Part shown: positions 1 to 64,000 of the stretch, in pieces | Numbering within the stretch: the first letter of the stretch is position 1 | Layout: each line of letters begins with the position of its first letter | From: Clostridia bacterium | Lineage (GTDB): Bacteria; Bacillota; Clostridia; Oscillospirales; Acutalibacteraceae | DNA length: 64,000 nt | Direction: 5' to 3' | Assembly: GCA_017621885.1 (NCBI GenBank) | Contig: JAGASD010000048.1 | Location: 7,013-71,012, forward strand | Program-made: the position numbers and the translations under genes | The notes under the pieces: generated by a model | The model's database searches: none | Told to the model about the DNA's origin: nothing | Seen by the model: only the letters and a program-made list of their open reading frames with translations

Positions 1-144
1 GATATGTATGAAAAACGCTTATTTCTTTGTAAAAGCTGCGATAATCTTATTTCGGGCGTTTGTATGAAATGCGGATGCTACGTTGAATTCAGGGCAGCGT
101 TTTTAAAACAAAAATGTCCCGATGTCGGAGACAGAAAGTGGTAA
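1..144 (+). CDS. 3' end of a Cys-rich protein CDS entering from upstream (partial)
   Basis: Frame 1 is open from base 1 to TAA at 142-144. The tail ...LFLCKSCDNLISGVCMKCGCYVEF...KCPD has paired Cys motifs. No family assigned. Confidence 0.3.
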   Translation, partial: DMYEKRLFLCKSCDNLISGVCMKCGCYVEFRAAFLKQKCPDVGDRKW

Positions 145-1339
145 TATGTCAATAAAGAATAACTACAATCATACTGTCTTTGCCTGTTATTTCGGATATG
201 TTGTTCAGGCAATAGTAAATAATTTTGCGCCCCTTTTGTTTCTTACCTTTAGGAGCGAATTCGGTATACCTTTAGAGAAAATAACATCACTTATTACAAT
301 TAATTTCCTTTTTCAGTTGGTTGTGGATGTTATTGCCGCAAAGGTCGTTGACAAAATAGGTTACAGAAAATGCATTGTTGCGGCACAGCTTTTTTCAGCT
401 TTAGGTATTGCGGGACTCGGTGTTTTCCCGAGCATTATGCCGGACCCGTATTACGGCTTGCTTATCTCTATTCTTTTGTATGCAACGGGTGGGGGACTTA
501 TTGAAGTTCTTGTAAGCCCAATTGTTGAAGCGTGTCCTATTAAAGCAAAAAAAGCAGCAATGAGCCTTCTTCATTCCTTCTATTGCTGGGGACACTTGTT
601 TGTTGTGCTTTTATCAACGTTATTTTTCACAGTGTTCGGTATTGAAAACTGGCGTATACTCGCAATTGTGTGGGCAGTAATTCCGTTTTTGAATACATTC
701 TATTTTGCAAAAGTACCCATTGCACACCTGACGGAAGAAGGGGAGCAAATACCCGTCAGAAGGCTCTTTTCTTCAAAACAGTTTTTACTTTTCATTCTTG
801 TTATGGTTTGTGCAGGTGCATCAGAGCAGGGTATGAGCCAATGGGCTTCAACCTTTGCGGAAGCAGGCCTTAACGTTTCAAAAACAGTTGGCGACCTTGC
901 CGGTCCCAGCCTTTTTGCAATAACAATGGGCGTTTCACGTGTTATTTATTCAAAAATAAGTGAAAAGGTTGACCTTTCAAAATATATGACGGGATGCGCG
1001 ATGCTTTGTATAACAGCGTATGTAATTGCAGCTTTTTCGGGTAATCCCGCATTTTCCTTATTCGGTTGTGCAATGTGCGGTTTTTCTGTTGGTGTTATGT
1101 GGCCGGGTGCTTTTTCACTCGCTTCAGAAACCTTCCCGAAAGGCGGTACGGCAATGTTCGCTTTTCTTGCCCTTGCAGGCGATTTCGGTTGCTCCTTCGG
1201 TCCAACGGTTGTAGGTGTTGCAACGGATATTTTAAATGACGACATAAAACGCGGTGTGTTCGCTGCGGTAATTTTCCCCATATTACTGATTGTTTCGTTA
1301 TTTATAATGAAACAATCAAAAACTAAAAATAAAGAGTAA
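122..1339 (+). CDS. MFS-type transporter
   Basis: 405-aa ORF, hydrophobic throughout with about 12 predicted helices and an MFS-like layout. The start could be ATG 146, just after the upstream stop, rather than 122. Confidence 0.75.
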   Translation: MSETESGNMSIKNNYNHTVFACYFGYVVQAIVNNFAPLLFLTFRSEFGIPLEKITSLITINFLFQLVVDVIAAKVVDKIGYRKCIVAAQLFSALGIAGLGVFPSIMPDPYYGLLISILLYATGGGLIEVLVSPIVEACPIKAKKAAMSLLHSFYCWGHLFVVLLSTLFFTVFGIENWRILAIVWAVIPFLNTFYFAKVPIAHLTEEGEQIPVRRLFSSKQFLLFILVMVCAGASEQGMSQWASTFAEAGLNVSKTVGDLAGPSLFAITMGVSRVIYSKISEKVDLSKYMTGCAMLCITAYVIAAFSGNPAFSLFGCAMCGFSVGVMWPGAFSLASETFPKGGTAMFAFLALAGDFGCSFGPTVVGVATDILNDDIKRGVFAAVIFPILLIVSLFIMKQSKTKNKE

Positions 1340-1385
1340 AAATAAAAACAGTTATGAGTCCGCGGATTCATAACTGTTTTTTATG

Positions 1386-2702
1386 TTAAAAAGATTTTGT
1401 TTTTAACGGCTTATGGAAAACCGGTTTCTTTTCGCCTGCGTTGAACATTTCTCTTGAAAGCAGATTTCGCATTTGGCAAAGAACCTTTTCATAATTCCCG
1501 TTTTTAACAAGGTTATTTTTCTCGCAAGGATCGTTTTCCAAATCGTAAAGATAATCGTCAAAATAGTGGGTTGCACGGGGCTTGTGCCAGCCTGAACCTA
1601 TTGCCTTAGCGGAGTATTTCCATTTTTTTGTGCGAACTGCTCTGCCGATATGAGATTCACTTATCTGCACAAAAACACAATCTCTTTCGGGAACATCATC
1701 TTTGTTAACGGGGAGAATGTTACCCGAGTAACTTTCGGGAACAGGGATTCCTGCAAGGTCAAGGATCGTGGGCGGAATGTCAATAAGGCTTGTAAGGCAA
1801 TCAAAATTTTTGCCTTTTGTTACCGCACCGCCGCCGAACACAAGGGGAGTGTGTATGCTCGACTCATGACAACTGCGTTTATATTCAGAATTACGGGTTT
1901 TAAAATGACAACCGTGGTCGCTTGTGTAAATGATAACAGTATTATCATATAGCCCTTTCTCTTTCAGAGCTTTTATAAGCTTACCCACATTTTCATCAAG
2001 CCTGTTTACTGCCGCTATGTAATCGGGGTATTCCTTTTCATAGTCACCTTTAAGGAACGATAAATCCTCGGGAATAGGATAATTGCGGTATTTTTCAACA
2101 GTTTCAATAGGCCCTTCAAAATGACCTCTGTCGTTCTGATGATGAGGCTCAAGCTGTGAAATGAACATAAAGAATGGTTTTTTGTTGTTGTGATTGTTTA
2201 TATATTCAACCGCAAAATCATTAATACAGTCTGCTCTGTAGCCTGTAAAATCAATTTTGTTACCATCTTCATCAAACACATATCCGTCATAGCCGTGTGA
2301 TGTGAATTCCAAAACATCCGCACCGCGCCAATATTTGTAACCGCCTTGTTTTTCTTTAGGAATTGCGGTCTTTTCACAATGTATCCCTTTCAGCGGAGAA
2401 CGGTCAGAGGCTAAGTGCCATTTGCCGATATATGCAGTATCATAGCCGTTTTCATTAAAATAATCGGCGAGAGTTTTTGTATCATTATCTAACGGGATAC
2501 CGTTCCGGTAGCATTTGTTTTGGGTAGCATATTTTCCCGTTTGCAAACAAGCCCTTGCAGGACCGCATACAGGCTGACAGGTAAAGGAATTTTCAAACAA
2601 CACACCTTCTTCACCCAATTCCCACACGTTAGGCATAAGCTCTTCTGTAAGTGTATCCCATCTTTGTTGATCGGAGAAATAAAAAATAATGTTTGGTTGC
2701 AT
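1386..2702 (-). CDS. Cys-type sulfatase (formylglycine-dependent arylsulfatase family)
   Basis: Motifs FYFSDQQRWD, the C-x-P-x-R signature in CQPVCGPARACLQTGKY, and TSDHGCHF. Start placed at ATG 2702 (MQPNIIFYF), which has GAGGTGA 5 nt upstream. The ORF track extends to 2741. Confidence 0.85.
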   Translation of the reverse strand: MQPNIIFYFSDQQRWDTLTEELMPNVWELGEEGVLFENSFTCQPVCGPARACLQTGKYATQNKCYRNGIPLDNDTKTLADYFNENGYDTAYIGKWHLASDRSPLKGIHCEKTAIPKEKQGGYKYWRGADVLEFTSHGYDGYVFDEDGNKIDFTGYRADCINDFAVEYINNHNNKKPFFMFISQLEPHHQNDRGHFEGPIETVEKYRNYPIPEDLSFLKGDYEKEYPDYIAAVNRLDENVGKLIKALKEKGLYDNTVIIYTSDHGCHFKTRNSEYKRSCHESSIHTPLVFGGGAVTKGKNFDCLTSLIDIPPTILDLAGIPVPESYSGNILPVNKDDVPERDCVFVQISESHIGRAVRTKKWKYSAKAIGSGWHKPRATHYFDDYLYDLENDPCEKNNLVKNGNYEKVLCQMRNLLSREMFNAGEKKPVFHKPLKTKSF

Positions 2703-2725
2703 AGTATCACCTCGGTATGTGTTAA

Positions 2726-2898
2726 ATGATATATCACTCACGCGATATGATATACGGCGTTGCCTTATGATATATTTTCACTTTGTGAAAATGTGATATG
2801 ATATCCGTTCCTTTATATGCCGAAGGCATATATCACCTGCGATAGCGGAAATCATATCAAAGATATATCACCCGTTCCGCAAGGAACGGATATCATTG
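2726..2898. repeat. Cluster of short GATATGATAT / ATATATCAC-type repeats in the sulfatase upstream region
   Basis: ATATATCAC occurs directly three times (about 2729, 2828, 2863). GATATGATAT occurs twice (about 2744, 2799) plus once inverted as ATCATATC (about 2852). Two small hairpins lie at 2813-2831 and 2872-2889. Confidence 0.6.
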
Positions 2899-2935
2899 AA
2901 AAAGACATCAATCGTAAAACGATTGATGTCTTTTT
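2899..2935. terminator. Bidirectional intrinsic terminator next to the tRNA
   Basis: GACATCAATCG-taaaa-CGATTGATGTC (2904-2930), flanked by an A-run and a T-run. Confidence 0.75.
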
Positions 2936-2936
2936 C

Positions 2937-3012
2937 TGGTCCGAGTGGCGAGACTTGAACTCACGGCCTCTTGACCCCCAGTCAAGCGCGCTACCAACTG
3001 CGCCACACCCGG
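2937..3012 (-). tRNA. tRNA-Pro (anticodon GGG), CCA encoded
   Basis: The reverse complement folds by hand as a 76-nt cloverleaf. Acceptor is CCGGGTG/CACTCGG, D arm GCGC-AGTTGGTA-GCGC, anticodon arm CTTGA-CTGGGGG-TCAAG and T arm GTGAG-TTCAAGT-CTCGC, ending ACCA. Confidence 0.9.
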
Positions 3013-3114
3013 ATAACGAATGATATAATATCATATCGTTACGCATTTTGCAAGTGTTTTTTTATATTTTTCCGGAAAAATTTCAAAAATGTTTTTTTGC
3101 ATATATTTATTGCA

Positions 3115-4788
3115 TTAAGCAGGTGTTATTTCATAAAAAACTACCGAATGAGGCTCAAGTGTAATGTTAAGTGTGATTTTACCATCTTTTGCAACCATTT
3201 GTGTTTCTGTTGGTGTTAATTTTGAGCATTCAGTGTATTTTGAATATAACTCGTCAAAATAAACATTTCTTGCATTTTCATCAGTAAGTGTAACCGTTGA
3301 ATCAATCTGCGGGTCTTCGGGTGACCAACTGAAGCAATCGTCTGTAATGTTATAAGTTTTTCTGTCTTCTAACCATTCATCAAAATAGTTGCAGTCATCG
3401 TTTATTACGTAAGCTTTAACGTTAACGTTTTTACCGTTGAATTGGGGGGCGTTTATTTCAAACGTCATTTCTGTTGATGTTTTGTAATCAACATCGTTTT
3501 TAAAATTATATGACATAACGTGGAGTGTGTTTGTTTTTTCGTTGAATGCAGAAACTGTATCAACATCCGAGCCTAAAATAACACCGGATTTTGTTTTGTC
3601 GGTTGTAGCGAGCTTTGCTCCCGTAAATTTTGCAGCATTTTGTGCTACGTGATAGCTTACCGTGGGGTTGCCGCTTAAAAATCCGCCCGAAAGATAAGAC
3701 CAGGCTGAAAAATATGCAATATCGTTATTGAACATCTGAGCAATAAGTCTTGCATCGTAAGCAGCTTGATATGTATATCCGCAGGTTCTGGTAAGTAATT
3801 CATCACTGTCTTTACCGCTGGTGTTGCCTACGAGAAGTCTTCCCTCGTCAACACCGTAAATAAGGTCGTTAAGTCCTACGCTTTCGGCTGTTTCGCGAAG
3901 ATATTCAACACTTTCGGGCAAGGTTTTACCCTCTGTGTATTCACCGGGGGCGTAGTCATAAAAGCTCGTTGCAAGGTAACAAACACGAGTGCCTTTTTTA
4001 CCTGTTTTGTAGTTTGTTCCCTCACCGCAGTGCTTGATAAATTCCGCTTCATCCCAAAGCCCTTCTGTTACTGTCATTGAGTGAGCACCGACAAACACAT
4101 TTTCACCTATTACTTCCTGCAATGCGGTTACGGAATAATCGTAAAGCTTGCAATAAGCCTCGCAGGATGCTTCGGGATCTTCGTTCTGTGCTAAGAACCA
4201 ATCTGCGTTTTCGTATTCGGTCATAACACCGAATCGCCATTTTAAAACTTCTTCTTTACCGAATTCTTTTACAAGAGCCGTTGCCATTGCGTGGATATAA
4301 TCATAATAAACATTATAATCATCAGGGGGATACGGGTTCATACCGAACCCTCTTTCCGTTGTAGCATCCTTTGTGAATTTAAGAGGGACACTACCGAGCT
4401 TTAACATAGGTTTTGCGCCTAAATTCAGCACACCGCGACAGTTGTCGATAAGCAACGTGAAATCGTAATCATTAAGGACGGTTTTATTGTTAGGATCTTT
4501 AAAGAGATCACGCGCCTCGGTACCGCCGGTACATTGCATAAACTGAACGTATTCAACAAATTCGAAAATATTATTTTCTTTGTTGACTGTTGCATCCTTG
4601 AAGGGGTTGCCTTCAATTGACCAGATATTAACGTTGTTTACAACGTTATGCAATGTATTGCCTGTTGCAGAGGTATCAATGCTGAAGGTGTATTTGTTAA
4701 AAATACCGCTGGCAATAAGACCGAAAGCACCACCGAATATAACGGCGATAACAAGTACAACACAAATAACTTTTTTCAATGTCTTCAT
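3115..4788 (-). CDS. Membrane-anchored or secreted glycoside-hydrolase-like protein (clan GH-A/GH39-like TIM barrel, tentative)
   Basis: 557 aa with an N-terminal hydrophobic anchor. WRFGVMTEYEN resembles the GH39 acid/base segment. The C-terminal part looks like a beta-sandwich. Family call is tentative. Confidence 0.5.
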   Translation of the reverse strand: MKTLKKVICVVLVIAVIFGGAFGLIASGIFNKYTFSIDTSATGNTLHNVVNNVNIWSIEGNPFKDATVNKENNIFEFVEYVQFMQCTGGTEARDLFKDPNNKTVLNDYDFTLLIDNCRGVLNLGAKPMLKLGSVPLKFTKDATTERGFGMNPYPPDDYNVYYDYIHAMATALVKEFGKEEVLKWRFGVMTEYENADWFLAQNEDPEASCEAYCKLYDYSVTALQEVIGENVFVGAHSMTVTEGLWDEAEFIKHCGEGTNYKTGKKGTRVCYLATSFYDYAPGEYTEGKTLPESVEYLRETAESVGLNDLIYGVDEGRLLVGNTSGKDSDELLTRTCGYTYQAAYDARLIAQMFNNDIAYFSAWSYLSGGFLSGNPTVSYHVAQNAAKFTGAKLATTDKTKSGVILGSDVDTVSAFNEKTNTLHVMSYNFKNDVDYKTSTEMTFEINAPQFNGKNVNVKAYVINDDCNYFDEWLEDRKTYNITDDCFSWSPEDPQIDSTVTLTDENARNVYFDELYSKYTECSKLTPTETQMVAKDGKITLNITLEPHSVVFYEITPA

Positions 4789-4926
4789 AATCGTCTCTCC
4801 TTTTTGAAAATGACTTATAAGATAAATTTAACACGAAAACCATCATTTTTCAATATAAATTCATATGATTAAGAATAAAATGTATACAAATACAGGGATG
4901 GAATATTTATGGCAGGTGTTTTTTAA

Positions 4927-5916
4927 ATGCTGGAAATGACAAGTATTGTTCTCACAATTATTGTGATTTATGTGAACGGGTTAACTGATGCCCCCAATTC
5001 TGTTGCAACTTGTATAACAACGGGATGTATGTCATTAAAAAGCGCGGTTTTTATGTCGGCTGTTTTTAACTTTATAGGCGTTGTTGTAATGACTCTTACA
5101 AATTCATCTGTTGCAAAAACAATTCTGACTATGGTCGATTTCGGCGATAATACCGAAAGGGCAGGTGTTGCTGTTGCAGCTTCGCTTTTTTCTATTGTTT
5201 TGTGGGCGGTAATAGCCTGGTGGTTCGGTATTCCAACAAGTGAAAGCCACGCCCTTGTTGCAGGTGTCTCAGGGGGCGCAATAGCCATAAATAACAGTTT
5301 TGAGGGAATTAACCCCACCGAATGGCTAAAGGCCGTCTACGGGCTTTTTACGTCTTGCTTAGGCGGTTTCATTTTAGGCTTTTTGATTTGTAAATTTGTT
5401 ATTGTTGTTTTCAGAAATGTAAAAAAAAGCAAAAGTAACCGTTTTTTTAAAACAGCGGAAATTATCGCTGCAGCTTCAATGAGCTTTATGCACGGTGCTC
5501 AGGACGGGCAGAAGTTTTTTGCCGTGTTTACAATGTGTGCAGGTATAAGTGGCGGAGGTGGCAATAATCTGTTTTTAGTTATGCTTTGCGCACTTGTGAT
5601 GGGTTTAGGAACAGCAACGGGCGGTAAAAAAATCATAAAATCCGTTGGAATGGATATGGTGAAGCTTGAAAAATATCAGGGCTTTTCTGCTGATGCCGCA
5701 TCATCTGTTGCGTTGCTTTTAAGTACGGTTCTCGGATTTCCCGTTTCCACAACCCACGCAAAAACAACTGCGATGATGGGGGCAGGGGCGGCAAAAAACA
5801 AACGCTCGCTGAACACCTCTGTTATTAAGGATATAGCGTTAACGTGGCTGTTGACCTTCCCGGGTTGCGGTATTCTTGGATTTGCAACCACAAAACTCTT
5901 TTTGCGGATTTTTTAA
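4927..5916 (+). CDS. Inorganic phosphate transporter, PiT family
   Basis: Duplicated PiT signatures NGLTDAPNSVAT and FMHGAQDGQKF in a polytopic membrane protein. Confidence 0.85.
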   Translation: MLEMTSIVLTIIVIYVNGLTDAPNSVATCITTGCMSLKSAVFMSAVFNFIGVVVMTLTNSSVAKTILTMVDFGDNTERAGVAVAASLFSIVLWAVIAWWFGIPTSESHALVAGVSGGAIAINNSFEGINPTEWLKAVYGLFTSCLGGFILGFLICKFVIVVFRNVKKSKSNRFFKTAEIIAAASMSFMHGAQDGQKFFAVFTMCAGISGGGGNNLFLVMLCALVMGLGTATGGKKIIKSVGMDMVKLEKYQGFSADAASSVALLLSTVLGFPVSTTHAKTTAMMGAGAAKNKRSLNTSVIKDIALTWLLTFPGCGILGFATTKLFLRIF

Positions 5917-5932
5917 TAAAGAACCAATAAAC

Positions 5933-5961
5933 TTGACAATAAGTGGTAAAAATAATAAAAT
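5933..5961 (+). promoter_or_regulatory. Sigma-A-like promoter for the ligase gene
   Basis: TTGACA (5933-5938), 17-nt spacer, TAAAAT (5956-5961). Confidence 0.5.
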
Positions 5962-6010
5962 AAATGTGTATGTATTAAATTGTATCGATGCTTTGAAAGG
6001 AATTTCGTTT

Positions 6011-7942
6011 ATGATAAAGCCTGAAAACAGAAGCTGTTATGAATTCTTTTGTGACTGTACAAAGGATTTCGGGGTTTATGACGTTGCTGAGAGCTTCGGC
6101 AATCTTGTGAGCCGAAAAAAAATTGTAAGAGATATTGAAGCTATTGCAGGTTATCTTGACAGTAAAAATGTTAAAAAAGGGGACGTTGTTACACTTTTTC
6201 TTCCCAATACAGTGCAGAGCTTTGCGGCGTTTTATGCAATCAACCGAATCGGTGCAATTGCTAATATTGTGCATCCTCTCACTCCGCCCGACGTGCTTGA
6301 AGAAATACTCAAAAATACTCATTCAAAGGCGATTTTTATTCTTGATATAATTATGGAAAAATACGTAAGCACGTTAAGAAAAATGATCAAGCCTGTAATA
6401 ATTTGTTCACCCTCGGATTACGTGTCTCCGGTTAAGCGCCCCGCATTCAAGATTTACGAAAAGGTTAAGGTTAAGGAGAAGATTCCTTCTTCAACAACAG
6501 CCTCATACCACACAATCTGCCACCTTAATTTTCAGGCACCCAAGCTTCAGAGCAACGGTGATGATATTGCGGTTTTCCTTCACGGCGGCGGTACAACCGG
6601 TAAAAGCAAGACTATCAGACTTACAAACAAAAATCTTAACGAGCTTGCTTATAAATTAAGCTTTTTTGATGCCCCTCATGCTCCCGGTGCGGAGTGTTCA
6701 CTTGCTGTGCTTCCGATGTTCCACGCATTCGGACTCGGTGTTGTGATGCATTTCAGTATGTGTGCAGGCTTTACTTGTATACCAATGACAAATTTCTCCG
6801 CTGAAAAGGCAAACAGGCTTATTAAAAAGTATAATGTTACTTATATCGTTGGTGTTCCTGCAATGTTCAAAAAGATGTATGATGCACCTAATTTTGACGG
6901 ACCGCATCTCTCTAAGCTTCGTCTTTTGTGGGCCGGCGGCGATTTTATAAGTGATATTTTTCTTAATGCTTTTAACTCAAAGCTTGAAAAATGGCGCGCG
7001 AAGGGTAAGCTTTACAGAGGCTACGGTCTTACGGAGGTTAGCTCTGTTTGTACGGCAAATATCAAAGGCTCATATAAAGAAAATTCAATCGGCAGACCCC
7101 TTGACGGTATGACTGTTGAAATCTGGGATGACGAAAGAAAAAAATTGCCTCCAAACACAATCGGTGAAATTGTTATAAGCGGTTCCACGGTTATGGCAGG
7201 TTATTATAACAGTGAGGATGACGGCGTCTATATTGATGAAAACGGCATCCGATGGGTTTGCTCGGGTGACCTTGGATATATGGACGAAGACGGCTTTGTC
7301 TTCTTTACGGGCAGAAAGAAAAGAATGATTATTATTTCAGGCTATAACGTTTATCCCAATGATATTGAAAACGAGGTTTTAAAGCTTGATTATATAAATG
7401 AGGCTTGCGCAGTACAGGGTTATATTGATACAAAGCCTGTAATAAAGCTTTTTGTTTCGCTTAATCAGCCTACGGACAACCCTGATGAGGTGCGTAAATG
7501 TATTAAAGAATATTGTGACAGTAAGCTTGAAAGGTTTTCAAGACCCAGTTCTGTTACAATTCTTGATGCGCTTCCGAGAACACGTATGGCTAAAATTGAC
7601 TTTATGAAGCTTACGGATACACCGCCTGCGCCTTCTCCTACAAAAAAGGAAATCCGTGAGGAGCGAAAGGCGAAGCGAGACGTGGAAAAAGCGGCTGAAA
7701 AAGCGGGCAGGGAAGCAGAAAGACAAGAAAAAGAAGAGCGCGAAGCAGCAGAAAAAGCCAATCGCGAGAATCAGAAAAAGACAGAAAAAGAAATCCGCGA
7801 TGAGCGCAAGGCAAAGCGTGATGCTGAAAAAACTGCCAGAAAAACAAATAAGGAAGCGGAAAAACAAGAGAACAGTGAATCTGAAACGGCAGAAGAGACG
7901 GTTCGCGATAATCAGAAAAAATCGGAGGAAAACAATGGCTGA
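6011..7942 (+). CDS. AMP-dependent synthetase/ligase (acyl-CoA synthetase family) with a Lys/Glu-rich repeat tail
   Basis: Motifs GGGTTGKSKT, GYGLTE and GDLGYMDEDGFVFFTGRKKRMII. Start placed at ATG 6011 (AAAGGA upstream) because the track start at 5876 overlaps the PiT gene. Confidence 0.8.
   Translation: MIKPENRSCYEFFCDCTKDFGVYDVAESFGNLVSRKKIVRDIEAIAGYLDSKNVKKGDVVTLFLPNTVQSFAAFYAINRIGAIANIVHPLTPPDVLEEILKNTHSKAIFILDIIMEKYVSTLRKMIKPVIICSPSDYVSPVKRPAFKIYEKVKVKEKIPSSTTASYHTICHLNFQAPKLQSNGDDIAVFLHGGGTTGKSKTIRLTNKNLNELAYKLSFFDAPHAPGAECSLAVLPMFHAFGLGVVMHFSMCAGFTCIPMTNFSAEKANRLIKKYNVTYIVGVPAMFKKMYDAPNFDGPHLSKLRLLWAGGDFISDIFLNAFNSKLEKWRAKGKLYRGYGLTEVSSVCTANIKGSYKENSIGRPLDGMTVEIWDDERKKLPPNTIGEIVISGSTVMAGYYNSEDDGVYIDENGIRWVCSGDLGYMDEDGFVFFTGRKKRMIIISGYNVYPNDIENEVLKLDYINEACAVQGYIDTKPVIKLFVSLNQPTDNPDEVRKCIKEYCDSKLERFSRPSSVTILDALPRTRMAKIDFMKLTDTPPAPSPTKKEIREERKAKRDVEKAAEKAGREAERQEKEEREAAEKANRENQKKTEKEIRDERKAKRDAEKTARKTNKEAEKQENSESETAEETVRDNQKKSEENNG
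7644..7925 (+). repeat. Tandem 141-nt (47-codon) duplication encoding the K/E-rich tail
   Basis: GAAATCCGTGAG at 7649 matches GAAATCCGCGAT at 7790, and CGCGAGAATCAGAAAAAG at 7763 matches CGCGATAATCAGAAAAAA at 7904. The offset is 141 nt in both cases. Confidence 0.85.
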
Positions 7943-9050
7943 GCGGAATAAAAAAAGTTTGAGTTATAAAATTCAAAAGAACCCTTTTATGTTTGTGCTG
8001 TTAATAATCGTTATTGTAGTTGCATTGTTTGGTGTAATTAACCTTGTACCCGCTATAAAAGAGACCTTTAAAAGCTCTGAAAATGAAACCACGACTAAAG
8101 CGGTTGAAGAAACGGTGGGTGCTACTCAAGAGGATAAAACAATACCTGTAAAAAACGTGAAAAATTATCTTAACACAATTACATCTGTTAAAGCAGAAAA
8201 AACCGACAAGGGTGTTGCGGTTACTGTTGAATTCAAAGATAACGCCTCTCTTCTTAAAGAGCATTCGGCAACCAATGTTAACGCTCCCGGTGTTATTCCC
8301 GTTTTTTGCTTTTATCTTAATGACGGCACACAGCTTAATTGCCCGGGTGAGCTAAAGCTTAACGGTGAAAGAAATTCAGCGGTTTATTATCTTAATGATA
8401 TTACCGATTATGCAAATGTTGTTGCTCTTGTGGAAGAGGTTACCGTAACGAATGAAAACGTTCTTGAGAATAAATTCAACATTTGTCTTCAGAGCAAAAC
8501 ACAGACAATACCTACAAAAACCGTTGTGGGTAATTACGGAAAAAGTATTGAAGAATTAAACAATGCCGCTGAATACAAGGCTAATGCTGTCAGCCTTGCA
8601 GACGGTGTTAAAGAGGTACAGATTGTAAAAAACAGCAAATTTGTATGGCTTGACATTTATTTTGAGGATGAATTATCTTACGTTGAATTAAATAATGATT
8701 TTATCACAAACTTTGTTTGCTTTGGCTTCTCTGAAGGCGGCGCAAATTATAAATACGATTTTATCATCAGCAAAAACGACAGCCTGAATATGATTCGTTG
8801 TAAGTTCGATACTTACTCATTGAAGGTCGTTGCAGATGAAATCGGTAACAGCGCCCTCACAGTTGACGGCTTGTTTACGGATTATCCCATTTCTGTATGG
8901 ACTTCTGACTATGATAACGAGATTGATTTGTTCTGCCTTAACTCAGTAACCGATATTAAGGATAACCTTGATAGCGGCGTTACGGAAGAAAGCACGGATA
9001 CAACACAGGATTCCACTGACGTAGCCGAAACAACAGAGGCAGCCGAATAA
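7935..9050 (+). CDS. Membrane-anchored protein of unknown function with an acidic C-terminal tail
   Basis: ATG 7935 overlaps the ligase stop (ATGGCTGA). One N-terminal TM helix (FMFVLLIIVIVVALFGVINLV). The track ORF from 7656 is an alternate-frame read through the repeat region. Confidence 0.6.
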   Translation: MAERNKKSLSYKIQKNPFMFVLLIIVIVVALFGVINLVPAIKETFKSSENETTTKAVEETVGATQEDKTIPVKNVKNYLNTITSVKAEKTDKGVAVTVEFKDNASLLKEHSATNVNAPGVIPVFCFYLNDGTQLNCPGELKLNGERNSAVYYLNDITDYANVVALVEEVTVTNENVLENKFNICLQSKTQTIPTKTVVGNYGKSIEELNNAAEYKANAVSLADGVKEVQIVKNSKFVWLDIYFEDELSYVELNNDFITNFVCFGFSEGGANYKYDFIISKNDSLNMIRCKFDTYSLKVVADEIGNSALTVDGLFTDYPISVWTSDYDNEIDLFCLNSVTDIKDNLDSGVTEESTDTTQDSTDVAETTEAAE

Positions 9051-9056
9051 TACTAA

Positions 9057-9089
9057 AGACCATTTCCTGAAACGGAAATGGTCTTTTTT
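9057..9089. terminator. Bidirectional intrinsic terminator
   Basis: AGACCATTTCC-tgaaac-GGAAATGGTCT followed by a T-run, between convergent genes. Confidence 0.75.
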
Positions 9090-9117
9090 AATGGTTTATG
9101 ATGCTTTGTTGATTGAG

Positions 9118-10515
9118 TTATTTTTCATCCGCAATAAATCTGCCCATAAGCACACCCATAACCGAAGCCATCATAAGACCTCTTGTCCAACCGGATGAAT
9201 CACCAAGGCAATGAAGCCCCTTAACACTTGTATTAAGAGATGTATCCATTTTTATTTTATTGCTGTAGAATTTAAGCTCGGGTGAGTAAAGCAGTGTTTC
9301 TGTTGAAGCAAAGCCGGGTACAACGTGGTCTACTGCCTGAATGAAATTAATGATATTAGTCATTGCGCGGTAGGGCATTGCGGCAGTAATATCACCGGCA
9401 ACAGCATCGGGGAGTGAGGGACGTAAGTTCGATTGCGCCAACTCTTTCGGCCACGTGCGTTTACCGTCAAGAATATCACCGTATCGCTGAACGAGGATGT
9501 GACCTGCACCGAGCATATTGGTCAGCTCGCCAACCTTTTGAGCATATTCAATAGGCTGATTAAACGGATGGTTAAAGTTGTGTGAGCAAAGGATTGCTAC
9601 GTTTGTGTTGTTCGATTTTTTCTCTTTGTAAGAATGTCCGTTAACAACCGCAAGGTCATTATCGTAGTTTTCCTGGCTTACAAAACCACCCGGATTCTGG
9701 CAGAAGGTACGCACCTTGTTTTTAAAGGGCTTAGGGTAGCCTATAAGCTTTGATTCGTAAAGCACACGGTTAACCTTTTCCATAACCTCGTTGCGCACCT
9801 CAACGCGCACACCGATATCAACAGTACCTGCCTGATGCTCAATTCCGTGCTCGTTACAAAGCTTTTCAAGCCAGTCTGCACCGCGTCTGCCTGTGGCAAC
9901 AACAACTTTATCAGCATCAATTTGTTGCTTTTCTCCACCCTTGCTTATAAATACACCCTTACAAACGCCGTTTTCAATAAGAATATCGTTACACTCGTAC
10001 CCAAACATCATATCAACACTACTGTTACGAAGGTGGTTTTCAATTTCGAGGTAAAGTGTCTGTGCCTTTTCTGTGCCTAAATGACGGATGGGGCAGTCAA
10101 CAAGCTTGAGACCTGCCTGGATTGCGTTTTTGCGGATTTCCTTGACCTCTGCATCGTTGCTGATGCCCTCAATATGTTCATCCGCACCGAAATCAAGATA
10201 AATTTTATCTGTGTAGTCAATAAGCTCCTGGGCAAAATCTTCACCGATTAAAGCGGGGAGATCACCGCCCACCTCGTAGCTTAATGAAAGCTTACCGTCA
10301 GAGAATGCACCTGCACCTGAAAAGCCTGTTGTAATATGGCAATAAGGCTTGCAGTTTACACAAGTTTTGGTTTTTGCTTTCGGACAGCTGCGTTTTTCAA
10401 CGGGCTGACCTTTTTCTATTATAAGAATTGATTTGTTACAGCCTTTTTTACGCATTTCAAGGGCGGTAAAAATACCCGCAGGACCTGCGCCAACAATAAC
10501 AACGTCATATTTCAT
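9118..10515 (-). CDS. FAD-dependent oxidoreductase (COG2509-like)
   Basis: N-terminal Rossmann motif MKYDVVIVGAGPAGIF. 465 aa. Confidence 0.75.
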   Translation of the reverse strand: MKYDVVIVGAGPAGIFTALEMRKKGCNKSILIIEKGQPVEKRSCPKAKTKTCVNCKPYCHITTGFSGAGAFSDGKLSLSYEVGGDLPALIGEDFAQELIDYTDKIYLDFGADEHIEGISNDAEVKEIRKNAIQAGLKLVDCPIRHLGTEKAQTLYLEIENHLRNSSVDMMFGYECNDILIENGVCKGVFISKGGEKQQIDADKVVVATGRRGADWLEKLCNEHGIEHQAGTVDIGVRVEVRNEVMEKVNRVLYESKLIGYPKPFKNKVRTFCQNPGGFVSQENYDNDLAVVNGHSYKEKKSNNTNVAILCSHNFNHPFNQPIEYAQKVGELTNMLGAGHILVQRYGDILDGKRTWPKELAQSNLRPSLPDAVAGDITAAMPYRAMTNIINFIQAVDHVVPGFASTETLLYSPELKFYSNKIKMDTSLNTSVKGLHCLGDSSGWTRGLMMASVMGVLMGRFIADEK

Positions 10516-11260
10516 TATGTAACAACTCCTTGTATTTATAAGAATTGAATAATTTGTCTGCTTCGGGTGTATAGTTTCCGTTTTCGTCCTCTAAAATTAA
10601 AGGCGGATTAATTCTGAAGCCGGGGGATGAGCCTTTTTTTCCCTCAATAAGCACAAGAGAGGGCTCTTTTCCCACGCGCTGAATAACCTCGCGCATTGAT
10701 TTAGGCTCAATTTTAAATTTACGCATTGCTTCAAAAATATCGGGTAGCCTTTCAGGGCGTTGGCAGATGCAGAATCTGCCACCGAATTTTAAAAGCTTTG
10801 ATGCAGCACAGGCGGCATCCTCAAGAGTGCAGGTGAATTCGTGACGAGCGTTTTTGTAATCCTCACCCTCGTTTACAATACCTGTACCAAGCTTTTTATA
10901 CGGCGGATTGATGCTTACAATGTCATAGTATTCATTAGGAAGAACACCTTTAAGCTCCCTTAAATCACAATGAACAGGGGTGATTTTGCCGATAATACTG
11001 TTTAATTTCAGTGTTTTGTTCAAAAGCCTTATTGCGCTTTCACTTAACTCAACACCAACAATTTCTTTCGGCTGAAAATCCCTCAGCCATAAAAGGGGAA
11101 TAATACCGTTACCCGTGCCGAGATCACAGCATTTATCCTTGTGCCGCGGAGCGCAAAAGTCAGCAAGAATAATGGCATCTGATGTGAAAATGTGCGCTTC
11201 GCTTACAAATATTTTTAAGTTTTTGGCTAAATCCTCGGTTCTTTCTGCTCTTGAAACCAT
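10505..11260 (-). CDS. SAM-dependent N6-adenine methyltransferase (TrmN6/YfiC-like)
   Basis: DLGTGNG SAM-binding motif and NPPY motif (SINPPYKK). Confidence 0.7.
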   Translation of the reverse strand: MVSRAERTEDLAKNLKIFVSEAHIFTSDAIILADFCAPRHKDKCCDLGTGNGIIPLLWLRDFQPKEIVGVELSESAIRLLNKTLKLNSIIGKITPVHCDLRELKGVLPNEYYDIVSINPPYKKLGTGIVNEGEDYKNARHEFTCTLEDAACAASKLLKFGGRFCICQRPERLPDIFEAMRKFKIEPKSMREVIQRVGKEPSLVLIEGKKGSSPGFRINPPLILEDENGNYTPEADKLFNSYKYKELLHNEI

Positions 11261-11378
11261 AAACTGCTCCTTGCTTAAAATTAATCACATACCAATTAAT
11301 TTTACCACAAAGAGCAGTTTTATTCAACAAAATGCCGTTCGTAACAATTCACAAAATAACGTGCTGATATTTGTTTAT

Positions 11379-11918
11379 TTATTCTTCCATCTGTTTTCCG
11401 AGGAAGGTTGCCGCTACTTGCGCAAGCTTAATTTCAGTATCAGTAAGCTTTGTGTAATCACCGTTACTCAAAAAAATGACTGCACCGCCGATATCGCCCG
11501 ATGCAATAATGGGGAAGGCGGTGAGTGCCTCAATGTCGCAGTTTGCAATAGGGTAGAGGCGGTCACTTTCACGGACTTTAATGAAATTATCGCGGTTTTC
11601 CATAATCTCTTCAAGCTCTTTTGAAATGTGTCTTTCAAGATATTCCTTTTTCGGAAGCCCCGCAACGGAAATAACATGATCTCGGTCTGTGATAATCACA
11701 GGTAAATCTGCAGTGCGGCTCAAAATATCGGAATACTGTCCGGAAAACTCAGATAACTCACCCATAGGTGAGTACTTTTTAAAAATAACCTCACCATCAC
11801 TTGCAGTAAATATTTCCAAAGGGTCTCCCTCACGAATACGAAGTGTCCTTCTAATCTCTTTTGGTATTACAACACGACCTAAATCATCTATTCTACGAAC
11901 TATTCCGGTTGCTTTCAT
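11379..11918 (-). CDS. spoVT: Stage V sporulation protein T (AbrB-type N-domain plus GAF-like C-domain)
   Basis: MKATGIVRRIDDLGRVVIPKEIRRTLRIREGDPLEIF is the SpoVT/AbrB swapped-hairpin domain. The 179-aa length fits SpoVT. Confidence 0.85.
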   Translation of the reverse strand: MKATGIVRRIDDLGRVVIPKEIRRTLRIREGDPLEIFTASDGEVIFKKYSPMGELSEFSGQYSDILSRTADLPVIITDRDHVISVAGLPKKEYLERHISKELEEIMENRDNFIKVRESDRLYPIANCDIEALTAFPIIASGDIGGAVIFLSNGDYTKLTDTEIKLAQVAATFLGKQMEE

Positions 11919-11990
11919 ATATTCATTTCTCCTTAAATTACAAATTGTGTTGTTATTATCTGTATTTTGAGGAGATTTATACTGATTATA
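11887..11990 (-). repeat. Copy A (functional) of the spoVT 5' module: first about 11 codons, RBS and upstream region
   Basis: 11887-11922 is identical over 36 nt to 15221-15256. Similarity continues for about 70 nt upstream of the start codon. Confidence 0.85.
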
Positions 11991-12000
11991 TTTTTGAATA

Positions 12001-13248
12001 TTATTCTAACCCTAAGACCTTTTTGTAATTTTGAACTTGTTTTTCAGTGGGTTTGAAATCCCTTTGAGAGCAGCATGGAATGGTGGGTTTGCTGCCATCT
12101 TGACTATAAAACGGTGACAAACGGTCATTATCATAGAGCTTGCAATCCTCTTCCTTAGTGAAATCGGGAATGTCATACGGCTTGCCGCCTTCAAGCATTG
12201 AACGGTGGGCAAGAATTGCAACCGAAGACATATTGGTAGCACTATATATATCAAAAGGATGTTCCGGTTGTTTGCCTTTCTTTATACAGTCAAGAAACAC
12301 GCGAGCGGTTAAATAATCTCCACCACCGTGACCGCTGGTTTTGAATATTTCTTCATCAGGGTCATTCCACTTAGGCTCATAAAGATTTACTTCATCCATA
12401 CCTTCAGGCTTTGACCAACCGTTATAACGGAGCATTACTTTATTGCCCATTCCACGTAAATTTTCTATCTGTCCTTCTGTTCCGCATATTCTATATGCGT
12501 TATGATGCCCACCAAATGCCGCACAACCGGTTATTCTAAAGATAGAGCCATCATCATTTTGAGTTGTAACAATGGAAACACGGTCGCCGCTAAAGCTTGC
12601 TATTGGTGCATCCCCCTCTATAGGTGCAAAGGCGGCGAATGATGTTACCTTCTTTGGAGTTGCTCCTGTTGCCCACATAACGGGACCCAAAGAATGCGTT
12701 ATATAATAACTTCGCGGCAAGAAATTGCGCCAATGCTCAGGAAAATAGTTATATGTTTTTTTGAATTTTACATCATTAGGATCGCCCGGATGATTATACT
12801 CACCCTCTGCATAAAGAATTTTACCCAAAGTTCCACCATCGCAAACGCGTTTCATTTCGCGGTTGAATATCATTTGAGGATAGTTTTCTGCAAGCATATA
12901 AATACTATTACTCTTTTCAAATGCTTTGAGCAGTTCTATACCTTCTGCCATAGTACCGTTACTGATACATTCACTGAAAACATGAATTCCTTTTTCAAAG
13001 CATTTTATAGCAAAAGGAGCGTGCTCATGAAAATAGTTTGCGAGCACTACCGCATCCAAACCATGCTCAATAAAAGAATCGAAATCGGAATAAATCGCCG
13101 TGTCAGTTCCTACTTTTTTGGCCGCTGCATCTAAACGCTCTTTATTAAAATCGCAGATAGCGGCAATGTCAGCACCGAGAAGCATAAAATCCTTTGCAAG
13201 ATCCATTCCTCTGCCAACACCAAAAATACCTACTTTAATTTTTTCCAT
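12001..13248 (-). CDS. Gfo/Idh/MocA family oxidoreductase
   Basis: N-terminal KVGIFGVGRG Rossmann motif. Start at ATG 13248 follows AAGGAG. Confidence 0.8.
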   Translation of the reverse strand: MEKIKVGIFGVGRGMDLAKDFMLLGADIAAICDFNKERLDAAAKKVGTDTAIYSDFDSFIEHGLDAVVLANYFHEHAPFAIKCFEKGIHVFSECISNGTMAEGIELLKAFEKSNSIYMLAENYPQMIFNREMKRVCDGGTLGKILYAEGEYNHPGDPNDVKFKKTYNYFPEHWRNFLPRSYYITHSLGPVMWATGATPKKVTSFAAFAPIEGDAPIASFSGDRVSIVTTQNDDGSIFRITGCAAFGGHHNAYRICGTEGQIENLRGMGNKVMLRYNGWSKPEGMDEVNLYEPKWNDPDEEIFKTSGHGGGDYLTARVFLDCIKKGKQPEHPFDIYSATNMSSVAILAHRSMLEGGKPYDIPDFTKEEDCKLYDNDRLSPFYSQDGSKPTIPCCSQRDFKPTEKQVQNYKKVLGLE

Positions 13249-13269
13249 AAAAACCACTCCTTATATTTT

Positions 13270-14190
13270 TTAAATCGGTATTGCAAACAATAACAGCAAT
13301 CCAATAAAAGCAACTATAATTGATAAAATTTCTTTTTTCGATGGCTTGTTCTTTCCAAAAAAACAGATAAGAGTTGAAACCATCATCACTCCGCCCGTTA
13401 CCATTGGGTATTGAACGGATGCATCAACATGAGCTAATGCGATAACAAGAACTAAATTTGCTATTCTATTAGTAATTCCTGAGGCAGCACCTATAACCGT
13501 TCCCGCAAATGAAAACGTTTCTCCCTTTGATTGATTTTTGGAAATAATCAACAATAAAACACCGGAAATAACCACACTGCAAATAGATATTAAATTCGTA
13601 TATCCCGTTGCGCTTGTTTTCGGAACGTTCGATTCGGCAAAAATTTTCGAAAGCACTCCCGACATGCCATTAAGGATAAATACGCATACATAGTAAATCG
13701 TGCCTTTTTTTCTTTCTCCTTTTTCGACCGTCAAAACAAGTGCAAACGTTATGAATAAAAAACAGAACGCTTTTGCAACCGTGATTTTTTCGCCGTAAAA
13801 CAGTATGCCCTGTAAAAACGGGAGCACCATACCGCCGAGCATCGAAAATAAGGAATAAAGGGATAGGTTAATTCTATCAAGAGCTTTAAAAGAGCAAAAA
13901 GTGAATGCAAAGCCGTTAAGGGAAGCAAGTATTGCCATAATGAATGTGAACGGCGTAAATTCAAGTTTTAAACCGTTTACCAGTATTAAAACAACGAAGC
14001 CCGCTAACGAGCCTATCAAAGAGAATTGCAGACTAATTTTGATACTGCTACCTCTTCTTTGCCGATATGCGTCGTTAAGAGCAAAGCAACCACCGAACAT
14101 CACGACGGACAACACGATAAGTGCATAATACACATTCTTCACCCCCCCATTTTTTACATACATTATATAGTTCGTTTTCCTTATGTTCAA
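13270..14190 (-). CDS. Polytopic membrane protein, DMT/EamA-like transporter (start uncertain)
   Basis: About 10 hydrophobic segments. Possible internal starts at 14163, 14142 or 14133. Confidence 0.55.
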   Translation of the reverse strand: MNIRKTNYIMYVKNGGVKNVYYALIVLSVVMFGGCFALNDAYRQRRGSSIKISLQFSLIGSLAGFVVLILVNGLKLEFTPFTFIMAILASLNGFAFTFCSFKALDRINLSLYSLFSMLGGMVLPFLQGILFYGEKITVAKAFCFLFITFALVLTVEKGERKKGTIYYVCVFILNGMSGVLSKIFAESNVPKTSATGYTNLISICSVVISGVLLLIISKNQSKGETFSFAGTVIGAASGITNRIANLVLVIALAHVDASVQYPMVTGGVMMVSTLICFFGKNKPSKKEILSIIVAFIGLLLLFAIPI

Positions 14191-14241
14191 TGGAATATTT
14201 CCATTGAAACATTAAAATAAGTTTGATTTTTTCGTTTTTGT

Positions 14242-15081
14242 TTGATATACTGTAAAAAACGACATAAAACGGGAGTGGGTGCCGTGAAATCAAAAAACAT
14301 CTGCAAATTTGTTCCTGCAGATATAGCCAGCCAACTTATGCCAACACAGTTTATTTTGGAAACCGATTCGGAAGCTATGCGCAATGCCACACCGAAGCCT
14401 GTTTATCGAATGGTTCTTATTACGAACCACTCGGGGAAACTCAGCCTTAACAATGGTTCTTATCGTTGTTCTGCCGGCGACATCATAATACTTTTTGAAA
14501 ACGAAACCTATTATTTTGAAGGTGAAGCGGGTTTTCAATATATGTATATTGATTTTAAGGGGCTGCGTTCCAACGAACTGTTTCGGCGATTCGGCATAAA
14601 CGAATCCAACAGAATGTTTTCCGGCTTTGAGGGACTGATCCCTCTGTGGATGGAAAGCCTTTCAAGAGCTTCCAAAGAAAATATCGACCTTGTTTCCGAA
14701 AGTATCCTTTTATACACATTTTCAAAATTAAACTCTGAATATACAAAATCCGATGATTGTATCAACAAAATAATAGAAATCACCGAGCAAGATTTTTCCG
14801 ACCCGCAATTATCTATAAGATCTATCGCAGAACAATTAGGATACAACGCAAAGTATTTATCTCATATTTTTAAGAGAAAAAACGGTATCGGATATACTGA
14901 GTATCTGCAAAACTTTAGAATTAAATATGCCATTTCCCTCTTTGAAAACGGTTTGGATTCCATAAAAAACGTTGCCCTGCTATCGGGATTTACCGACCCT
15001 TTATATTTTTCAACCGTCTTTAAAAACAAAACGGGCTCTTCCCCTAAAACCTATATTAAGAATCTTTTTAAAAAACAATAA
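14242..15081 (+). CDS. AraC family transcriptional regulator
   Basis: C-terminal double HTH (SIRSIAEQLGYNAKYLSHIFKR ... VALLSGFTDPLYFSTVFKNKTGSSP). Start may be GTG 14284, which follows GGGAG. Confidence 0.85.
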   Translation: MIYCKKRHKTGVGAVKSKNICKFVPADIASQLMPTQFILETDSEAMRNATPKPVYRMVLITNHSGKLSLNNGSYRCSAGDIIILFENETYYFEGEAGFQYMYIDFKGLRSNELFRRFGINESNRMFSGFEGLIPLWMESLSRASKENIDLVSESILLYTFSKLNSEYTKSDDCINKIIEITEQDFSDPQLSIRSIAEQLGYNAKYLSHIFKRKNGIGYTEYLQNFRIKYAISLFENGLDSIKNVALLSGFTDPLYFSTVFKNKTGSSPKTYIKNLFKKQ

Positions 15082-15083
15082 AA

Positions 15084-15114
15084 ATGCGGAGTGGATTTGC
15101 CACCCCGCATTTTT
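15084..15114 (+). terminator. Intrinsic terminator after the araC-like gene
   Basis: ATGCGGaGTGG-atttg-CCACcCCGCAT followed by TTTT. Confidence 0.7.
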
Positions 15115-15218
15115 GCTATATGTTTATGATGTTTTGAACAAATTGAATCGAATTAAAAACTGCTAAAAAACCAGTGCTCATGAGGGTTTATCGCATTTTT
15201 GTGTTATTATTACACGAG

Positions 15219-15353
15219 CCTCTATTCTACGAACTATTCCGGTTGCTTTCATATATATCATTCTCCTTAAAAATCAAATCTTGATGTTAGTATTTGTGAT
15301 TAAATGGAAATTATACTATCGTAATTTACTTTTTGCTTTGTTTGTGATATAAT
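15219..15353. repeat. Copy B of the spoVT 5' module, fused to a rightward sigma-A-like promoter
   Basis: Minus strand carries AAGGAGA RBS plus ATGAAAGCAACCGGAATAGTTCGTAGAATAGAG (MKATGIVRRIE...), a 24-codon ORF ending at 15178. Plus strand carries TTTACT (15325-15330), 17 nt, TGnTATAAT (15345-15353). Confidence 0.85.
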
Positions 15354-15409
15354 GTGTCTCAAATTGTTTGCATAGTTTGAACAAGTATTGTTTTTGGGAG
15401 ATATAATTA

Positions 15410-16189
15410 ATGGATTACATTGTTACGATAATTGTGACCTTCTTTGCAGGTATGGGTGCAGGACTCGGTACCGGGTTTGCAGGAATGAGTGCTGCTGCGG
15501 TAATAACGCCTATGTTGATTACGTTTCTTAATATAGAGCCGTATACAGCAGTAGGTATTGCGCTTGCGTCAGATGTGTTGGCTAGCGCTGTTTCTGCCTT
15601 TACCTATAAAAAGAATAAAAATTTAGATATCAAAAACGGCTTGCTTATGATGTCAATGGTTCTGTTGTTCACTGTTGTGGGTAGTTATGTTTCCAGTATT
15701 GTTCCTGCTCAGACTATGGGTGGCCTCAGCACATTTATGACGTTGATTTTAGGTATAAAATTCATTGCAAAGCCGGTTATGACAACCAAGCAGGAAATGG
15801 AGTCTGTCAGCAGAAAAAGAAAAATTACAGGTTCTGTTGTTTGCGGAATTTTTATAGGCTTCATCTGCGGTTTTGTAGGTGCCGGCGGTGGTATGATGAT
15901 GCTTCTTATACTTACCTCTGTTTTAGGATACGAATTAAAAACTGCCGTAGGCACAAGTGTATTTATTATGACCTTCACCGCATTAACGGGTGCAATTTCG
16001 CACTTTTCTCTTGGAGACTCGCCCGACATTACGGTTATGGCTTTGTGTATTATCTTTACATTCGTTTGGGCGCGCATTGCAGCAAGATTTGCAAACAAAG
16101 CAAAGCCTCAAACCCTCAATAGAGTAGTAGGTGTAGTGTTGGTTGTGTTGGGTATGGTTATACTGGGATTTGAATATTTTATAAAATAA
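15410..16189 (+). CDS. TauE/SafE (TSUP) family anion exporter
   Basis: 259-aa polytopic protein with Gly-rich helices typical of TSUP proteins (GAGLGTGFAGMSAAAV, FVGAGGGMMM). Confidence 0.8.
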   Translation: MDYIVTIIVTFFAGMGAGLGTGFAGMSAAAVITPMLITFLNIEPYTAVGIALASDVLASAVSAFTYKKNKNLDIKNGLLMMSMVLLFTVVGSYVSSIVPAQTMGGLSTFMTLILGIKFIAKPVMTTKQEMESVSRKRKITGSVVCGIFIGFICGFVGAGGGMMMLLILTSVLGYELKTAVGTSVFIMTFTALTGAISHFSLGDSPDITVMALCIIFTFVWARIAARFANKAKPQTLNRVVGVVLVVLGMVILGFEYFIK

Positions 16190-16326
16190 AACACAAGCGG
16201 GGTGAGATTCATCTCGCTTTTACTATGTAAAAACCGTTTCTTTACACCAATGTGTCGGGTGCGGCAAATCATCGAAGCTCTGGTGTTTATGCGGGTTTCA
16301 AGCGGCTTGCCCTATTATAAACCATT

Positions 16327-16459
16327 CCTCTATTTTTATCACAATTCCGGTTGCTTTCATATATACATTTCACTTAAACTCAAATTATGTTACTTGTATT
16401 TGTGATTAAATGGAATTTATACTATGTGAATTTACTTTTTAGATTGAATATGCTATAAT
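16327..16459. repeat. Copy C of the spoVT 5' module, fused to a rightward sigma-A-like promoter
   Basis: Collinear with copy B over about 133 nt. Minus strand reads ATGAAAGCAACCGGAATTGTG... with a degraded RBS. Plus strand carries TTTACT (16431-16436), 17 nt, TGcTATAAT (16451-16459). Confidence 0.85.
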
Positions 16460-16497
16460 CAACACATCTTAAAATCATTCATACAAAGGCGGTAAAT

Positions 16498-17868
16498 ATG
16501 AATATTGAACAACTTTTAGAAAAACAGCGAAAGTATTTCAGGAGCGGCGAGACATTGCCTGTCAACTTCCGTATAAAAAATCTTATAAAGCTCTACAAAT
16601 GTATAAGAAAGTACGAAGACGACATAAACATAGCCCTTGAAAAAGACCTTGGTAAATGTCAGTTTGAGGCGTTTACTTGTGAAACCGGTCTTGTGCTTAT
16701 GGAGCTTAATTATATGATTCGTCATACTCCTGCTTATGCCTCAAAGCATCGGATTTATACACCTATTGGTCAATGTATCGGTAGTGGCTACAAAAAGTCC
16801 GTGCCATATGGCAACGTGCTTGTAATGAGCCCTTGGAATTACCCGTTCCTTCTTACAATGGAGCCTGTTTCGGACGCTATTGCCGCAGGTAACACAATTA
16901 TCGTTAAGCCCAGCGCGTATGCTCCCGCAACGGGCGATATTATCGAAAAAATTATAAAGGAATGCTTCAACGAGGAATATATTGCGGTTGTAAGGGGAGG
17001 AAGAGCAGAAAATGCAGAGCTTCTTAAACAGAAGTTTGATATGATTTTCTTTACGGGCAGTCAGGCTGTTGGTAAAGAGGTTTTGCGTTGCGCTGCAGAG
17101 CATATTACACCTGTTGTGCTTGAGCTTGGGGGTAAAAGTCCTTGTGTGGTTGACTCGACCGCACGTATTAAAACTGCAGCAAGGCGTATTGTTTACGGCA
17201 AATTCCTTAACTGCGGTCAGACCTGCGTTGTGCCGGACTACGTGATTTGTCACACAAGTGTTAAAGATAAACTTGTTGAAGAAATCTGTAATCAGATTAA
17301 AGTTCAATTTGGTGAAAATCCCTTGGAAAATCCCGAATACGGCAGAATTATCAATGAAAAGCACTTTAACAGAGTTTGTAATTTGATTGATAAGAATAAA
17401 GTGGTCTTCGGTGGTCAAACAAATTCCGAAAAACTTAAAATCGCTCCCACCGTTATGGATAATGTAACATGGGATGATGCAGTTATGCAGGAAGAAATTT
17501 TCGGACCTGTTTTGCCCATTCTCACTTTTGATTCTTATGATGAATTATATGAGTTGTTTGCAAACAAACCAAAGCCTCTTGGATTTTACATATTCTCCGA
17601 AGACAGAAAAAGTGTAAATATGACTATTGAGCGTTGTGCTTTCGGTGGCGGTTGCGTAAATGATACAATTATGCAGATTGCCATTAACAGCTTCGGCTTT
17701 GGCGGTGTGGGTGAAAGCGGTATGGGTAGCTACCACGGCAAAGCGGGCTTCAATGCCTTTTCGCACGAAAAGAGTATTCATAAAAAGGTTACCTGGTTTG
17801 ATTTCCCTGTAAGGTATTCTCCGCACAACAAGGTTTTCAAATTCTTGTCACATCTTTATTTAAGGTAA
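16498..17868 (+). CDS. Aldehyde dehydrogenase (class 3-like ALDH)
   Basis: ELGGKSP and FLNCGQTCVVPDY catalytic Glu/Cys motifs. 456 aa. Confidence 0.9.
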   Translation: MNIEQLLEKQRKYFRSGETLPVNFRIKNLIKLYKCIRKYEDDINIALEKDLGKCQFEAFTCETGLVLMELNYMIRHTPAYASKHRIYTPIGQCIGSGYKKSVPYGNVLVMSPWNYPFLLTMEPVSDAIAAGNTIIVKPSAYAPATGDIIEKIIKECFNEEYIAVVRGGRAENAELLKQKFDMIFFTGSQAVGKEVLRCAAEHITPVVLELGGKSPCVVDSTARIKTAARRIVYGKFLNCGQTCVVPDYVICHTSVKDKLVEEICNQIKVQFGENPLENPEYGRIINEKHFNRVCNLIDKNKVVFGGQTNSEKLKIAPTVMDNVTWDDAVMQEEIFGPVLPILTFDSYDELYELFANKPKPLGFYIFSEDRKSVNMTIERCAFGGGCVNDTIMQIAINSFGFGGVGESGMGSYHGKAGFNAFSHEKSIHKKVTWFDFPVRYSPHNKVFKFLSHLYLR

Positions 17869-17902
17869 ACTTACATTATAAAATAACAAGGAGTGACTTT
17901 TT

Positions 17903-18709
17903 ATGTCAGATATAATAAAAAATATTTCCCTTGAAAACATTTCCCTCACCAAGGCAATTTCCGTGGTGGCGTTAATCGTGGTTTGTCTTGTTGCTGTTAA
18001 GGTGATATTGTTTCTTTTTGATAAGTTTGTAAAAAAAGTCAAGCTTGATGCCTTGATTTGTAAAATTCTTCGCATAGCGGTAAAGGTTTTGTTGCTGTTT
18101 GTTTCCGTGATAATTGTTTTGGGCAGCGTTGGTGTTTCTGTTTCATCCCTTGTTGCCGCATTATCTGTTGTCGGTGTTGCTTTTTCACTCGCCATTCAGG
18201 GCTTTTTGTCAAATGTTTTCGGCGGTATACAGATTATTTCAAACAAACCCTTTCACATAGGTGATTATGTGGATGCAGGCGGAGAGTCAGGTATAGTACG
18301 AGAAGTAGGGCTCTTTTACACAAAGCTTGATACGTATGATAAAAAGCTTATTCAGATTCCAAACAGCACAATTGCAAATTCAAATATCACAAACTATTCA
18401 AGTGCCGTTAACAGACGTGTTGATATAACAGTCAGCGCATCTTATGATGACGAGGTTGAAAAAGTTAAAAATACACTTCTTCAGTTGGTTTGTGAGCATC
18501 CGTTGGTTCTCAGAGAGGATGGTACCGAACCCGTTGTCTATGTGAGCGCTTATAACGCTAACGACATCAGTTACACCTTGCGTGCATGGTGTAAAAGCGG
18601 TGATTACTGGACTGTTTATCACGATATAATGGACAACATAAAACCCACATTCGACAAAAACGGAATAGCAATGAGTTATCCCCACGTTAATGTTCATATG
18701 GTGGAGTAA
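17903..18709 (+). CDS. Small-conductance mechanosensitive channel (MscS family)
   Basis: Three N-terminal TM helices followed by the MscS beta domain (ISNKPFHIGDYVDAGGESGIVREVGLFYTKL). Confidence 0.85.
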   Translation: MSDIIKNISLENISLTKAISVVALIVVCLVAVKVILFLFDKFVKKVKLDALICKILRIAVKVLLLFVSVIIVLGSVGVSVSSLVAALSVVGVAFSLAIQGFLSNVFGGIQIISNKPFHIGDYVDAGGESGIVREVGLFYTKLDTYDKKLIQIPNSTIANSNITNYSSAVNRRVDITVSASYDDEVEKVKNTLLQLVCEHPLVLREDGTEPVVYVSAYNANDISYTLRAWCKSGDYWTVYHDIMDNIKPTFDKNGIAMSYPHVNVHMVE

Positions 18710-18736
18710 ACATAATGTAAAACAATAAATCGCGGA

Positions 18737-19891
18737 GTGATTTCAATGAAAAAATTAGATGATTCATTATTAAAACTGAACATTGAAAAAGCCGCCCGAG
18801 ATGACTTTGATAATAATAAGGTTTTTGGCTCGGCCTATTGTGTTATTCAGGATGGCAAAGTGATTTACAAAAAATGCTTTGGAAACACGTCTGTAGATAG
18901 TTCTGAAGCAGTTACAGGAAGCACAATATTCCGTCTGGCTTCTATGACAAAGCCTGTTACTGCAATGGCAGCCCTTATTCTTGTGGATAGGGGTTTGCTT
19001 TCTTTGTCTGATAAAGTGTCGGAATATTTGCCGGAGTTCAGGGATGTTCGTATAACTAAAATCACAGAATCAAAGAGCCTGATTGATTTGGGTAAAGCGC
19101 AGAATGATATTACCGTTTGCAATTTGCTGACGCATACTTCCGGAATCGGCAGTGACCCGTTGAAGGAAGAAACAATGACCGATAAGGATAAAAAAAGCAT
19201 CACTGATAGTGTGAATTTTTATTCCCGGATAGGTTTGGATTTTGAACCGGGAACAAAACAACAGTATAGTGGCGTTGGTGCTTTTAATGTGTTAGCAAAG
19301 ATTATTGAAACAGTAGCAGGGGATAATTATCAGTGTTTCTTGCAGAAAGAAATTTTTGAACCCTGCGGTATGTTGAATACAACCTTTGTTCCGGACAAAG
19401 AGCAGTGGCGCTCAATGATAGCAATGCACAATAAGGTTGACGAAAAAAACAGCGTAGTGGAAACAGAAGAAGATAAGATTTTCGCTGATTATCCTTGCAC
19501 GAATTATTTGGGTGGAGCAGGATTGGTGTCAACTCTTGATGATTACATTAAATTTGCAACAATGCTTTTAAATAATGGCAAAACATCAGCCAAACGAATT
19601 ATAAGTGAAAAAACATTCAAATTATTACATACTCCTTTTGTTTCCGAAGAAATAATGCCCGGTAGTGAACGATGGGGGCTCGGAGTCAGAGTGATAGTAA
19701 ACGAAGATTATAAAAATTTACCTGTGGGAGCTTTTGGCTGGAGTGGCGCTTTCGGAACGCATTTTTGGGTTGATCCGACCAATAAAATTGCCGCGGTATT
19801 TATGAAAAACTCGCTGTTTGACGGTGGTGCAGGAAACGAATCTGCACGTAATTTTGAAAAAGCTGTTAATGATTCGTTAGTAATAGCGTGA
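18737..19891 (+). CDS. Serine hydrolase, beta-lactamase/PBP4*-fold (class C-like)
   Basis: S-x-x-K motif in LASMTKPVTA. Start is more likely ATG 18746. Confidence 0.75.
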   Translation: MISMKKLDDSLLKLNIEKAARDDFDNNKVFGSAYCVIQDGKVIYKKCFGNTSVDSSEAVTGSTIFRLASMTKPVTAMAALILVDRGLLSLSDKVSEYLPEFRDVRITKITESKSLIDLGKAQNDITVCNLLTHTSGIGSDPLKEETMTDKDKKSITDSVNFYSRIGLDFEPGTKQQYSGVGAFNVLAKIIETVAGDNYQCFLQKEIFEPCGMLNTTFVPDKEQWRSMIAMHNKVDEKNSVVETEEDKIFADYPCTNYLGGAGLVSTLDDYIKFATMLLNNGKTSAKRIISEKTFKLLHTPFVSEEIMPGSERWGLGVRVIVNEDYKNLPVGAFGWSGAFGTHFWVDPTNKIAAVFMKNSLFDGGAGNESARNFEKAVNDSLVIA

Positions 19892-19932
19892 GTTGTGATA
19901 ATCTATAAAAATATGATTTGGAAAATAAAGAA

Positions 19933-19964
19933 ACGGCGTTGTGTTCGTGGGAACACAACGCCGT
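19933..19964 (-). terminator. Intrinsic terminator of the aspS-gat operon
   Basis: 14-bp stem ACGGCGTTGTGTTC/GAACACAACGCCGT with a T-rich tract on the minus strand. Confidence 0.75.
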
Positions 19965-19970
19965 AAAAAT

Positions 19971-21380
19971 TTACTTATTAAGCTCTGTTTCTAAAAGTGT
20001 TCTGATAACTGCGGGGTCGCCGTTACCTTTAAGCTCACGCATTATAAGACCAAACAAAGCCTGCATAGCCTTTGTTTTACCGCCCTTATAGTCAGCAACA
20101 ATTTTGTCATTATCAGCAATTGTTTTCTTAACTGTGTCAAGAATGAAGCCCTCATCAATTTTCTGATTAAGGTTGTTTTCTTCACAGAAAGCATCAACCT
20201 GGACGTCTTTTTCAAATACAGCTGAAAGAACTTTTTTACCTGCTGCACGGGTGATTTCACCGCTTTCAACAAGTGTAATAATTCTTGCAAGCTTATCTGC
20301 GCTGATGTCAAGTGATGTGATTTCAAGACGCTTCATAATACCCATACACTCAGTAAGAATCCATGAAGCAACTGTTTTTGCGCTGCAGCCTGAAGCAACA
20401 ACCGCATCAAATACTTCGCAAAGCTTACGGTCGGAAGCAAGTACAGCAGCTTCTTTTGCGGCAATACCCATATCCTCGTAGTATTTTGTCTTTTCGTCTG
20501 CTGTAGCAGGCATACTCTTTCTTATTTCCTCAAGCCACGCATCATCAATAACAATTGGCATAACGTTGGGGTCGGGGAAATAGCGATAATCTGCGGCAGT
20601 TTCTTTGTTACGCATGGGGAACGTACGTCTTTTTACGTCGTCCCAACGGCGTGTTTCCTGAACAAGTATTTCAGTATGACGCTCAATAGCGTCAACGTGG
20701 CGAACCTTTTCAAATTCGATTGTGTCTTTAATATCAGAAAGTGAACTCATATTCTTGATTTCTGAACGAACACCGAATTCTGTGGAGCCTTCAGGACGTA
20801 CTGAAATGTTAACGTCGCAACGCATAGCGCCTTCTTCACATTCGGAAATACCAGCAAACTGAAGGCTTGATTTAAGCTTTTTAAGGTAAGCAATAACCTC
20901 ATCTGAAGAACGGAAATCAGGCTTTGTAACAATTTCAATAAGGGGAACGCTTGTGCGGTTGTAGTCAACAAATGATGTATTCGTTGCTTCGTCATGAACA
21001 AGCTTACCTGCGTCTTCTTCAAGGTGAATCTGCTTGATACCGATTTTTCTTCCGTTAATATCAACGCTGCCTTCAACGCAGATGGGGTTAAACCACTGTG
21101 TTGTTTGGTATGATGCGGGAAGGTCGGGGTAGTAGTAGCTCTTTTTATCAAAGGTTGTATACTGATTTATTTTGCAATTAAGCATAAAGCCTGCTTTTAC
21201 CGCAAGTTCAATTGCGTGCTTGTTAGTAACGGGAAGCATACCGGGCATACCGCAGCAAGCAGGACAAACACAGTCATTGGGCTCTTTGGGGCTTGAATGA
21301 CCGCCACATGAACAGAAAAGCTTTGAATCAGTTGAAAGCTCAACGTGAGTTTCAAGACCTATAACAAGTTCGTATTTCAT
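19971..21380 (-). CDS. gatB: Asp/Glu-tRNA amidotransferase subunit B
   Basis: VIGLETHVEL, LEEDAGKL, RCDVNISVR, ETRRWD and DYRYFPDPN, plus a YqeY-like tail. ATG 21380 follows GGAGG. The track start at 21386 is TTG. Confidence 0.9.
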   Translation of the reverse strand: MKYELVIGLETHVELSTDSKLFCSCGGHSSPKEPNDCVCPACCGMPGMLPVTNKHAIELAVKAGFMLNCKINQYTTFDKKSYYYPDLPASYQTTQWFNPICVEGSVDINGRKIGIKQIHLEEDAGKLVHDEATNTSFVDYNRTSVPLIEIVTKPDFRSSDEVIAYLKKLKSSLQFAGISECEEGAMRCDVNISVRPEGSTEFGVRSEIKNMSSLSDIKDTIEFEKVRHVDAIERHTEILVQETRRWDDVKRRTFPMRNKETAADYRYFPDPNVMPIVIDDAWLEEIRKSMPATADEKTKYYEDMGIAAKEAAVLASDRKLCEVFDAVVASGCSAKTVASWILTECMGIMKRLEITSLDISADKLARIITLVESGEITRAAGKKVLSAVFEKDVQVDAFCEENNLNQKIDEGFILDTVKKTIADNDKIVADYKGGKTKAMQALFGLIMRELKGNGDPAVIRTLLETELNK

Positions 21381-21382
21381 TT

Positions 21383-22582
21383 TCAAGCCTCCTTCTTTTC
21401 TACACTGTGAGCAATGCTCAGAAGTGTGCTTTCTTTGAATGAATCCGCAATAAGCTGAACACCGCCGTTAACCATAGCAGGAAGACCTGTAATTGAAGGT
21501 ATAGCTGTGTAAAGACTTTCATCATATACCTTTTTGAAAGCATCAGAAAGGTCGTATTTTTCAAAGCTTAGCTTACTGCAAGGGGGTGTGATGATTGCAT
21601 TATAAGAAGAAAGAACTTCCTTTACTTTATCAATAATCACTCTGCGAAGACGTAAGCTTTTATCGTAGCAAGCTTCGTATTTACCTTTTGCAAGTACGTC
21701 CGAACCATAGATTATGGTTGCCTTTGTAAGGAAGCCGAAGGCTTCTGTTCTGCTCTTTACGTAAAGCTCATCAATGTTTTTGTACTGAGGTGTACGGTAG
21801 CCGTATTTAACACCGTCAAAACGTGAAAGATTGTTGGTTGTTTCTGCAGAAAGAAGAATCTGCCAAGCGGTCTGTGCCGCAAAAACAAGGTCAAGAGAAA
21901 TTCTTTCAACCGTCGCACCTTTTTCTTCAAGTGCTTTGATATATGCATCAATTTTAGCCTTTACTTCGTCAGATGCTTTGTCATAAAGCTCGTTAATAAC
22001 GCAAAGCTTCATTGAAGAAACATCTTCTGTGAGGCTGTATTCATATTTTTCATCGGGAAGGCTTGTGCCGTCTTTGTCATCGTGACCTGCGATAACCGCA
22101 AGAACATCCTTTACTGACTGAGCGTCAGCGGCAGTAACACCAATCTGTTCACCTGAACAAGCACAAGCAATAACACCGTATCTTGAAACAGTGCCGTAGG
22201 TGGGCTTGATAAAGCTTACACCCGAAACGGCTGCTGCACGGCGGGGTGCACCGTTAAGGTCAACACCGATAGCGGCTTTAACCTTGCTTTCAGAAACAAG
22301 TGTTGCGGCTGCATTCTTGATTGCGCCGTTATCTTCTGCGTCTGCAAAATATGTTGTTTCGCCTAAAAGGTCGAGACCGAATTCACCAACGTTTGTTTTA
22401 CCTGAAATTTCGTATCCCTCTTTTTCAAGTCTTTCAACAACCTCTGCGCTGAAAAGGGGAGTGAAGTTTTCGAGCATTTTTGAACCTGCGGTAGCGGGTA
22501 TATCCTTTATAAGTATTGTATCATCAACAGCAATTGTGCCGTTTTTGTTGATTTCGTTAATATAATATTTCACTTGTTTCAC
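21383..22582 (-). CDS. GatA-like amidase-fold subunit with a degenerate catalytic triad
   Basis: Collinear with GatA (IKD..AGSKMLENF, GKTN.GEF, KPTYG.VSRYG, AGHD.KD.TS, LSRFDGVKYGYR). GGSSGGS is replaced by GAIKNAA and GSDTGGSIR by GVDLNGAPR. It sits between gatC and gatB and is about 85 aa shorter than typical GatA. Start is GTG 22582 or GTG 22573. Confidence 0.8.
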   Translation of the reverse strand: MKQVKYYINEINKNGTIAVDDTILIKDIPATAGSKMLENFTPLFSAEVVERLEKEGYEISGKTNVGEFGLDLLGETTYFADAEDNGAIKNAAATLVSESKVKAAIGVDLNGAPRRAAAVSGVSFIKPTYGTVSRYGVIACACSGEQIGVTAADAQSVKDVLAVIAGHDDKDGTSLPDEKYEYSLTEDVSSMKLCVINELYDKASDEVKAKIDAYIKALEEKGATVERISLDLVFAAQTAWQILLSAETTNNLSRFDGVKYGYRTPQYKNIDELYVKSRTEAFGFLTKATIIYGSDVLAKGKYEACYDKSLRLRRVIIDKVKEVLSSYNAIITPPCSKLSFEKYDLSDAFKKVYDESLYTAIPSITGLPAMVNGGVQLIADSFKESTLLSIAHSVEKKEA

Positions 22583-22583
22583 C

Positions 22584-24692
22584 TCACTTTACAAGTCTGG
22601 GTACCTGCCAGCTGTCCTCAGTGCTCTGAGGTGCACCGGCAAGAAGGTCTTTTCTGTCAAATGCCTGATTTCTTGCATCGTCACGAAGAACGTTTGTCAT
22701 AGGCATTACATATACCGCTGCTTCAACGTTTTCTGTGTCAATCTTTGCAAGCTCGGCTTCGCATTTACCCATATCATCAAGAATTGTCTGCATAGCTTTC
22801 TTTTCGTCTGCGGTAAACTGAAGCTGGTTAACCTGTTCAAGATCGTTAAGCTTACTCTCTTTTGTCTGAACCTTTGCTTTTGCAGAGCTCGTTGTAGCGC
22901 TGAATGCTGAACCATCGCCACCCTCGGAGCCGAGAACCTCTGCACCGCCTTTACCTCTGATGCTGACATTAGCTTCGTAAAGCTGAAGCTCTGTAGCCTC
23001 ACCGGGAGCGCTGAGCATCTGATCCTGGGCTGTACCGTCAAGGGGGAATGCAATAACATCTCTGATAGTTTCGGTTTCTGCAAGAAGCATAACAATTCTG
23101 TCAACACCGGGTGCCATACCTGCGTGGGGGGGAGCACCGAACTGGAAAGCGTTGTAAAGCGCACTGAAACGCTTTTTAACCTCATCCTCTGTATAACCTG
23201 CAATTTCAAAGGCTTTTCTCATAATTTCGGGGCTGTGGTTTCTTACAGCACCAGAAGCGAGCTCAATACCGTTACATACAAGGTCGTACTGATAAGCAAG
23301 AATTTCTGTGGGGTCCATAGTCTCAAGTGCTTCAAGACCGCCCTGAGGCATTGAGAAGGGGTTGTGTGTAAAGATAATTTTATCTGTGATTTCATCTCTT
23401 TCGTACATGGGGAAATCAACAACGAAGCAGAATTCAAAGGAATCATTGTTGATTAAACCAAGCTCGTTACCGAGCCATGTGCGGATAACACCAGCGTTTT
23501 TATCAGCAATATCGGAAATAGTGTCGCAAATGAAGAAGATTGTTTCGCCCTCTTTAACGCCTGTAAGCTCAACGATTTCTTTCATCTCTTCTTCGGTCAT
23601 AACCTTTGAAATGGGATCATCTTTAAACTCGTATGTTTCAGCATTAAGAAGAGTGATATGAGCAAGACCGGCCATTTTTGCCTGTTTTGTAGCAAAGTTG
23701 AGAGATTTGTCAAAGAACCATCTTTCGTTTTTGCAGGGGGCAACAATACCGCGAACCTGTTTGTTCATAAAGGGCTTGAACTTAACTCTCTTGAACATAT
23801 CTGTAAGGTCACAGATAACAAGGGGGTTACGAAGGTCGGGCTTGTCTGAGCCGTATTTTGCCATAGCCTCTCTGTAAGGGATACATCTGAAGGGTGTTTC
23901 AGTAACCTTTTTACCGGTAAAGGTACGGAAAATGTCGCTTACAACATCTTCGCAGACTTTAAGAACCTCTTCCTGAGTAGAAAAAGCCATTTCAAAGTCA
24001 AGCTGATAGAATTCACCGGGTGAACGGTCAGCACGGGCATCTTCATCACGGAAGCAGGGGGCAATCTGATAATATTTATCAAAGCCTGAAACCATAAGAA
24101 GCTGTTTGAATTGCTGAGGTGCCTGAGGAAGAGCATAGAATTTACCGGGATGCTTACGGGAAGGAACGAGGAAATCTCGTGCGCCTTCAGGTGAAGAAGC
24201 GGTAAGAATCGGTGTCTGAATGTCAAGGAAGCCTCTTTCCTCCATAAGGCGTCTCATATGACCGATAACCTTTGAACGAAGGATAATATTATTATGCAAA
24301 GCAGGATTTCTTAAATCAAGGAATCTGTGTTTGAGTCTTAAATTTTCATTAGTGTCTTTTGCACCGATTTCAAAGGGGAGATCTCTGCTGCACACACCAA
24401 GAACAGTGAGGCTGTCTGCAATAAGCTCTACAAGACCTGTATCGATTTTGGGGTTAACTGTGCTTTCATCACGCTTTGAAACTGTGCCATGAACAGAAAT
24501 AACTGTTTCCTTGCTGATGCCTTTAAGAAGATTTTCATCGTGAACAACAACCTGAGTTACGCCTGTTTCATCACGCAAATCTACAAAAAGTACACCGCCA
24601 TGGTCACGAACAACATCAACCCAGCCGGCGAGTTCAACCTCAATACCGATGTGCATTTCTCTGATTTCGTTACAACGGTGAGTTCTGTACAT
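22584..24692 (-). CDS. aspS: Aspartate--tRNA ligase fused to a C-terminal GatC domain
   Basis: Residues 1 to about 585 form a bacterial-type AspRS with a GAD insertion (FRDEDARADR, GAPPHAGMAPGVDR). A G/S/A/K-rich linker lies at about 22851-22945. The last 88 or so residues (22587-22850) look like GatC (IDTENVEAAVYVMPMTNVLRDD...LLAGAPQSTEDSWQVPRLVK). Confidence 0.85.
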   Translation of the reverse strand: MYRTHRCNEIREMHIGIEVELAGWVDVVRDHGGVLFVDLRDETGVTQVVVHDENLLKGISKETVISVHGTVSKRDESTVNPKIDTGLVELIADSLTVLGVCSRDLPFEIGAKDTNENLRLKHRFLDLRNPALHNNIILRSKVIGHMRRLMEERGFLDIQTPILTASSPEGARDFLVPSRKHPGKFYALPQAPQQFKQLLMVSGFDKYYQIAPCFRDEDARADRSPGEFYQLDFEMAFSTQEEVLKVCEDVVSDIFRTFTGKKVTETPFRCIPYREAMAKYGSDKPDLRNPLVICDLTDMFKRVKFKPFMNKQVRGIVAPCKNERWFFDKSLNFATKQAKMAGLAHITLLNAETYEFKDDPISKVMTEEEMKEIVELTGVKEGETIFFICDTISDIADKNAGVIRTWLGNELGLINNDSFEFCFVVDFPMYERDEITDKIIFTHNPFSMPQGGLEALETMDPTEILAYQYDLVCNGIELASGAVRNHSPEIMRKAFEIAGYTEDEVKKRFSALYNAFQFGAPPHAGMAPGVDRIVMLLAETETIRDVIAFPLDGTAQDQMLSAPGEATELQLYEANVSIRGKGGAEVLGSEGGDGSAFSATTSSAKAKVQTKESKLNDLEQVNQLQFTADEKKAMQTILDDMGKCEAELAKIDTENVEAAVYVMPMTNVLRDDARNQAFDRKDLLAGAPQSTEDSWQVPRLVK

Positions 24693-24747
24693 TGTATTAT
24701 ACCTCCATATCTTAAAATATGTTATTTAACAATTATTTATATAGTAT

Positions 24748-24965
24748 GCTTTAAAAAATAAAAAATCCCGGGAATTATGCAAGATAATTCCCGGGACGAG
24801 TTTTATAACCCGCGGTGCCACCCGTATTGATACAAATGTACCCACTCTTTTATTCAAAAATAAGCATAACCTGAAGTGTTCCCGAACTTACTACTCATCT
24901 GAAGCGCGCTTTCAGCCGATGACGCACTATCTCTGACAGACTTTCTACAAAAGCCGAGTCTTCGG
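24748..24965 (-). promoter_or_regulatory. T-box leader (tRNA-sensing riboswitch) with terminator/antiterminator
   Basis: Minus strand carries AGAGA and GGCTGAAAG Stem I elements, GGGAACAC in the candidate specifier region (24876-24883), the T-box sequence GGGTGGCACCGCG (24811-24823), and the terminator TCCCGGGAATTAT-cttgc-ATAATTCCCGGGA (24766-24796) plus a T-run. Confidence 0.8.
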
Positions 24966-24970
24966 TGAAG

Positions 24971-24999
24971 ATTTTATCAAAAATGTTTTCGGTTGTCAA
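24971..24999 (-). promoter_or_regulatory. Sigma-A-like promoter of the T-box/aspS operon
   Basis: Minus strand TTGACA, 17-nt spacer, TAAAAT. Confidence 0.6.
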
Positions 25000-25093
25000 T
25001 AGAAAATAATAAAAAATAATGTATTTGTAATGTTTACTTTTTGTGAAATTTTAGTTATAATTCAAGTGAAAAATATTTAAGGGTTGTGATGTT

Positions 25094-25933
25094 GTGAGGC
25101 TTTGTGATTTGCATACCCATTCAATGTTTTCTGATGGTTCGGATACACCTGAACAGATTATAGAAAAAGCTTTAAAAATAGGTTTAAGCGCTGTTGCCTT
25201 GTGCGACCACGATTGTGTTGACGGTTTGCCTCGTTTTTTGAATGCGGCAAAAAATAAAGATATAGTTGCAGTACCCGGTGCGGAGTTTTCTGTTGATTAT
25301 AACGGCAAAGAGCTTCACCTTTTAGCATTGTTTATTCCTGAAGATGCGTTCGCTGAGTTAACAGAGCTTATGAAAAATGATACTGAGCTTAAAGAAAAAA
25401 GCAACAGACTTTTAGTTGAATCATTAATTGGTGATGGTTATGATATTGATGATTTTGAAACAATAAAAAACTCTACACCTAACGGAAAATTTAATCGTGT
25501 AGAAGTAGCCACTGCTTTAATGAAAAAGAATTATGTAAGCTCAATAAAAGAGGCTTTTGAAACACTTTTGTCTGAAGAAGCAGGGTATTATAAACCTCGT
25601 AAAAGAATAACTGTGTGGGAAATGATAGACAGAATCAAAGCTATTGGTGCCGTACCGGTTATTGCTCATCCTTTTTTGAATTTGACAGAAGACGAATTGA
25701 GCGAGTTTTTGCCTCTGGCTAAAGAACGAGGCCTTGTTGGTATGGAGTGTTATTATTCAGATTACACTTTCGAAACCACAGAAAGAGCCCTCACAATGGC
25801 TAAATTGCACGGTTTAAAATTCAGTGGCGGTAGTGATTACCACGGTGACAACAAAAAACACATCGGATTAGGAATCGGTAGAGGAAACCTTAAAATTCCA
25901 TTTGAGTGGGTTGAAGCATTGAAAAACAATTGA
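25094..25933 (+). CDS. PHP-domain metal-dependent phosphoesterase (TrpH/YciV-like)
   Basis: LCDLHTHSMFSDGS N-terminal PHP motif and a C-terminal GGSDYHG motif. Confidence 0.8.
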   Translation: MRLCDLHTHSMFSDGSDTPEQIIEKALKIGLSAVALCDHDCVDGLPRFLNAAKNKDIVAVPGAEFSVDYNGKELHLLALFIPEDAFAELTELMKNDTELKEKSNRLLVESLIGDGYDIDDFETIKNSTPNGKFNRVEVATALMKKNYVSSIKEAFETLLSEEAGYYKPRKRITVWEMIDRIKAIGAVPVIAHPFLNLTEDELSEFLPLAKERGLVGMECYYSDYTFETTERALTMAKLHGLKFSGGSDYHGDNKKHIGLGIGRGNLKIPFEWVEALKNN

Positions 25934-25991
25934 ATTAACTGATAAAAAATTCCACCGACAAACTTTTTATAGTTTCATCGGTGGTTTCGTT

Positions 25992-27218
25992 TTATTCAGG
26001 CTTTTTAATTGTAAGATTCAGACCAAGTGCCGCAACTGCGAGTATAAGTAACATAACAAATGGTGCTGTGTAGCCTTGTGATGATATATGAAGGGTGTTG
26101 CTGAAATTTGCAATAAACGCCGCAACAATAAGATTAAAGTTTGTAAGACTGTAGTTTACAGGGAAGTATTTCTGACCATAGAATGAGGCAGAGAATGCGG
26201 AGGTAACCGTCGGACATGAGCCGTAAGAAAGACCTGTAAGACATAAGCCAACAATACAAAGGGGGAGAGATTTAACCGCAACTGCAAGTAATGTTATTCC
26301 TGCCGCAACAATAGTAAGAATGTTTGTGGAAATCATTGTTTTGCGTCTGCCTAAACTGTCATAAACGGCACCTGTTATAATTCTACCAAGACCGTTGAAA
26401 ACAGAAAGCACACCAACAAGTGTAGTCGCAAGGGCAGGGGCAGCATCAACAGAGAGCATAAGGTCTCTTGCAAAGCTTATAACAGAGTTACCCACAGCGG
26501 TAACAAAAGCAAAGTAGATAAAGGCTCTCCAGAAGGTAAAGCTTTTGAGCATTTCTTTAGTGGAAAAATCACGAGCCTTAAAATTTTCCGCTTTTGCAGA
26601 TTTAGTTTTTTTAGGCTGAGGGAGCTGTGTGTTTTCATCGGGTCTTTTAAGAATAATACCCGAAAGAATAAGTACAACTGCAATTATAATACCTATTATT
26701 AAATATGCTTTGCTCCAACCGATATTTGGGTTTTCAAACATAATGCTTATGGCGTTGCCGAGAAGTAGGGTGCTGACACCGAAGCCGAGCATAAGACAGC
26801 CCGAGCAAAAGCCTTTTCTGTCGGGAAACCATGCGTTAACAGTTGAAACAATTACATTGTATGAAATACCGATACCTGTACCTGCAAGGAATGCGTAAGC
26901 AATATATAAAAGGGGAAGCGTTTCAGGTGTTAAAAGACTTGTGATAATAAAGCCTGCACCAACAAGCACACCTGCAATAATAAGCGTTATTTTCGGGCCG
27001 ATGCGTTTGCATATAAGACTGCCGAAAAATGCGCCAAGGCAGAAAAAGCACATTGTTAAGGTGAAGTTAAGAGCTAATGAAGAATCGCTCCAACCAAAAT
27101 CTTCTTTAAATGGTATTTTTAAAATTGACCAGGCGTACAACACACCCGAAAACAGCATTGAAAAAACACCAACCGCAAGATAAACCTTGCGGATTTTAAG
27201 TGCTGAATCCGTAGACAT
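25992..27218 (-). CDS. MFS transporter (oxalate/formate antiporter-like subfamily)
   Basis: 12-TM pattern. Start at ATG 27218 follows AGAGG. Confidence 0.75.
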   Translation of the reverse strand: MSTDSALKIRKVYLAVGVFSMLFSGVLYAWSILKIPFKEDFGWSDSSLALNFTLTMCFFCLGAFFGSLICKRIGPKITLIIAGVLVGAGFIITSLLTPETLPLLYIAYAFLAGTGIGISYNVIVSTVNAWFPDRKGFCSGCLMLGFGVSTLLLGNAISIMFENPNIGWSKAYLIIGIIIAVVLILSGIILKRPDENTQLPQPKKTKSAKAENFKARDFSTKEMLKSFTFWRAFIYFAFVTAVGNSVISFARDLMLSVDAAPALATTLVGVLSVFNGLGRIITGAVYDSLGRRKTMISTNILTIVAAGITLLAVAVKSLPLCIVGLCLTGLSYGSCPTVTSAFSASFYGQKYFPVNYSLTNFNLIVAAFIANFSNTLHISSQGYTAPFVMLLILAVAALGLNLTIKKPE

Positions 27219-27418
27219 TGAAAAAACCTCTTTTGTAAAGGAATATAATGCTAATGATTTTAACATTAAGCGATTAAAAAAACAAGAGGGTGTTTTTGTA
27301 TTTTAAGTTTTTTGTGTTGTTGACGGGGTATATGTAATGTGTTATATTGGTATTGGAAGATAAATAAATGAAAAAATCATAATTAAAATGATTTATGTTT
27401 GTTTTTGGAGGCTTAATT

Positions 27419-28831
27419 ATGGTTAGCTTTGATATTTTGCAAACAACTCTGAATGTAAGTATGTTTGAGATTGCTTTAGGATTTTTCAGATTTATTGTTG
27501 TTATTCTTGCTATTGTAATGCCGATGGTTTTGTTGGTGTTAATGGCAAAATCAATAAATAAACGCAAAAAGAAAAGTGTGTTTATTTGTGTTATAAGTCT
27601 GGTGTTGTCGATTGTCTTTGCATATATAGTTTTTACTGATATAAAATTACCTGCAAGAGTTGACATCGAATCAATAAAAACATATCACGAAACATTGTTG
27701 TCAACGGAAAGTGGTTATTATGAATTTGATACGGGGTATATTGATGGCTCAATGCGTGTATCTGATTTAAATGATGATTATACACCCGTATTAGATTACG
27801 CTACAGATTACAAAAAATACAAGTCGCACGAAATAGACGAATACACAAAATGCTATATTTCACCTGTTATTTGTTATAAAGATGATAGGTTATCTCATCT
27901 CTGGGAGCCTTTGGGTTCATACGGTACAATTGTAATTGAAAGCAAAGATAAACTGATAGAAATTAAGTATAATTACATAAATAGTGGAGTTGCTGATATC
28001 CTTTGGCCAATTTCTAATCCTCAAACATTCTACAGACCTGAAATTGACTTTGGAGATTTAGTGACAACTTTAGGTTTTGAAAACAAATTAAGTACTACTA
28101 AAATGCGTTACACGAATGAAATCAGCGATTTCGGTGTTGATTTCAAAGTTGAAGATGGTGCGTTGTATTTAAAAGGGGAGAATATTGATTACTTTTTTGA
28201 AGATGCATCTTCTCTAAATCCCAACCAATGGAATAAGCTGACCTTTAAAGAAAAAATTATTCATATTTCCGCTTGTGGCGGAACGCTCCTTTATCTCACT
28301 GATGAGGGTGATGTTTACGGTTTAGGAAATACTGAGGGAATTTTTTCTGAATACGACCCCAACAATCCCATACAGTATATTACAACTCCTGAAATTTTAT
28401 TTGAGGATTGCAAATACGTTTCGGTTGGTTCAAAATTTGCAATTTTCCTCAAGAATGATAACACACTTTGGTTTTTAGGTGAAAGCAAAAACGGACAAAG
28501 CACAAAGATTGCTGATAGAATAGGGGAGCCTTTGAAAATTGCGGATAACGTTTATTTTGCCGAAGCATTCGGTTATACCTGCGGTTGGATTGATGAGCAT
28601 CAACAATTGCACCTTTGCGGTGATAATTCTTACGGTCAGATCGGTAACGGTAAAAAGGGGAACGGTTACCCCACAACATACGAATCAATTGTTACAACAC
28701 CTTATATTGCGTTGCGCAATTGCGCGAACTTTACTTCGGCAGACGGTGAAAGCGTTATTGCATTAAGAACAGACGGAACAAAATATGCCTGGGGCGGCGA
28801 ATACGGACCTGCACCTAAAAATATCGGATAA
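27419..28831 (+). CDS. Membrane-anchored protein with C-terminal RCC1-like beta-propeller repeats
   Basis: Two N-terminal TM segments. Repeats include DVYGLGNTEG, LWFLGESKNGQ, LHLCGDNSYGQIGNG and KYAWGGEYG. ATG 27419 follows GGAGG. Confidence 0.65.
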   Translation: MVSFDILQTTLNVSMFEIALGFFRFIVVILAIVMPMVLLVLMAKSINKRKKKSVFICVISLVLSIVFAYIVFTDIKLPARVDIESIKTYHETLLSTESGYYEFDTGYIDGSMRVSDLNDDYTPVLDYATDYKKYKSHEIDEYTKCYISPVICYKDDRLSHLWEPLGSYGTIVIESKDKLIEIKYNYINSGVADILWPISNPQTFYRPEIDFGDLVTTLGFENKLSTTKMRYTNEISDFGVDFKVEDGALYLKGENIDYFFEDASSLNPNQWNKLTFKEKIIHISACGGTLLYLTDEGDVYGLGNTEGIFSEYDPNNPIQYITTPEILFEDCKYVSVGSKFAIFLKNDNTLWFLGESKNGQSTKIADRIGEPLKIADNVYFAEAFGYTCGWIDEHQQLHLCGDNSYGQIGNGKKGNGYPTTYESIVTTPYIALRNCANFTSADGESVIALRTDGTKYAWGGEYGPAPKNIG

Positions 28832-28891
28832 AAATTAAAGAGTACAAGCAAATTAAACAGGTTTGCTTGTACTCTTATTATTAGTGTATTA

Positions 28892-29839
28892 TTATAAATT
28901 GTTGATAATATTAAGAACGCATTTTAATTCATCTGGGTCGAATTTGTCAACAGGCTTATCGTTTTCTATACACTCAAAGAAGTATTTGATTTCGTTTGCG
29001 TATGCATCACTCTTGGGGAGATTGATTTCACCTGTATCGCCTTCGGCATCTGCGGATAAATCAATTTTCTCATCATCTCTGAGATAAATTATCATTTTAC
29101 CGTTTTCGTTTGCAACAAGAGCGTTTTCAAACTGGAATCTGAATTCCGCGGTGAAAGGATAGCTTGTTGCATACCAGGATGATTCGGTGTTAATTGAAAA
29201 TTCTCCGAAATTATAATTGATTGTAAGGAAATCCTGGTCGGGAAGCTGTGAACGGTATTTGTAAGCAACCTCGGGCTTACCGAATGCATATACCATATAA
29301 TCAAGGTCATGTATATGTAAATCAAAGGGAACGAGACCGCTGCGCTTTTCGTCCATCATCCAACCGTCCCAACTCCATCTGGGGTAGCAACCTAATCTTG
29401 TCATTGTACCTGAAAGAAGCTTGCCGTATTTTTTTGTGTCATAAATTTCTTTAAGAAGCTCGTATTCGGGCCAGAATCTTAAAACGTGGGCAACCATAAA
29501 TTTAACGTTGTTTTTCTTTGCTGTGTTGTAAACTCTGTCAACATCCTCTTCCCTTAAAGAGATGGGCTTTTCACAAATTACGTGTTTACCACACTCCATA
29601 GCCTTTATTGCGTAATCAGCGTGAAGGTATGTGGGGAGGCAGATGTCAAGAATATCAAATTCTTCTTTTTCAAGCATCTCTTCAAAATCGGTGTAGATAT
29701 GCTTGGTTTCTGCAAATTTTTCAGTTCTTTCGGGTCTGATGTCACATAATGCAACAAGCTCCGCATTGTCCGTTCCTTCCCAAGCAGGGATATGTGCGCC
29801 GCTAATTCCGCCAACGCCTACAAGTGCAACTTTATACAT
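28892..29839 (-). CDS. Gfo/Idh/MocA family oxidoreductase
   Basis: MYKVALVGVGGISGAH Rossmann start. ATG 29839 lies 8 nt after GGAGG. Confidence 0.8.
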   Translation of the reverse strand: MYKVALVGVGGISGAHIPAWEGTDNAELVALCDIRPERTEKFAETKHIYTDFEEMLEKEEFDILDICLPTYLHADYAIKAMECGKHVICEKPISLREEDVDRVYNTAKKNNVKFMVAHVLRFWPEYELLKEIYDTKKYGKLLSGTMTRLGCYPRWSWDGWMMDEKRSGLVPFDLHIHDLDYMVYAFGKPEVAYKYRSQLPDQDFLTINYNFGEFSINTESSWYATSYPFTAEFRFQFENALVANENGKMIIYLRDDEKIDLSADAEGDTGEINLPKSDAYANEIKYFFECIENDKPVDKFDPDELKCVLNIINNL

Positions 29840-30007
29840 AATTGAACCTCCGTGTGTCGTGTGATTTTTACTATCCGACAAATCAAATACATTTTATCAC
29901 ATATTGTGAAAAAAACAATAGCAAAATGAAAATCTGTATACATATTATATATAAGAGAACAACCGGAAGCCGCGAGGCTTCCGGTTGTTGTATATTATTT
30001 GAGTAGA

Positions 30008-32353
30008 TTAAACGCGAACAATTTCGCTGTTGAGGTCTGCGAGACCGTCTGTAAGTGCTGAAGCAACACCCTGACCAAGAGAAATGAGCTCGTGGTAGTG
30101 GTTTGCGGGGTCACCCATTGTGAAATCGTTATCGGGAACAACGTAACCGATAGCATCGTTCATAAGACCGAAGCACTGAATATCTTCGCCAAATATAGAG
30201 CATGCAGCCTGGCTGGGATAGTTCTTACCGGTAATTGAATAAGGTCCGTTAAGAGAAATACCGTTGGGAGCAACAAGGTCCTGACAAATTTCACCGGGAA
30301 GGAAAACTGTCTTGAAGCAGTCACCGATTTCCATATAACCGATTTCGGTGATTGTTGCATAAGAGCCATCTTCATTAGCTATAACAACGTAGTTAGCCAT
30401 GTTGAGCTTACCAACAGCTTCAATAAGTGCGCTTGAAACGGGGATTTCAACCTGCTTGAGGTAAAGGTTAAGATAAGGTGCAACCTCAACCTCTTCAACA
30501 GCTTCCCAATCCTCGTACCATGTTGTGTAGGCGGGGTTGATGGGCATCATATAATCTTCGTAGATTTTACCGTCCGAAGATTTTACATATGTTGTGTAAA
30601 CTGACTTTTTGCTTGCGCCTTCCATGGGGATTTCAATAAGGGCTGCGCCGTTATATGCAATTTCATACATATCGGTTTCATCATTTACGCCTGCGGTAGC
30701 CTTTGTTTCGTCAACGAAAATTTCAACGGGATTACCGTCAGTATCGGTTACTGCGCAAACACCCTGCAAGGGTAATGCTGTAACTACGTATAATTCGGGG
30801 TCATATTCGTATTCAAATACAACTCTGTCATCACATTTAACGCTTATAGTGTTCAATGTGTCGTCGCCATCTACAGAGAAGGGGGCGTTAATGTTGTGGA
30901 TTGTAATATCCATACCTTCAATTGTAAGGATGGTCTTTACGTAATCAACGAACGAGTAATCGTAATCGTTAAATTCATTTTTGAGACTGCCGTCTTCATT
31001 GTAGATTGAAACTAATTCTGTGTTTTCTTCAACCTCTTTCCGGTTTGAAAGAACGTCATCAGCAAGGATTTCTTCTTCTGTAAGGTTCATTGAAAGAAGG
31101 ATTCTTGCAAGCTCGTAACCGAATCTCTGAGACTCTTCAACACGCTGATGTGTTTCAACGTTGTCACCTGTTGCGGAACGAGCCATGTAGATACCTGCAA
31201 TAGCACCCTGGAAGAACATAAAGTTGTAACCGTATTTTTCAAGGAACTGACCGCAGTAGAATACATAGTCACCGCTGATTTCTCTACCTGAGTTGCTTTC
31301 TGTGGGAAGACCTGCAACGTCGGGGTGAGCTGCAATGTTGAGAATCATAGTTTTCTTTGCTGAGTCATCATCAGGAGTGAACACGAATCTGGTGATATCT
31401 GTCATAGCAACCTGTGTTTCACCTGTGAATTCTTTGTAGCCATCTGCGTTTTCTTCGTAAATCATTTCACCTGAAGAAGGACGGTTTTTGTTCTGGAAAT
31501 ATTCCTGACCGATATCCTTTGTTGAATATGTAAGAACACCGGGCTGCATATCGTAGTATGCATCAACAAGTGCATCTGCAACTGTTTCTTTAAGGAATGC
31601 CATATATTCGGGGTTTGTACCCTGCTGAAGCTCTTCGTCAGCCTGTGTACCGCTGATGATACCGTTAGAAACGATCTTAGCAATGTTCTTTGTCCAGAGA
31701 CCTTCTGTATCAATACAGCTGTGTGTATGAGTAGAAGCAACGTTAATAGCAACGATGTTGTTTGCTACTGCAAAGTCAGCGAGAATAGCACGGATATCCT
31801 TAATATCAGCATTTGTTATACCGATACAGTCGATTGTTGCAAAAAGAACTGTGCCTTTATCTGTGCCGTCGTTGATAGCGATACATCTTACCTTCATATC
31901 GTCTCTGCCGAGGCCGGGGATCTGGGCGATACCTTCAACAACGTTTGTAAAGCCGTTTTCGGGAGCAATGTAACCACCGATATAGTATTCGCCGTTGTCG
32001 TAGTCTTCGGGGATAAGGCTTGCATTAGCGTAGCCGATGTTCCATCTGGCATCTTCTTCAGCTTCGCTTACAAACTCTTTGCCGATACCCTCATAATAGT
32101 TTTCATCGGCGAGTTCCAGGGCACTCTCTCTGTCCATGAATCCCGGTCCGTCGCCAAACAGACCTGCGAACAAGTCGAGAATGAACCTTAAAACGGTATC
32201 AATGATATCTGAGAAAATGATACCGATGGGATTTTCGCTGTCAATGATTGGGTAAGCACTTGAAGCACTTACTGTTACTGCGCCGAATGACGAGAATGCC
32301 AAAGTGAGGGCGAGAACAACAGCGATGAGTTTTGTTAATCTGCTCTTTTTCAT
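30008..32353 (-). CDS. Secreted neutral/alkaline-ceramidase-like hydrolase (paralogue 1, long form)
   Basis: Signal peptide (MKKSRLTKLIAVVLALTLAFSSFGAVTVSA). Motifs VASTHTHSCIDTEGLW, IAAHPDVAGL and NDAIGYVVPDNDFTMGDPANHYHELISLG. Family call rests on motif resemblance only. Confidence 0.5.
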   Translation of the reverse strand: MKKSRLTKLIAVVLALTLAFSSFGAVTVSASSAYPIIDSENPIGIIFSDIIDTVLRFILDLFAGLFGDGPGFMDRESALELADENYYEGIGKEFVSEAEEDARWNIGYANASLIPEDYDNGEYYIGGYIAPENGFTNVVEGIAQIPGLGRDDMKVRCIAINDGTDKGTVLFATIDCIGITNADIKDIRAILADFAVANNIVAINVASTHTHSCIDTEGLWTKNIAKIVSNGIISGTQADEELQQGTNPEYMAFLKETVADALVDAYYDMQPGVLTYSTKDIGQEYFQNKNRPSSGEMIYEENADGYKEFTGETQVAMTDITRFVFTPDDDSAKKTMILNIAAHPDVAGLPTESNSGREISGDYVFYCGQFLEKYGYNFMFFQGAIAGIYMARSATGDNVETHQRVEESQRFGYELARILLSMNLTEEEILADDVLSNRKEVEENTELVSIYNEDGSLKNEFNDYDYSFVDYVKTILTIEGMDITIHNINAPFSVDGDDTLNTISVKCDDRVVFEYEYDPELYVVTALPLQGVCAVTDTDGNPVEIFVDETKATAGVNDETDMYEIAYNGAALIEIPMEGASKKSVYTTYVKSSDGKIYEDYMMPINPAYTTWYEDWEAVEEVEVAPYLNLYLKQVEIPVSSALIEAVGKLNMANYVVIANEDGSYATITEIGYMEIGDCFKTVFLPGEICQDLVAPNGISLNGPYSITGKNYPSQAACSIFGEDIQCFGLMNDAIGYVVPDNDFTMGDPANHYHELISLGQGVASALTDGLADLNSEIVRV

Positions 32354-32600
32354 GTTGTTTTTGTCTCCTTTTACGTTGCCTTTTTCAAGACAACATTATT
32401 TGATACCATATTTTACTATATATATAATAAAAAATCAACTATCATTATAGCTAAATTCTTGCTCTATAGTTTAGTGTTTTGCACAAAAATCAATATCAAA
32501 TTCAATATGTTTGATTTATGAAATAATATGTATTGACAACGTCGCCTTTTTTGTGTAAAATGTTATGGAAATAATATGGTATCAAGGGGGATACTTCGTG

Positions 32601-33731
32601 ATGAAAAACAATAATTCTAACAGCAAAGCAACTGCACTTTTGGCATTGGGTCTTGCTACATGCGTTGTTATAGGGCTTGTATCAAGTACTGCCATGAAGC
32701 TTGCTTCTGCAACTGTTTTTATGAAAAACAGCAAACAGCCAACTAAAAATCCCGTTGTTGAATTGATAGAGGAAGCTATTGATACAATCATTCCCGAAAC
32801 ACCTTCGGTAACACCGCCTCCTGCAGATACAGGAAGCTCTTCTTCAGGTTCTTCAAGCTCTTCGGGCTCTTCAAGCTCTTCTGATTCCTCAAGCTCCTCA
32901 AGTTCATCAGATTCTTCATCTGAAACTACCACTGAGGCTCCTACAGAGGCTGAAACAAAAGCTCCCGAAACCGAAAAAGAAACCGAAGCTCCCAAGCAAG
33001 AGGAAGAAACAAAGGCTCCTGAAACCGAAGCTCCCGAAAAGGAAGAAGACACTACAGACCCCGTTGTTATTGCAAAACAGAATCAGGCTGTTGTTAAATT
33101 GTACAAGGATGTTCTTACTCGTGCAAAGCTTCCCGGCAAAGAGCCTTCCTTCAAAAAGGTTACATACAGATCTCTTGACAGAGCTTTCTGGGGTAGCTGG
33201 AGATATGAGGGCGTTGAAGAAAATAATGCAAGCTATTTTGTAGCAGAAGAAATCGCAAAGGCTAATCCCTTAGTTGTTCCCAAGGCAACAAAAACAACAG
33301 CTCTTGCTATAAATAACACTGCTTCTGCTTGCTTGCTTGATGTATCTAAGCTTGATGTTATTACAAAAGCCGTTAAATCAGCTTCAAAAGAAGTTCTTAA
33401 AGACGGTACTGTTAAGCTTGTAATCGTTCTTAACGATGAAGAAAATCCCACTCCCATCAAACCTACAGATAAAACTTCGGCAAGCTTCACAAGCGCAATG
33501 TTCCCGGTTGTTACAGCAGCTCAGGTAATGAAAGCGGTTGACGATAATAAAGTTGAATCTGTAAATCTTGTTTATTCTGATTGTTCGGTTGAGCTTGTTT
33601 ACAGACCTTCTAACGGTCAGATTGTTTCAATGAAGCAGGTTGTTAAATATGAGGCAGCTGTTGAACAAGGCTTTATAACAGCGAAAGGTACGGTTACAGA
33701 GGTTTCCGATTATACAAACTTCGTATATTGA
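32601..33731 (+). CDS. Membrane-anchored protein with a poly-Ser / TEAP-rich low-complexity linker
   Basis: ATG 32601 follows AAGGGGGA. One TM helix, then SSSSGSSSSSGSSSSSDSSSSSSSSDSSSE and (E)TEAP/K repeats, then a globular C-terminal domain. Confidence 0.6.
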   Translation: MKNNNSNSKATALLALGLATCVVIGLVSSTAMKLASATVFMKNSKQPTKNPVVELIEEAIDTIIPETPSVTPPPADTGSSSSGSSSSSGSSSSSDSSSSSSSSDSSSETTTEAPTEAETKAPETEKETEAPKQEEETKAPETEAPEKEEDTTDPVVIAKQNQAVVKLYKDVLTRAKLPGKEPSFKKVTYRSLDRAFWGSWRYEGVEENNASYFVAEEIAKANPLVVPKATKTTALAINNTASACLLDVSKLDVITKAVKSASKEVLKDGTVKLVIVLNDEENPTPIKPTDKTSASFTSAMFPVVTAAQVMKAVDDNKVESVNLVYSDCSVELVYRPSNGQIVSMKQVVKYEAAVEQGFITAKGTVTEVSDYTNFVY

Positions 33732-33742
33732 TTAATATTATG

Positions 33743-33779
33743 GGAAGAACGAGTGAAAAACTTGTTCTTCCTCTTTTTT
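33743..33779 (+). terminator. Intrinsic terminator
   Basis: GGAAGAAC...GTTCTTCC followed by TCTTTTTT. Confidence 0.65.
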
Positions 33780-33857
33780 ATTGCTTGATAATTGAATATC
33801 ACTATGTTATAATAACTAATTGAAATAATATAACTTGAGTGGATAGAGGAGAGAATT

Positions 33858-34253
33858 ATGACAAGACGTGAAGCAAGAGAACAGGCGTTTTTGGTGCTTT
33901 TTGAAAAAACCTTTTTTGAAGATGTTTCAATAAGCGAAATTGTTTCAGATGCAGAAGAAGCAGAATTAATTAAAATTAACACTTTTGCTGATGTTATTCT
34001 TAAAGCTGTTGAAAATAACATTGAAGCAATTGACAGTGTTATTGTTGAGAATGCAAAAGGTTGGTCCGTTTCGCGTCTGCCCAAGGTTTCACTAGCTGTG
34101 CTGCGTCTTGCAATCGGTGAAATGAAATTTGTGGATGACGTTCCTGCAGGTGTTTCTGTGAATGAGGCTGTTGAGTTAATGAAGAAATACGGTACTGATG
34201 CAGATGCATCTTATGTGAACGGTGTTCTCGGTGCTGTTGCCAAAACGTTATAA
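33858..34253 (+). CDS. nusB: Transcription antitermination factor NusB
   Basis: MTRREAREQAFLVLFE start, 131 aa, in the conserved nusB-xseA context. Confidence 0.9.
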   Translation: MTRREAREQAFLVLFEKTFFEDVSISEIVSDAEEAELIKINTFADVILKAVENNIEAIDSVIVENAKGWSVSRLPKVSLAVLRLAIGEMKFVDDVPAGVSVNEAVELMKKYGTDADASYVNGVLGAVAKTL

Positions 34254-34254
34254 T

Positions 34255-35181
34255 ATGGGTTTTATTGGTTTTGATACAAGTAATTATACAACCTCGGTAG
34301 CTTTTTTTGACGGTGAAAATATGTATCAGAAAAAACGTCTTTTGCCCGTTAAAGAGGGGGAAAGAGGGCTCCGTCAGAGTGATGCAGTGTTTCATCATAC
34401 AAAAGCGTATCCGCATTTGCTTTCTGAGCTTATGTCGGATGTTCGTTCGGATATTGATGCTGTGGGCGCTTCTGTAAAACCAACCACGCAGGAAGGCTCG
34501 TATATGCCTTGTTTTCTTGTGGGTGAAGGTGCGGCACTTACGGTTGGCACTGCCAACAAAGTGCCTGTGTATACCTTTTCCCATCAGCAGGGGCATATTG
34601 CAGCTGCATTGTTTTCTTCGGGTAAAACCGAGCTTTTTAATGAACACTTTTATGCATTTCACGTTTCGGGAGGAACAACTGATCTCGTTCTGTGCAAGCC
34701 TGACGAAAAAGAAATTATTAAAGTTACCCCCATTGCATCGTCTTCGGATTTGAAGGCCGGGCAGGCTGTTGACCGTATCGGTGTGAAAATGGGTCTGAGT
34801 TTTCCTGCCGGTGCCGGCATTGAAGAATTAGCATCACGTTCGCAACGGGTGTATAAAAATAAAATTAAACTGAAGGATGGCTTTTGTTCGCTTTCCGGTC
34901 TTGAAAATAAATGTCTTAAAATGCTGAGTGATGGTGATTCCGGTGAAGATGTTGCAATGTTTTTGCTATGCTACATTGCGGATGCCGTTATTGCCATGAC
35001 AAAGGATGCTTTTGAAAAGCACGGTAAATTGCCTGTGGTTTACGCAGGCGGTGTTATGTCAGATAAAATTATCAGAAACAGAATTTCTGCTGAATACGAA
35101 TGTTTCTTTGCAGAGCCCCAATACTCCTGCGATAACGCTGCAGGTGTTGCTTACCTTGCATATCTTTCTCACAAGAGGTGA
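34255..35181 (+). CDS. TsaD/Kae1-like ASKHA-fold protein (glycoprotease family paralogue)
   Basis: GFDTSNYTTSVA resembles the TsaD G.ETSCDETS motif. HQQGHIAAA and the C-terminal GGVMSDK are also family-like. Starts 2 nt after the nusB stop. Confidence 0.55.
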   Translation: MGFIGFDTSNYTTSVAFFDGENMYQKKRLLPVKEGERGLRQSDAVFHHTKAYPHLLSELMSDVRSDIDAVGASVKPTTQEGSYMPCFLVGEGAALTVGTANKVPVYTFSHQQGHIAAALFSSGKTELFNEHFYAFHVSGGTTDLVLCKPDEKEIIKVTPIASSSDLKAGQAVDRIGVKMGLSFPAGAGIEELASRSQRVYKNKIKLKDGFCSLSGLENKCLKMLSDGDSGEDVAMFLLCYIADAVIAMTKDAFEKHGKLPVVYAGGVMSDKIIRNRISAEYECFFAEPQYSCDNAAGVAYLAYLSHKR

Positions 35182-35185
35182 ATAG

Positions 35186-36397
35186 ATGTTAACCCCGAGC
35201 CCGACTGTTTACAGTGTAACGGAACTTAATAATTACGTTAAAGGTGTTCTTGACAGAGATGAAAACCTTAAACACATATTTGTAACGGGTGAGATTTCAA
35301 ACTACAAGGCGCATTACAGCGGTCATTTGTATATGACAATTAAGGATGCTTCCGCAGCTGTCAAGGCAGTTATGTTTGCAGGTAATGCATCAAGATTGCG
35401 CTTCAGACCCGAAAACGGTATGAAAGTGTTAATCTTAGGTACAATCTCTCTCTTCCCCCGTGACGGTTCGTATCAGCTTTATATCGGTGATATGCAACCC
35501 GACGGTATCGGTGCGTTGAGTATCGCTTTTGAGCAGTTGAAGGAAGCGCTTGCCAAAGAGGGGCTGTTTTCGGAAGCTTACAAAAAGCCTATACCTCACT
35601 TTCCCCAAAAGGTAGGCGTTGTAACCTCTGAAACAGGTGCCGCAGTTCAGGATATTTTTAACGTCTTACAAAGACGATACCCCGTTGCTGAAATCGTTCT
35701 GCGACCGGCAAAGGTTCAGGGGAGCGGTGCTGCAGAGGATGTTGCAAAGGCTATTTGCGAATTTAATGATTTGAACGGTGCTGATGTTTTAATCGTCGGC
35801 AGAGGCGGCGGCTCCATTGAAGATTTGTGGGCCTTTAACGAAGAGGTTGTCGCAAGAGCTGTTTTTAATTCGCGTATACCGGTGATTTCAGCGGTGGGGC
35901 ACGAAACAGATTACACAATATGTGATTTCGTTGCTGATTTAAGAGCCCCCACGCCATCGGCGGCTGCTGAGCTTGCGGTCCCCGATAAAATTGAGCTTGT
36001 ATCTGAGCTTCTTTCGTATAAGCGTCATATTTTAGAGCTTACAAAAAAGAAAATTAATGAGGAACGTAATAAGCTTCTTTATATCGAACAAAAAGAGGTT
36101 ATGCGTAATCCCGCAGCACGAATAGATGAGCAGAGAAGAGAGCTTGCGTATATTTCAGAAAAGCTTGTCAATCTTTCTTCGGGTAACCTTGAAGAACAAA
36201 AGGGCAGGTTTTCTGCATTGGTTGCTAAGCTTGATGCGTTAAGTCCTTTGAATGTTATATCAAGAGGCTTTGCTCTTGTTGAGTGCAACGGTAAAGTCGT
36301 TACGTCAAAAAACAAACTATCTGTAGATGATGAAATTACATTGACACTTTCAGACGGTGTTGTTAATGCCAGAGTTACTAATACAAATGAGGAATAA
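35186..36397 (+). CDS. xseA: Exodeoxyribonuclease VII large subunit
   Basis: N-terminal OB fold (VYSVTELNNYVKGVL), GRGGGSIEDLWAFNEE motif, 403 aa. Confidence 0.9.
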   Translation: MLTPSPTVYSVTELNNYVKGVLDRDENLKHIFVTGEISNYKAHYSGHLYMTIKDASAAVKAVMFAGNASRLRFRPENGMKVLILGTISLFPRDGSYQLYIGDMQPDGIGALSIAFEQLKEALAKEGLFSEAYKKPIPHFPQKVGVVTSETGAAVQDIFNVLQRRYPVAEIVLRPAKVQGSGAAEDVAKAICEFNDLNGADVLIVGRGGGSIEDLWAFNEEVVARAVFNSRIPVISAVGHETDYTICDFVADLRAPTPSAAAELAVPDKIELVSELLSYKRHILELTKKKINEERNKLLYIEQKEVMRNPAARIDEQRRELAYISEKLVNLSSGNLEEQKGRFSALVAKLDALSPLNVISRGFALVECNGKVVTSKNKLSVDDEITLTLSDGVVNARVTNTNEE

Positions 36398-36400
36398 ATA

Positions 36401-36598
36401 ATGGAACAGAGCTATGAAAAATCATTAATGCGTCTTGAAGAAATTGTTAAAATTCTTGAAGAGGGTGGGCAGCCGCTGGAAAAGACTCTTGAGTTATTTT
36501 CAGAAGGTACTGCACTTATTGCAAAATGCGGTAAATATCTTGATGATGCCGAGAAGAAAATTACGATATTAGGTAGCGGTGAGAATAATGCACAGTAA
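36401..36598 (+). CDS. xseB: Exodeoxyribonuclease VII small subunit
   Basis: 65 aa. SYEKSLMRLEEIVKILEEG is typical, and it sits immediately after xseA. Confidence 0.85.
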   Translation: MEQSYEKSLMRLEEIVKILEEGGQPLEKTLELFSEGTALIAKCGKYLDDAEKKITILGSGENNAQ

Positions 36599-37472
36599 AA
36601 TTACTGAATTTTCAGAACTTATAAATAAAGATCTTTTTGAATATTTTGATAATTGTCTTGAAGATTATAAAGTCATTTTTGACTCAATGCGTTACAGTGT
36701 TGAAAACGGAGGCAAGAGAGTGCGTCCGTTGCTTACACTACTTTTTTGTGACGCGTGCGGCGGTGACGTAAAAAAAGCGTTACCTGTTGCGGATGCCGTT
36801 GAATACATTCACTCATATTCATTGATACACGATGATTTACCCTGTATGGATAATGATGATTTCCGCAGAGGTAAGCCCTCAAATCACAAGGTTTACGGTG
36901 AAGCTTTCGCACTTCTTGCAGGTGACGGTCTTCTTACAGCCGCATTTGAAAGAATAACGGATTTGTATAAAGCCGGTCTTTACAGTGCAGAGGTTGCAGT
37001 AAATGCCGTTTCTGTTCTTTCTCATCTTGCAGGAAGCAGGGGTATGATTGGCGGCCAGGTTATTGATTTGTTGAATGAAGATAATGCAGATGCCGATATT
37101 GACAGTCTTATGCTTATGGACAACCTTAAAACAGGTGCATTGATTGAAGCTGCTTGCGTTTTGGGGTGTGTTGTTGCCGAAGCAGACGAAGGAAAAATTG
37201 AAGCTGCAAGAAAATTTGCGCAAAACACAGGACTTGCTTTCCAGATCAAGGATGATATTCTTGATGTTACAAGCACCTTGGAAAAGCTTGGTAAAATGGT
37301 AGGCAGCGACGAGCAAAACGGTAAATCAACCTATGTAACGCTTCTTGGGGTTGAAAAATGCCAGAAGCTTGTTGAAGAGTTGACACAGGAAGCCATGAAG
37401 GCACTCGGTGTGTTTGAAAACAACGAAGCGCTTATTGAGTATGCAGAATACCTTTCAAAAAGAGAGTATTGA
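36588..37472 (+). CDS. ispA: (2E,6E)-farnesyl diphosphate synthase (polyprenyl synthetase)
   Basis: First and second Asp-rich motifs, LIHDDLPCMDNDDFRRGKP and FQIKDDILD. GTG 36579 is an alternative start. Confidence 0.85.
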   Translation: MHSKITEFSELINKDLFEYFDNCLEDYKVIFDSMRYSVENGGKRVRPLLTLLFCDACGGDVKKALPVADAVEYIHSYSLIHDDLPCMDNDDFRRGKPSNHKVYGEAFALLAGDGLLTAAFERITDLYKAGLYSAEVAVNAVSVLSHLAGSRGMIGGQVIDLLNEDNADADIDSLMLMDNLKTGALIEAACVLGCVVAEADEGKIEAARKFAQNTGLAFQIKDDILDVTSTLEKLGKMVGSDEQNGKSTYVTLLGVEKCQKLVEELTQEAMKALGVFENNEALIEYAEYLSKREY

Positions 37473-37473
37473 T

Positions 37474-39333
37474 ATGGAACATAATTTACTGAAAACTCTT
37501 AATTTACCTTCGGATTTAAAAAAGCTTGATGAAAAAGATTTAGAAAAGCTGTCTGAAGAAATACGCGATAAAATAATTACAACTGTTTCTCAAACGGGCG
37601 GTCATCTTGCCTCAAATTTAGGAGCGGTTGAGCTTACTGTTGCCATACATAAGGTTTTTAATTCACCCGAAGATAAAATCATCTGGGACGTAGGTCATCA
37701 GGTTTACACCCACAAGCTTCTTACAGGCAGATATGATGATTTTTCAACTTTAAGAACAGAGGGCGGTATTTCGGGATTTTCAAGGCCGAACGAAAGTGAG
37801 CATGATATTGTTTACAGCGGTCACAGCAGTGTTTCTGTGTCTACCGCGCTGGGTATTGCCGCTGCGAACAAGGTGAACGGTAAAAAAAATTATGCTGTTG
37901 CTGTTTTGGGTGATGGTGCGCTTACGGGCGGACTTATTTATGAAGCAATAAATAACGCCGGCAGGATGAAGGATGCCCGTCTCATTATTGTTCTTAATGA
38001 TAACGGTATGTCTATTTCCAAAAACGTCGGTAACCTTGCAAAAAGGCTTGCGGTTATGCGTTCACGCACGGGTTATTATAAGCTCAAGGCTGTGGCGGAA
38101 AAGGTTGTTTCAAAAATTCCTCTTATCGGTAAACAGCTTGCAAACAAAATTTTCAAGCTTAAAACGAACCTCAAAAACGCAATGTATAAAAGTAATTTCT
38201 TTGAGGATTTCGGTGTTACTTATATGGGTCCTATTGACGGTCATAACATTGAGCATTTGTGTGATGCACTTGAAGGTGCAAAAATTATTAAAGGTCCCGT
38301 ACTTGTGCACGTAAACACAATTAAGGGTAAGGGTTATAAACCTGCAGAGGATAATCCTTCAGCTTTTCACGGTGTGCCTCCGTTCGACGTGGAAGAAGGC
38401 AATTTGCCCCAATCAACAAATAATTTTTCAGAAAAATTCGGTGAGTTCTTATTTAATCAGGCAGCAAAAGATAAACGAATCTGTGCAATTACCGCCGCAA
38501 TGTCTTTAGGTACGGGTCTCAAGCATTTTGCAGATGAATATCCGGACAGATTTTTTGACGTCGGCATTGCAGAAGAACACGCAGTACCTTTTGCTTTAGG
38601 TCTTGCAAAAGGGAATATGGTGCCGGTGTTTGTTGTCTATTCAACGTTTTTACAGCGTTGCTATGACCAGCTGCTCCACGATTGCGCCCTACAGGAATCA
38701 AAAATGATAATTGCGGTTGACAGGGCGGGTGTTGTTGGTGATGACGGTGAAACACACAACGGTATTTACGATACAGCGTTTTTTAACGGTATTCCCAATA
38801 TTACTGTATATTCTCCGTCGTACTATTCCGATTTGAACAATGCATTTGTTAATGCTATTTACCACAGCGAAGGCCCCAGTGTTATCCGTTATCCCAGAGG
38901 TTCGCAGATGTATATGCCCGAGGGCTATGAGTGTAGCGGTAAAGCTTTTGATGTCTTTGGTGATGAAAATGCAAAAATTGCAATTGTAACCTACGGAAGA
39001 ATTTTTTCCGAAAGCTATAAGGCTTATGAAAAGCTCAGTGCTGAGGGTATAAAAGTAAAGCTTATAAAGCTCAATATTATTGTTCCTGTGCCTTGTGAAT
39101 CCGTTAATGCTCTGCACGGCGTTGAAAAGGTATTTTTCTTTGAAGAAGGGGTGAAAAGCGGCGGTGTAGGTGAGAGCTTTGCGAGTGTTGCTCTTGAAAA
39201 CAAGCTTTCTCCCGAGTTTATTCTTACCGCATTCCCCGATTGCTTTGTGAAACAAGCAAAAACTGACAGTGTTCTTAAACAGTATAATCTCAATTGCGAC
39301 GGTATGTTGAAGGTTGTTAAGGAGTCAATATGA
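37474..39333 (+). CDS. dxs: 1-deoxy-D-xylulose-5-phosphate synthase
   Basis: GGHLASNLGAVELTVAIH, DVGHQVYTHKLLTGR and GDGALTGG, full length. ATG 37474 chosen (MEHNLLKTLNLPSDL). Confidence 0.95.
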   Translation: MEHNLLKTLNLPSDLKKLDEKDLEKLSEEIRDKIITTVSQTGGHLASNLGAVELTVAIHKVFNSPEDKIIWDVGHQVYTHKLLTGRYDDFSTLRTEGGISGFSRPNESEHDIVYSGHSSVSVSTALGIAAANKVNGKKNYAVAVLGDGALTGGLIYEAINNAGRMKDARLIIVLNDNGMSISKNVGNLAKRLAVMRSRTGYYKLKAVAEKVVSKIPLIGKQLANKIFKLKTNLKNAMYKSNFFEDFGVTYMGPIDGHNIEHLCDALEGAKIIKGPVLVHVNTIKGKGYKPAEDNPSAFHGVPPFDVEEGNLPQSTNNFSEKFGEFLFNQAAKDKRICAITAAMSLGTGLKHFADEYPDRFFDVGIAEEHAVPFALGLAKGNMVPVFVVYSTFLQRCYDQLLHDCALQESKMIIAVDRAGVVGDDGETHNGIYDTAFFNGIPNITVYSPSYYSDLNNAFVNAIYHSEGPSVIRYPRGSQMYMPEGYECSGKAFDVFGDENAKIAIVTYGRIFSESYKAYEKLSAEGIKVKLIKLNIIVPVPCESVNALHGVEKVFFFEEGVKSGGVGESFASVALENKLSPEFILTAFPDCFVKQAKTDSVLKQYNLNCDGMLKVVKESI

Positions 39334-40142
39334 GTGATAAAAAAAGACTTGACGTAGTTTTGTTTGAGCGTGGTTTTGCAGAAAGCCGCGAAAAAGCAAA
39401 AGCGCTTATTATGTCAGGTATCGTGTATGTCAATGACCAAAAGGAAATTAAGGCAGGCCGTGACATTAAAGCTGATGATTGCATAGAAGTCCGCGGAAGC
39501 ACGTTGAAATACGTAAGTCGCGGCGGGCTCAAGCTTGAAAAAGCAATGGAAAGCTTTCCGATAAAGCTTGACGGATGCATCTGTATGGATATAGGAGCAT
39601 CTACGGGTGGCTTTACTGATTGTATGCTTCAGAACGGGGCAAAAAAAGTATATTCCATTGATGTGGGATATGGTCAGCTTGCGTGGAAGCTGCGCAGCGA
39701 TGACCGTGTTGTTAACCTCGAAAGAACAAATTTCAGATATGTTACCCGTGAGCAAATACCCGAAGAGATTGATTTTGCTTCGGTTGACGTATCGTTTATA
39801 TCACTAAAGCTTATTTTGCCTGTGATGCACACGCTTCTTAAAGCCGGCGCACAAGCTGTTTGCCTTATAAAACCGCAGTTTGAAGCAGGTCGTGAAAACG
39901 TAGGTAAAAAGGGTGTTGTTAGAGATCCTGCTGTGCACGAGAGTGTTATTGAAACTATAGTTGAATTTGCCTCGAGCCAAGCCTTTAAGGTTCTTGGTCT
40001 TGAACATTCACCGGTAAAAGGTCCCGAAGGTAATATTGAATACCTTATGCATCTCGAAAAAAGTGATAAGGCTGAGGTTTTTGCAGCGTCGGAAACAATT
40101 AAAGAGCTTGTAAAACGTTCCCATCAGGTGCTTGATAAATAA
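39330..40142 (+). CDS. tlyA: TlyA family rRNA 2'-O-methyltransferase (S4 plus FtsJ domains)
   Basis: KRLDVVLFERGFAESREKAKALIMSG S4 domain and DIGASTGGFTD SAM motif. Confidence 0.85.
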   Translation: MSDKKRLDVVLFERGFAESREKAKALIMSGIVYVNDQKEIKAGRDIKADDCIEVRGSTLKYVSRGGLKLEKAMESFPIKLDGCICMDIGASTGGFTDCMLQNGAKKVYSIDVGYGQLAWKLRSDDRVVNLERTNFRYVTREQIPEEIDFASVDVSFISLKLILPVMHTLLKAGAQAVCLIKPQFEAGRENVGKKGVVRDPAVHESVIETIVEFASSQAFKVLGLEHSPVKGPEGNIEYLMHLEKSDKAEVFAASETIKELVKRSHQVLDK

Positions 40143-40154
40143 AGGGGATATGTA

Positions 40155-41003
40155 ATGAATTTTTATATAATACCGAATATGACAAGAAAAAATGCTTTTT
40201 CTGTCACGTGTAAGCTTCTGGAAAATATACGTGAATTAGATTGTAAGGCATTTTTTGACGTTGCATTTGAAGATATCTTTGGAAATAATGAATATGTTGA
40301 ATATGTGTTTGAAGAAGCTGCAATGGATTTATGTGATGCGGTAATTGCTGTGGGCGGCGACGGCACTTTTATAAATGCCGCAAAAAAAGCAAACGATAAG
40401 AATAAGCCGCTTATATGTGTGAATGCGGGAAATCTCGCCTACCTTGCCTGTATGGAAGGGGACGAAACACATATGCTGGCATCAGTAATAAAAGGTGATT
40501 ATGTTACGGAAGACAGAATGCTTCTTGACGTAAGCATTGTTGATAAAAACGGTAAGGCTATATATGATTCCTGCTGTGTGAATGATGCGGTCGTTTCAAG
40601 AAGCGGTAACATACGCATAATGAACCTGTCTGTATTTTGTAACGGTGCACCTCTGATTGATTATCTCGGTGATGGTGCTATCGTTGCAACACCTACGGGC
40701 TCCACAGCATATTCTCTTTCAGCAGGCGGACCTGTTGTTGAGCCTTGTGTTGAAAGTATCCTTATCACACCCGTTTGTCCGCACAGCATTTTTTCACGCT
40801 CGATTGTCCTCAGCGGTGATTCTCAGCTTGAGCTTGTTCACGATAACAGCGGTGAAGCTATCTTATCCTGCGACGGCCAGAGTGCGGTTGTAATTCCCGA
40901 AAATGCAAGGGTTACGGTTAAACGTTCAGATAAATCCGTTTCATTTATCAAAATTAAATCAGATACATTTATTGATGTTTTGAATAAAAAAATTTCCGGT
41001 TAG
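40155..41003 (+). CDS. nadK: NAD kinase
   Basis: GGDGTF motif and the NAD kinase C-terminal beta domain ([16 protein letters not shown]). Confidence 0.85.
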
Positions 41004-41012
41004 GTGAGAAAG

Positions 41013-41465
41013 ATGAAAAAAAGAAGACATAAAGCGATACTTGATTTGATCGAACAGTATGATATCGGCACTCAAGAGGAGTTACTTGCTATGCTGCGTG
41101 AAAAGGGCTTCGACATTACTCAGGCAACTGTTTCACGCGATGTGAAGGAATTAAGGCTTTTAAAAACCTTGGGTGAAAACGGAATTTATAAATATTCTGT
41201 TGAAAAAAACACGGATAAAGGCTATTCCGATATGTTTGAGGCTCTTTTTCAGAGTGCAATGACAAAGGTGGACTATGCCGGGAATATTTGTGTTATAAAA
41301 TGCTCGCCCGGTCTTGCAGGTGCCGCTTGTGCTACGATTGATGCTATGAACGTTAATGAGGTTGTGGGCACAATTGCAGGGGATGACACGATTTTTATGC
41401 TTTGCCGCACAACCGATGAAGCTCACGGTGTTGCAGAAGCGCTTAACAGAATGATTGGTAGATAA
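41013..41465 (+). CDS. argR: Arginine repressor
   Basis: Winged-helix N-domain (RHKAILDLIEQYDIGTQEELLAMLREKGFDITQATVSRD) and the GTIAGDDT motif. Confidence 0.85.
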   Translation: MKKRRHKAILDLIEQYDIGTQEELLAMLREKGFDITQATVSRDVKELRLLKTLGENGIYKYSVEKNTDKGYSDMFEALFQSAMTKVDYAGNICVIKCSPGLAGAACATIDAMNVNEVVGTIAGDDTIFMLCRTTDEAHGVAEALNRMIGR

Positions 41466-41478
41466 AAGGTGACATATT

Positions 41479-43152
41479 ATGCTTGACCTTTTGAAAATAC
41501 AGAACATAGCAATTATAGAGAGTGCCGAAATTGAGTTTTCGGATGGCTTCAACGTTTTAAGCGGTGAAACGGGTGCGGGTAAATCAATAATTCTTGATTC
41601 AATCAATGCAGTGCTTGGTTTTCGTACTTCCCGTGAACTGATAAGAACAGGGGAGAGTGAGGCCCGAGTTTCTGCGTTGTTTTCGCGTATAGAAAAAAAT
41701 GTTGAAAAAAAGCTTGAGGAATTATCTTTACCGTTGAGTCCTGACGGTACCCTTCTTGTTTCACGAATAATAGGTATTGACCGTAATGTTTGCAAGGTTA
41801 ACAATGCTCTTACAAACGTTACCGCATTGCGTGAAATCGGTGCTGAGCTTATAAGCATACACGGTCAGCAGGATAACAGGGAGCTTCTTAACAACGAAAC
41901 ACATATTGATTACATAGATGCAATGAGCGGTGAAAAAACGGTTTTCGAAGAGTATTCCCGTTTGTATAACCGTCTTGCTGAAATTAAGGGTCAGATTAAG
42001 CGTCTTTCCGGAGATAAAGAGGCAAAAGCACGTAAAATAGATATCCTTTCTTATCAGATTGATGAAATTGAAAAGGCTGAAATAAACCCCGGTGAGTGGG
42101 AACATTTAAAAAACAGAAGAACAGAATTGCAAAACTATGAGAAAATTCAAGGCGGCTTGTACGGTGCTTATGAAGCTCTTTCGGGCGGCGATGATTTCAA
42201 CGGCGCTGTTCAGTTGCTTTCGGGTGCTTTCAGAGAGCTTTCTTCAATTGCACAGTATTCCGAAGACGCTCAAGAACTTTCAAAAAAACTCGGTGATCTT
42301 TATTACGAGGTTGAAGATATATCAGATACCTTGAGAAGTTCGTTGAATGACGAGGGTTATTCTCAGGCTGAGCTTGAAGAAATTGAAAACAGAATAAATC
42401 TTATATATAACTTGAGCAAAAAATACGGCGAAACCGAGGATGCAATTCTTGTTTTTTTGGAAAATGCCAAAAAAGAGCTTAATGAAATCTCTTTTTCGGA
42501 TGAAAAACTTGAAGAGTTAAAAGCTGAGTATAAAGACGTTTATGATGAAACCTATAACCTTGCTTGTGAGATTTCTGCGTTACGTAAGAAGACGTCACTA
42601 GATTTTGCAGAAAAGGTTTGCGTAGAATTAAAATTCCTTGATATGCCACATGTAGAATTTCTTGTGGATTTCAATGAAACAGACCTTACGGAAAAAGGTA
42701 TTGATTCTTGTGAATTTCTTATTTCAGCCAACGTGGGTGAGGCTCCCAAGCCTATTGCTAAGATTGCCAGCGGCGGTGAGCTTTCACGAATTATGTTAGC
42801 TTTTAAAACCGTAATGGCAGATAAAGATAAAATCAACACAATGGTTTTTGATGAAATTGATGCAGGTGTCAGCGGGCGTGCAGCACTTAAAGTGGCTGCT
42901 AAGCTTAAACAGGTTTCAAAGGGGAAGCAGGTTTTGTGTGTGACACACCTTGCTCAGCTTATGTCTTACGCTGACAATCATTATCTTATAGAAAAAGCTA
43001 CAAAGGACGGAAAAACTTATACAAGTGTTACGCCCCTTGATTTTGAGGGCAGGAAGACCGAAATTGCCCGAATCACAAGTGGCGGTGAGGTTTCTGAGAT
43101 TCAGCTTGAAAATGCAGAACAAATGTTAAAAAATGCAGGTGATATTCAATGA
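41479..43152 (+). CDS. recN: DNA repair protein RecN
   Basis: Walker A GETGAGKS, long coiled coil, SGGELSR signature, 557 aa. Confidence 0.9.
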   Translation: MLDLLKIQNIAIIESAEIEFSDGFNVLSGETGAGKSIILDSINAVLGFRTSRELIRTGESEARVSALFSRIEKNVEKKLEELSLPLSPDGTLLVSRIIGIDRNVCKVNNALTNVTALREIGAELISIHGQQDNRELLNNETHIDYIDAMSGEKTVFEEYSRLYNRLAEIKGQIKRLSGDKEAKARKIDILSYQIDEIEKAEINPGEWEHLKNRRTELQNYEKIQGGLYGAYEALSGGDDFNGAVQLLSGAFRELSSIAQYSEDAQELSKKLGDLYYEVEDISDTLRSSLNDEGYSQAELEEIENRINLIYNLSKKYGETEDAILVFLENAKKELNEISFSDEKLEELKAEYKDVYDETYNLACEISALRKKTSLDFAEKVCVELKFLDMPHVEFLVDFNETDLTEKGIDSCEFLISANVGEAPKPIAKIASGGELSRIMLAFKTVMADKDKINTMVFDEIDAGVSGRAALKVAAKLKQVSKGKQVLCVTHLAQLMSYADNHYLIEKATKDGKTYTSVTPLDFEGRKTEIARITSGGEVSEIQLENAEQMLKNAGDIQ

Positions 43153-43934
43153 AAATCGGTGTTTGCAGAGGTCTTGATGATTTTGAAGCAATGAATGCGG
43201 CATCAGGGGTCGGAATTGATTACTGGGAAACAGGCTTTGGCTGTCTTGCAAATTTTGATGATGAAAAAATTGAGGTTTGCAAAAATAAGCTTGAGGAGTA
43301 CGGCATAAAGTGCCTTGCTTCTAATGGCTTTATTCCGGGGGATATGCCCATTGTGGGCACTAACGTTGATTATCCGGCTTTGTGTGAATATATGGATAAG
43401 GGCTTTGAAAGAGCAAAGCTTTTCGGAATCGAAAAAATCGTTCTCGGAAGCGGAAAGGCACGTAGCTTTGAGGAAGGCTTTTGCTTTGACAGAGCAGAGG
43501 AGCAGGTCGCTTTTTTCCTTGAAGAGTTTGCGGCTCCGCGAGCAAAAGCGGCAGGTTGCATAATTGTCATTGAACCGCTGAGATTTAAAGAATCCTCAAT
43601 TATACACACTGTTTCAGACGGTGTCAGAATTGCAAAAATGAGCAAAGCAGATAACGTTTTCGGCCTTGCGGACCTTTATCACGTTTACGGTAATAAAGAC
43701 AGCATTGAAGGTATTGCTCAATTTAAAGATAAAATAAAGCATGCGCACATTGCAGAACCTGTTAAGAGAAACTATCCACTGATAACAGATGATGATAATA
43801 TAAAGAATATTTACAAATCATTTTTTGATGCATTGAAAAAATCGGGCTGCGATACTTGCTCGGTTGAAGCGCGTACAGATGATTTTGCAAATGATATTAA
43901 AGGCGCTGTTGCAATAATTAAAAGCTGTATTTAA
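43149..43934 (+). CDS. Sugar phosphate isomerase/epimerase (xylose-isomerase-like TIM barrel), tentative
   Basis: 261 aa, general pattern of the AP-endonuclease-2/TIM family. Start overlaps the recN stop. Confidence 0.5.
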   Translation: MKIGVCRGLDDFEAMNAASGVGIDYWETGFGCLANFDDEKIEVCKNKLEEYGIKCLASNGFIPGDMPIVGTNVDYPALCEYMDKGFERAKLFGIEKIVLGSGKARSFEEGFCFDRAEEQVAFFLEEFAAPRAKAAGCIIVIEPLRFKESSIIHTVSDGVRIAKMSKADNVFGLADLYHVYGNKDSIEGIAQFKDKIKHAHIAEPVKRNYPLITDDDNIKNIYKSFFDALKKSGCDTCSVEARTDDFANDIKGAVAIIKSCI

Positions 43935-43953
43935 TCAAAATTTTCGACGTTTG

Positions 43954-43982
43954 TTGACAATGTTGCGTTGTCATTTTATAAT
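43954..43982 (+). promoter_or_regulatory. Sigma-A-like promoter for upp
   Basis: TTGACA, 17-nt spacer, TATAAT. Confidence 0.6.
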
Positions 43983-43998
43983 ATTTATACAGTAATAA

Positions 43999-44652
<654 letters not shown>

Positions 44653-44690
44653 AATTGAACCAAGCTTAGTCTTTTTTTGATGTGGTCGAT

Positions 44691-45467
44691 ATGAAAAGAA
44701 AAATTTTAGGGGTATTGTCGGTTGTTTTGTGCTTTTGTACACTGTGTTCTTGTGACAATTTAGGCGGTGGTGCAAAAACATCGGATGCAGCTTCCGGTAA
44801 GCCGATTGTTGCAGTTGCAACGGACTCTGATGAGTCTTTGGCTGCTGAGGCGTATTCTGCAAAAATCGGCGGAGATTTAGTAAGGTATAATTTATCATCG
44901 GATGCAGTTGTTGCTGTGTTAAACGGTAAAGCAGACTATGTTGTGCTTGACGAGTATGAGTCTCAAGAATATATTGATGCAGGCAATAAGCTTGAGTTTG
45001 TTGAAAGCACGGAACATAAAATTGAATACGTAGCTTGGTTTAATACTGAAGACAAAGAGTTAAAGAATGAATTTAACCGAGCACTCTCGGAGCTCGGTCA
45101 AGAAGGGGTCTTAACGCAGATTAAAGAGTCAAACATAAAAGGTGTGATTTACACATATCAGAAAAAAATTCCTCCTAAGGGGGAGTTGGTAATGCTATGT
45201 GACCCGTTGTTTGAAAATATTCTTTATTATTCAGAGAGCGGTGAGGTTTGCGGCACTGATTTTGATATTGCAAAAGCGGTGTGTACCCATCTTGGATATG
45301 AGCTCAGAATCAAGATAGTTGATTTTGATAAAATGTTTGCTTGTCTTGAAGATGGTGAGGGCGATTTTATTATGTCAGCTTCTGAGTATACTGCTGAAAG
45401 AGCTGAATATTTTATTGCAAGCGATGTTTATTCATCCCTAAATTATAATGTTTATAAAAGAGACTGA
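44691..45467 (+). CDS. Lipoprotein, type-2 periplasmic-binding-fold (SBP_bac_3-like)
   Basis: Lipobox ...FCTLCSC. Two half-domains resemble amino-acid-type solute-binding proteins. Confidence 0.6.
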   Translation: MKRKILGVLSVVLCFCTLCSCDNLGGGAKTSDAASGKPIVAVATDSDESLAAEAYSAKIGGDLVRYNLSSDAVVAVLNGKADYVVLDEYESQEYIDAGNKLEFVESTEHKIEYVAWFNTEDKELKNEFNRALSELGQEGVLTQIKESNIKGVIYTYQKKIPPKGELVMLCDPLFENILYYSESGEVCGTDFDIAKAVCTHLGYELRIKIVDFDKMFACLEDGEGDFIMSASEYTAERAEYFIASDVYSSLNYNVYKRD

Positions 45468-45502
45468 AAAAACTCCCGAAGGACTTGCCTTCGGGAGTTT
45501 TT
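45467..45502. terminator. Bidirectional intrinsic terminator
   Basis: AACTCCCGAAGG-acttg-CCTTCGGGAGTT flanked by an A-run and a T-run, between convergent genes. Confidence 0.8.
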
Positions 45503-45516
45503 ATAGCTGTAGTTTA

Positions 45517-46053
45517 TTATGCTTCTTTTTCTTCTTTCTTTTTGTGGAAGAGAATTTTGTCAACAGGGAAATAGAGGAAGAACTGAAGTGCTGAACAAAT
45601 CATCGTTGCAATATTTTTTGCAAGAGTTTCATTGCACCAATCAAAACCTACGAATAATTCTTTAAGAGTGGGGTTAAGCCAAGCTGAGAAAAGAATAAGT
45701 GCAATTGTGAAAACTATGTATATAGGAAGCGCAACAGCAACGTTAGCACCTGAGTTGAAGGTTTTTTCCTTGTTTACGAAAAAAGCAACAATCTGAGCCA
45801 TAACGTTAGCAACGTTACTTACTATAAAGTAACCAAGACCGCCGATGGCTACGGGATACACAAAGAATTGCCATTCGAAGGGAACGGTATAAAGTTCTTT
45901 GATAGCGGGAATGAGCTGAAGTGTGTTGAGCAATACAAACTGAACTATCATTGCAAGAAGGCTTACAAAGATGAATTTAACAAACTGCCAGATTGTAACT
46001 AAAAGCGAACCTTTTTGTTCTGCTGCGTTGTCGATGTCTTTTAATTTTGCCAT
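45517..46053 (-). CDS. Small 4-TM membrane protein (GtrA-like, tentative)
   Basis: Four hydrophobic segments. The FFVNKEKTF segment is reminiscent of the GtrA family. Confidence 0.45.
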   Translation of the reverse strand: MAKLKDIDNAAEQKGSLLVTIWQFVKFIFVSLLAMIVQFVLLNTLQLIPAIKELYTVPFEWQFFVYPVAIGGLGYFIVSNVANVMAQIVAFFVNKEKTFNSGANVAVALPIYIVFTIALILFSAWLNPTLKELFVGFDWCNETLAKNIATMICSALQFFLYFPVDKILFHKKKEEKEA

Positions 46054-46213
46054 AATTAAATCTCCTTTTAACTTACTATGATTTGAATATTAACACATAT
46101 TTTACTATAAGTCAATTCAAAAAAGCTTTGACAACAAAGTATTTTTGATTTATAGTATAATTATCCGAATGTTGGAAATAATTGTAATAAGTTTTTTTGA
46201 AAGGATGTTTTTT

Positions 46214-46747
46214 ATGGAACTTAAAGGCTCAAAAACAGAACAGAATCTTCGTGCCGCTTTTTCAGGTGAAAGCGAAGCAAGAAACAAATACACTTACTTT
46301 GCTTCTGTTGCTAAAAAAGAGGGTTATCAGCAGATAGCCGCAATTTTCGAGCAGACCGCAAACAATGAAAAAGAACACGCAAAAATGTGGTTTAAGGAGC
46401 TTCAGGGCATAGGTACAACTGCCGACAATCTTCTTTCTGCTGCTGAGGGTGAAAACTACGAGTGGACAGATATGTATGCTACTTTTGCAAAAGAAGCCGA
46501 GGAAGAAGGTTTTACGGAAATTGCCGAACGCTTCCGTATGGTTGCTCAGATTGAAAAATCTCACGAGGAGCGCTACAGAGCTCTTCTTAACAATGTTGAA
46601 ATGCAGGCAGTTTTTGAAAAATCTGAAGAAACAATGTGGGAATGCCGCAATTGCGGACACCTTGTAATGGGTAAAAAAGCTCCCGAGGTTTGTCCCGTTT
46701 GCAAGCATCCACAGTCATATTTTGAAGTAAGAAAAGAAAATTATTGA
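46214..46747 (+). CDS. rbr: Rubrerythrin
   Basis: [22 protein letters not shown] ferritin-like diiron domain plus a C-terminal rubredoxin-like CRNCGH...CPVCKHP. ATG 46214 chosen. Confidence 0.9.
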
Positions 46748-46756
46748 TTTTTTAAC

Positions 46757-46796
46757 GAAAGGAACAGGTGAAAAGCTTGTTCCTTTCTCTTTTTTT
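46757..46796 (+). terminator. Intrinsic terminator after rubrerythrin
   Basis: GAAAGGAACA...TGTTCCTTTC followed by TCTTTTTTT. Confidence 0.75.
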
Positions 46797-46829
46797 ACCA
46801 ATTTATGGGTGATGTATTTGGTTAGTTAA

Positions 46830-46871
46830 TTAATTGACTTTACATAATTATTAATTGACTTTACATAATTA
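46830..46871 (+). repeat. Perfect tandem duplication (2 x 21 nt) carrying a -35 box
   Basis: TTAATTGACTTTACATAATTA at 46830-46850 is repeated exactly at 46851-46871. Confidence 0.9.
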
Positions 46872-46883
46872 TATTGTTAAAAT
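46855..46883 (+). promoter_or_regulatory. Sigma-A-like promoter for the ceramidase-like/GH84 gene cluster
   Basis: TTGACT (46855-46860), 17-nt spacer, TAAAAT (46878-46883). Confidence 0.55.
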
Positions 46884-46913
46884 ATATAGCGTATAAATAT
46901 ATCTTGTCAGAAT

Positions 46914-48356
46914 ATGGAGGATTATATTATGGGTGTTAATGAATTTGCTGCAAAAGCGGTTAGAAAAATCGGTAAAATGAGCTCAAAAAAGCTTATCAGA
47001 AAAGGTGTTAAAGCATCACCTCTTCCCAGACCCGAGCCTACAGTTATTAAGGGAGATAAATATTGTTGCGGTTACGCCGTAAGAGAAGTTATGCCCGATG
47101 ATATTCACGCGAAAAAATATTGGATTGCCGGCCACGGTATGGGCCACGTAATTGAAAAAGTTCACGACCCTGTTACAGTAAGTGCAATGTGGATTGGCGC
47201 AGATGATAACGGTGGATTTATACATATAAGCGCGGATATTATCGGTCTTACAAACTACGAGCTTAACATTGTCCGCGCACGTTTGAGTGATTTTATTGAA
47301 AAAAGCAAATGCGCAGGTGTGTTTGTTTCTTGTACTCATCAGCACGCAGGCTTTGATACTGTCGGTTATTGGGGTCAGCTTATGAAGCTTCAGAGCGGTA
47401 AGGACCCTGAATATATGGAAAAATTGCTTAGCTCACTTGAAGCTGTTGCACGTGAAGCATACGAAAACAGAAAGCCCGGCAAGCTTTATATCGGCACAGT
47501 AAGTGTTCCCGAAGCACAGTTCTGCAAACGCGAGCCTAATGCATTGCACGATGTTCTCACAAGAACAAAATTTGTTCCCGATGACGGTTCAACAGAAACC
47601 TGGTTCCTTAATTACGAGGCACATCCCAACACCTTGGGTGGCGACAACCGTGAGTGCGGTGCAGATTATCCTTATTGGCTCAGAAAATATATCAACGATG
47701 AAAAGACAGTTAACGTTCTTTTCGGTGTAGGTGCTATCGGTGCAGTTGACCCGGGTGATTTCTGCGATGATAAAAAAGAAAGAACACGTCTTGAAGGTCT
47801 TACCCTTGCAAAAGCATCTCTCGGTATCGACAATGATAAAGAAATGCCTGTTGAGATTACAGTTCTTCAGCATAAATACTACTCACCCGTTGATAACGGA
47901 CTTCTTGCTCTTATGGCAACAATCAATGCTTGTTCTTCACAGCGTTATCCTTGTGATAAGGGTGATTTAGGTCTTGCACTTCTTACGGAAATGGCTTACA
48001 TAAAGCTTGGTACACAGCAGATTTTGCTTCTGCCGGGTGAACCTTTCCCCGAGGTTATTTACGGTGGCGCCGCAGATGCTGATAAGTCCGCAACAGGTAA
48101 AGGTACTGAAATTAACCCAACTCCCATTATTGATATAGTCGGAGATAAGGATTTGCTCGTTTACTGCGTTACCAACGATATGACAGGTTACTGCGTAACT
48201 CCGAATGATTACATTCTTCATAAAACCCAGCCTTACATTGAGCAGGGTACAGATGTTTTCGACAGGAGACATTATCACGAAACAAACTCTTTAGGCTACC
48301 TCACAAACGAAACGATTGCCGAAAATGTTGCCGATATAATGAAAAGAGTGAAATAA
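46914..48356 (+). CDS. Cytoplasmic neutral-ceramidase-like hydrolase (paralogue 2)
   Basis: VSCTHQHAGFDTVGYWG, NYEAHPNTLGG and RRHYHETNSLGY align with the motifs of paralogues 1 and 3. No signal peptide. Confidence 0.5.
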   Translation: MEDYIMGVNEFAAKAVRKIGKMSSKKLIRKGVKASPLPRPEPTVIKGDKYCCGYAVREVMPDDIHAKKYWIAGHGMGHVIEKVHDPVTVSAMWIGADDNGGFIHISADIIGLTNYELNIVRARLSDFIEKSKCAGVFVSCTHQHAGFDTVGYWGQLMKLQSGKDPEYMEKLLSSLEAVAREAYENRKPGKLYIGTVSVPEAQFCKREPNALHDVLTRTKFVPDDGSTETWFLNYEAHPNTLGGDNRECGADYPYWLRKYINDEKTVNVLFGVGAIGAVDPGDFCDDKKERTRLEGLTLAKASLGIDNDKEMPVEITVLQHKYYSPVDNGLLALMATINACSSQRYPCDKGDLGLALLTEMAYIKLGTQQILLLPGEPFPEVIYGGAADADKSATGKGTEINPTPIIDIVGDKDLLVYCVTNDMTGYCVTPNDYILHKTQPYIEQGTDVFDRRHYHETNSLGYLTNETIAENVADIMKRVK

Positions 48357-48473
48357 ATATAACAAGGCGCAAAACGGTTTACATTCCTAAGCACATATAT
48401 TTAAGTCGTACAGAGTGTATCTGTGCTAACTTAGAAGAAAGGTAGGGAGTTTTCTCCCTTTTCGGTATTTTTT

Positions 48474-50156
48474 TTGAATAAGCAAAAACAGAGGGAAATC
48501 CTTGATAAAACTATAAACGGTGCACTGAGAGCTTTTGCCGCTTCCGTTAAATCGGGTAATGAGGTCCTGACGTCGGATTCTTTTGTCACCGATAATTTCT
48601 ATATCGGAACGCCTGCATTTTTAAATGAATGTATCAGTAATTCCAAATGGAGTCTTGGCTTTGCGGATGTTGTTTTAACCCCTGTCGATTATAAAAAGCG
48701 CGAGTATTATATGGGTGGCTATATGGTTCCCGATAACAAGTTTAAAAACCTTGTTGAAGATGTTGTTGATAATATGATGGGACGTGCTGTTGCTCTTGAT
48801 GACGGTTCCGACAGAGGTGTATCTCTCTTTTGCACGATTGACTGTATCGGTATTGCGAACAGTGATATAAAAGAAATCAGAAAGCTTTTTAAAGAAAAGG
48901 CCGAAAGGATTTATCCCGATAAGAAAATTAACTCGATAAATATTTTTTCAACTCATGCTCACAGTTGTGTCGATACACAAGGCTTGTGGACTGAGTTTCC
49001 GTCAAAGCTTCTGAGAAATCTCAGAAGAAAATATACGGGCAAAGGTGTTCTTGAAAAGGGTGCGGATGAGCAGTATATGCGTTTTTTGTATGAGCGTGTA
49101 AGCGAGGCTCTTATGAATGCATTGGGCAATATGGTACCCGGTGAAATGAGCTTTGCCCGAAAGGATATTACCGAGGATTATTTTGTCAATAAAAACAGAC
49201 CCTCTGCAACGGGTATTGTTACGGATATCACAAGGCTTACCTTTACACCCGATGATATGAATAACACACCTACTATAATAGTTAATCTTCCTGCACATCC
49301 CGATGTTGCCGGATTGGCTGTTAAGGGTGAAAAGGGTTCAGGTCGTCGCCTTTCAGGTGAGTATGTGTATTATATGGGCGAAGTGATAAATAAAGCAGGA
49401 TATAACTTTATGTTTTTTAATGGTGCAATTTGTGCTATTTATATGTCCTGCGATAAGTCTAACGACGGCTTAAAGCTTAACCACAGATACGAAATGTCTG
49501 TACGTTTCGGTAGAGAAATCGGGAAAATTACCCTTTCTCTTACCAAAACACTTGATGAAATTAAAAAAGATAACCTGCTCTATGATGAGCAGGAAATAAA
49601 AAAAGAGGCCGAGCTTGCAAAAAGAAACGGCGGTAAATATACCCTTTGGTGTGAGAATTGGGAGCCGGTGCAGGAAATTAAAATTGATCCGATTCTCAAT
49701 ATCAGATTAAAACAGATTAAAATACCGGTAAAAAATAATCTCATGGTGGCGGTTGGCAAGCTGAAACTTGCCAACTTTAAGGTGATTTGTGAAGAAAACC
49801 AATACTATGTTTGGTCCGAGATAGGTTATATAGAGCTTGGCAAACAGATTAAAATCGCAATGGTCCCCGGTGAGTTTTGCTGTGATTTGTTAGTGGGCGG
49901 TGCATCCCTTTATGCTGAAGGTTCCGTCACCCATACTGATTTCGGACTTCCTGCACTTGGTGAAATATTCGGCGAAGACACAATTGTTTTCGGCCTTGCA
50001 AATGATGCAGTGGGTTATATTGTTCCGGATAACGACTATACAATGGGTGATCCGCAGCATCATTATCACGAGCTAATTTCATTGGGGTGTGAAACCGGTT
50101 CTTCTGTAATGAAAGGCTTTGTTGAATTATCCGGATTAATTAACGAAAATCGCTGA
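48474..50156 (+). CDS. Cytoplasmic neutral-ceramidase-like hydrolase (paralogue 3)
   Basis: FSTHAHSCVDTQGLW, NLPAHPDVAGL and NDAVGYIVPDNDYTMGDPQHHYHELISLG, closest to paralogue 1. The only available start is TTG 48474. It has no obvious SD and follows a weak hairpin plus T-run (48444-48473), so start confidence is low. Confidence 0.5.
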   Translation: MNKQKQREILDKTINGALRAFAASVKSGNEVLTSDSFVTDNFYIGTPAFLNECISNSKWSLGFADVVLTPVDYKKREYYMGGYMVPDNKFKNLVEDVVDNMMGRAVALDDGSDRGVSLFCTIDCIGIANSDIKEIRKLFKEKAERIYPDKKINSINIFSTHAHSCVDTQGLWTEFPSKLLRNLRRKYTGKGVLEKGADEQYMRFLYERVSEALMNALGNMVPGEMSFARKDITEDYFVNKNRPSATGIVTDITRLTFTPDDMNNTPTIIVNLPAHPDVAGLAVKGEKGSGRRLSGEYVYYMGEVINKAGYNFMFFNGAICAIYMSCDKSNDGLKLNHRYEMSVRFGREIGKITLSLTKTLDEIKKDNLLYDEQEIKKEAELAKRNGGKYTLWCENWEPVQEIKIDPILNIRLKQIKIPVKNNLMVAVGKLKLANFKVICEENQYYVWSEIGYIELGKQIKIAMVPGEFCCDLLVGGASLYAEGSVTHTDFGLPALGEIFGEDTIVFGLANDAVGYIVPDNDYTMGDPQHHYHELISLGCETGSSVMKGFVELSGLINENR

Positions 50157-50170
50157 ACAGGAGTTTTTAT

Positions 50171-51070
50171 ATGAAATTTTATCTCGGCATAGATGGCGGA
50201 GGAACCCGTACAACTGCAAGTGTTTGTGACGAGAAGGGGACATTGGTGTGCAAAGTTACGGGGAAAACAATTAATTTTTATTCTATCGGTATGAGGAATG
50301 CCCGTAAAAACCTTTCGGAAATTATGAGCGATGTTTATAAAAATATAGGCGAAGTCACGTTCGAGAATGCTTTTATCGGTTGCTCTGCCTTAGATAACAG
50401 AGCGGATTCCGATACTACAAACGCTCTTTGCTCAGATATAATTATAAGTAAAAATATCACTATGGACAGTGATACATACGTTGCACTTTTTTCAGGGGAC
50501 TGTTCAGTTTCACGTGCTGTTGTTATCTGCGGCACAGGTTCAATGGCAACGGGCATTGACGAAAAAATTCATACTAAAAGCGGTTGGGGTCACGTTATAG
50601 GTGACGGAGGCTCTGCTTATTCAATTGCAGTTAACGGTTTAAGTGAAGCGGTAAATCTTTTTGATGAAAACAAATCAGATTCGCCATTGGTTAAAGCTGC
50701 TCAGCATTTTTTTAAAACTGATAACCTACGCAATATAATTGATGTAGTTTATAATGAAAATACAACTAAGGACGTTATTGCGGGCTTTGCCAAATGTGTT
50801 TCCGGTGAAGCCGAAAACGGTGATGAAATATCTCTTGATATATTAAAAGGTGAATGCAATAAGCTCCTGAGAACAGTTTATTCTCTTATCGATCAAATGA
50901 ATTCTTGTGACATTCTTTATCTTTATGGGGGAGTTTTTCAGAATAGCACTTTGTTCAGAGAGCTTTTTACTGAATCGTTTAACGAAAAATTTCCGGGAAT
51001 AAAAGCGGAATTACTCTCATTACCGCCCGACGAAGGCGCGTTAAAGCTGGCGAGGGAACAGTATGAGTAA
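50171..51070 (+). CDS. BadF/BadG/BcrA/BcrD-type ATPase (N-acetylglucosamine-kinase-like)
   Basis: YLGIDGGGTRTT phosphate-1 motif and GTGSMA. Confidence 0.7.
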   Translation: MKFYLGIDGGGTRTTASVCDEKGTLVCKVTGKTINFYSIGMRNARKNLSEIMSDVYKNIGEVTFENAFIGCSALDNRADSDTTNALCSDIIISKNITMDSDTYVALFSGDCSVSRAVVICGTGSMATGIDEKIHTKSGWGHVIGDGGSAYSIAVNGLSEAVNLFDENKSDSPLVKAAQHFFKTDNLRNIIDVVYNENTTKDVIAGFAKCVSGEAENGDEISLDILKGECNKLLRTVYSLIDQMNSCDILYLYGGVFQNSTLFRELFTESFNEKFPGIKAELLSLPPDEGALKLAREQYE

Positions 51071-51800
51071 ATACATTGAGTATATTGAAAATATACAGAG
51101 TATCATTGAAAAAGTTAAAATTGATGGTGTCGGTAGTATATTGAAAACTGCTGAGGTTTTTAAGGATGCCTTAATGCATGGTAAAAAGCTCTTCCTTTTC
51201 GGTACCGGGCATTCTCATATGCTGGCAGAAGAGCTTTTTTACAGAGCAGGGGGTCTTGTTGAAATAAGACCGATTTTGTGTGAACCTCTTATGCTTCACG
51301 AATCTGCCTCCGAAAGCACTGTTATTGAAAGGAAAGAAGGTCTTGCAGAAAGCCTTTTTGATGAATATGGAATAAGCGGCGGTGATGTAATTGTCATTAT
51401 TTCCAACTCAGGCAGAAACGGTGTAGTTGTTGATATGGCTCTTTTGTGTAAAGACAGAGGCGTTAATGTTATTGCTCTTACCAATATAAATCACACAATG
51501 AGTGGTGCGTCCCGTCATAAAAGCGGAAAAAGACTTTGTGAAATTGCAGATATTGTTCTTGATAATTACGGATGTACGGGGGATGCATGTATTGAAGTTT
51601 CGGGAGTAGAAGGAAAAATCTGCCCCACGTCAACTGTTATCGGCTCGTTGATTCTTAATTGCGTTGTTTCCCATTGCGTTGAGCTTTGCGCAGCAGAAGG
51701 TTTTATACCCGAGCATTTTGCGAGTGCCAACATTGACGGCGGCGATGAAATAAATAATAAACTATTAGAGAAATATAAAAAGGAGATAAAGCATTTATGA
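51063..51800 (+). CDS. SIS-domain protein (UPF0309-like)
   Basis: FGTGHSHMLAEELFYRAGGL and SNSGRN motifs. Overlaps both neighbours. Confidence 0.7.
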   Translation: MSKYIEYIENIQSIIEKVKIDGVGSILKTAEVFKDALMHGKKLFLFGTGHSHMLAEELFYRAGGLVEIRPILCEPLMLHESASESTVIERKEGLAESLFDEYGISGGDVIVIISNSGRNGVVVDMALLCKDRGVNVIALTNINHTMSGASRHKSGKRLCEIADIVLDNYGCTGDACIEVSGVEGKICPTSTVIGSLILNCVVSHCVELCAAEGFIPEHFASANIDGGDEINNKLLEKYKKEIKHL

Positions 51801-53440
51801 TTTATCCCAAAATACAGAAAAATGAACTTAACGGAAATCCTTTAAATATTGATTCTGTGAAAATCAGCGGTGATTTCAAAGAAATTGCCGGGTTTGTGTT
51901 CAATAGAGAGAACATCAAAACAGACGGAGATTTTGATGTTTCAATTAAAATAACCAATTCAAGAAAAACTACTTATATTGAAGAAATTTCAAGAATAAGT
52001 GATGAAAAATATTTTATTACTGTTTCAGAAAACGGTGCAATTATTGAAACTTCCACCGCCAAAGGTGTTTTCAGAGCCGTTAATACCCTTTCAAAGCTTA
52101 TAAATAAAAACGAACTGAAAACGGGTAAGCTTGAGGATTATCCGCTTTTTGAAACCCGTGGTTATATTGAAGGCTTTTACGGTCCTACGTGGAGTCATAT
52201 AAGCAGGCTTTCCGTAATGCAGCTTATGGCAAAATACGGGATGAACACATATTTTTATGCGCCCAAGGATGATATTTATCACCGCGAAAAATGGCGTGAA
52301 AAATATCCGCAGAAGGAGTGGAATGACCTTAAAGCATTGTTTGATGCATCTGCCGAGAATTATCTGGATTTCAATTGGTGCGTAGGTCCCGGACTTTCGT
52401 ATAAATATACTTCTGATGAAGATTTTGACTTGCTTATTGAAAAATTCAAGAGCATTTATTCTATGGGGGTAAGAGGCTTCGGCTTGCTGCTTGATGATAT
52501 TCCGTGGGATTTTCAGTATGATGAAGATGCCGAAAAATATGACGGTATAGTTGATGCTCACATTGACCTTGTAAACAGAACGTATAACGCACTTAAAGAG
52601 TTTGACAGTAATATAAAGCTAACTGTTTGTCCTACCCAGTACAGCGGTGACGAAAACGGCTACTATGTTTCAAAATTCGGTAAGGGTATACCGTCCGACG
52701 TTAAAATGTTCTGGACGGGTGAGGAAATCTGCTCAAGAGTTTTGACTGTAAGAGAATCACAGGAGCTGCTTCGTGCAACTGAGCACAGACCGCTTTTCTG
52801 GGATAATTATCCCGTAAACGATTGTGAAATGTTCCGGGAAATGCACCTTGGTGCTCTCATAGGCAGGGATAAAGAACTTTATAAAGCGTGTGACGGGCTT
52901 ATTTCAAACGTTATGGAATATGCCGAGTGCAGTAAAATCCCCCTTATGACAATTGCAGATTATTTGTGGAATCCCCAAGCTTATAATCCTGATAATTCTC
53001 TCAGAAATGCACATTATGAAATGTTGGGTGAAAAAGCAGAATTGTTTAAATATTTTGCTGACCACCTTGGTGTTTCCTGTCTCTCAAAATACAGCTCTTC
53101 GCTAATGAGTGAAACTCTTTCTAAAATCAGTTTCCTTTTGAGCAAAGGTGAAATTGAAAAAGGACTTGAGGTTTTTGACGAGTATAACAAGAATATGCGC
53201 GAGTGTCTTGAAATGCTTCAGGAAGAAACAGTACCGCTTTTCAAAGAGATGAAAAAATGGGTTAAGAAATTTTCAATGTGTTGCGATTTACTTGATGCAA
53301 TTTCCAACGCAAAGAAAAATCCATCCAAGGATAATATGAGTGTTCTTTCGGAACTTACCGGAAAATACAATTCCGACGGAACTCTTCTTACAGGCTTCTG
53401 CTTGAGAGAAATGGCAGAAAAGACGTTAAATTTATATTGA
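51797..53440 (+). CDS. GH84 beta-N-acetylglucosaminidase (O-GlcNAcase-like), cytoplasmic
   Basis: RGYIEGFYGPTWSHISRL, NTYFYAPKDDIYHREKWRE and the catalytic DD in GLLLDDIPWDF. No signal peptide. Confidence 0.8.
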   Translation: MIYPKIQKNELNGNPLNIDSVKISGDFKEIAGFVFNRENIKTDGDFDVSIKITNSRKTTYIEEISRISDEKYFITVSENGAIIETSTAKGVFRAVNTLSKLINKNELKTGKLEDYPLFETRGYIEGFYGPTWSHISRLSVMQLMAKYGMNTYFYAPKDDIYHREKWREKYPQKEWNDLKALFDASAENYLDFNWCVGPGLSYKYTSDEDFDLLIEKFKSIYSMGVRGFGLLLDDIPWDFQYDEDAEKYDGIVDAHIDLVNRTYNALKEFDSNIKLTVCPTQYSGDENGYYVSKFGKGIPSDVKMFWTGEEICSRVLTVRESQELLRATEHRPLFWDNYPVNDCEMFREMHLGALIGRDKELYKACDGLISNVMEYAECSKIPLMTIADYLWNPQAYNPDNSLRNAHYEMLGEKAELFKYFADHLGVSCLSKYSSSLMSETLSKISFLLSKGEIEKGLEVFDEYNKNMRECLEMLQEETVPLFKEMKKWVKKFSMCCDLLDAISNAKKNPSKDNMSVLSELTGKYNSDGTLLTGFCLREMAEKTLNLY

Positions 53441-53458
53441 TTTATTGATGGTGAAAAT

Positions 53459-54019
53459 ATGTACATAAACGAAAATACTTTTAACATTCATCCCGAAAAA
53501 ACCGCAACAGAAAAAGAAATGGAAAGCTATCTTTTTCTTGAAAATAACGGTGTTGATTATATCCGTGCAGAGCACGATGAGGCAGCAACAATTGAACTTT
53601 GCGAGGGTGTCGAGAAGATTATTAATGCAAAAATCTGTAAAAACCTTCTTCTTTGTAACCGTCAGCAAACAAAGTTTTATATGCTGCTTATTCCGGGCGA
53701 TATGCCCTTTAAAACAAAGTATCTTTCTTCTCAGATAAATTCATCCCGTCTTTCTTTTGCAAGCGGTGAACAAATGGAAAAGCTTCTTAACGTTTCACCG
53801 GGCTCTTTGACAGTTCTTTCGCTTATGTATGACAAAGAAAAAACTGTTGAGCTTCTCATTGAAAAGAATGTTTTTAACGATGAATTTTTTGCTTGTCATC
53901 CGTGTGTTAATACAGCAACGGTTCGTTTCCTTACAAGCGATTTAAAAGAAAAGGTTCTTCCTGCTTTAGGCAGAGAATATACAATTGTTGACTTGGAGGG
54001 CCCGGAAGATGAAGTTTGA
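53459..54019 (+). CDS. YbaK/ProX-type aminoacyl-tRNA trans-editing domain protein
   Basis: CKNLLLCNRQQTKFYMLLIPGD and PGSLTVLSL are typical of the prolyl-tRNA-synthetase-associated deacylase family. Confidence 0.65.
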   Translation: MYINENTFNIHPEKTATEKEMESYLFLENNGVDYIRAEHDEAATIELCEGVEKIINAKICKNLLLCNRQQTKFYMLLIPGDMPFKTKYLSSQINSSRLSFASGEQMEKLLNVSPGSLTVLSLMYDKEKTVELLIEKNVFNDEFFACHPCVNTATVRFLTSDLKEKVLPALGREYTIVDLEGPEDEV

Positions 54020-54656
54020 TACAGTAATATTTGACCTGGACGGTACTATACTTGATACCCTTGGTGATTTAAGGGACAGCGTGAATTTTGCTTTAGAAAA
54101 AAACGGCTTGCCTTGTCGAAGTACGGATGAAATACGCGCTTTCGTCGGTAACGGAATCCGTCTTCTGATTGAAAGAGCAGTCCCGCTTAACACAGAAAAA
54201 GAAGTTGTCGATAAATGCTTTGCGGATTTCAAAGAGCACTACAAAAACAATTCTGCAAATTTAACAAAGCCGTATGACGGTGTTGTTGATGTGCTGTATC
54301 GGTTAAAAAGCAAAGGCGTTAAGCTTTCCGTTGTTTCAAATAAAGCGGATTTTGCCGTGCAACCGCTTGTTGAGAAGTATTTTGACGGTATTTTCGATTT
54401 TGCCGTAGGAGAAAAAGAGGGGGTAAGGCGTAAGCCGTTTCCCGACTCTGTTTTAACAGCAATGCATTGCCTTGGCGCACACAAGGACACTACCGCATAC
54501 GTAGGCGACTCAGAGGTGGATGTTGAAACTGCATCTAATTCAGCTATTCCTTGTATTGCGGTTACCTGGGGCTTCAGAGATAAACAGGTTTTAGAATGTC
54601 TTAAACCTGAATATATTATTGATAATCCCGAAGAAATTATAAAAATTATAGAATGA
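54009..54656 (+). CDS. HAD-superfamily phosphatase (phosphoglycolate phosphatase-like)
   Basis: Motif I is FDLDGTILDT, motif II VVSNK and motif IV VGDSEVDV. ATG 54009 follows GGAGGG. Confidence 0.8.
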   Translation: MKFDTVIFDLDGTILDTLGDLRDSVNFALEKNGLPCRSTDEIRAFVGNGIRLLIERAVPLNTEKEVVDKCFADFKEHYKNNSANLTKPYDGVVDVLYRLKSKGVKLSVVSNKADFAVQPLVEKYFDGIFDFAVGEKEGVRRKPFPDSVLTAMHCLGAHKDTTAYVGDSEVDVETASNSAIPCIAVTWGFRDKQVLECLKPEYIIDNPEEIIKIIE

Positions 54657-54665
54657 GGTGTTTTT

Positions 54666-55292
54666 ATGAAGGTTTTACTTGTTAACGGCGGTCCTCACGA
54701 AAGAGGTTGTACATACACAGCTCTTTGTGAAATTGAAAAAGAACTCAAAGCTAACGGTATTGAATCCGAAATTTTCTGGCTTGGCAATAAATCCGTAAGA
54801 GGTTGTATCGGTTGCGGCAAATGCAGAGATAACGACGGTCATTGTGTGTTTAATGATGATGTCGCCAATATTCTTATTGATAAAGCGGCTGAATGTGACG
54901 GCTTTGTTTTTGGTTCACCTGTTCACTATGCGGCACCTTCGGGTACAATTTGCGCGGTTCTTGACAGAGCATTTTATGCCGGAGGAAAGAATTTCAAATA
55001 TAAACCCGGTGCTGCTGTTTTAAGCTGTAGAAGAGCCGGTTCAACGGCGGCTTTTGACGTTCTTAATAAATATTTTACCATAAGCAATATGCCCATTATT
55101 TCTTCAGGCTATTGGAATATGGTTCACGGTTCAAAAGCAGAGGATGTTCTTCAGGATCAAGAAGGTCTTCAGATTATGAGAACCTTGGGTAAAAATATGT
55201 CTTGGATGCTCAGATGCATTGATTGCGGCAGACGTAATAATATCTTAAAACCTGAGGATGAAGCAAAAATAAAAACTAATTTTATCAGATAA
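54666..55292 (+). CDS. Flavodoxin-like NAD(P)H-dependent FMN reductase with an extra Cys cluster
   Basis: MKVLLVNGGPHERGCTY start, CIGCGKCRDNDGHC cluster, 208 aa. Confidence 0.65.
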   Translation: MKVLLVNGGPHERGCTYTALCEIEKELKANGIESEIFWLGNKSVRGCIGCGKCRDNDGHCVFNDDVANILIDKAAECDGFVFGSPVHYAAPSGTICAVLDRAFYAGGKNFKYKPGAAVLSCRRAGSTAAFDVLNKYFTISNMPIISSGYWNMVHGSKAEDVLQDQEGLQIMRTLGKNMSWMLRCIDCGRRNNILKPEDEAKIKTNFIR

Positions 55293-55366
55293 TTGATTTT
55301 GATGATTATTGGTGATATACTATCTGTTAGTGTCTTTGTTATGATACAAAAGAAAGGACGATTGTT

Positions 55367-57070
55367 ATGAACGATATTCACGCACTCTACAAGCTCTGGA
55401 AAGAGAAAGCTGTTTTGGATTGCGATTTGCAGGAGGAATTAGCGTCAGTTGACGGAAACGAGGAAGAAATTCTCGACCGTTTTTATAAAAGTCTTGAGTT
55501 CGGTACAGGCGGCTTGAGGGGTGTTATCGGTGCGGGTACAAACCGTATGAACGTTTACACCGTAGGTCAGGCTACACAGGGTTTGGCAGATTACCTCAAT
55601 GAAACCTTTGAAGAGCCCACAGTTGCTATTGCTTACGATTCCCGTATTAAATCAGACGTTTTTGCTCAATGTGCTGCAGGTGTTCTTGCCGCTAACGGTG
55701 TTAAGGTTTATATTTACCCTGAGCTTATGCCTACACCTATGCTTTCTTTCGCTGTGAGAAGATTGCATTGCTCTTCGGGTATTGTGCTTACTGCGAGCCA
55801 TAACCCTTCAAAATATAATGGCTTTAAGTGCTACGATCCCACGGGATACCAGATTACTGATGAGGCTGCTGCAAAGATTTACGGTTATATGAAAAACGTT
55901 GATATGTTCGACGGTGTTAAACGTATGTCCTTTGAAGATGCGCTTGCAGACGATATGGTTGATTTTATTGAGGATTGGTTAAAGGACGAATTCCTTGATT
56001 GCGTTCTTGACTGTTCAATAAACAAGGACGTAGTTAAAAATTCGGGCATTAAGGTTCTTTATACCCCCCTTAACGGTACCGGAAACAAGCCCGTACGCAG
56101 AGTTCTTAAAAAATTAGGTGTTAAGGAATTGCAGATTGTTAAATCTCAGGAAAAGCCCGACGGTAATTTCCCCACTTGCCCTTATCCCAACCCTGAAATT
56201 CGTCAGGTATTTGAAGAAGGTCTTGCAATGACAGAGGATTTCCCTGCAGATATTATGATTGCAACCGACCCCGACTGTGACCGCGTTGGTATTGCCGTTC
56301 GTGATGAGGGCGAATACAAGCTTATGACGGGTAACGAGGTTGGCGCAATGCTTTGTGAATACCTTCTTTCAGAGCTTAAAGCAAAGGGTCAGCTTCCCGA
56401 AAGCCCCGTTATTGTTAAAACAATTGTTACAACACCTCTCATTGCATCAATCTGCAAAGAATATAATGCGGATATGCGTGACCTTCTCACAGGCTTCAAA
56501 TATATTGGTGAATGTATCACAGAGCTTGAAGAAAAGGGTGAAGAGGGCAGATATGTTCTCGGTCTTGAGGAAAGCTACGGCTACCTTACAGGTATTCACG
56601 CCCGTGATAAAGACGCTGTAAACGGTGCTATGATCATTTGTGAAATGGCTGCATTCTATAAATCAAAGGGTATCACTCTCTGGCAGTTTATGAACAGCAT
56701 TTATGAGAAATACGGCTATTTCTTCAATCAGCTTGATAACTATGCATTTGAAGGCGCTGCAGGTATGCAGAAAATGGCTGATATGATGGATTCCCTCAGG
56801 AACGAACCGCCAAAGGAGATTTGCGGCAGCAAGGTTATCTGGGTTGGTGACTATAAAACCGGTGTTACAACCGATGGTGAAACAGGACTTCCCAAATCAA
56901 ACGTTCTTTCTTACAGAATGGAAAGCGGGGACACAGTAATTGTAAGACCTTCGGGCACAGAGCCTAAAATTAAAATCTACATTACCGCAAAGGCAACTTC
57001 AAGAGAGGAAGCAGAGAATAAGCTTCAGGTGATTTCCGGCAGTGTAAAAGCTCTTCTCGGTATTGAATAA
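55367..57070 (+). CDS. Phosphoglucomutase/phosphomannomutase family protein
   Basis: Active-site loop TASHNPSKYNGFK, metal loop DPDCDR, 567 aa. Confidence 0.9.
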   Translation: MNDIHALYKLWKEKAVLDCDLQEELASVDGNEEEILDRFYKSLEFGTGGLRGVIGAGTNRMNVYTVGQATQGLADYLNETFEEPTVAIAYDSRIKSDVFAQCAAGVLAANGVKVYIYPELMPTPMLSFAVRRLHCSSGIVLTASHNPSKYNGFKCYDPTGYQITDEAAAKIYGYMKNVDMFDGVKRMSFEDALADDMVDFIEDWLKDEFLDCVLDCSINKDVVKNSGIKVLYTPLNGTGNKPVRRVLKKLGVKELQIVKSQEKPDGNFPTCPYPNPEIRQVFEEGLAMTEDFPADIMIATDPDCDRVGIAVRDEGEYKLMTGNEVGAMLCEYLLSELKAKGQLPESPVIVKTIVTTPLIASICKEYNADMRDLLTGFKYIGECITELEEKGEEGRYVLGLEESYGYLTGIHARDKDAVNGAMIICEMAAFYKSKGITLWQFMNSIYEKYGYFFNQLDNYAFEGAAGMQKMADMMDSLRNEPPKEICGSKVIWVGDYKTGVTTDGETGLPKSNVLSYRMESGDTVIVRPSGTEPKIKIYITAKATSREEAENKLQVISGSVKALLGIE

Positions 57071-57165
57071 TGTTTAGTGATAAGGCAAAAAGAATTGTAT
57101 GTATAGTGCTTGCCGCTTTAATGGGTTTAAGCGTTTTTAGTGCAGTTTTAGGAATAGTTTTTTAA
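57070..57165 (+). CDS. Possible 31-aa single-TM mini-protein overlapping the pgm stop
   Basis: ATAATG overlap. MFSDKAKRIVCIVLAALMGLSVFSAVLGIVF. No independent support. Confidence 0.2.
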   Translation: MFSDKAKRIVCIVLAALMGLSVFSAVLGIVF

Positions 57166-57171
57166 ATGAAT

Positions 57172-57199
57172 TACCGCCACCTCTGTTGAGGTGGCGGTA
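57172..57199. terminator. Intrinsic terminator between pgm and the Cys-rich mini-gene
   Basis: 12-bp stem TACCGCCACCTC/GAGGTGGCGGTA, with a T-rich tract downstream on the plus strand. Confidence 0.75.
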
Positions 57200-57214
57200 A
57201 ACTTCTTTTATTTT

Positions 57215-57367
57215 TTAGCAGCAGCCACAGCCGCAGTCGTTACGACCGCAGTCATTGGGCATACAAGTGTTACCGCAACCGTTGTTACCGTTGCCGCAAA
57301 CTAAGAAGATGATTATAAGGATAATAATCCAGGAGCAATTATTACCGTTATTGAAGAAGCAACCCAT
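57215..57367 (-). CDS. Cys/Gly/Asn-rich single-TM mini-protein (YjcZ-like sporulation protein family, tentative)
   Basis: MGCFFNNGNNCSWIIILIIIFLVCGNGNNGCGNTCMPNDCGRNDCGCGCC. ATG 57367 follows GGGGGA. The track ORF extends to 57406. Confidence 0.5.
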   Translation of the reverse strand: MGCFFNNGNNCSWIIILIIIFLVCGNGNNGCGNTCMPNDCGRNDCGCGCC

Positions 57368-57488
57368 TCTTAATCCCCCTTTCAATGCATAATATGTAAA
57401 TGACAAATTTATGTTACAGTTGAATATAAAAGAAATTTAAGAACAGAATATGTGTGTCATTTTAATTTTAAATTCGGAGGTATTATTT

Positions 57489-57635
57489 ATGGGCTTTGTA
57501 TTTGATTTTGATAAGTTTAAAAAAGGTAAACCAATGGACTATTCTGACTTTATCGAGGATGATTTTGATTATGAATATGCAGAAGAGTTTATATTTGAAG
57601 ATGAATACGGCGATGTGGACAGATATGATACTTGA
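57489..57635 (+). CDS. Highly acidic 48-aa protein of unknown function
   Basis: GGAGG lies 8 nt upstream of ATG 57489. ...DYSDFIEDDFDYEYAEEFIFEDEYGDVDRYDT. A terminator follows. Confidence 0.4.
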   Translation: MGFVFDFDKFKKGKPMDYSDFIEDDFDYEYAEEFIFEDEYGDVDRYDT

Positions 57636-57639
57636 GTTT

Positions 57640-57675
57640 AGCGGTGAGTTCTTTTCGGAATTCACCGCTATTTTT
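57640..57675 (+). terminator. Intrinsic terminator
   Basis: AGCGGTGA...TCACCGCT followed by ATTTTT. Confidence 0.75.
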
Positions 57676-57777
57676 GATTTGTGTAGAATAGTCAACTATC
57701 GCAGGCGCTGAGGTTGTCTGAACCGCCAAAGTGATTAATAAAATCCTCTTGGTTGAGCGAAAAAAGTGGATGTTGTT

Positions 57778-58179
57778 TCTACCTCTCTGGCTTAAGAGAG
57801 GGGGACCATTGCGCAATCAATTGTTGTTTGGATAAGCTTAAATCCGGGATGTTAATTAAATGGTAAAATTAAGTTGGGGCGAATGGTGGAGAGTTCCCGA
57901 TGCTTCAGCATCGTGGAAGCACTGCTTCCATTGACATAAATTTTATATTATTGATATTTTATTTGTGAGTAAAAATTTATTGTTCTTATTGTTTTATCAA
58001 TGTGGTGAGTTTACTACAATTGAATCTTACGATTCAACGACACGCCTATGGTCGTGTCGGGAACTCTCCACCGCTCCGTCAGACTATATTTTCAAATAAA
58101 ATTCAAGGCACGCTTGCTACAAATTTTAAAAGAAAAAATATTATAAGGCGGTCCCCCTCTCTTAAGCCAGAGAGGTAGA
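57778..58179. other. 402-bp non-coding element bounded by perfect 30-nt inverted repeats, with a second concentric inverted pair
   Basis: TCTACCTCTCTGGCTTAAGAGAGGGGGACC (57778-57807) is the exact reverse complement of 58150-58179. GGTGGAGAGTTCCCGA (57885-57900) is the exact reverse complement of 58057-58072. Both pairs are centred on 57978.5. No ORF of 60 aa or more. Its nature is unresolved. Confidence 0.5.
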
Positions 58180-58309
58180 TAAAAACGCTACTATATCCAT
58201 TATAAATAAATTTTAGAACATTAACTACTATAGGGAGCAGGATAAGCCTAAACCCTACGATGGGATGTTGCTCTAACAAAACAATGCGTAGAAAAAACTA
58301 CCACAGTAA

Positions 58310-58356
58310 GGTACGCATCTATGCGTACCGCGAGAGGTAACGTACCTCTTTTAAAT
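58310..58356 (+). terminator. Tandem hairpins, the second terminator-like
   Basis: GGTACGCA-tcta-TGCGTACC, then AGAGGTA-acg-TACCTCT followed by TTTAAAT. The T-run is weak. Confidence 0.35.
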
Positions 58357-58536
58357 CTGTTGTTTAGGAGAATTTATTTTCCTTACACGCGGGACGGATG
58401 GATCCGTCTCTTACGATGGTGTATCGTTCTGCAATAGTAATTTGCTCAACCGTAGGGTGTGTATTTCCGAGAATGGAAAAATCTTTGCCGAAATATACTG
58501 CATTTTGTTAACAATTCTTTACTTTTTATTAAATCA

Positions 58537-58565
58537 TTGAATTGTGAGAAAATTTATCGTATAAT
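58537..58565 (+). promoter_or_regulatory. Sigma-A-like promoter for mcsA-mcsB
   Basis: TTGAAT, 17-nt spacer, TATAAT. No GGTCAAA-type CtsR direct repeat nearby. Confidence 0.55.
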
Positions 58566-58601
58566 ATATTTAAGTTAATCCTTAGTTTTTGAGGTGATAT
58601 T

Positions 58602-59096
58602 TTGATTTGTCAGAATTGTAATAAAAATGAAGCCAATATGCATATGAAACGTATTATTAACGGCAGAGCAGGGGAGGTTCACCTTTGCTCCGACTGTGCG
58701 CGTTCTCTCGGTTACGGCGAGGCTTTTTCCGGCTTCGGACTCGGTTTGGGTGATTTTTTCGGTGAGCTTCTTTCAAAAGAGTCAAAATCAAATACGGGTC
58801 TTGTTTGTCCCGGTTGCGGAAAAACTTTTGATGAGGTTTTGTCTGACGGCAAAATGGGCTGTGCTGAGTGTTACGGCGTTTATTATGATAAATTGCTTCC
58901 GTCGCTCAGACGTATACACGGCAAGTCAACTTATGTGGGTTCAAGACCTGTATCGCATCAGGAGTCCGATGTATCCGAAGCTTTGAATCAGCTTAAATCA
59001 AAGCTTGCCGTTGCAATTGAAGCTCAGAATTTTGAACTTGCGGCACAGCTTCGTGATGAGATAAATAATATACTTAGCAAAAGGGGGGATAACTGA
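58602..59096 (+). CDS. mcsA: McsA-like protein (Zn-finger CxxC pairs plus UVR motif), activator of McsB
   Basis: TTG start 6 nt after GAGGTG. CQNC...CSDC and CPGC...CAEC pairs, and a C-terminal UVR-like FELAAQLRDEINNI. Confidence 0.75.
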   Translation: MICQNCNKNEANMHMKRIINGRAGEVHLCSDCARSLGYGEAFSGFGLGLGDFFGELLSKESKSNTGLVCPGCGKTFDEVLSDGKMGCAECYGVYYDKLLPSLRRIHGKSTYVGSRPVSHQESDVSEALNQLKSKLAVAIEAQNFELAAQLRDEINNILSKRGDN

Positions 59097-60106
59097 TGTC
59101 TGCAAAATGGTACCTGGGCACGGGTGCACAGAACGATGTTGTTATAAACACAAGTGTTCATCTTGCCCGCAATATCAGAGAATTCCCTTTTCCTGCGAGA
59201 CTTACATTACCCGAAAAATTGAATGTTAATTCTGTTATTAAAAATGCATCGGATTCTATTGGTGATTATTCGTTTAATTATTATGAAATGAAAACACTTT
59301 CTCAGGCAGAGGTTGTTTCGCTTGCAGAGCGTCACCTTGTCAGTCCCGAGTTTGCATCTTCCCGTGACGGCAGAGCATTGCTTTTAACAGAGGATGAAGC
59401 TGTAAGCATTATGCTCAATGAAGAAGACCATATCAGGTGTCAGGTTATGTACGCCGGTTTTGCACTTGATGAGGCATACAGAACAGCAAGTAACATTGAC
59501 CGCAAGTTATCCCAAAAGCTCGAATTTGCTTTTGATGATAAATTAGGCTATCTTACCCAAGACCCTACAGCACTCGGTACAGGTATGAAGGCATCGGTTG
59601 TTTTACATCTTCCTGCTCTTGTTACAACCTCGCAGATTACAAAGCTCATTACAACTGTTTCAAAATTAGGCCTTTCTCTTCGGGGTTCCTATGGCGAAGG
59701 TGCCGCAGCAAAAGGGGATATGTTCCGTCTGAGCAATACTATTACGTTAGGTATTTCCGAAAAAGCGGCTATAGAAAACCTTAAATCAATTGCACTTCAA
59801 ATAGCTGCACAGGAAAGAGCCGCCCGTGAGGAGATTTTCAAAGCACCCGTAACTGAAGACAGAATTTTCCGTGCATACGGTGTGTTAAAATACGCAAGAC
59901 TTCTTGATACCAATGAATTTATGGATTTGATTTCCTTAGTCAGATTAGGCGCGGTAAAGGGCTTAATCAAAATGGAATGTGCGCAGATAGAGGCACTTAT
60001 GATTCATATGCAGCCTGCAACCATTTCCCTTTCCGTTGACAGACCCCTTGACAGAGCTGAAAGAGATAAATTGCGCGCAATGCTTGTAAGAAAAGCCCTT
60101 ATTTGA
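59096..60106 (+). CDS. mcsB: Protein arginine kinase (ATP:guanido phosphotransferase)
   Basis: RLARNIREFPFP, NEEDHIRCQ and DPTALGTGMKASV phosphagen-kinase motifs. TGATG overlap with mcsA. Confidence 0.9.
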   Translation: MSAKWYLGTGAQNDVVINTSVHLARNIREFPFPARLTLPEKLNVNSVIKNASDSIGDYSFNYYEMKTLSQAEVVSLAERHLVSPEFASSRDGRALLLTEDEAVSIMLNEEDHIRCQVMYAGFALDEAYRTASNIDRKLSQKLEFAFDDKLGYLTQDPTALGTGMKASVVLHLPALVTTSQITKLITTVSKLGLSLRGSYGEGAAAKGDMFRLSNTITLGISEKAAIENLKSIALQIAAQERAAREEIFKAPVTEDRIFRAYGVLKYARLLDTNEFMDLISLVRLGAVKGLIKMECAQIEALMIHMQPATISLSVDRPLDRAERDKLRAMLVRKALI

Positions 60107-60130
60107 ATATTTTTACAATATATGATGAAA

Positions 60131-60161
60131 ATAACTGTTGAGGATGCTCAGCAGTTATTTT
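60131..60161 (+). terminator. Intrinsic terminator after mcsB
   Basis: TAACTGTTGAG-gatg-CTCAGCAGTTA followed by TTTTT. Confidence 0.75.
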
Positions 60162-60230
60162 TATATTGAAATATGTAAATTGGTGTGATATTATACCATT
60201 TGTTTATAAAATCATTTTACAGAGGTAGTT

Positions 60231-61163
60231 ATGTCAAAAATAAAAAAATCAAGAACACTATTTTCTTCCTTTTTATTGATTGTTGCCGCTTTTATATGGG
60301 GAACAACCTTTGTGGCGCAAAAAGAGGGTCTTGAACAAATCGGTAATTTTACGTTCCTTGCTTTGCGCTCATATCTTGCAGTTGTGTTTTTGACTCCCGT
60401 TTCACTTTTTATTTACAAAAATAATAAAAAACATATAGGCGACGGCGAACACGGAGAACACAAAACCTTTATTTCCAAAAAACTTCTTTTAGGCGGAGTG
60501 CTTTGCGGAACGTCCGTTTGTATGGCATCTCTTGTACAGCAATATGGCATTATGTACTCGGGAGTGGGTAAATCAGGCTTTTTAACAACCTTATATATAC
60601 TTATAGTGCCTATTTTGGGAGTGTTTTTAAAACGTAAAATCAAGCCGATTTTGTGGGTGTGTGTTGTTATTGCAACCTGCGGTATGTACTTTTTGTGCGT
60701 TACCGAAACGGGCGGAATAACCATAGGCGATTTTTTACTCATTATGTGCGCATTCCTCTTTGCGGTGCAAATAATGATTGTCGACCATTTTGTTAAGACG
60801 CTTGACGGAGTAAGGCTTTCTCTTGTTCAGTTTGCGGTTGCGGCTGTAATTTCAACAATCGGTATGTTCCTTTTTGAAGAGGTTGACCCCGTGGCAATCG
60901 GTGATGCATGGTTCTCCATTTTTTATGCTGGCGTTCTTTCCTCGGGTATTGCCTTCACATTGCAGGTTGTGGCGCAGAAAAACCTTAATCCCACAGTTGC
61001 AAGTCTTATTATGAGTCTTGAATCTGTTTTTGCCGCGTTGGCAGGTGCATTTTTCGGAGAACGTCTTACACCAAACGAAATTGTTGGTTGCGCTCTTGTG
61101 TTTGCTGCAATAATTCTTGCGCAGGTTCCTGTTGAGAATTTGTTAAAAAAAAGAGTTGAATAA
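60231..61163 (+). CDS. DMT superfamily transporter (EamA family)
   Basis: 10-TM layout with duplicated EamA halves. 310 aa. Confidence 0.8.
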   Translation: MSKIKKSRTLFSSFLLIVAAFIWGTTFVAQKEGLEQIGNFTFLALRSYLAVVFLTPVSLFIYKNNKKHIGDGEHGEHKTFISKKLLLGGVLCGTSVCMASLVQQYGIMYSGVGKSGFLTTLYILIVPILGVFLKRKIKPILWVCVVIATCGMYFLCVTETGGITIGDFLLIMCAFLFAVQIMIVDHFVKTLDGVRLSLVQFAVAAVISTIGMFLFEEVDPVAIGDAWFSIFYAGVLSSGIAFTLQVVAQKNLNPTVASLIMSLESVFAALAGAFFGERLTPNEIVGCALVFAAIILAQVPVENLLKKRVE

Positions 61164-61170
61164 AAGCATA

Positions 61171-61204
61171 AAAACAACGCATCGTTCGTATGCGTTGTTT
61201 TTTT
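61171..61204 (+). terminator. Intrinsic terminator
   Basis: AACAACGCAT-cgttcgt-ATGCGTTGTT followed by a T-run. Confidence 0.8.
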
Positions 61205-61290
61205 ACTGTTGAATCTTTTCAATGTTTTTTATATAATTTTTGTAACGAATATATTTTTTTCTTATCTAATAATCGGAAGGCGGTGAGAAT

Positions 61291-61779
61291 GTGGCTGATT
61301 TTGAAAAAATATTTCAGGAATATAAGGGCTTTGTCTTTAAGTTTTTGTTTAAGCTTTGCCGTGATGAAGCTCTTGCTGAGGAATTAACGCAAGAAGCTTT
61401 TTTTCGTGCATATATGAATATGAATACCTTGCGCGACGAAAGCAAAATATCGGTATGGTTATGTCAGATTGCAAAAAATACATATTTTGCTTGGTATAAT
61501 GCACAGAAAAAGCACTTAAAGCTTGAAGAATCAATGGAACTTAAAGAGTCTGTTGACGTTGAACAGCAGTTTATTGATAAGGAGTTGACTGAAAAAGCTC
61601 TTAATTGTCTGCATAATCTTGATGAACCGTATAAAGAGGTTTTTATGTTGGCTGTTTTGGGTCAGGTTTCATTAAAAGATATAAGCAAAATGTTCGGAAA
61701 AAGTGAAAGCTGGGCAAGGGTCACATTTTACCGTGCAAAACAAAAATTGACAGAAAGGATGAACGAAATTTATGAATAA
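61291..61779 (+). CDS. ECF-type RNA polymerase sigma factor
   Basis: Region 2 (AEELTQEAFFRAY, WLCQIAKN) and a region 4 HTH (LKDISKMFGKSESWARVTFYRAKQKL). Confidence 0.85.
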   Translation: MADFEKIFQEYKGFVFKFLFKLCRDEALAEELTQEAFFRAYMNMNTLRDESKISVWLCQIAKNTYFAWYNAQKKHLKLEESMELKESVDVEQQFIDKELTEKALNCLHNLDEPYKEVFMLAVLGQVSLKDISKMFGKSESWARVTFYRAKQKLTERMNEIYE

Positions 61780-62386
61780 ATCAGTATATATGAGCTGTGA
61801 TGTTGTGCAAGACTTGCTTCCCCTTTACATAGATAAATGCTGCTCGGAAGAAAGCCGGGATATTGTGGAATCACATTTGAATGAATGCGCTGACTGCAAA
61901 GCTGTTTTTGAAAGTATGTGCTGCGACTGCGCAGGTGACGGGAATGAGCTTTTTACACCGCAGAAATTAAACAAAATAAATGATTGGAAGGCATCTGTTT
62001 TGCAGGCTGCGTTATTGTTTGTTTCATTTGCTGTTCTGGCGGTAGGAATTACATTAGAGGCGTACACACCGTATGGTGCAACAAACGGTATATGGGCTTT
62101 TTCGGTCATTGTTCCCTTTGCAAGCTTTACACTGTCACTTTCTAACTGGTTTTTTGTAAGAATGTATAAGAACAGACGCGTTTTTTCAAATTGTTCAAGC
62201 CTTATAACTTTAATTATAAATATAATAAGTTTCGTTTGGGCGATTGTTCATTTCAAAGGAACCTTCTTTGATTTTTCGGGTTCGCTTGTTAAATTTTTGG
62301 TGTCAGGCATTGTAGTTGCATCGCTGTTGTGTGTTGTGTCAAAGGTTGCTTCAGGAGTTTATGCAAAAATGCTCGGTAAGGAGTGA
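61772..62386 (+). CDS. Membrane anti-sigma factor (zf-HC2 type)
   Basis: H-x3-C-x2-C motif (SHLNECADCK) after CDVVQDLLPLYIDKCC, followed by TM helices. Overlaps the sigma gene stop. Confidence 0.75.
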   Translation: MNKSVYMSCDVVQDLLPLYIDKCCSEESRDIVESHLNECADCKAVFESMCCDCAGDGNELFTPQKLNKINDWKASVLQAALLFVSFAVLAVGITLEAYTPYGATNGIWAFSVIVPFASFTLSLSNWFFVRMYKNRRVFSNCSSLITLIINIISFVWAIVHFKGTFFDFSGSLVKFLVSGIVVASLLCVVSKVASGVYAKMLGKE

Positions 62387-62394
62387 GCATTTGT

Positions 62395-62913
62395 ATGAAG
62401 AACAAGATAGTCGTTAAACGCGCTGTTTCAGCCTTTTTAATTATTGTGGTAATTGTTTCGTCAGCTTTCGGCTTCGTTTGGTTCAAGTTATAAAAGGTCA
62501 ATCCGTATATTACGGATAAACAGATTGTTTTCGTTCCTGAAACCTTACCGCATAAATTTCACTATGATTTAGTTTGGCTTTTTTTCGGGAATGATGTTTT
62601 TGAATATTGGGTTATAAAACCTGATAAAGATGATAAGGCTGCACTTCTCGAAGATGTACAAAACGGAAATTGGAGTAGTTTTAATGAGCAGTCTAATGAT
62701 GTTTTGCGTTCTTTTAATTACTATGGTAATGAATATACTAAACCGGTGATAAATCAACAATTGAACAGCCAAGGTACATACATTTGTTATTATGATGAGG
62801 TGAAAGAGGAAGTAGTCAAGCAGATTGATATTTCAATTTTAACATCGCATTGGATAATTTTCATATATGATTCGGTAGAAAACGTTTATTATTGTATTCA
62901 TCAATCGTATTGA
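62395..62913 (+). pseudogene. Membrane-anchored protein gene interrupted by an in-frame TAA (paralogue of 63356..63892)
   Basis: ATG 62395 encodes a 32-aa TM segment, then TAA at 62491-62493. The same frame continues open to 62913 and contains NGNW and W.I..YD....YYC motifs shared with the downstream paralogue. The first in-frame start after the stop is TTG 62704. Confidence 0.6.
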
Positions 62914-63309
62914 ATGGGAGAAGTAAATTTGAAAAAAGAATCAAATAAAGCGATATGTATTTCTATAATTGTATTATGTGTTTCTTTGATTGTGTCAAGC
63001 CTCTTCGCCTATGGTGTATATTGGATGTTTTATGACATTCAGCGTTTTGAAGGACAGAAGAAAATCGAGGAGGTTTCGTCATCGGATAATAAATATACAG
63101 TGACAGCGTATTTAAACAGCGGTGGTGCAACAACAGGTTGGGCTGTGCTGGGAACCGTGACCCACAACGAAACGGGAAAAACTAAAAATATATATTGGAA
63201 TTATAATTGTGAAGAAGCAGATATATATTGGGTAGACGAAAAAACCGTCATTATAAACGGTGAGGAGTTGAACGTTTTAAAGGATATATATGATTTCAGA
63301 CGAGAATAA
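62914..63309 (+). CDS. DUF5412-like small membrane-anchored protein
   Basis: One TM helix, then YTVTAYLNSGGATTGWAVLGTV...NIYWNY...WVDEKTVIINGEELNV. Family name recalled from memory. Confidence 0.6.
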   Translation: MGEVNLKKESNKAICISIIVLCVSLIVSSLFAYGVYWMFYDIQRFEGQKKIEEVSSSDNKYTVTAYLNSGGATTGWAVLGTVTHNETGKTKNIYWNYNCEEADIYWVDEKTVIINGEELNVLKDIYDFRRE

Positions 63310-63355
63310 AAAAGGAAGAGCGTCTGCCGGTTGGTGAGTTGGAGGATAGTGGTAA

Positions 63356-63892
63356 GTGATGATTAAAAAGGAAAAACGGAATGTTGCTGTTACCGTTATA
63401 TGTATATTAATAGTCGTAGTCATTGGTGTAAGCGTTTTTGTAGGTGTGTTATATAAGCCATTGTGTGAAATCTTCAGCATACCGGAATTTTCCGGTAGCG
63501 GTAATATTGTTTTCACTCCCGGTGAAGCCCGTTTTCCCCGCAAATTTCATGTTACAATTTTTTGTATAGATGAATATATGCATTGGGTGTATGAATTAAA
63601 TACGGAAGAACAAGAGGCAGTTCTTGCGGATATAGAAAACGGAAACTGGACTTTGTTAAACGATAATATTTATTACGGAATAAAAGAATTTGATGGCTTT
63701 TATGGCGGAGGCGAGATTTTAAATAAAAGCATTTTGGAACACGAATGTTACGTTTGCGTTTATGACCCGAATCAAGAGCAAATTATAACAAATCAAGAAG
63801 ATTATTACTACTTCAATGGTCACTCCCAATGGGTTATTTATTTGTACGATACCGAAACCTGCAAATATTACTGTATGTACGCAACAATATGA
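63356..63892 (+). CDS. Membrane-anchored protein of unknown function (intact paralogue of the pseudogene)
   Basis: One TM helix, ENGNWTLLNDN and WVIYLYDTETCKYYCMYATI. GGAGGA upstream. Confidence 0.6.
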   Translation: MMIKKEKRNVAVTVICILIVVVIGVSVFVGVLYKPLCEIFSIPEFSGSGNIVFTPGEARFPRKFHVTIFCIDEYMHWVYELNTEEQEAVLADIENGNWTLLNDNIYYGIKEFDGFYGGGEILNKSILEHECYVCVYDPNQEQIITNQEDYYYFNGHSQWVIYLYDTETCKYYCMYATI

Positions 63893-63904
63893 ATATTTCT
63901 ACAC

Positions 63905-63943
63905 AAAAAATCACCTCAACGGTTTTATTGGACCGCTGAGGTG
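63905..63943 (-). terminator. Intrinsic terminator for the convergent gene entering from the right
   Basis: CACCTCAaCGG...CCGcTGAGGTG, with a T-run on the minus strand (A-run at 63905-63910 on the plus strand). Confidence 0.65.
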
Positions 63944-63958
63944 GTTTGAGTTTAATTA

Positions 63959-64000
63959 TTAAAGCTTCTCTACAATTTCTTTTGTATCTCTTGCGATTGC
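63959..64000 (-). CDS. 3' end of a minus-strand CDS (partial, product unknown)
   Basis: The reverse complement reads ...AIARDTKEIVEKL then TAA at 63959-63961. Too short to identify. Confidence 0.3.
   Translation of the reverse strand, partial: AIARDTKEIVEKL

Follow-up and report, generated by a model that had tools for sequence, protein, structure and literature searches.

What can a tRNA-dependent amidotransferase do, and where does it obtain its nitrogen, when the subunit in the GatA position lacks the catalytic triad of a glutaminase? To our knowledge, in each GatCAB or GatDE characterised so far an ammonia tunnel links a glutaminase or an asparaginase to a tRNA-dependent kinase. The question is raised by an operon of three genes and about 4.8 kb, which lies within the 64-kb stretch of DNA that was analysed (the window) and encodes an AspRS-GatC fusion, a triad-less GatA homologue and GatB:

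22584..24692, minus strand: AspRS-GatC fusion, 702 aa (Pfam, NCBIfam and E. coli AspRS matches)
22953-24692, minus strand: bacterial-type AspRS with GAD domain, residues ~1-580 of the fusion
22587-22859, minus strand: GatC domain, residues ~612-701 of the fusion (Pfam GatC)
21383..22582, minus strand: predicted glutaminase-dead GatA homologue (399-aa open reading frame)
19971..21380, minus strand: intact GatB, 469 aa from the ATG at 21380 (Pfam, NCBIfam and PDB alignments)
19933..19964, minus strand: intrinsic terminator of the operon, a 14-bp stem with 8 GC pairs followed by a T-run (terminator scan)

The middle protein is a GatA homologue by sequence and by predicted fold. Its start is probably the GTG at 22573, which has a GAGGTG ribosome-binding site upstream, agrees with public gene calls and gives a product of 396 aa. 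The protein scores 175 bits against Pfam Amidase and 267.3 bits against TIGR00132 (gatA), under the equivalog cutoff of 481.1, and all of its best PDB sequence matches are GatA, the bacterial chains having phmmer E-values between 1e-60 and 1e-46. An initial sequence-only reading had described it as collinear with GatA over most of its length, and this holds: in the phmmer search against the PDB, residues 17-397 align to residues 63-459 of T. maritima GatA, with PGGSSGGSAAAVS opposite NGAIKNAAATLVS and GSDTGGSVRQPA opposite GVDLNGAPRRAA. The deficit of about 85 aa noted in the same reading amounts to ~86-89 aa relative to a typical GatA of 485 aa; ~46 N-terminal residues make up most of the loss and small internal deletions the rest, while blocks such as KPTYGTVSRYG and NNLSRFDGVKYG are kept. 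The AlphaFold2 model has a pLDDT of 96.5 and a pTM of 0.94, and Foldseek superimposes it on the GatA chains of four GatCAB structures with TM scores of 0.91-0.93; Pfam, the PDB sequence matches and Foldseek all point to an amidase-signature fold closest to GatA. Furthermore, the gene stands where a gatA is expected, after AspRS-GatC and before GatB with coupled junctions, and is labelled a hypothetical protein by NCBI.

The residues that have been lost are those of the active site. They are numbered here as in S. aureus GatA, on the basis of a MAFFT alignment of 151 sequences with HMMER as the second alignment, and the segments concerned are the following:

22520..22525, minus strand: codons of Asp20 and Asp21, Asp20 at the position of catalytic Lys79 and Asp21 equivalent to the conserved Asp80 (HMMER and MAFFT)
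22304..22330, minus strand: residues 85-93, NGAIKNAAA, in place of the Gly/Ser-rich amidase-signature loop PGGSSGGSA with cis-Ser154
22232..22267, minus strand: residues 106-117, GVDLNGAPRRAA, in place of the nucleophile loop GSDTGGSIRQPA

The K-S-S triad (Lys79, Ser154 and Ser178), which is found in 63/63 canonical representatives, is absent from the window GatA. Catalytic Lys79, in V-K-D-N, aligns in both HMMER and MAFFT with Asp20 in an invariant A-V-D-D-T motif, whose D20 and D21 are unchanged in all 18 orthologues. The sequence-only reading had taken an I-K-D as the one retained member of the triad; this assignment was rejected, as I-K-D is a second, non-catalytic K-D six residues downstream, which corresponds to T-K85-D in canonical GatA. 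Its account of the two serine positions is borne out by these alignments. The Gly/Ser-rich motif is indeed replaced by GAIKNAA, the cis-Ser154 position falling in a deletion (the Ile88/Lys89 region) of the 151-sequence alignment, and the nucleophile segment is replaced as well, Ser178 becoming Ala112 in both alignments, Thr175 Leu, Gly176 Asn and Gln181 Arg115. The DNA quoted for this segment, GACCTTAACGGTGCACCCCGC, does lie on the minus strand but spans 22261-22241, so that the interval first given was one base short. Among the orthologues the NGAIKNAAA stretch is variable and carries indels, D108, N110, G111, R114 and R115 are invariant, and position 178 is occupied by Ala, Ser, Tyr or Phe, with no conserved nucleophile.

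The roles of the catalytic and glutamine-binding residues of GatA have been described (PMC2330236 and preprint 10.1101/733030), the preprint covering the glutamine-binding role of Tyr309, Arg358 and Asp425. In the window GatA these last three are replaced by Trp240, Thr289 and Ser356; 17/18 orthologues have the threonine, and all have the tryptophan and the serine. Glutamine binding in the canonical mode was considered and rejected, since in the numbered alignment the invariant Arg278 corresponds to Arg347 and the Arg358 position is Thr289. In addition, Asp/Glu at position 79 tends to go with Arg/Lys at 181 (32/43 versus 3/18), a pairing that looks like a compensating salt bridge filling the old active site, and such a bridge would argue against the old pocket as an open ammonia entry. 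Judged from these alignments, the prediction that this subunit cannot split glutamine by the canonical mechanism is supported, and the case is stronger than when first made, because the triad lysine and three glutamine-binding residues are gone too.

The gene is conserved and is not an instance of strain-specific decay: it has orthologues in 18 species-level genomes, its dN/dS is 0.07-0.17 and its predicted fold is confidently GatA-like. These genomes, gut MAGs from Acutalibacteraceae and other Clostridia, all share the synteny of the operon, and the survey of homologues that had been proposed finds the substitutions invariant or nearly so across these orthologues, under purifying selection. 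For comparison, dN/dS is 0.02-0.14 for aspS-gatC and 0.01-0.13 for gatB, the GatB catalytic domain being under the strongest constraint in the operon, and the gatA homologue evolves 2-5x faster than its neighbours in most comparisons. The window GatA is thus a pseudoenzyme, as had been suspected: the fold is kept, the catalytic residues are lost and the gene is under purifying selection. Beyond the 18 orthologues, dozens more triad-less GatA clusters occur in metagenomes, in aspS-gatC-gatA-gatB or gatC-gatA-gatB operons; none is annotated as triad-less, and the current labels are hypothetical, "amidase family" or, wrongly, "GatA". All named members that carry the operon or a triad-less GatA are MAGs; assemblies with the operon include GCA_054285945.1 (L022), JAZQRX01 (L002) and SVPP01 (L006), and the MAG of the window has the locus-tag prefix J6D06. 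No description of a triad-less GatA or of an AspRS-GatC fusion was found in the accessible literature, although subscription papers may differ.

The partners of this subunit are intact. A free-standing gatC, which the sequence-only reading had placed upstream, does not exist, and GatC is instead the C-terminal domain of the 702-aa fusion, joined to AspRS by a Gly/Ser/Ala-rich linker. Against Pfam, the fusion matches tRNA-synt_2 (372 bits), tRNA_anti-codon, GAD and, over residues 626-695, GatC (37.1 bits, cutoff 23); the GatC part reaches 44.3 bits against TIGR00135, just under the cutoff of 47.1, and its identification is through Pfam. The fusion scores 738 bits against NCBIfam aspS and 439 bits against E. 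coli AspRS, and is found at full length wherever an orthologous locus contains the complete gene (11 of the 18). It shares the domain order, AspRS then GatC, with NF009460 (PRK12820, bifunctional AspRS/GatC), yet scores only 444.8 bits against a cutoff of 1379, which indicates a divergent lineage or an independent fusion. In the R-D-H-G-G motif its AspRS has His31 where E. coli has Leu; we take this histidine to be a mark of the non-discriminating AspRS (ND-AspRS) of P. aeruginosa, and it is a possible lead on non-discriminating charging here. GatB, whose intactness had been correctly recognised, has both its catalytic and YqeY tail domains (Pfam GatB_N 360 bits, GatB_Yqey 115 bits), scores 559 bits against NCBIfam NF004012 (cutoff 338) and 389 bits against T. 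maritima GatB, and aligns over its full length to 3AL0_B and 3H0L_B. Its ribosome-binding site, AAGGAGG, lies inside the 3' end of the gatA homologue, and the start and stop codons at the gene junctions are arranged for translational coupling with the neighbours. The operon has no further conserved gene and, in the loci examined, no glutaminase gene is conserved beside it. Among the annotated open reading frames, which cover part of the window, there is no second gatA, asnS, glnS, asnA/asnB or second aspS.

The region upstream of the fusion indicates when the operon is likely to be expressed:

24971..24999, minus strand: sigma-70-type promoter, TTGACA, 17-nt spacer and TG-extended TAAAAT (consensus scan, 11/12)
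24789..24978, minus strand: T-box leader (Rfam RF00230, covariation)
24880-24878, minus strand: specifier codon AAC (Asn) in Stem I, with the purine A next at 24877
24820-24817, minus strand: UGGC bulge of the T-box sequence, which pairs with a G73 discriminator
24765..24797, minus strand: T-box terminator hairpin, 14 bp, followed by a U-run (terminator scan; sequence)

When the upstream regions of orthologous loci are aligned, the promoter lies at a conserved position. At the Rfam gathering threshold only a tRNA was matched in the window and no T-box; in a permissive local search of 601 nt the leader scored 48.4 bits (E = 1.4e-9) against RF00230, below the gathering score of 93, and the call is backed by covariation and by a relative above the threshold. 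The same leader is found in four orthologous loci (L001, L006, L013 and L016). The 21 pairs of Stem I are 97.3% paired across the sequences, 9 of them show compensatory changes, and none of 500 shuffles was as good; AAC-A is invariant in 14 leader sequences. The relative, at the distant locus L026, has a canonical T-box of 124.5 bits with AAC-A at the specifier position of the model, and both this locus, where gatB is also present, and L028 carry AAC T-boxes in front of distant aspS-gatC-gatA operons of the triad-less kind. Downstream, GGGUGGCACCGCG is followed by the terminator hairpin, which is conserved with compensatory changes in orthologues and whose 5' half overlaps the 3' half of the antiterminator. 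The leader thus has a Stem I specifier with its purine, a UGGN bulge and mutually exclusive antiterminator and terminator. Together, the AspRS-GatC fusion and the Asn-specific T-box, both absent from the sequence-only reading, mark the operon as one for the synthesis of Asn-tRNA(Asn).

The reading that we favour, somewhat above an even chance, is that the triad-less GatA serves as a scaffold in an Asn-specific, glutamine-independent transamidosome, most likely fed by free ammonia. According to this proposal, uncharged tRNA(Asn) would turn the operon on through the T-box leader, the AspRS part of the fusion would put Asp on tRNA(Asn), and the fused GatC tail would tether the GatA-GatB module to the synthetase as a built-in transamidosome. 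Intact GatB would then phosphorylate and amidate Asp-tRNA(Asn), while the triad-less GatA, its fold kept, would give GatB and GatC the structural partner they require. With the triad, the glutamine-binding residues and the N-terminal helices lost, this subunit could not supply ammonia from glutamine, which makes free NH3/NH4+, abundant in gut and rumen habitats, the most likely source of the amide nitrogen and would make Asn-tRNA(Asn) synthesis independent of glutamine. We infer complex assembly, non-discriminating charging by the AspRS and the use of free ammonia as donor, and the last of these plausibly fits the gut or rumen origin of the genomes. Against the ammonia step, free ammonia is not known to be an efficient donor for wild-type GatCAB and is rather a poor one. 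In its favour, purified GatFAB transamidates with 20 mM NH4Cl, and of the truncations that perturbed the GatA site and lowered glutamine-dependent activity, one had an NH4Cl-dependent activity above that of the full-length enzyme (PMC4027206). Moreover, GatA requires GatC for its folding and for binding to GatB (PMC2330236), which may be why a dead GatA has been kept.

Four other explanations were considered. The triad-less GatA might be a scaffold and no more, with the ammonia supplied by a separate protein, either a canonical GatA that is encoded elsewhere and exchanges into the complex or an unrelated glutaminase or asparaginase that docks. The distant loci L024 and L025, where a triad-less gatC-gatA-gatB set is immediately followed, with an overlap, by a canonical one, favour this idea, as they indicate that both kinds can coexist in one cell. 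The sequence-only reading had also raised a specialised paralogue alongside a normal gatCAB, and the L024 locus is an instance of such an arrangement in a distant relative. We nevertheless consider it unlikely: the operon has its own GatC and GatB, which co-vary with the triad-less GatA (at L024, GatB1 and GatB2 are only 63% identical), no glutaminase gene is conserved next to it in the loci examined, and GatC wraps around the GatA-GatB interface (PMC4027206), so that a bound triad-less GatA would block a second GatA. It is less likely still that the subunit has gained a new function, its remodelled pocket (Asp20, Asp21, Asp108, Asn110, Arg114, Arg115 and Trp240) binding or hydrolysing another small molecule, so as to provide a different site for a nitrogen donor or to gate GatB by allosteric sensing. 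In favour of this, the replacement residues do not vary among the 18 orthologues, and Lys79 has become specifically Asp or Glu, not a random residue, in 38/41 members of the triad-less cluster; on the other hand, position 178 has no conserved nucleophile, the former cis-Ser154 loop is variable and bears indels, and the co-occurrence of Asp79 and Arg181 is more simply a structural salt bridge.

The absence from the accessible literature of an experimental precedent for a glutaminase-less amidotransferase might also mean that the complex no longer amidates and acts only as a binding or kinase module for Asp-tRNA(Asn), which might for example sequester or proofread the mischarged tRNA, or has a role outside translation. 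We regard this as improbable, because induction by an Asn T-box at uncharged tRNA(Asn) follows the logic of a supply pathway, GatB scores above its equivalog cutoffs and has the most constrained catalytic domain in the operon, and an ND-AspRS without amidation would give Asn-to-Asp mistranslation. Finally, the rapid evolution of the gatA homologue and its label as a hypothetical protein could be read as signs of a decaying pseudogene, or of an assembly or annotation artefact. This is hardly credible, as the frame is intact in 18 species genomes and hundreds of metagenome clusters, and the low dN/dS, the well-predicted fold and the start and stop codons set up for translational coupling all stand against it; pseudogenisation or strain-specific decay was rejected on synteny, conservation and dN/dS.

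The scaffold proposal can be set beside several known systems. As in canonical GatCAB (S. aureus 2DF4, T. maritima 3AL0 and the P. aeruginosa Asn-transamidosome 4WJ3), the C-A-B order, an intact GatB, GatC, the GatA fold and the association with AspRS are present, whereas the window GatA lacks Lys79, Ser154, Ser178, Tyr309, Arg358, Asp425 and ~46 N-terminal residues and falls below the TIGR00132 cutoff, and its GatC is fused to AspRS. In Clostridium acetobutylicum, a T-box that responds to tRNA(Asn) controls a joint aspS-gatCAB operon (Saad et al. 2012 J Biol Chem 287:20382, as cited in PMC4206432). The window operon resembles it in placing AspRS and an amidotransferase set behind an Asn T-box in a Clostridia host, and differs in the fusion, since aspS and gatC are separate genes in C. 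acetobutylicum. The GatA of that operon is reportedly an active glutaminase. Carbamoyl-phosphate synthetase I of ureotelic vertebrates retains a folded glutaminase-type domain without its catalytic residue, and its use of ammonia is biochemically proven; a dead glutaminase-type domain and free ammonia (proposed here) are common to both, as an analogy of working only, because its fold is class I GATase, not amidase signature, and its pathway is another. Tse8, a type VI secretion toxin of P. aeruginosa, is likewise a GatA-like amidase-signature protein without the glutamine-binding residues of GatA and acts by binding the transamidosome, not by catalysis (10.1101/733030), but it keeps the catalytic triad, enters other cells and is not encoded in a gat operon. 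In AtzE-AtzG (PDB 6C62; Foldseek TM 0.80 to the window GatA), an s-triazine catabolic amidase derived from GatA-GatC, the pair has also been re-used, although AtzE has no GatB partner and is active as an amidase, on a new substrate.

To conclude, we put forward, at slightly less than even confidence, that triad-less GatAs define a class of tRNA-dependent amidotransferases, natural and widespread among anaerobic Bacillota, that depend on ammonia and not on glutamine. On several independent occasions the glutaminase subunit would have been reduced to a pure scaffold, and the window lineage would be further hard-wired as a covalent AspRS-GatC transamidosome under tRNA(Asn) control. The operon is small and standard transamidation assays exist, which makes the proposal testable, and the AspRS-GatC fusion is a ready-made, stoichiometrically fixed transamidosome for structural work. 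As triad-less proteins are mislabelled at present, reconstructions from gut and rumen MAGs may miscall the Asn-tRNA route and its nitrogen source. If true, a natural glutaminase-less version would mean that tunnel coupling is dispensable in vivo and that Asn-tRNA synthesis can be uncoupled from the glutamine pool, and it would offer a natural system for studying how ammonia enters and travels in the GatA-GatB tunnel. It would also be the tRNA-dependent counterpart of the split between AsnA (NH3) and AsnB (Gln) in free asparagine synthesis.

The GatA homologue without a catalytic triad (GatA*; gene gatA*) is encoded in an operon of three minus-strand ORFs arranged head to tail, with the following parts.

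24999-24971, minus strand: near-consensus promoter, 5' of the fusion gene
24978-24789, minus strand: T-box leader (Rfam RF00230, 48.4 bits, E = 1.4e-9 in a local search)
24797-24765, minus strand: terminator hairpin, its 5' strand overlapping the antiterminator
22584-24692, minus strand: AspRS-GatC fusion of 702 aa, identified by domain matches
21383-22582, minus strand: GatA* ORF of 399 aa, the one singled out by the sequence-only reading
19971-21386, minus strand: GatB ORF, with the gatB ATG at 21380
19964-19933, minus strand: intrinsic terminator of the operon, 3' of gatB

The first product combines an OB anticodon-binding domain, a class II AspRS core, a GAD insertion and, beyond a Gly/Ser/Ala-rich linker of ~30 residues, a C-terminal GatC domain (residues 626-695), hence the supposed free-standing gatC gene is in fact the tail of this fusion. 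Wherever an orthologous locus covers the complete gene (11 of L001-L018), the fusion is full length, and separate aspS and gatC genes occur in the more distant loci L026, L028 and L030. The same architecture is already known from the NCBIfam model NF009460 (PRK12820, bifunctional AspRS/GatC), although the window protein falls below its cutoff (445 bits versus 1379). Neither the fusion nor a triad-less GatA was found described in the literature searched, which included few subscription papers. At the gene junctions, GAGGTG and then a GTG at 22573 come after the TGA stop of the fusion, this start yielding the 396-aa GatA* given by public gene callers, and AAGGAGG lies at the end of gatA*, 5' of the gatB start; these sequences suggest translational coupling between the operon genes.

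GatA* matches Pfam Amidase with 175 bits but scores just 267 bits with TIGR00132, the equivalog model for GatA (cutoff 481), and its best PDB sequence matches are GatA subunits without exception. In the PDB search the alignment pairs its residues 17-397 with 63-459 of T. maritima GatA, and nothing in GatA* corresponds to ~46 N-terminal residues of canonical GatA. The same alignment bears out both motif replacements proposed from the sequence, PGGSSGGSAAAVS to NGAIKNAAATLVS and GSDTGGSVRQPA to GVDLNGAPRRAA; the DNA quoted for the nucleophile segment is indeed on the minus strand, but spans 22261-22241, one base more than was given. A retained triad Lys, read in I-K-D, did not survive: V-K79-D-N aligns with Asp20 of A-V-D-D-T, and I-K-D matches a second, non-catalytic K-D six residues on (T-K85-D in the canonical reference). 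Therefore, all three residues of the triad (Lys79, cis-Ser154 and Ser178 in S. aureus numbering) are absent from GatA*. In the nucleophile loop, Thr175 and Gly176 are also replaced, by Leu and Asn.

The residues were further compared in an alignment of the 150 top-ranking representatives of a library clustered at 50% identity, with 63 intact-triad sequences on one side and the triad-less ones on the other. Tyr309, Arg358 and Asp425, the substrate-binding residues of S. aureus GatA (preprint 10.1101/733030), each reach at least 94% conservation among the intact sequences, and their positions in GatA* are occupied by Trp240, Thr289 and Ser356. The reported loss of the Ser-cisSer residues is thus confirmed and extends to Lys79 and the glutamine-binding residues. 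An AlphaFold2 model of GatA*, built from a 124-sequence alignment (pLDDT 96.5, pTM 0.94), can be superposed on GatA from the GatCAB structures of Aquifex, S. aureus, P. aeruginosa and T. maritima with TM 0.91-0.93 and rmsd 2.2-2.8 Å. Alignment and model together indicate that the glutaminase site is abolished and the GatA fold kept.

Relatives were found in 18 genomes (scanning one genome per species), all of them MAGs (with the labels Acutalibacteraceae, Oscillospiraceae, Eubacteriales or Clostridia) and many of them from the guts of yak, sheep and deer, and the order AspRS-GatC, GatA*, GatB is the same at every locus as far as the contig extends. Asp20, Asp21, Asp108, Asn110, Gly111, Arg114, Arg115, Trp240 and Ser356 are invariant in all 18 orthologues and Thr289 is present in 17; the stretch replacing GGSSGGS is variable, with indels, and the position once held by the nucleophile, 112, has Ala, Ser, Tyr or Phe. 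The dN/dS of gatA* is 0.07-0.17 (Nei-Gojobori, twelve pairs), as compared to 0.02-0.14 for aspS-gatC and 0.01-0.13 for gatB, and the gene is clearly under purifying selection, with a constraint 2-5 times weaker than that on its neighbours in most comparisons. The nine invariant replacement residues and this dN/dS show that the substitutions are conserved in a clade and are not strain-specific decay. Pseudogene decay is excluded by the purifying dN/dS, the confident fold and the same operon in 18 genomes, and GatA* is a folded pseudo-enzyme kept by selection.

The leader is kept across the orthologous loci, and its score is below the RF00230 gathering score of 93, so it is missed at that threshold; the sole RNA gene of the window at the Rfam gathering score is a tRNA-Pro(GGG) gene (2937-3012, minus strand). 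In 14 sequences the Stem I region aligns without gaps over 103 nt, and a four-helix model is strongly supported: pairing holds in 97.3% of cells, compensatory changes occur in 9 of the 21 pairs, no shuffle out of 500 matches this support, and sliding one strand out of register lowers pairing to 24-48%. Immediately above the basal helix, the loop's 3' strand has the sequence N-A-A-C-A, in which AAC-A is invariant; it is an AAC (Asn) specifier codon and, after it, the usual purine. This assignment is supported by the T-boxes of the distant loci L026 (canonical, 124.5 bits, AAC-A at the model's specifier position) and L028 (64.7 bits), both with separate aspS and gatC, which also carry AAC-A. With UGGC as its bulge, the T-box pairs with a G73 discriminator, the one expected of tRNA(Asn). 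No K-turn is recognisable at the base of the leader, and the apparent transcript start lies only a few bases 5' of Stem I. By established T-box logic, uncharged tRNA(Asn) is predicted to induce the operon, whose role would therefore be to supply Asn-tRNA(Asn). C. acetobutylicum is known to have an aspS-gatCAB operon under T-box(Asn) control (Saad et al. 2012, cited in PMC4206432).

Elsewhere in the window, nearly all ORFs of 34000-64000 are on the plus strand and the GC skew stays positive, which fits a leading-strand segment; its genes include xseA, an ispA-like gene, dxs, a recN-like gene, a GH84-type beta-N-acetylglucosaminidase, phosphoglucomutase and an McsB-like arginine kinase. Four large ORFs lack any Pfam match at E <= 1e-5 (30008-32353, minus strand, 781 aa; 32565-33731, plus, 388 aa; 46914-48356, plus, 480 aa; 48474-50156, plus, 560 aa), and the 781-aa one has no precomputed Pfam match in loci L019 or L022 either. 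The L019 counterpart of a 478-aa ORF (27395-28831, plus strand) has WD40/RCC1-like repeat matches (PF25390, faint PF13540), unusual on a Clostridia chromosome.

Triad-less GatAs are widespread. At least 120 clusters (90% identity) in a first search were 73-100% identical to the window GatA*, and a profile of diverse triad-less sequences gave another 120 as best matches, all of ~392-403 aa and from uncultured Bacillota; the annotations of named members read hypothetical, "amidase family protein" or, once, GatA. The triad is present in only 68 of the 150 best 50% representatives. In a neighbour-joining tree ~41 triad-less sequences, the window GatA* among them, form one cluster and are mostly N-terminally truncated. 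Others (P0187, P0209 and P0193) are dispersed among canonical GatAs; these have their full length and retain Tyr309, Arg358 and Asp425. This looks like several independent inactivations at different stages. Further loci are arranged as follows.

L026 (P0122): aspS, gatC, gatA*, gatB
L028 (P0154): aspS, gatC, gatA* (end of contig)
L030 (P0132): aspS, gatC, gatA*, gatB
L023 (P0125): gatC, gatA*, gatB
L027 (P0158, Peptococcaceae MAG): gatC, gatA*, gatB
L029, 8681-11927 (P0280, P0185 cluster): pcrA, ligA, then gatC, gatA*, gatB
L024, 5450-12016, and L025, 5419-11985 (P0187): gatC1-gatA*-gatB1 overlapping canonical gatC2-gatA-gatB2

L024 and L025 thus hold two complete gatCAB sets in tandem, the first triad-less and the second canonical, which are probably co-transcribed because gatB1 overlaps gatC2; the first GatA is full length, with Lys79 changed to Asp, GGSSGGS to AGAAAAA and Ser178 to Ala, and keeps its glutamine-binding residues. 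The pcrA-ligA neighbourhood of L029 is the gatCAB location of Bacillus subtilis. Its GatA, found on 78 blocks of the collection, has Gln79, Ala154 and Cys178, and the Ser-to-Cys nucleophile change might leave some activity.

The kinase/transamidase subunit GatB and GatC are intact in the window. GatA requires GatC for folding and for GatB binding, and an ammonia tunnel runs from GatA to GatB (PMC2330236). GatFAB carries out transamidation with 20 mM NH4Cl; truncation of the GatF N-terminal domain, linked by the authors to stabilising the GatA active site, lowers glutamine-dependent activity, and one truncation has higher NH4Cl-dependent activity than the full-length enzyme (PMC4027206). In a plausible mechanism, GatA* would be retained as a structural partner, the fusion would fix one GatA*-GatB module per AspRS subunit, and GatB would use free ammonia. 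Ammonia is plentiful in rumen and hindgut contents.

Delivery of ammonia by a separate partner protein is also possible. Asp or Glu at position 79 is accompanied by Arg or Lys at 181 (Asp20 and Arg115 in the window) in 32 of 43 triad-less sequences, as compared to 3 of the 18 in which 79 is not acidic, counts that come from phylogenetically non-independent sequences, and Gln occupies 181 in 52 of 63 canonical GatAs. This suggests that a compensating salt bridge plugs the former active site, rather than leaving an open ammonium funnel. It is less likely that the remodelled pocket has acquired a new ligand-binding or sensing role, and a non-amidating role of the complex conflicts with both the T-box logic and the strong constraint on GatB. 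The interpretation offered by the sequence-only reading is partly supported.

Functionally, the closest parallel is carbamoyl-phosphate synthetase I: it retains an inactive glutaminase domain and works with free ammonia. GatCA*B is classified here as a GatCAB-type amidotransferase whose glutaminase subunit would now serve as a scaffold.

Follow-up and report, generated by a model that had tools for sequence, protein, structure and literature searches.

Whether an aspartyl-tRNA synthetase (AspRS) and the amidotransferase subunit GatC are truly encoded as one polypeptide, and what such a protein would do beside gatA-like and gatB genes, is the question raised by this locus of Clostridia bacterium (GCA_017621885.1 JAGASD010000048.1:7013-71012). 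The window, meaning the whole 64,000-nucleotide stretch of DNA analysed, carries the fused gene, aspS::gatC, with the following parts:

22584..24692 (-), aspS::gatC, encoding AspRS-linker-GatC, 702 aa (ORF call, Pfam and NCBIfam profiles, homologues)
24399..24638 (-), anticodon-binding OB fold, residues 19-98 (Pfam tRNA_anti-codon)
23040..24350 (-), class II catalytic core, residues 115-551 (Pfam tRNA-synt_2, 372 bits)
23505..23765 (-), GAD insertion inside the core, residues 310-396 (Pfam, 27.8 bits vs a cut-off of 23.4)
22851..22946 (-), Gly/Ser/Ala/Lys-rich linker GAEVLGSEGGDGSAFSATTSSAKAKVQTKESK, 32 aa, residues 583-614 (linker alignment)
22587..22850 (-), GatC domain, residues ~615-702 (PF02686 and TIGR00135)

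The fused gene and its distribution

The open reading frame starts at an ATG with a GGAGG ribosome-binding site 5' of it and has no internal stop codons. The initial annotation had read its 702 codons as an AspRS with OB fold, class II core and GAD insertion, continuing without a stop through a linker of about 32 residues into GatC, and had expected Pfam to return tRNA-synt_2, GAD and PF02686; all of these domains were recovered above their cut-offs (PF00152, PF01336 and PF02938 exceed their Pfam gathering scores), and the linker lies where it had been placed. The AspRS part belongs to the bacterial aspartate--tRNA ligases by both NF001750 (738.5 vs 443) and TIGR00459 (605.6 vs 373.85). At the C-terminus, PF02686 matches residues 626-695 with 37.1 bits vs 23 (profile positions 1-64 of 66), and TIGR00135 (cut-off 47.1) gives 50.7 for the last 98 aa taken alone, matching profile positions 3-92 of 93, and 44.3 within the full-length protein. 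The domain shares 53% identity with P0125, a free-standing GatC of 93 aa. The AspRS-GatC fusion is real and is a single polypeptide.

Close homologues form more than 120 independent protein clusters, 86-100% identical and all 701-703 aa long with PF02686 and PF00152, and over 120 further clusters in other Clostridia are fusions of about 690-706 aa. The junction is in one frame in 18 of 18 related species genomes retrieved, whose fusion proteins range from 92% down to 63% identity to that of the window; the fusion ORF is full length in 12 and cut by a contig end in 6. All 18 are assemblies from uncultured organisms, and where a source is stated (yak, sheep, water deer) it is ruminant hindgut. 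A fusion also occurs throughout a second large clostridial lineage to which a named strain belongs, Clostridiaceae bacterium NSJ-31, whose protein is labelled "Multifunctional fusion protein" in UniRef. When the GatC domain was queried against a representative library of 1.84 billion proteins, only contig-end fragments (P0238, P0149 and P0122) and stand-alone GatCs surfaced; in the 50%-clustered library, ordinary AspRS representatives appear to hide the fused proteins. At least three fused lineages exist, with a mutual identity of only about 39%, and the two tested both fall below the cut-off of NF009460, a curated NCBIfam model. The AspRS-GatC fusion is a common, already catalogued clostridial architecture and is not new. 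The initial annotation's remark that no characterised example was known holds for the literature, in which searches found no paper describing AspRS fused to GatC in nature or a GatA that is catalytically dead, or treating the NF009460, NSJ-31-type or window fusion lineages, but it does not extend to the architecture itself, which NF009460, the UniRef entry and the further clusters had recorded.

In a sister lineage (L025-L027), aspS ends in a stop codon, followed by a 45-nt spacer with a ribosome-binding site and the ATG of a separate 93-aa gatC. There, aspS terminates after ...EANIRIRD, where the fused proteins run on as ...EANVSIRGKGG..., and these unfused genes adjoin the same apparently dead GatA homologue (GatA', below) as the fused ones. 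Judged from these gene arrangements, the fusion is evolutionarily labile. Since the sister lineage has aspS and gatC unfused, the covalent link would be unnecessary for the system, and the tether may be of little added value.

An artefact of assembly or sequencing, with a stop or frameshift missed between aspS and gatC, is extremely improbable, as the same continuous frame is found in more than 240 independently assembled clusters (NCBI, ENA, JGI and Logan) as well as in every one of the 18 species genomes, synonymous divergence across the junction is saturated yet the protein is conserved, and the GatC domain is under purifying selection (dN/dS 0.10-0.19, against 0.04-0.14 in the AspRS core, where synonymous sites are unsaturated). 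A near-neutral operon accident, in which the aspS stop was lost and the short aspS-gatC spacer read through, leaving a complex that operates just like its unfused counterparts with no gain in channelling or stoichiometry, deserves more weight, although we regard it as unlikely. It agrees with the L025-L027 stop sitting exactly where the fused proteins continue, with the occurrence of several mutually distant fused lineages, and with a linker whose sequence and length differ between lineages and whose dN/dS of 0.2-0.8 points to weaker constraint than in the domains on either side; the fusion has nevertheless been retained without reversion at all 18 species loci, the most divergent at 63% identity, and across hundreds of clusters, and its recurrence across several lineages would fit a selective benefit. 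This explanation concerns benefit only and is compatible with the pathway assignment that follows.

The operon and its T-box leader

The fused gene is embedded in the following elements, with the gatA-like gene designated gatA':

24971..24999 (-), sigma-70-type promoter: TTGACA, 17-nt spacer, TG-extended TAAAAT (11/12 match, TG before the -10)
24789..24978 (-), T-box leader: Stem I, Stem III, T-box sequence and antiterminator (RF00230 and conservation in 13 related leaders)
24873..24963 (-), T-box Stem I with AG bulge (AGAGA) and distal loop GGCUGAAAG (RNAalifold consensus and covariation)
24878..24880 (-), specifier codon AAC (Asn), then a conserved purine, A, at 24877
24809..24823 (-), T-box sequence GGGUGGCACCGCGGG, nearly invariant at related loci
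24765..24797 (-), leader terminator hairpin competing with the antiterminator (14-pair stem, then U-tract TTTTTATTTT; conserved in related leaders)
21383..22573 (-), gatA', truncated, triad-less GatA homologue of ~396 aa (mechanical ORF to 22582; PF01425 and GatA-structure alignments)
19971..21380 (-), gatB, full length (GatB_N and GatB_Yqey; mechanical ORF from TTG 21386)
19933..19964 (-), operon terminator 3' of gatB (14-pair stem with 8 G-C pairs, then TTCTTTATTT)

The TTGACA and a -10-like element are kept in most of the related leaders aligned. The T-box was not reported by the Rfam scan at gathering threshold and surfaced in an E-value scan of the region, where RF00230 scores 48.4 bits (E=1.2e-9), under its gathering score of 93. 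Stem I has strong comparative support: across 14 sequences, 96% of the cells are paired and 11 of 23 pairs show compensatory changes; none of 500 shuffles was as good and slid controls reached 25-44%. The basal helix reads GGAG/CUCC in place of GAAG/CUUC in L023. The Stem I alignment given by Rfam, pairing CGAA with UUCG, is unsupported in the relatives and was replaced by this RNAalifold structure. Stem I is atypical and truncated, without a K-turn and with the specifier loop directly on a 4-bp basal helix. AACAC is invariant in 14 of 14 leaders at the internal-loop position just 5' of the 3' strand of that helix. A two-codon specifier GAA/AAC was considered for the window, which has GGGAACAC, and rejected, the base before AAC being G, C or U in relatives. 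The UGGC of the T-box sequence is predicted to pair with the tRNA 3' GCCA end. The elements that define a functional T-box are all in place (AGAGA, GGCUGAAAG, AAC followed by A, GGGUGGCACCGCGGG, and a terminator of 14 bp with its U-tract), and tRNA binding is predicted.

By its invariant Asn (AAC) specifier, the T-box leader assigns the operon to the pathway of tRNA-Asn transamidation, and the locus is best explained as one transcription unit running from 24999 to 19933 (-) through promoter, T-box, aspS::gatC, gatA', gatB and terminator. The TGA of aspS::gatC occupies 22584-22586 and the first GTG of the gatA-like ORF, initially annotated as abutting it, comes one base on, at 22582, but the GTG at 22573 is the likelier start of gatA', giving the N-terminus MKYY seen in homologues and having a GAGGTGA ribosome-binding site 5' of it. 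Similarly, gatA' (stop codon 21383-21385) overlaps gatB, as initially annotated, by 4 nt if gatB starts at TTG 21386, but ATG 21380 is the likelier start and yields MKYE as in homologues.

Non-discriminating (ND) charging by the AspRS part is suggested by the combination of Asn T-box control, linkage to gatC, gatA and gatB, an RDHGG motif in the OB fold, and anticodon-domain matches to Asp/Asn ligases. The best-matching structures (two Mycobacterium-type entries and one other) are named Asp/Asn ligases and all have RDHGGV, while E. coli AspRS has RDLGS. The His/non-Lys signature of ND AspRS reportedly stems from work on P. aeruginosa. These features suggest a synthetase of bacterial type with an ND-like anticodon domain.

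Loss of glutaminase residues in GatA'

The initial annotation's "gatA-like gene" is a GatA homologue indeed, but not a GatA to be taken at face value, since the Ser-cisSer-Lys triad and the glutamine-binding residues are missing. GatA' has the amidase fold by PF01425 (174.6 vs a gathering score of 27) and aligns to GatA chains of known structure with E about 1e-60, and it fails the gatA equivalog TIGR00132 (267.3 vs 481.1), as does the L025 homologue (253); the GatA beside the NSJ-31-type fusion passes with 632.7. The N-terminal ~60 residues are absent, and the TIGR00132 match begins at profile position 60. The catalytic Lys is lost in every GatA' examined (IKDN to VDD, Lys to Asp). The NPWD...GGSSGG block is shortened and replaced, and the position of the DTGGS nucleophile Ser holds A, S, T, Y or F depending on lineage. 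The triad comprises the nucleophile Ser178 in S. aureus and K52, S130 and S154 in yeast (PMC2330236, PMC4027206). Glutamine is bound in yeast GatA by R334 and D418 with E330 in support (PMC4027206), and the alignment shows EVKRR changed to FLTKA and (M/S)D-x-x-T to ES-x-x-T. The motifs KPTYGTVSRYG, SRFDGVKYG and AGxDxKDGTS are still present, and a dN/dS of 0.11-0.17 at unsaturated synonymous sites indicates purifying selection on GatA', which is found in hundreds of Oscillospirales gut genomes. An AlphaFold2 model from a 15-sequence alignment, used for fold assignment only, has a mean pLDDT of 65 with low confidence in the former active-site loops; at that pLDDT, its best Foldseek matches are the GatA chains of GatCAB structures (TMq 0.74-0.78). 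With the N-terminal ~60 residues, the triad and the glutamine-binding residues gone, the glutaminase half-reaction is predicted to be absent and GatA' to be unable to hydrolyse glutamine. The triad-less GatA' is a more unusual feature of the locus than the fusion.

GatB is by comparison conventional: it is assigned by NF004012 (559.1 vs 338) and TIGR00133 (488.7 vs 314.8), its catalytic and conserved motifs are intact in alignments to 3AL0_B and 3H0L_B, and its dN/dS is 0.06-0.09 where synonymous sites are unsaturated, so that all parts of the system are under purifying selection. A nitrogen source other than glutamine has precedent in yeast GatFAB, in which transamidation proceeds with 20 mM NH4Cl once the glutaminase step is bypassed, and in which shortening GatF at the part supporting the GatA glutaminase site raises NH4Cl-dependent activity (PMC4027206).

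Two other accounts of the nitrogen supply were weighed against the use of free ammonia. GatA' might still be an amidase or glutaminase acting through non-canonical residues, as the retained fold, the many family motifs and the invariant acidic pair VDD in place of the Lys motif could suggest. With three of three triad positions and three of three glutamine-binding positions gone and the old nucleophile position variable, and with the nearby Lys of LIKD, tried as a substitute and rejected, missing in L013, we think this highly unlikely; we know of no amidase-signature enzyme that works without the Ser-cisSer-Lys triad. Somewhat less improbable, though still doubtful, is a scaffold-only GatA' supplied with ammonia from glutamine by a canonical GatA or other glutaminase that is encoded elsewhere and docks on the complex or swaps into it, or a separate canonical GatCAB that does most of the work. 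The duplicated gatCAB sets and three aspS genes that Saad and co-workers are said to have described in C. acetobutylicum in 2012 speak for such an arrangement. Here, no glutaminase-like gene was found in the operon, in a scan of the window's 20 largest other ORFs (which also include no asnS, glnS, or second aspS, gatC or gatA) or at related loci, and GatA' fills the GatA position, is under strong purifying selection and is co-inherited with gatC and gatB, so that it is not obvious where a second GatA could dock. Direct use of free ammonia is the reading we carry forward.

Proposed mechanism and comparison with known systems

It is reasonable to infer a physical tether between synthetase and amidotransferase from the AspRS-linker-GatC protein adjoining gatA-like and gatB genes and from the placement in the Asn T-box pathway. 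GatC is required for GatA folding and GatB binding and forms a belt around the GatA-GatB interface (PMC2330236); by analogy with this belt role, a covalent AspRS-GatC link would make a transamidosome. When Asn-tRNA-Asn is low, uncharged tRNA-Asn would pair at both the specifier (AAC) and the T-box bulge (UGGC), stabilising the antiterminator and allowing the operon to be read through. The AspRS part would charge tRNA-Asn with Asp, and the fused GatC, on its flexible linker of ~32 aa, would wrap the GatA'-GatB interface as free GatC does. With GatC both tethered to AspRS and wrapping that interface, each AspRS subunit would have its own amidotransferase, in effect a built-in transamidosome, and with a dimeric AspRS the likely stoichiometry would be 2:2:2. 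[quoted passage not shown] The nitrogen would most likely come from free ammonia or ammonium, which is abundant in the ruminant gut habitat. We consider it probable that the locus encodes an Asn-transamidosome in which synthetase and amidotransferase are tethered, GatA' serves only as a scaffold and free ammonia is the nitrogen donor. More tentatively, a large clade of gut Oscillospirales may have a glutamine-independent amidotransferase in which GatA is a dead scaffold, or possibly, given the invariant acidic VDD at its former active site, a funnel that captures ammonium, GatB amidates Asp-tRNA-Asn with environmental ammonia, and the complex is tied in most lineages through fused GatC to an ND AspRS as a constitutive Asn-transamidosome that uncharged tRNA-Asn turns on.

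The fused and unfused close relatives offer a natural experiment on whether tethering improves channelling of mischarged tRNA, but a dead GatA would matter more than the fusion. In descriptions of tRNA-dependent amidotransferases, an ammonia tunnel connects a glutaminase with a kinase. Organisms making Asn-tRNA-Asn by GatCAB are, according to a review, tied to glutamine (PMC2330236). If borne out, a conserved GatCAB lacking its glutaminase would demonstrate that free ammonia can sustain the pathway in vivo, would link the Asn-tRNA-Asn route to an ammonia-rich gut habitat, and would add a clear pseudoenzyme to the amidase-signature family. At NCBI the fusion is annotated simply as "aspartate--tRNA ligase" and GatA' as an "amidase family protein" or a "hypothetical protein", so metabolic reconstructions seeking GatA or GatC could miss these proteins.

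The locus is of a known clostridial type, the tRNA-Asn-controlled transamidation operon. A T-box (tRNA-Asn)-controlled aspS-gatCAB transamidation operon in C. acetobutylicum was reportedly described by Saad and co-workers in 2012. It reportedly likewise joins AspRS and amidotransferase genes under an Asn-specifier T-box for tRNA-dependent synthesis of Asn and Asn-tRNA-Asn; by the same description, the present locus differs in having aspS and gatC in one ORF, a non-catalytic GatA' and a truncated Stem I. The catalogued fusion model NF009460 (PRK12820), 'bifunctional aspartyl-tRNA synthetase/aspartyl/glutamyl-tRNA amidotransferase subunit C', has the same order, AspRS then GatC, and residues 7-678 of the window protein align to its profile positions 26-698 of 723. 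At 444.8 and 664 bits against the cut-off of 1379, the window and NSJ-31-type fusions represent lineages other than that of NF009460. The NSJ-31-type loci (P0274; L019 and L021) share the layout of T-box with AAC specifier, aspS::gatC (690-696 aa), gatA and gatB, with a T-box loop of GAA-G-AAC-A. However, their fusion is only 39% identical to the window protein, and their GatA is full length (480-483 aa), retains IKDN, GGSSGG and GSDTGGSIRQP, and passes the gatA equivalog.

The players of the non-covalent Asn-transamidosomes of T. thermophilus (3KFU), P. aeruginosa (4WJ3) and H. pylori (PMC3367201), namely ND-AspRS, GatC, GatA, GatB and tRNA-Asn, would recur here, and the purpose is presumably common to both, a direct handover of Asp-tRNA-Asn to the amidotransferase. 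Those complexes are held by tRNA and protein contacts with no peptide linker, and their GatA is an active glutaminase; none of the solved structures searched covers a fused AspRS-GatC chain. Canonical GatCAB (S. aureus 2DF4, A. aeolicus 3H0L, T. maritima 3AL0; PMC2330236) is glutamine-dependent with an ammonia tunnel. GatB and GatC of this locus are recognisable, and the GatA' model resembles canonical GatA in fold, whereas its N-terminal ~60 residues, triad and glutamine-binding residues are gone. Yeast mitochondrial GatFAB (PMC4027206) resembles the proposed system in accepting free ammonium once the glutaminase step is bypassed, and weakened support of its GatA site can raise ammonium-dependent activity. 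There the glutaminase is intact and the bypass was made in vitro with 20 mM NH4Cl; in the present system the glutaminase would have been lost naturally and for good. A further parallel is AtzE-AtzG (6C62), a 'vestigial' GatCAB descendant that has likewise abandoned one catalytic half and kept the GatA-like/GatC-like pairing. It is the mirror image of this locus: in AtzE-AtzG the amidase is active and GatB is gone, whereas here the amidase is predicted to be dead and GatB is kept.

Structure of the fused gene and its operon

The aspS::gatC gene is one uninterrupted frame encoding an AspRS-linker-GatC polypeptide, followed closely by a gatA-like gene (gatA') that abuts or overlaps gatB. Each of these points had been claimed in the initial annotation and is borne out here, as are its reading of the C-terminal part as GatC and its placement of the linker.

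Features of the operon (positions within the window)
24999-24971 (-): promoter, near-consensus
24789-24978 (-): T-box leader (Rfam E-value scan, 48 bits, E=1e-9)
24797-24765 (-): leader terminator, 14 bp plus U-tract
22584..24692 (-): aspS::gatC, 702 codons, ATG start behind a GGAGG ribosome-binding site, 0 internal stops
residues 19-98: OB anticodon-binding domain (Pfam)
residues 115-551: class II D/K/N core (Pfam)
residues 310-396: GAD insertion (Pfam, weak, yet over threshold)
residues 583-614 (22851..22946, -): linker
residues 626-695: GatC domain (Pfam, 37.1 bits vs gathering score 23)
22573 (-): GTG, probable start of gatA', giving the N-terminus MKYY, with a GAGGTGA ribosome-binding site upstream
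19964-19933 (-): strong terminator after gatB

Domains were placed using Pfam and NCBIfam, and the synthetase core, GAD and GatC, the matches that the initial annotation had expected, were all found over threshold. The whole protein scores 738 bits against the NCBIfam bacterial aspartate--tRNA ligase equivalog (cut-off 443), and its last 98 residues, scored on their own, clear the cut-off of the gatC equivalog (50.7 vs 47.1). The best structure matches of the anticodon domain are named Asp/Asn ligases, with which it shares RDHGG (RDLGS in E. coli). Within the core (residues 190-235), LPQAPQ stands where the common bacterial motif is LPQSPQ, and with one residue inserted the sequence reads ADRSPGEFYQLD vs ADRQPEFTQVD in P0274, the fusion of Clostridiaceae bacterium NSJ-31; these departures from common bacterial motifs suggest a divergent AspRS subfamily dedicated to the aspS::gatC operon.

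GatB passes its equivalog (559 vs 338) with its conserved motifs intact. Given the promoter, T-box leader and terminator after gatB, the locus reads as one unit: promoter, T-box(Asn), aspS::gatC, gatA', gatB, terminator. In two related loci with a Ruminococcus-type operon (L023:12666-13808 and L024:7298-8440), gatB is directly followed by an AlaX-like gene (380 aa; tRNA-synt_2c / tRNA_SAD / DHHA1), a candidate trans-editing factor tied to the aspS::gatC-gatA'-gatB unit of that type.

No asnS, asnA/B, second aspS or canonical gatCAB was found among the 20 largest other ORFs of the 64-kb window. Five large ORFs have no Pfam match at E<=1e-5: 30008-32353 (-, 781 aa), 46914-48356 (+, 480 aa), 48474-50156 (+, 560 aa), 32565-33731 (+, 388 aa) and 7656-9050 (+, 464 aa). 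A 478-aa protein at 27395-28831 (+) combines RCC1-like repeats with a hydrophobic N-terminus; its Pfam WD40_RLD score is 67 bits, far under the curated cut-off of 150.

An assembly or sequencing artefact at the AspRS-GatC junction was considered and rejected. More than 120 clusters, 86-100% identical, came out of a protein search, each of 701-703 aa with synthetase and GatC domains, drawn from NCBI, ENA, JGI and Logan assemblies and labelled Clostridia, Ruminococcaceae or Oscillospiraceae bacterium. Scanning species-representative genomes with the gatA-like protein as query gave 18 species, the majority labelled Acutalibacteraceae, with yak, sheep and water-deer gut named in those records that give a source. 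In all 18 loci AspRS and GatC share one frame (92% down to 63% fusion identity to the window protein). Next come a gatA-like gene (391-401 aa) and gatB, except that one locus is truncated ahead of gatB. Pairwise dN/dS, computed with synonymous divergence close to saturation, spans 0.04-0.14 in the AspRS core, 0.10-0.19 in GatC, 0.11-0.17 in the gatA-like gene and 0.06-0.09 in gatB; the linker is relaxed (0.2-0.8). The single frame in clusters and species alike and the low dN/dS in both domains thus argue against an artefact.

The T-box leader and its specifier

At Rfam gathering thresholds, the 400 nt upstream of aspS::gatC were not flagged. The T-box leader detected in the E-value scan is kept in 13 related loci, and its T-box sequence in the window is GGGUGGCACCGCGGG. 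Rfam's own Stem I alignment was dropped as a misfit to the relatives, which an RNAalifold consensus fits: across 14 sequences, 96% of cells are paired and 11/23 pairs show compensatory changes (0/500 shuffles as good), and pairing falls to 25-44% when the partners are slid.

The internal loop holds an invariant AAC followed by A, immediately 5' of the 3' strand of the basal helix; this helix is 4 bp long and itself covaries (GAAG/CUUC to GGAG/CUCC in L023). AAC is an Asn codon, and a purine after the specifier is the usual T-box signature. An overlapping second codon, GAA, was rejected as specifier, since the relatives carry G, C or U just ahead of AAC and GAA is therefore not conserved. From the T-box leader and the invariant AAC, the operon is predicted to be built to respond to tRNA-Asn. 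No tRNA-Asn gene, whose discriminator base could be compared with the UGGC of the T-box, lies within the 64-kb window; its sole tRNA gene is a tRNA-Pro (anticodon GGG) at 2937-3012 (-).

Stem I (24873-24978, -) is atypical. The transcript appears to begin right at the basal helix, without a K-turn; N-AAC-A forms the specifier loop immediately on top of this helix, and the GAGUAGUA motif is higher, in a second internal loop. The low Rfam score (48 bits vs the gathering score of 93) is probably due to this form. In the most divergent species (L016:545-875), the T-box terminator is separated from the aspS start by about 330 extra nt, which include one more hairpin, AAATCAAGAAATAAATCATATTCTTGATTT.

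The gatA-like protein and a proposed mechanism

GatA' has the amidase fold (PF01425, 175 bits; phmmer matches to solved GatA chains at E about 1e-60), and its model, of low confidence, aligns to GatA with Foldseek TMq of 0.74-0.78. It does not reach the gatA equivalog (267 vs 481), and the match begins about 60 residues into the profile. Alignment to GatA of T. maritima and A. aeolicus revealed the following changes, shared by the window protein and every related sequence examined.

Motif changes in GatA'
IKDN: catalytic Lys to Asp (AVDD) in 100% of GatA' sequences examined
NPWD...GGSSGG block, including the cis-Ser: shorter, replaced
DTGGS: nucleophile Ser mostly Ala, else Ser, Thr, Tyr or Phe
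EVKRR: FLTKA
(M/S)D-x-x-T: ES-x-x-T

With the last two changes the glutamine-binding Glu, Arg and Asp are gone (residue roles as assigned in PMC2330236 and PMC4027206). A nearby Lys in LIKD was rejected as a substitute, being unconserved and missing in the related locus L013. On these alignments the glutaminase of GatA' has very likely been lost, and no known mechanism would allow such activity. Triad-less GatA' is widespread: using the most divergent GatA' as query, a further 120 clusters of triad-less proteins (392-397 aa) were found in Ruminococcus sp. or Ruminococcaceae, named "amidase family protein" or "hypothetical protein" by NCBI; one lies within the same operon type on a 372-kb contig. 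A literature search found no description of a triad-less conserved GatA, and this feature, which the initial annotation did not examine, is the added interest of the locus.

The operon almost surely belongs to the Asn transamidation pathway. GatC wraps around the GatA-GatB interface, and GatA depends on it for folding (PMC2330236); trimeric amidotransferases can work with NH4Cl in vitro once the glutaminase step is bypassed (PMC4027206). The fused GatC would bring GatA'-GatB to each AspRS subunit, with GatA' acting as a scaffold and GatB amidating Asp-tRNA-Asn using free ammonia. Ammonia in the rumen and hindgut is millimolar. The tethered AspRS-GatC/GatA'/GatB complex so predicted is probable; for free ammonia as the predicted nitrogen donor, we consider the case evenly balanced.

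Fused and unfused lineages

The closest stand-alone GatC (P0125, 93 aa) is 53% identical to the window GatC domain. Three independent metagenome contigs of a sister lineage (L025:1-3054; L026, L027) carry gatC of this type downstream of an aspS ending ...EANIRIRD*, across 45 nt of spacer that contain a ribosome-binding site, and this stop is the exact point where the fused proteins continue ...EANVSIRGKGG.... The lineage offers a naturally split counterpart against which the fusion can be compared. It already encodes a triad-less GatA' of 397 aa, so glutaminase loss would be independent of the fusion.

The initial annotation knew of no characterised example, and our literature search likewise found no description of any fused AspRS-GatC lineage, nor does a solved structure cover a fused chain; the architecture is, however, already catalogued in NCBIfam (NF009460, PRK12820) and UniRef. 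The proposed interpretation therefore stands as to a real fusion in the Asn transamidation pathway, but the arrangement is widespread and its architecture not new, and the sequences compared indicate that it is evolutionarily labile.

The window protein aligns over most of the NF009460 profile, yet scores 445 bits vs a cut-off of 1379, and thus represents another lineage. Fragments from a GatC-domain search led to a second large fusion group in other Clostridia (686-706 aa, more than 120 clusters; UniRef label "Multifunctional fusion protein"), including Clostridiaceae bacterium NSJ-31. These NSJ-31-type fusions are merely 39% identical to the window protein and also fall below the NF009460 cut-off (664 bits), making at least three fused lineages. 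Their operons share the gene layout and AAC T-box of the window operon, whereas the loop in their leaders (L019, L021) is the usual GAA-G-AAC-A, and the adjacent GatA, 480-483 aa long, retains all motifs and reaches 633 bits with the gatA equivalog. Clostridium acetobutylicum reportedly carries a tRNA-Asn-controlled aspS-gatCAB operon, which the window unit matches.

Follow-up and report, generated by a model that had tools for sequence, protein, structure and literature searches.

The window, a stretch of 64,000 nucleotides from a Clostridia bacterium of the family Acutalibacteraceae (contig JAGASD010000048.1), contains the genes mcsA (58602–59096) and mcsB, and the element described here lies upstream of them within a noncoding gap of ∼920 bp. 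The gap is bordered on its other side by a 48-aa, very acidic ORF (57490–57635, MGFVFDFDKFKKGKP...), which has a ribosome-binding site and its own terminator (57639–57670). This ORF gave no Pfam match, and it is conserved upstream of mcsA in four of the related loci that were compared (L005, L007, L012 and L013; such loci carry L numbers throughout). The mcsA–mcsB pair (58602–61163) has neither ctsR nor clpC beside it, and after it come an EamA transporter and an ECF sigma/anti-sigma pair; no CtsR-box-like direct repeat was noticed by eye upstream of it.

The element is ∼440 bp long, noncoding, and has inverted repeats of 30–35 nt at its ends. Its geometry is as described in the initial annotation. 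The outer arms (57778–57807 and 58150–58179) form a perfect, fully complementary inverted repeat of 30 nt, which find_repeats extends to 35 nt at 94% (57773–57807 and 58150–58184), with 342 nt between the arms; a 29-mer from the arm occurs exactly twice in the 64 kb, against no occurrence expected from 100 shuffles. The inner pair (57885–57900 and 58057–58072) is perfect over 16 nt, and the GGGGC/GCTCC extension proposed for it, with one G–T pair allowed, is present in the sequence. Both pairs have the midpoint 57978.5, the 77 nt that separate outer from inner arm on each side (57808–57884 and 58073–58149) are mutually unrelated, and each outer arm is itself self-complementary, forming a hairpin (P1, Table 1). 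The longest ORFs inside the element are of 58 aa, so that the reported lack of ORFs of 60 aa or more holds for the element, to which the check was confined, and the reported lack of a recombinase or transposase holds for the Pfam domains recorded on genes within ∼10 kb on either side.

Table 1. Positions of the element, its parts and adjacent features in the window
Feature	Positions	Strand	Evidence or remark
Whole foldback element (convergent doublet)	57758–58197	.	BLAST against related loci; five-way alignment for the limits of similarity; includes leaders of ∼20–25 nt outside the P1 hairpins
Module U1, alpha-type half	57766–57949	+	Covariance model R1, 162.5 bits, E 8.5e-39, full length 1–186; nhmmer E 1.5e-39
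Module U2, beta-type half	58001–58191	−	Covariance model R1, 177.9 bits, E 1.1e-42
P1 hairpin of U1 (CCTCTCT-GGCTTA-AGAGAGG)	57782–57801	+	P1 with the following GGGGGACC is the outer left arm
P1 hairpin of U2	58156–58175	−	Part of the outer right arm
P2 domain of U1	57805–57887	+	Predicted helix ACCATTG (57805–57811) / CGAATGGT (57880–57887) closing the variable region; RNAalifold
P2 domain of U2	58070–58152	−	Predicted minus-strand helix ACCGCCT / GGAGCGGT around a different variable region
Conserved box GGTGGAGAGTTCCCGA of U1 (inner left arm)	57885–57900	+	
Same conserved box in U2 (inner right arm)	58057–58072	−	
P3 (57899–57912) and P4 (57914–57930) hairpins of U1	57899–57930	+	
P4 (58020–58037) and P3 (58038–58059) hairpins of U2	58020–58059	−	
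AT-rich centre	57950–58000	.	DUF559 ORF at the equivalent position in L034, L056 and L026; second doublet there in L059
Separate repeated module beside the element, outside the doublet	58300–58430	.	Matches of 77–83% in L016, L019, L027, L032, L033, L038, L039 and L047
mcsA promoter, TTGAAT-17-TATAAT	58537–58565	+	Outside the element; promoter scan

The element consists of a ∼186-nt module that is present twice in convergent orientation, as U1 on the plus strand and as U2 on the minus strand. These are the only sequences in the window that score with covariance model R1, so that the 64 kb contain a single doublet. The concentric perfect repeats arise because the near-invariant blocks of the family, P1 with the adjoining GGGGGACC and the box GGTGGAGAGTTCCCGA, are present in two convergent copies, and the 77 nt that fail to pair with each other are the variable P2 domain, which is closed by a covarying helix of its own. 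The hairpins listed earlier for the core are real, and are the P3 and P4 helices of U1 and U2. Both strands fold much more stably than shuffled sequences (z = −14 and −12), as would be expected for any long inverted repeat.

On its own strand, each ∼186-nt module has four predicted helices, which might form in RNA or in single-stranded DNA. P1, P3 and P4 are hairpins, P2 is a long-range helix that closes a variable domain of ∼67 nt, and near-invariant boxes (GGGGGACC and GGTGGAGAGTTCCC) lie between the helices. The sequence GGTGG is invariant in 47 cores, and the remainder of the box GGTGGAGAGTTCCCGA is nearly invariant in A-type halves. The 77 nt between the arms are conserved in length and fall into several sequence types, the window copy having the alpha type on the left and the beta type on the right. 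In the doublets of L014 and L023 the two halves differ in P1 sequence, and hence it is not the complementarity between halves that is conserved.

RNAalifold predicted P1, P2 and P3, and P4 was added by hand, its register being shifted by differences in loop length. These differences also led us to drop a fixed-column covariation test on a MAFFT alignment for P1 and P4 and to use a covariance-model alignment instead. Model R1 was built from 16 halves, and the pairs were counted on the model-based alignment of 80 modules. Fitting this alignment to the model biases the counts toward the structure, but the margins are wide: pairing is seen in 95% of cells, whereas controls with slid positions reach only 42–65%, and the compensatory stem changes, for which a comparative alignment had been suggested, are found in 21 of the 27 pairs (211 cells), the observed values being reached by none of 500 shuffles. 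In P1, one pair is UA in 43 modules and CG in 32; the counts for P2 include GC 48, AU 18 and GU 8 at one pair and CG 57 and UA 15 at another; and compensatory changes are seen at each of the six pairs in P3 and the seven in P4. One position holds a conserved G–U pair (UG in 54 sequences), which points to a strand-specific fold. As modelled, the four helices of each module covary strongly on the module's own strand, the predicted fold being on the plus strand for U1 and on the minus strand for U2.

The module also occurs in other forms. Minimal tandem modules at L017 (3993–4132) and L038 (1734–1874) have the P2 domain shrunk to a short hairpin, ACCGC-GTA-GCGGT, and the ∼67-nt variable domain is therefore optional. 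At L042 (1777–2165) and L026 (∼1080–1250) there are tandem units of ∼194 nt with the same leader and P1 and a different, GC-rich body (GGGCAAGGAACACGACCGCGCCCGGTGGGCGATGCAGGG...). The shared leader and hairpin suggest that P1 may serve as a common head for several module types.

The window copy is one of many. A search with the pattern GGGGACCGCCTT-N50-80-GGAGCGGTGG, taken from blocks common to the right half of the window element (minus strand), L007 and L012, matched 36 loci in the GTDB species representatives, a single genome having as many as 8. Thirty-four of these belong to Acutalibacteraceae, Oscillospiraceae or Clostridia MAGs from animal guts; the other two, in GC-rich actinobacteria, were rejected as chance matches. 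All the units found in this way lie between genes, except that a few partly overlap mechanically called ORFs, and they show no consistent orientation or distance relative to the neighbouring genes, which indicates that they are not leaders of particular genes. The BLAST search for further copies that the initial annotation had called for showed further copies of the entire doublet in related genomes, at unrelated loci. Positions 57760–58192 align end to end with L016 (78%, 444 nt), L052 (78%), L050 (74%), and L035 and L042 (67–69%), the last two being different contigs of one MAG. The flanks of these five doublets are mutually unrelated, so that five or more unrelated contexts are represented. 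An arm scan of metagenome contigs gave nine further loci, mostly at contig ends, two of which have full doublets (L052 and L050).

With model R1, we found 80 modules in 394 kb. The 38 high-scoring halves include 16 convergent pairs, and the high-scoring halves outside pairs are mostly at contig ends. The end-to-end alignments show the doublet as a whole to be what is repeated. Doublets are kept at orthologous loci across species in two cases (L014/L023 and L016/L034). They can also be nested, as in L059 (also L060), where the halves run + + − − and a doublet at 359–775 lies within the centre of another at 158–1026. At the ends of 13 doublets, no target-site duplications were evident; these ends fade into A/T runs, in many cases border on other modules of the repeat set, and do not allow sharp termini to be defined.

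The family matched nothing in the collections that we searched. Rfam has no family at the element (3 kb, nothing below E 0.5), and in gathering mode it returned only one tRNA for the window and only an unrelated FMN riboswitch for 16 related loci; the large-RNA families put forward for checking (ROOL, GOLLD, raiA, HEARO and OLE) are among those with no match near the element or in the window. The known ribozyme, riboswitch and T-box classes were also considered from the conserved boxes and set aside, as none fits by eye and Rfam, whose models cover these classes, gave no match. The 961-bp intergenic region had no BLAST match in plasmid and phage collections, and a module scan of IMG/VR gave 0 matches. 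No description of the repeat was found in Rfam or in the searchable literature. We therefore treat the family as previously undescribed, and it is best filed with the bacterial interspersed foldback repeats, from which it is distinguished by the size and covariation of its module and by having DUF559, not a transposase or RAYT, as its partner.

Members of this family come and go in the intergenic region upstream of mcsA, as seen in related contigs found by anchoring on McsA and McsB. In L005 (McsA 88% identical), only 135 bp separate the small ORF from mcsA; the sequence corresponding to 57672–58500 is absent, and there is no element. L006 (83% identical) retains both outer leaders and a single P1 hairpin, and is equivalent to the window without 57789–58162: its positions 1–60 are window 57757–57788 joined to 58163–58200, with a 7-nt direct repeat, CCTCTCT, at the edges. 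This precise loss between the two P1 stems could reflect slippage across the foldback, or it could be an excision footprint. L006 is also without ∼58320–58488. L004, the flanks of which are 99.4% identical, diverges directly after the small ORF; by eye, the divergent stretch resembles a degenerate relative of the module, one missed by both the profile search and the covariance model. L007, L012 and L013 have single related modules on the plus strand at the equivalent place. Several assemblies break in or beside the element, and contigs of the same strain begin or end at window positions 58038, 58283 and 58311. Throughout, the mcsA promoter is conserved (L005, L006, L007, L011 and L012, including relatives without the element), and the copy at this locus is probably a passenger, mcsA–mcsB keeping their own conserved promoter downstream of it.

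Other repeated sequences lie close by. The module at 58300–58430, which is unrelated to that of the doublet, contains a palindrome, GTACGCATCTATGCGTAC, and a terminator-like hairpin near 58335–58356; at the eight other loci where it occurs it is usually beside B-type modules, in either orientation. Many B-type modules are preceded by a GGA-rich module (AGGAATTAGGAATGAGGAATTAGGAAT) and then a short hairpin with GATTATAAT, for example at L007 5590–5650, L012 3620–3680, L013 3120–3180 and, on the minus strand, L042 ∼2230–2290. In sequence, the repeated GGA motifs resemble CsrA-binding RNAs. At L011, a gene for a TraG/VirD4-type coupling protein (T4SS-DNA_transf, 2354–3844) lies directly upstream of mcsA, so that the intergenic region there also borders a conjugative element.

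The repeat family is associated with a nuclease gene. In L026, L034 and L056, a 132-aa ORF between the halves encodes a DUF559 protein (PF04480, Pfam E 2e-29; Vsr-like PD-(D/E)XK), and the three proteins are 90–92% identical. The outer arms of these copies are separated by ∼700–715 nt, compared with 324–342 nt in most ORF-less copies, and one locus is represented in two species by an ORF-less form (L016, 391 nt) and an ORF-bearing form (L034, 768 nt). The half that is sense-upstream of the ORF is of the beta type, like U2 of the window, and the other half is antisense-downstream. DUF559 homologues at 75–80% identity adjoin modules or sit within ∼475 nt of them: in L069 there is a module on the sense-upstream side alone, in L065 and L066 on the antisense-downstream side alone, and in L059–L064 the DUF559 gene is 200–475 nt from a doublet (475 nt for the nested doublets of L059). 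The DUF559 proteins form ∼70 clusters at ≥89% identity, nearly all on contigs of 0.5–3 kb, the kind of fragment that a gene lying within a repeat would be expected to yield. Viral contigs contain relatives of only 39–45% identity, with no modules near them. Among solved structures, the closest are 3hrl (E 1e-14) and that of I-Bth0305I, a homing endonuclease (3r3p, E 0.01); Vsr, DUF559 and I-Bth0305I have been placed in one clade (PMC3424549). A tblastn search of the window with the DUF559 protein found no gene, inspection of the ORF-less centres by eye gave no convincing ORF remnants, and literature searches on DUF559, on MITEs with Ruminococcaceae and on Vsr with REP found nothing relevant.

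In sum, the element belongs to a dispersed family of inverted, structured doublets, among which it is one of the copies with no ORF. We put at roughly 60% the probability that it is a foldback repeat like a REPIN or MITE, one copy of a family dispersed in Acutalibacteraceae and related Oscillospirales and possibly served in trans by the DUF559 nuclease. Of the explanations offered in the initial annotation, a non-autonomous foldback or MITE-type element comes closest to the evidence: the doublet is found at unrelated loci, is absent from a close relative and has ORF-bearing versions, although neither a target-site duplication nor a known transposase was found. In such a scheme the nuclease would recognise the conserved hairpin and boxes, and would act in trans on ORF-less doublets such as the window copy. 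By analogy with REPINs and RAYTs, or with MITEs and their parent elements, the doublet could then spread via break-induced copying or by excision and insertion. Several points tell against this reading. Copies that are only 67–78% identical are too divergent to be typical of an active MITE, retention at orthologous loci fits a selected function as well, and the ends show no duplication and no sharp boundary. DUF559 is no known transposase, and its activity here is a candidate one; the arrangement of the ORF varies, with modules on both sides, on one side or merely adjacent; and the window itself has no DUF559 gene.

A close counterpart in layout is the REPIN, in which a doublet of inverted repeats is the replicative unit, associated with RAYT transposases (Bertels & Rainey 2011, PMC3116915). 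As with REPINs, the doublets can fold into a long hairpin, the copies are extragenic, dispersed and long-lived, and a small nuclease-type gene is flanked by repeats and absent from most copies; inverted doublets also predominate here, as the 16 convergent pairs attest. A REP unit, however, is a palindrome of 20–40 nt with a GTAG or CGTC tag (PMC3733652), whereas our modules are of ∼186 nt, with four covarying helices, a variable domain and no such tag. The linked gene also differs, being a PD-(D/E)XK nuclease of DUF559 (PF04480) rather than an HUH/Y1 RAYT, and no transposition intermediate has been observed for the present family.

Foldback elements and MITEs, among them the modular repeats of the Correia, RUP and BOX types, are short and noncoding, have terminal inverted repeats and occur in multiple intergenic copies. 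The doublets share all of these properties, and like the modular repeats they cluster or nest with related modules. They differ in that no target-site duplication was found, in that no parent IS with a recognised transposase is apparent, the ORF-bearing relatives encoding only the 132-aa DUF559 nuclease, and in that the copies are far more divergent. The inverted repeats of MITEs are normally without compensatory evolution, in contrast to the internal structure of the modules described here. Comparison can also be made with homing endonucleases of the Vsr-like fold, free-standing or carried by introns, such as I-Bth0305I, since the ORF of the longer copies falls in the same DUF559/Vsr clade and, at an orthologous site, occurs in L034 but not in L016, with homologous flanks that could template repair. 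There is, however, no intron or intein here, the ORF-less centres are AT-rich and poorly conserved with no conserved recognition site evident, and the ORF-less host sequence is itself a multi-copy repeat.

A more specific proposal, which we hold only tentatively, is that the modules and DUF559 together are a new kind of nuclease-driven element, in which a Vsr-like PD-(D/E)XK nuclease, and not a transposase or HUH enzyme, would recognise the ∼186-nt structured module as single-stranded DNA or RNA and propagate the inverted doublets. In a bolder version, the conserved scaffold with its variable P2 domain may be an RNA partner that regulates or directs the nuclease.

A structured RNA had been proposed from the outset, and its strongly covarying secondary structure is indeed present; it belongs, however, to each ∼186-nt half on that half's own strand, and has no Rfam match. 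Nothing favours a single plus-strand RNA of ∼600 nt, given that U1 folds on the plus strand and U2 on the minus strand and that the hairpin near 58356, taken as its end, is in a different repeated module. The halves could instead be convergent genes for a new family of structured small RNAs of ∼190 nt, the scattered paralogues being kept by selection for RNA function. The inverted repeat in the DNA would then be a by-product and mobility not the point, and the RNAs might regulate or partner the DUF559 nuclease. The strong covariation in four helices with conserved G–U pairs, on each half's own strand, is what such genes would show, as are a fold kept while the copies diverged to 67–78% identity, doublets retained at orthologous loci in different species, and an architecture of conserved scaffold plus variable domain. 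Yet the leaders of the aligned copies share no −35/−10, no T-run terminator follows P4, and the units have no orientation bias relative to neighbouring genes. The lack of an Rfam match, the variation in presence and absence, the nesting and the repeat-like assembly breaks at the element also count against RNA genes, which we consider an unlikely explanation on their own; the small-RNA-gene reading could coexist with mobility.

That the element is a decaying relic, an old inverted duplication or dead repeat that is now inactive and functionless and persists only because the intergenic region tolerates it, is improbable. The divergence of the copies, the missing target-site duplications, the lack of a nuclease gene in the window and the patchwork of repeat modules in the region would all be expected of a relic, but under neutral decay the 95% pairing, with 21 of the 27 pairs showing compensatory changes, would be lost, as would the identity between the two halves of the 30-nt and 16-nt blocks on either side of an unrelated 77 nt.

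The initial annotation also raised an invertible promoter, in which a recombinase acting in trans would flip the 342 bp between the 30-nt arms and turn an internal promoter toward or away from mcsA–mcsB. As in known invertons, inverted repeats of suitable length flank a few hundred base pairs upstream of an operon, and the AT-rich core has a promoter-like TTGACA-18-TATTTT (57931–57960, recovered by our promoter scan). The P1 hairpin with its flanks can be read as 11-6-11, resembling a tyrosine-recombinase site, and assemblies break inside the region. The internal −35/−10 is not conserved, however: the TTGACA of the window sits on the conserved 3′ tail of U1, where other copies have TTGAAA, TAGACA, TTTACA, TTGTTT or ATGGAA, and the 8 promoter-like sites found in the region are no excess over the 6.0 expected from shuffles. 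The operon has its own promoter outside the element (Table 1), present also where the element is missing, and no recombinase domain is recorded in the ∼10 kb on either side. The arms consist of blocks that are conserved across the whole family and found at dozens of unrelated loci with no consistent downstream gene, and the two arms differ from each other in L014 and L023. No second orientation was seen, L003, the only other assembly that spans the element, having the same one; and in the five copies compared by eye, the alpha and the beta body each seem to retain their own type of leader. Inversion is therefore hardly tenable as an explanation. Separately, we considered the 11-6-11 palindrome as an Xer/dif-like site of integration or excision and rejected it: the central regions are inverted, not direct, so that simple integration does not give the structure.

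Bacterial genomes are shaped by interspersed structured repeats, among them REP/REPIN, BOX and Correia, and only for very few such repeats has the responsible enzyme been identified. In the present family, from uncultured Clostridia of animal gut and rumen, the covarying module is unusually large and is paired with a DUF559 nuclease. The family interrupts the assembly of metagenomes in these taxa, and there is a risk of taking its perfect inverted repeats for invertons. DUF559 is a very common domain to which, to our knowledge, no function has been assigned; if the link is functional, DUF559 would gain a role, and a new class of enzyme would join the few known mobilisers of repeats.
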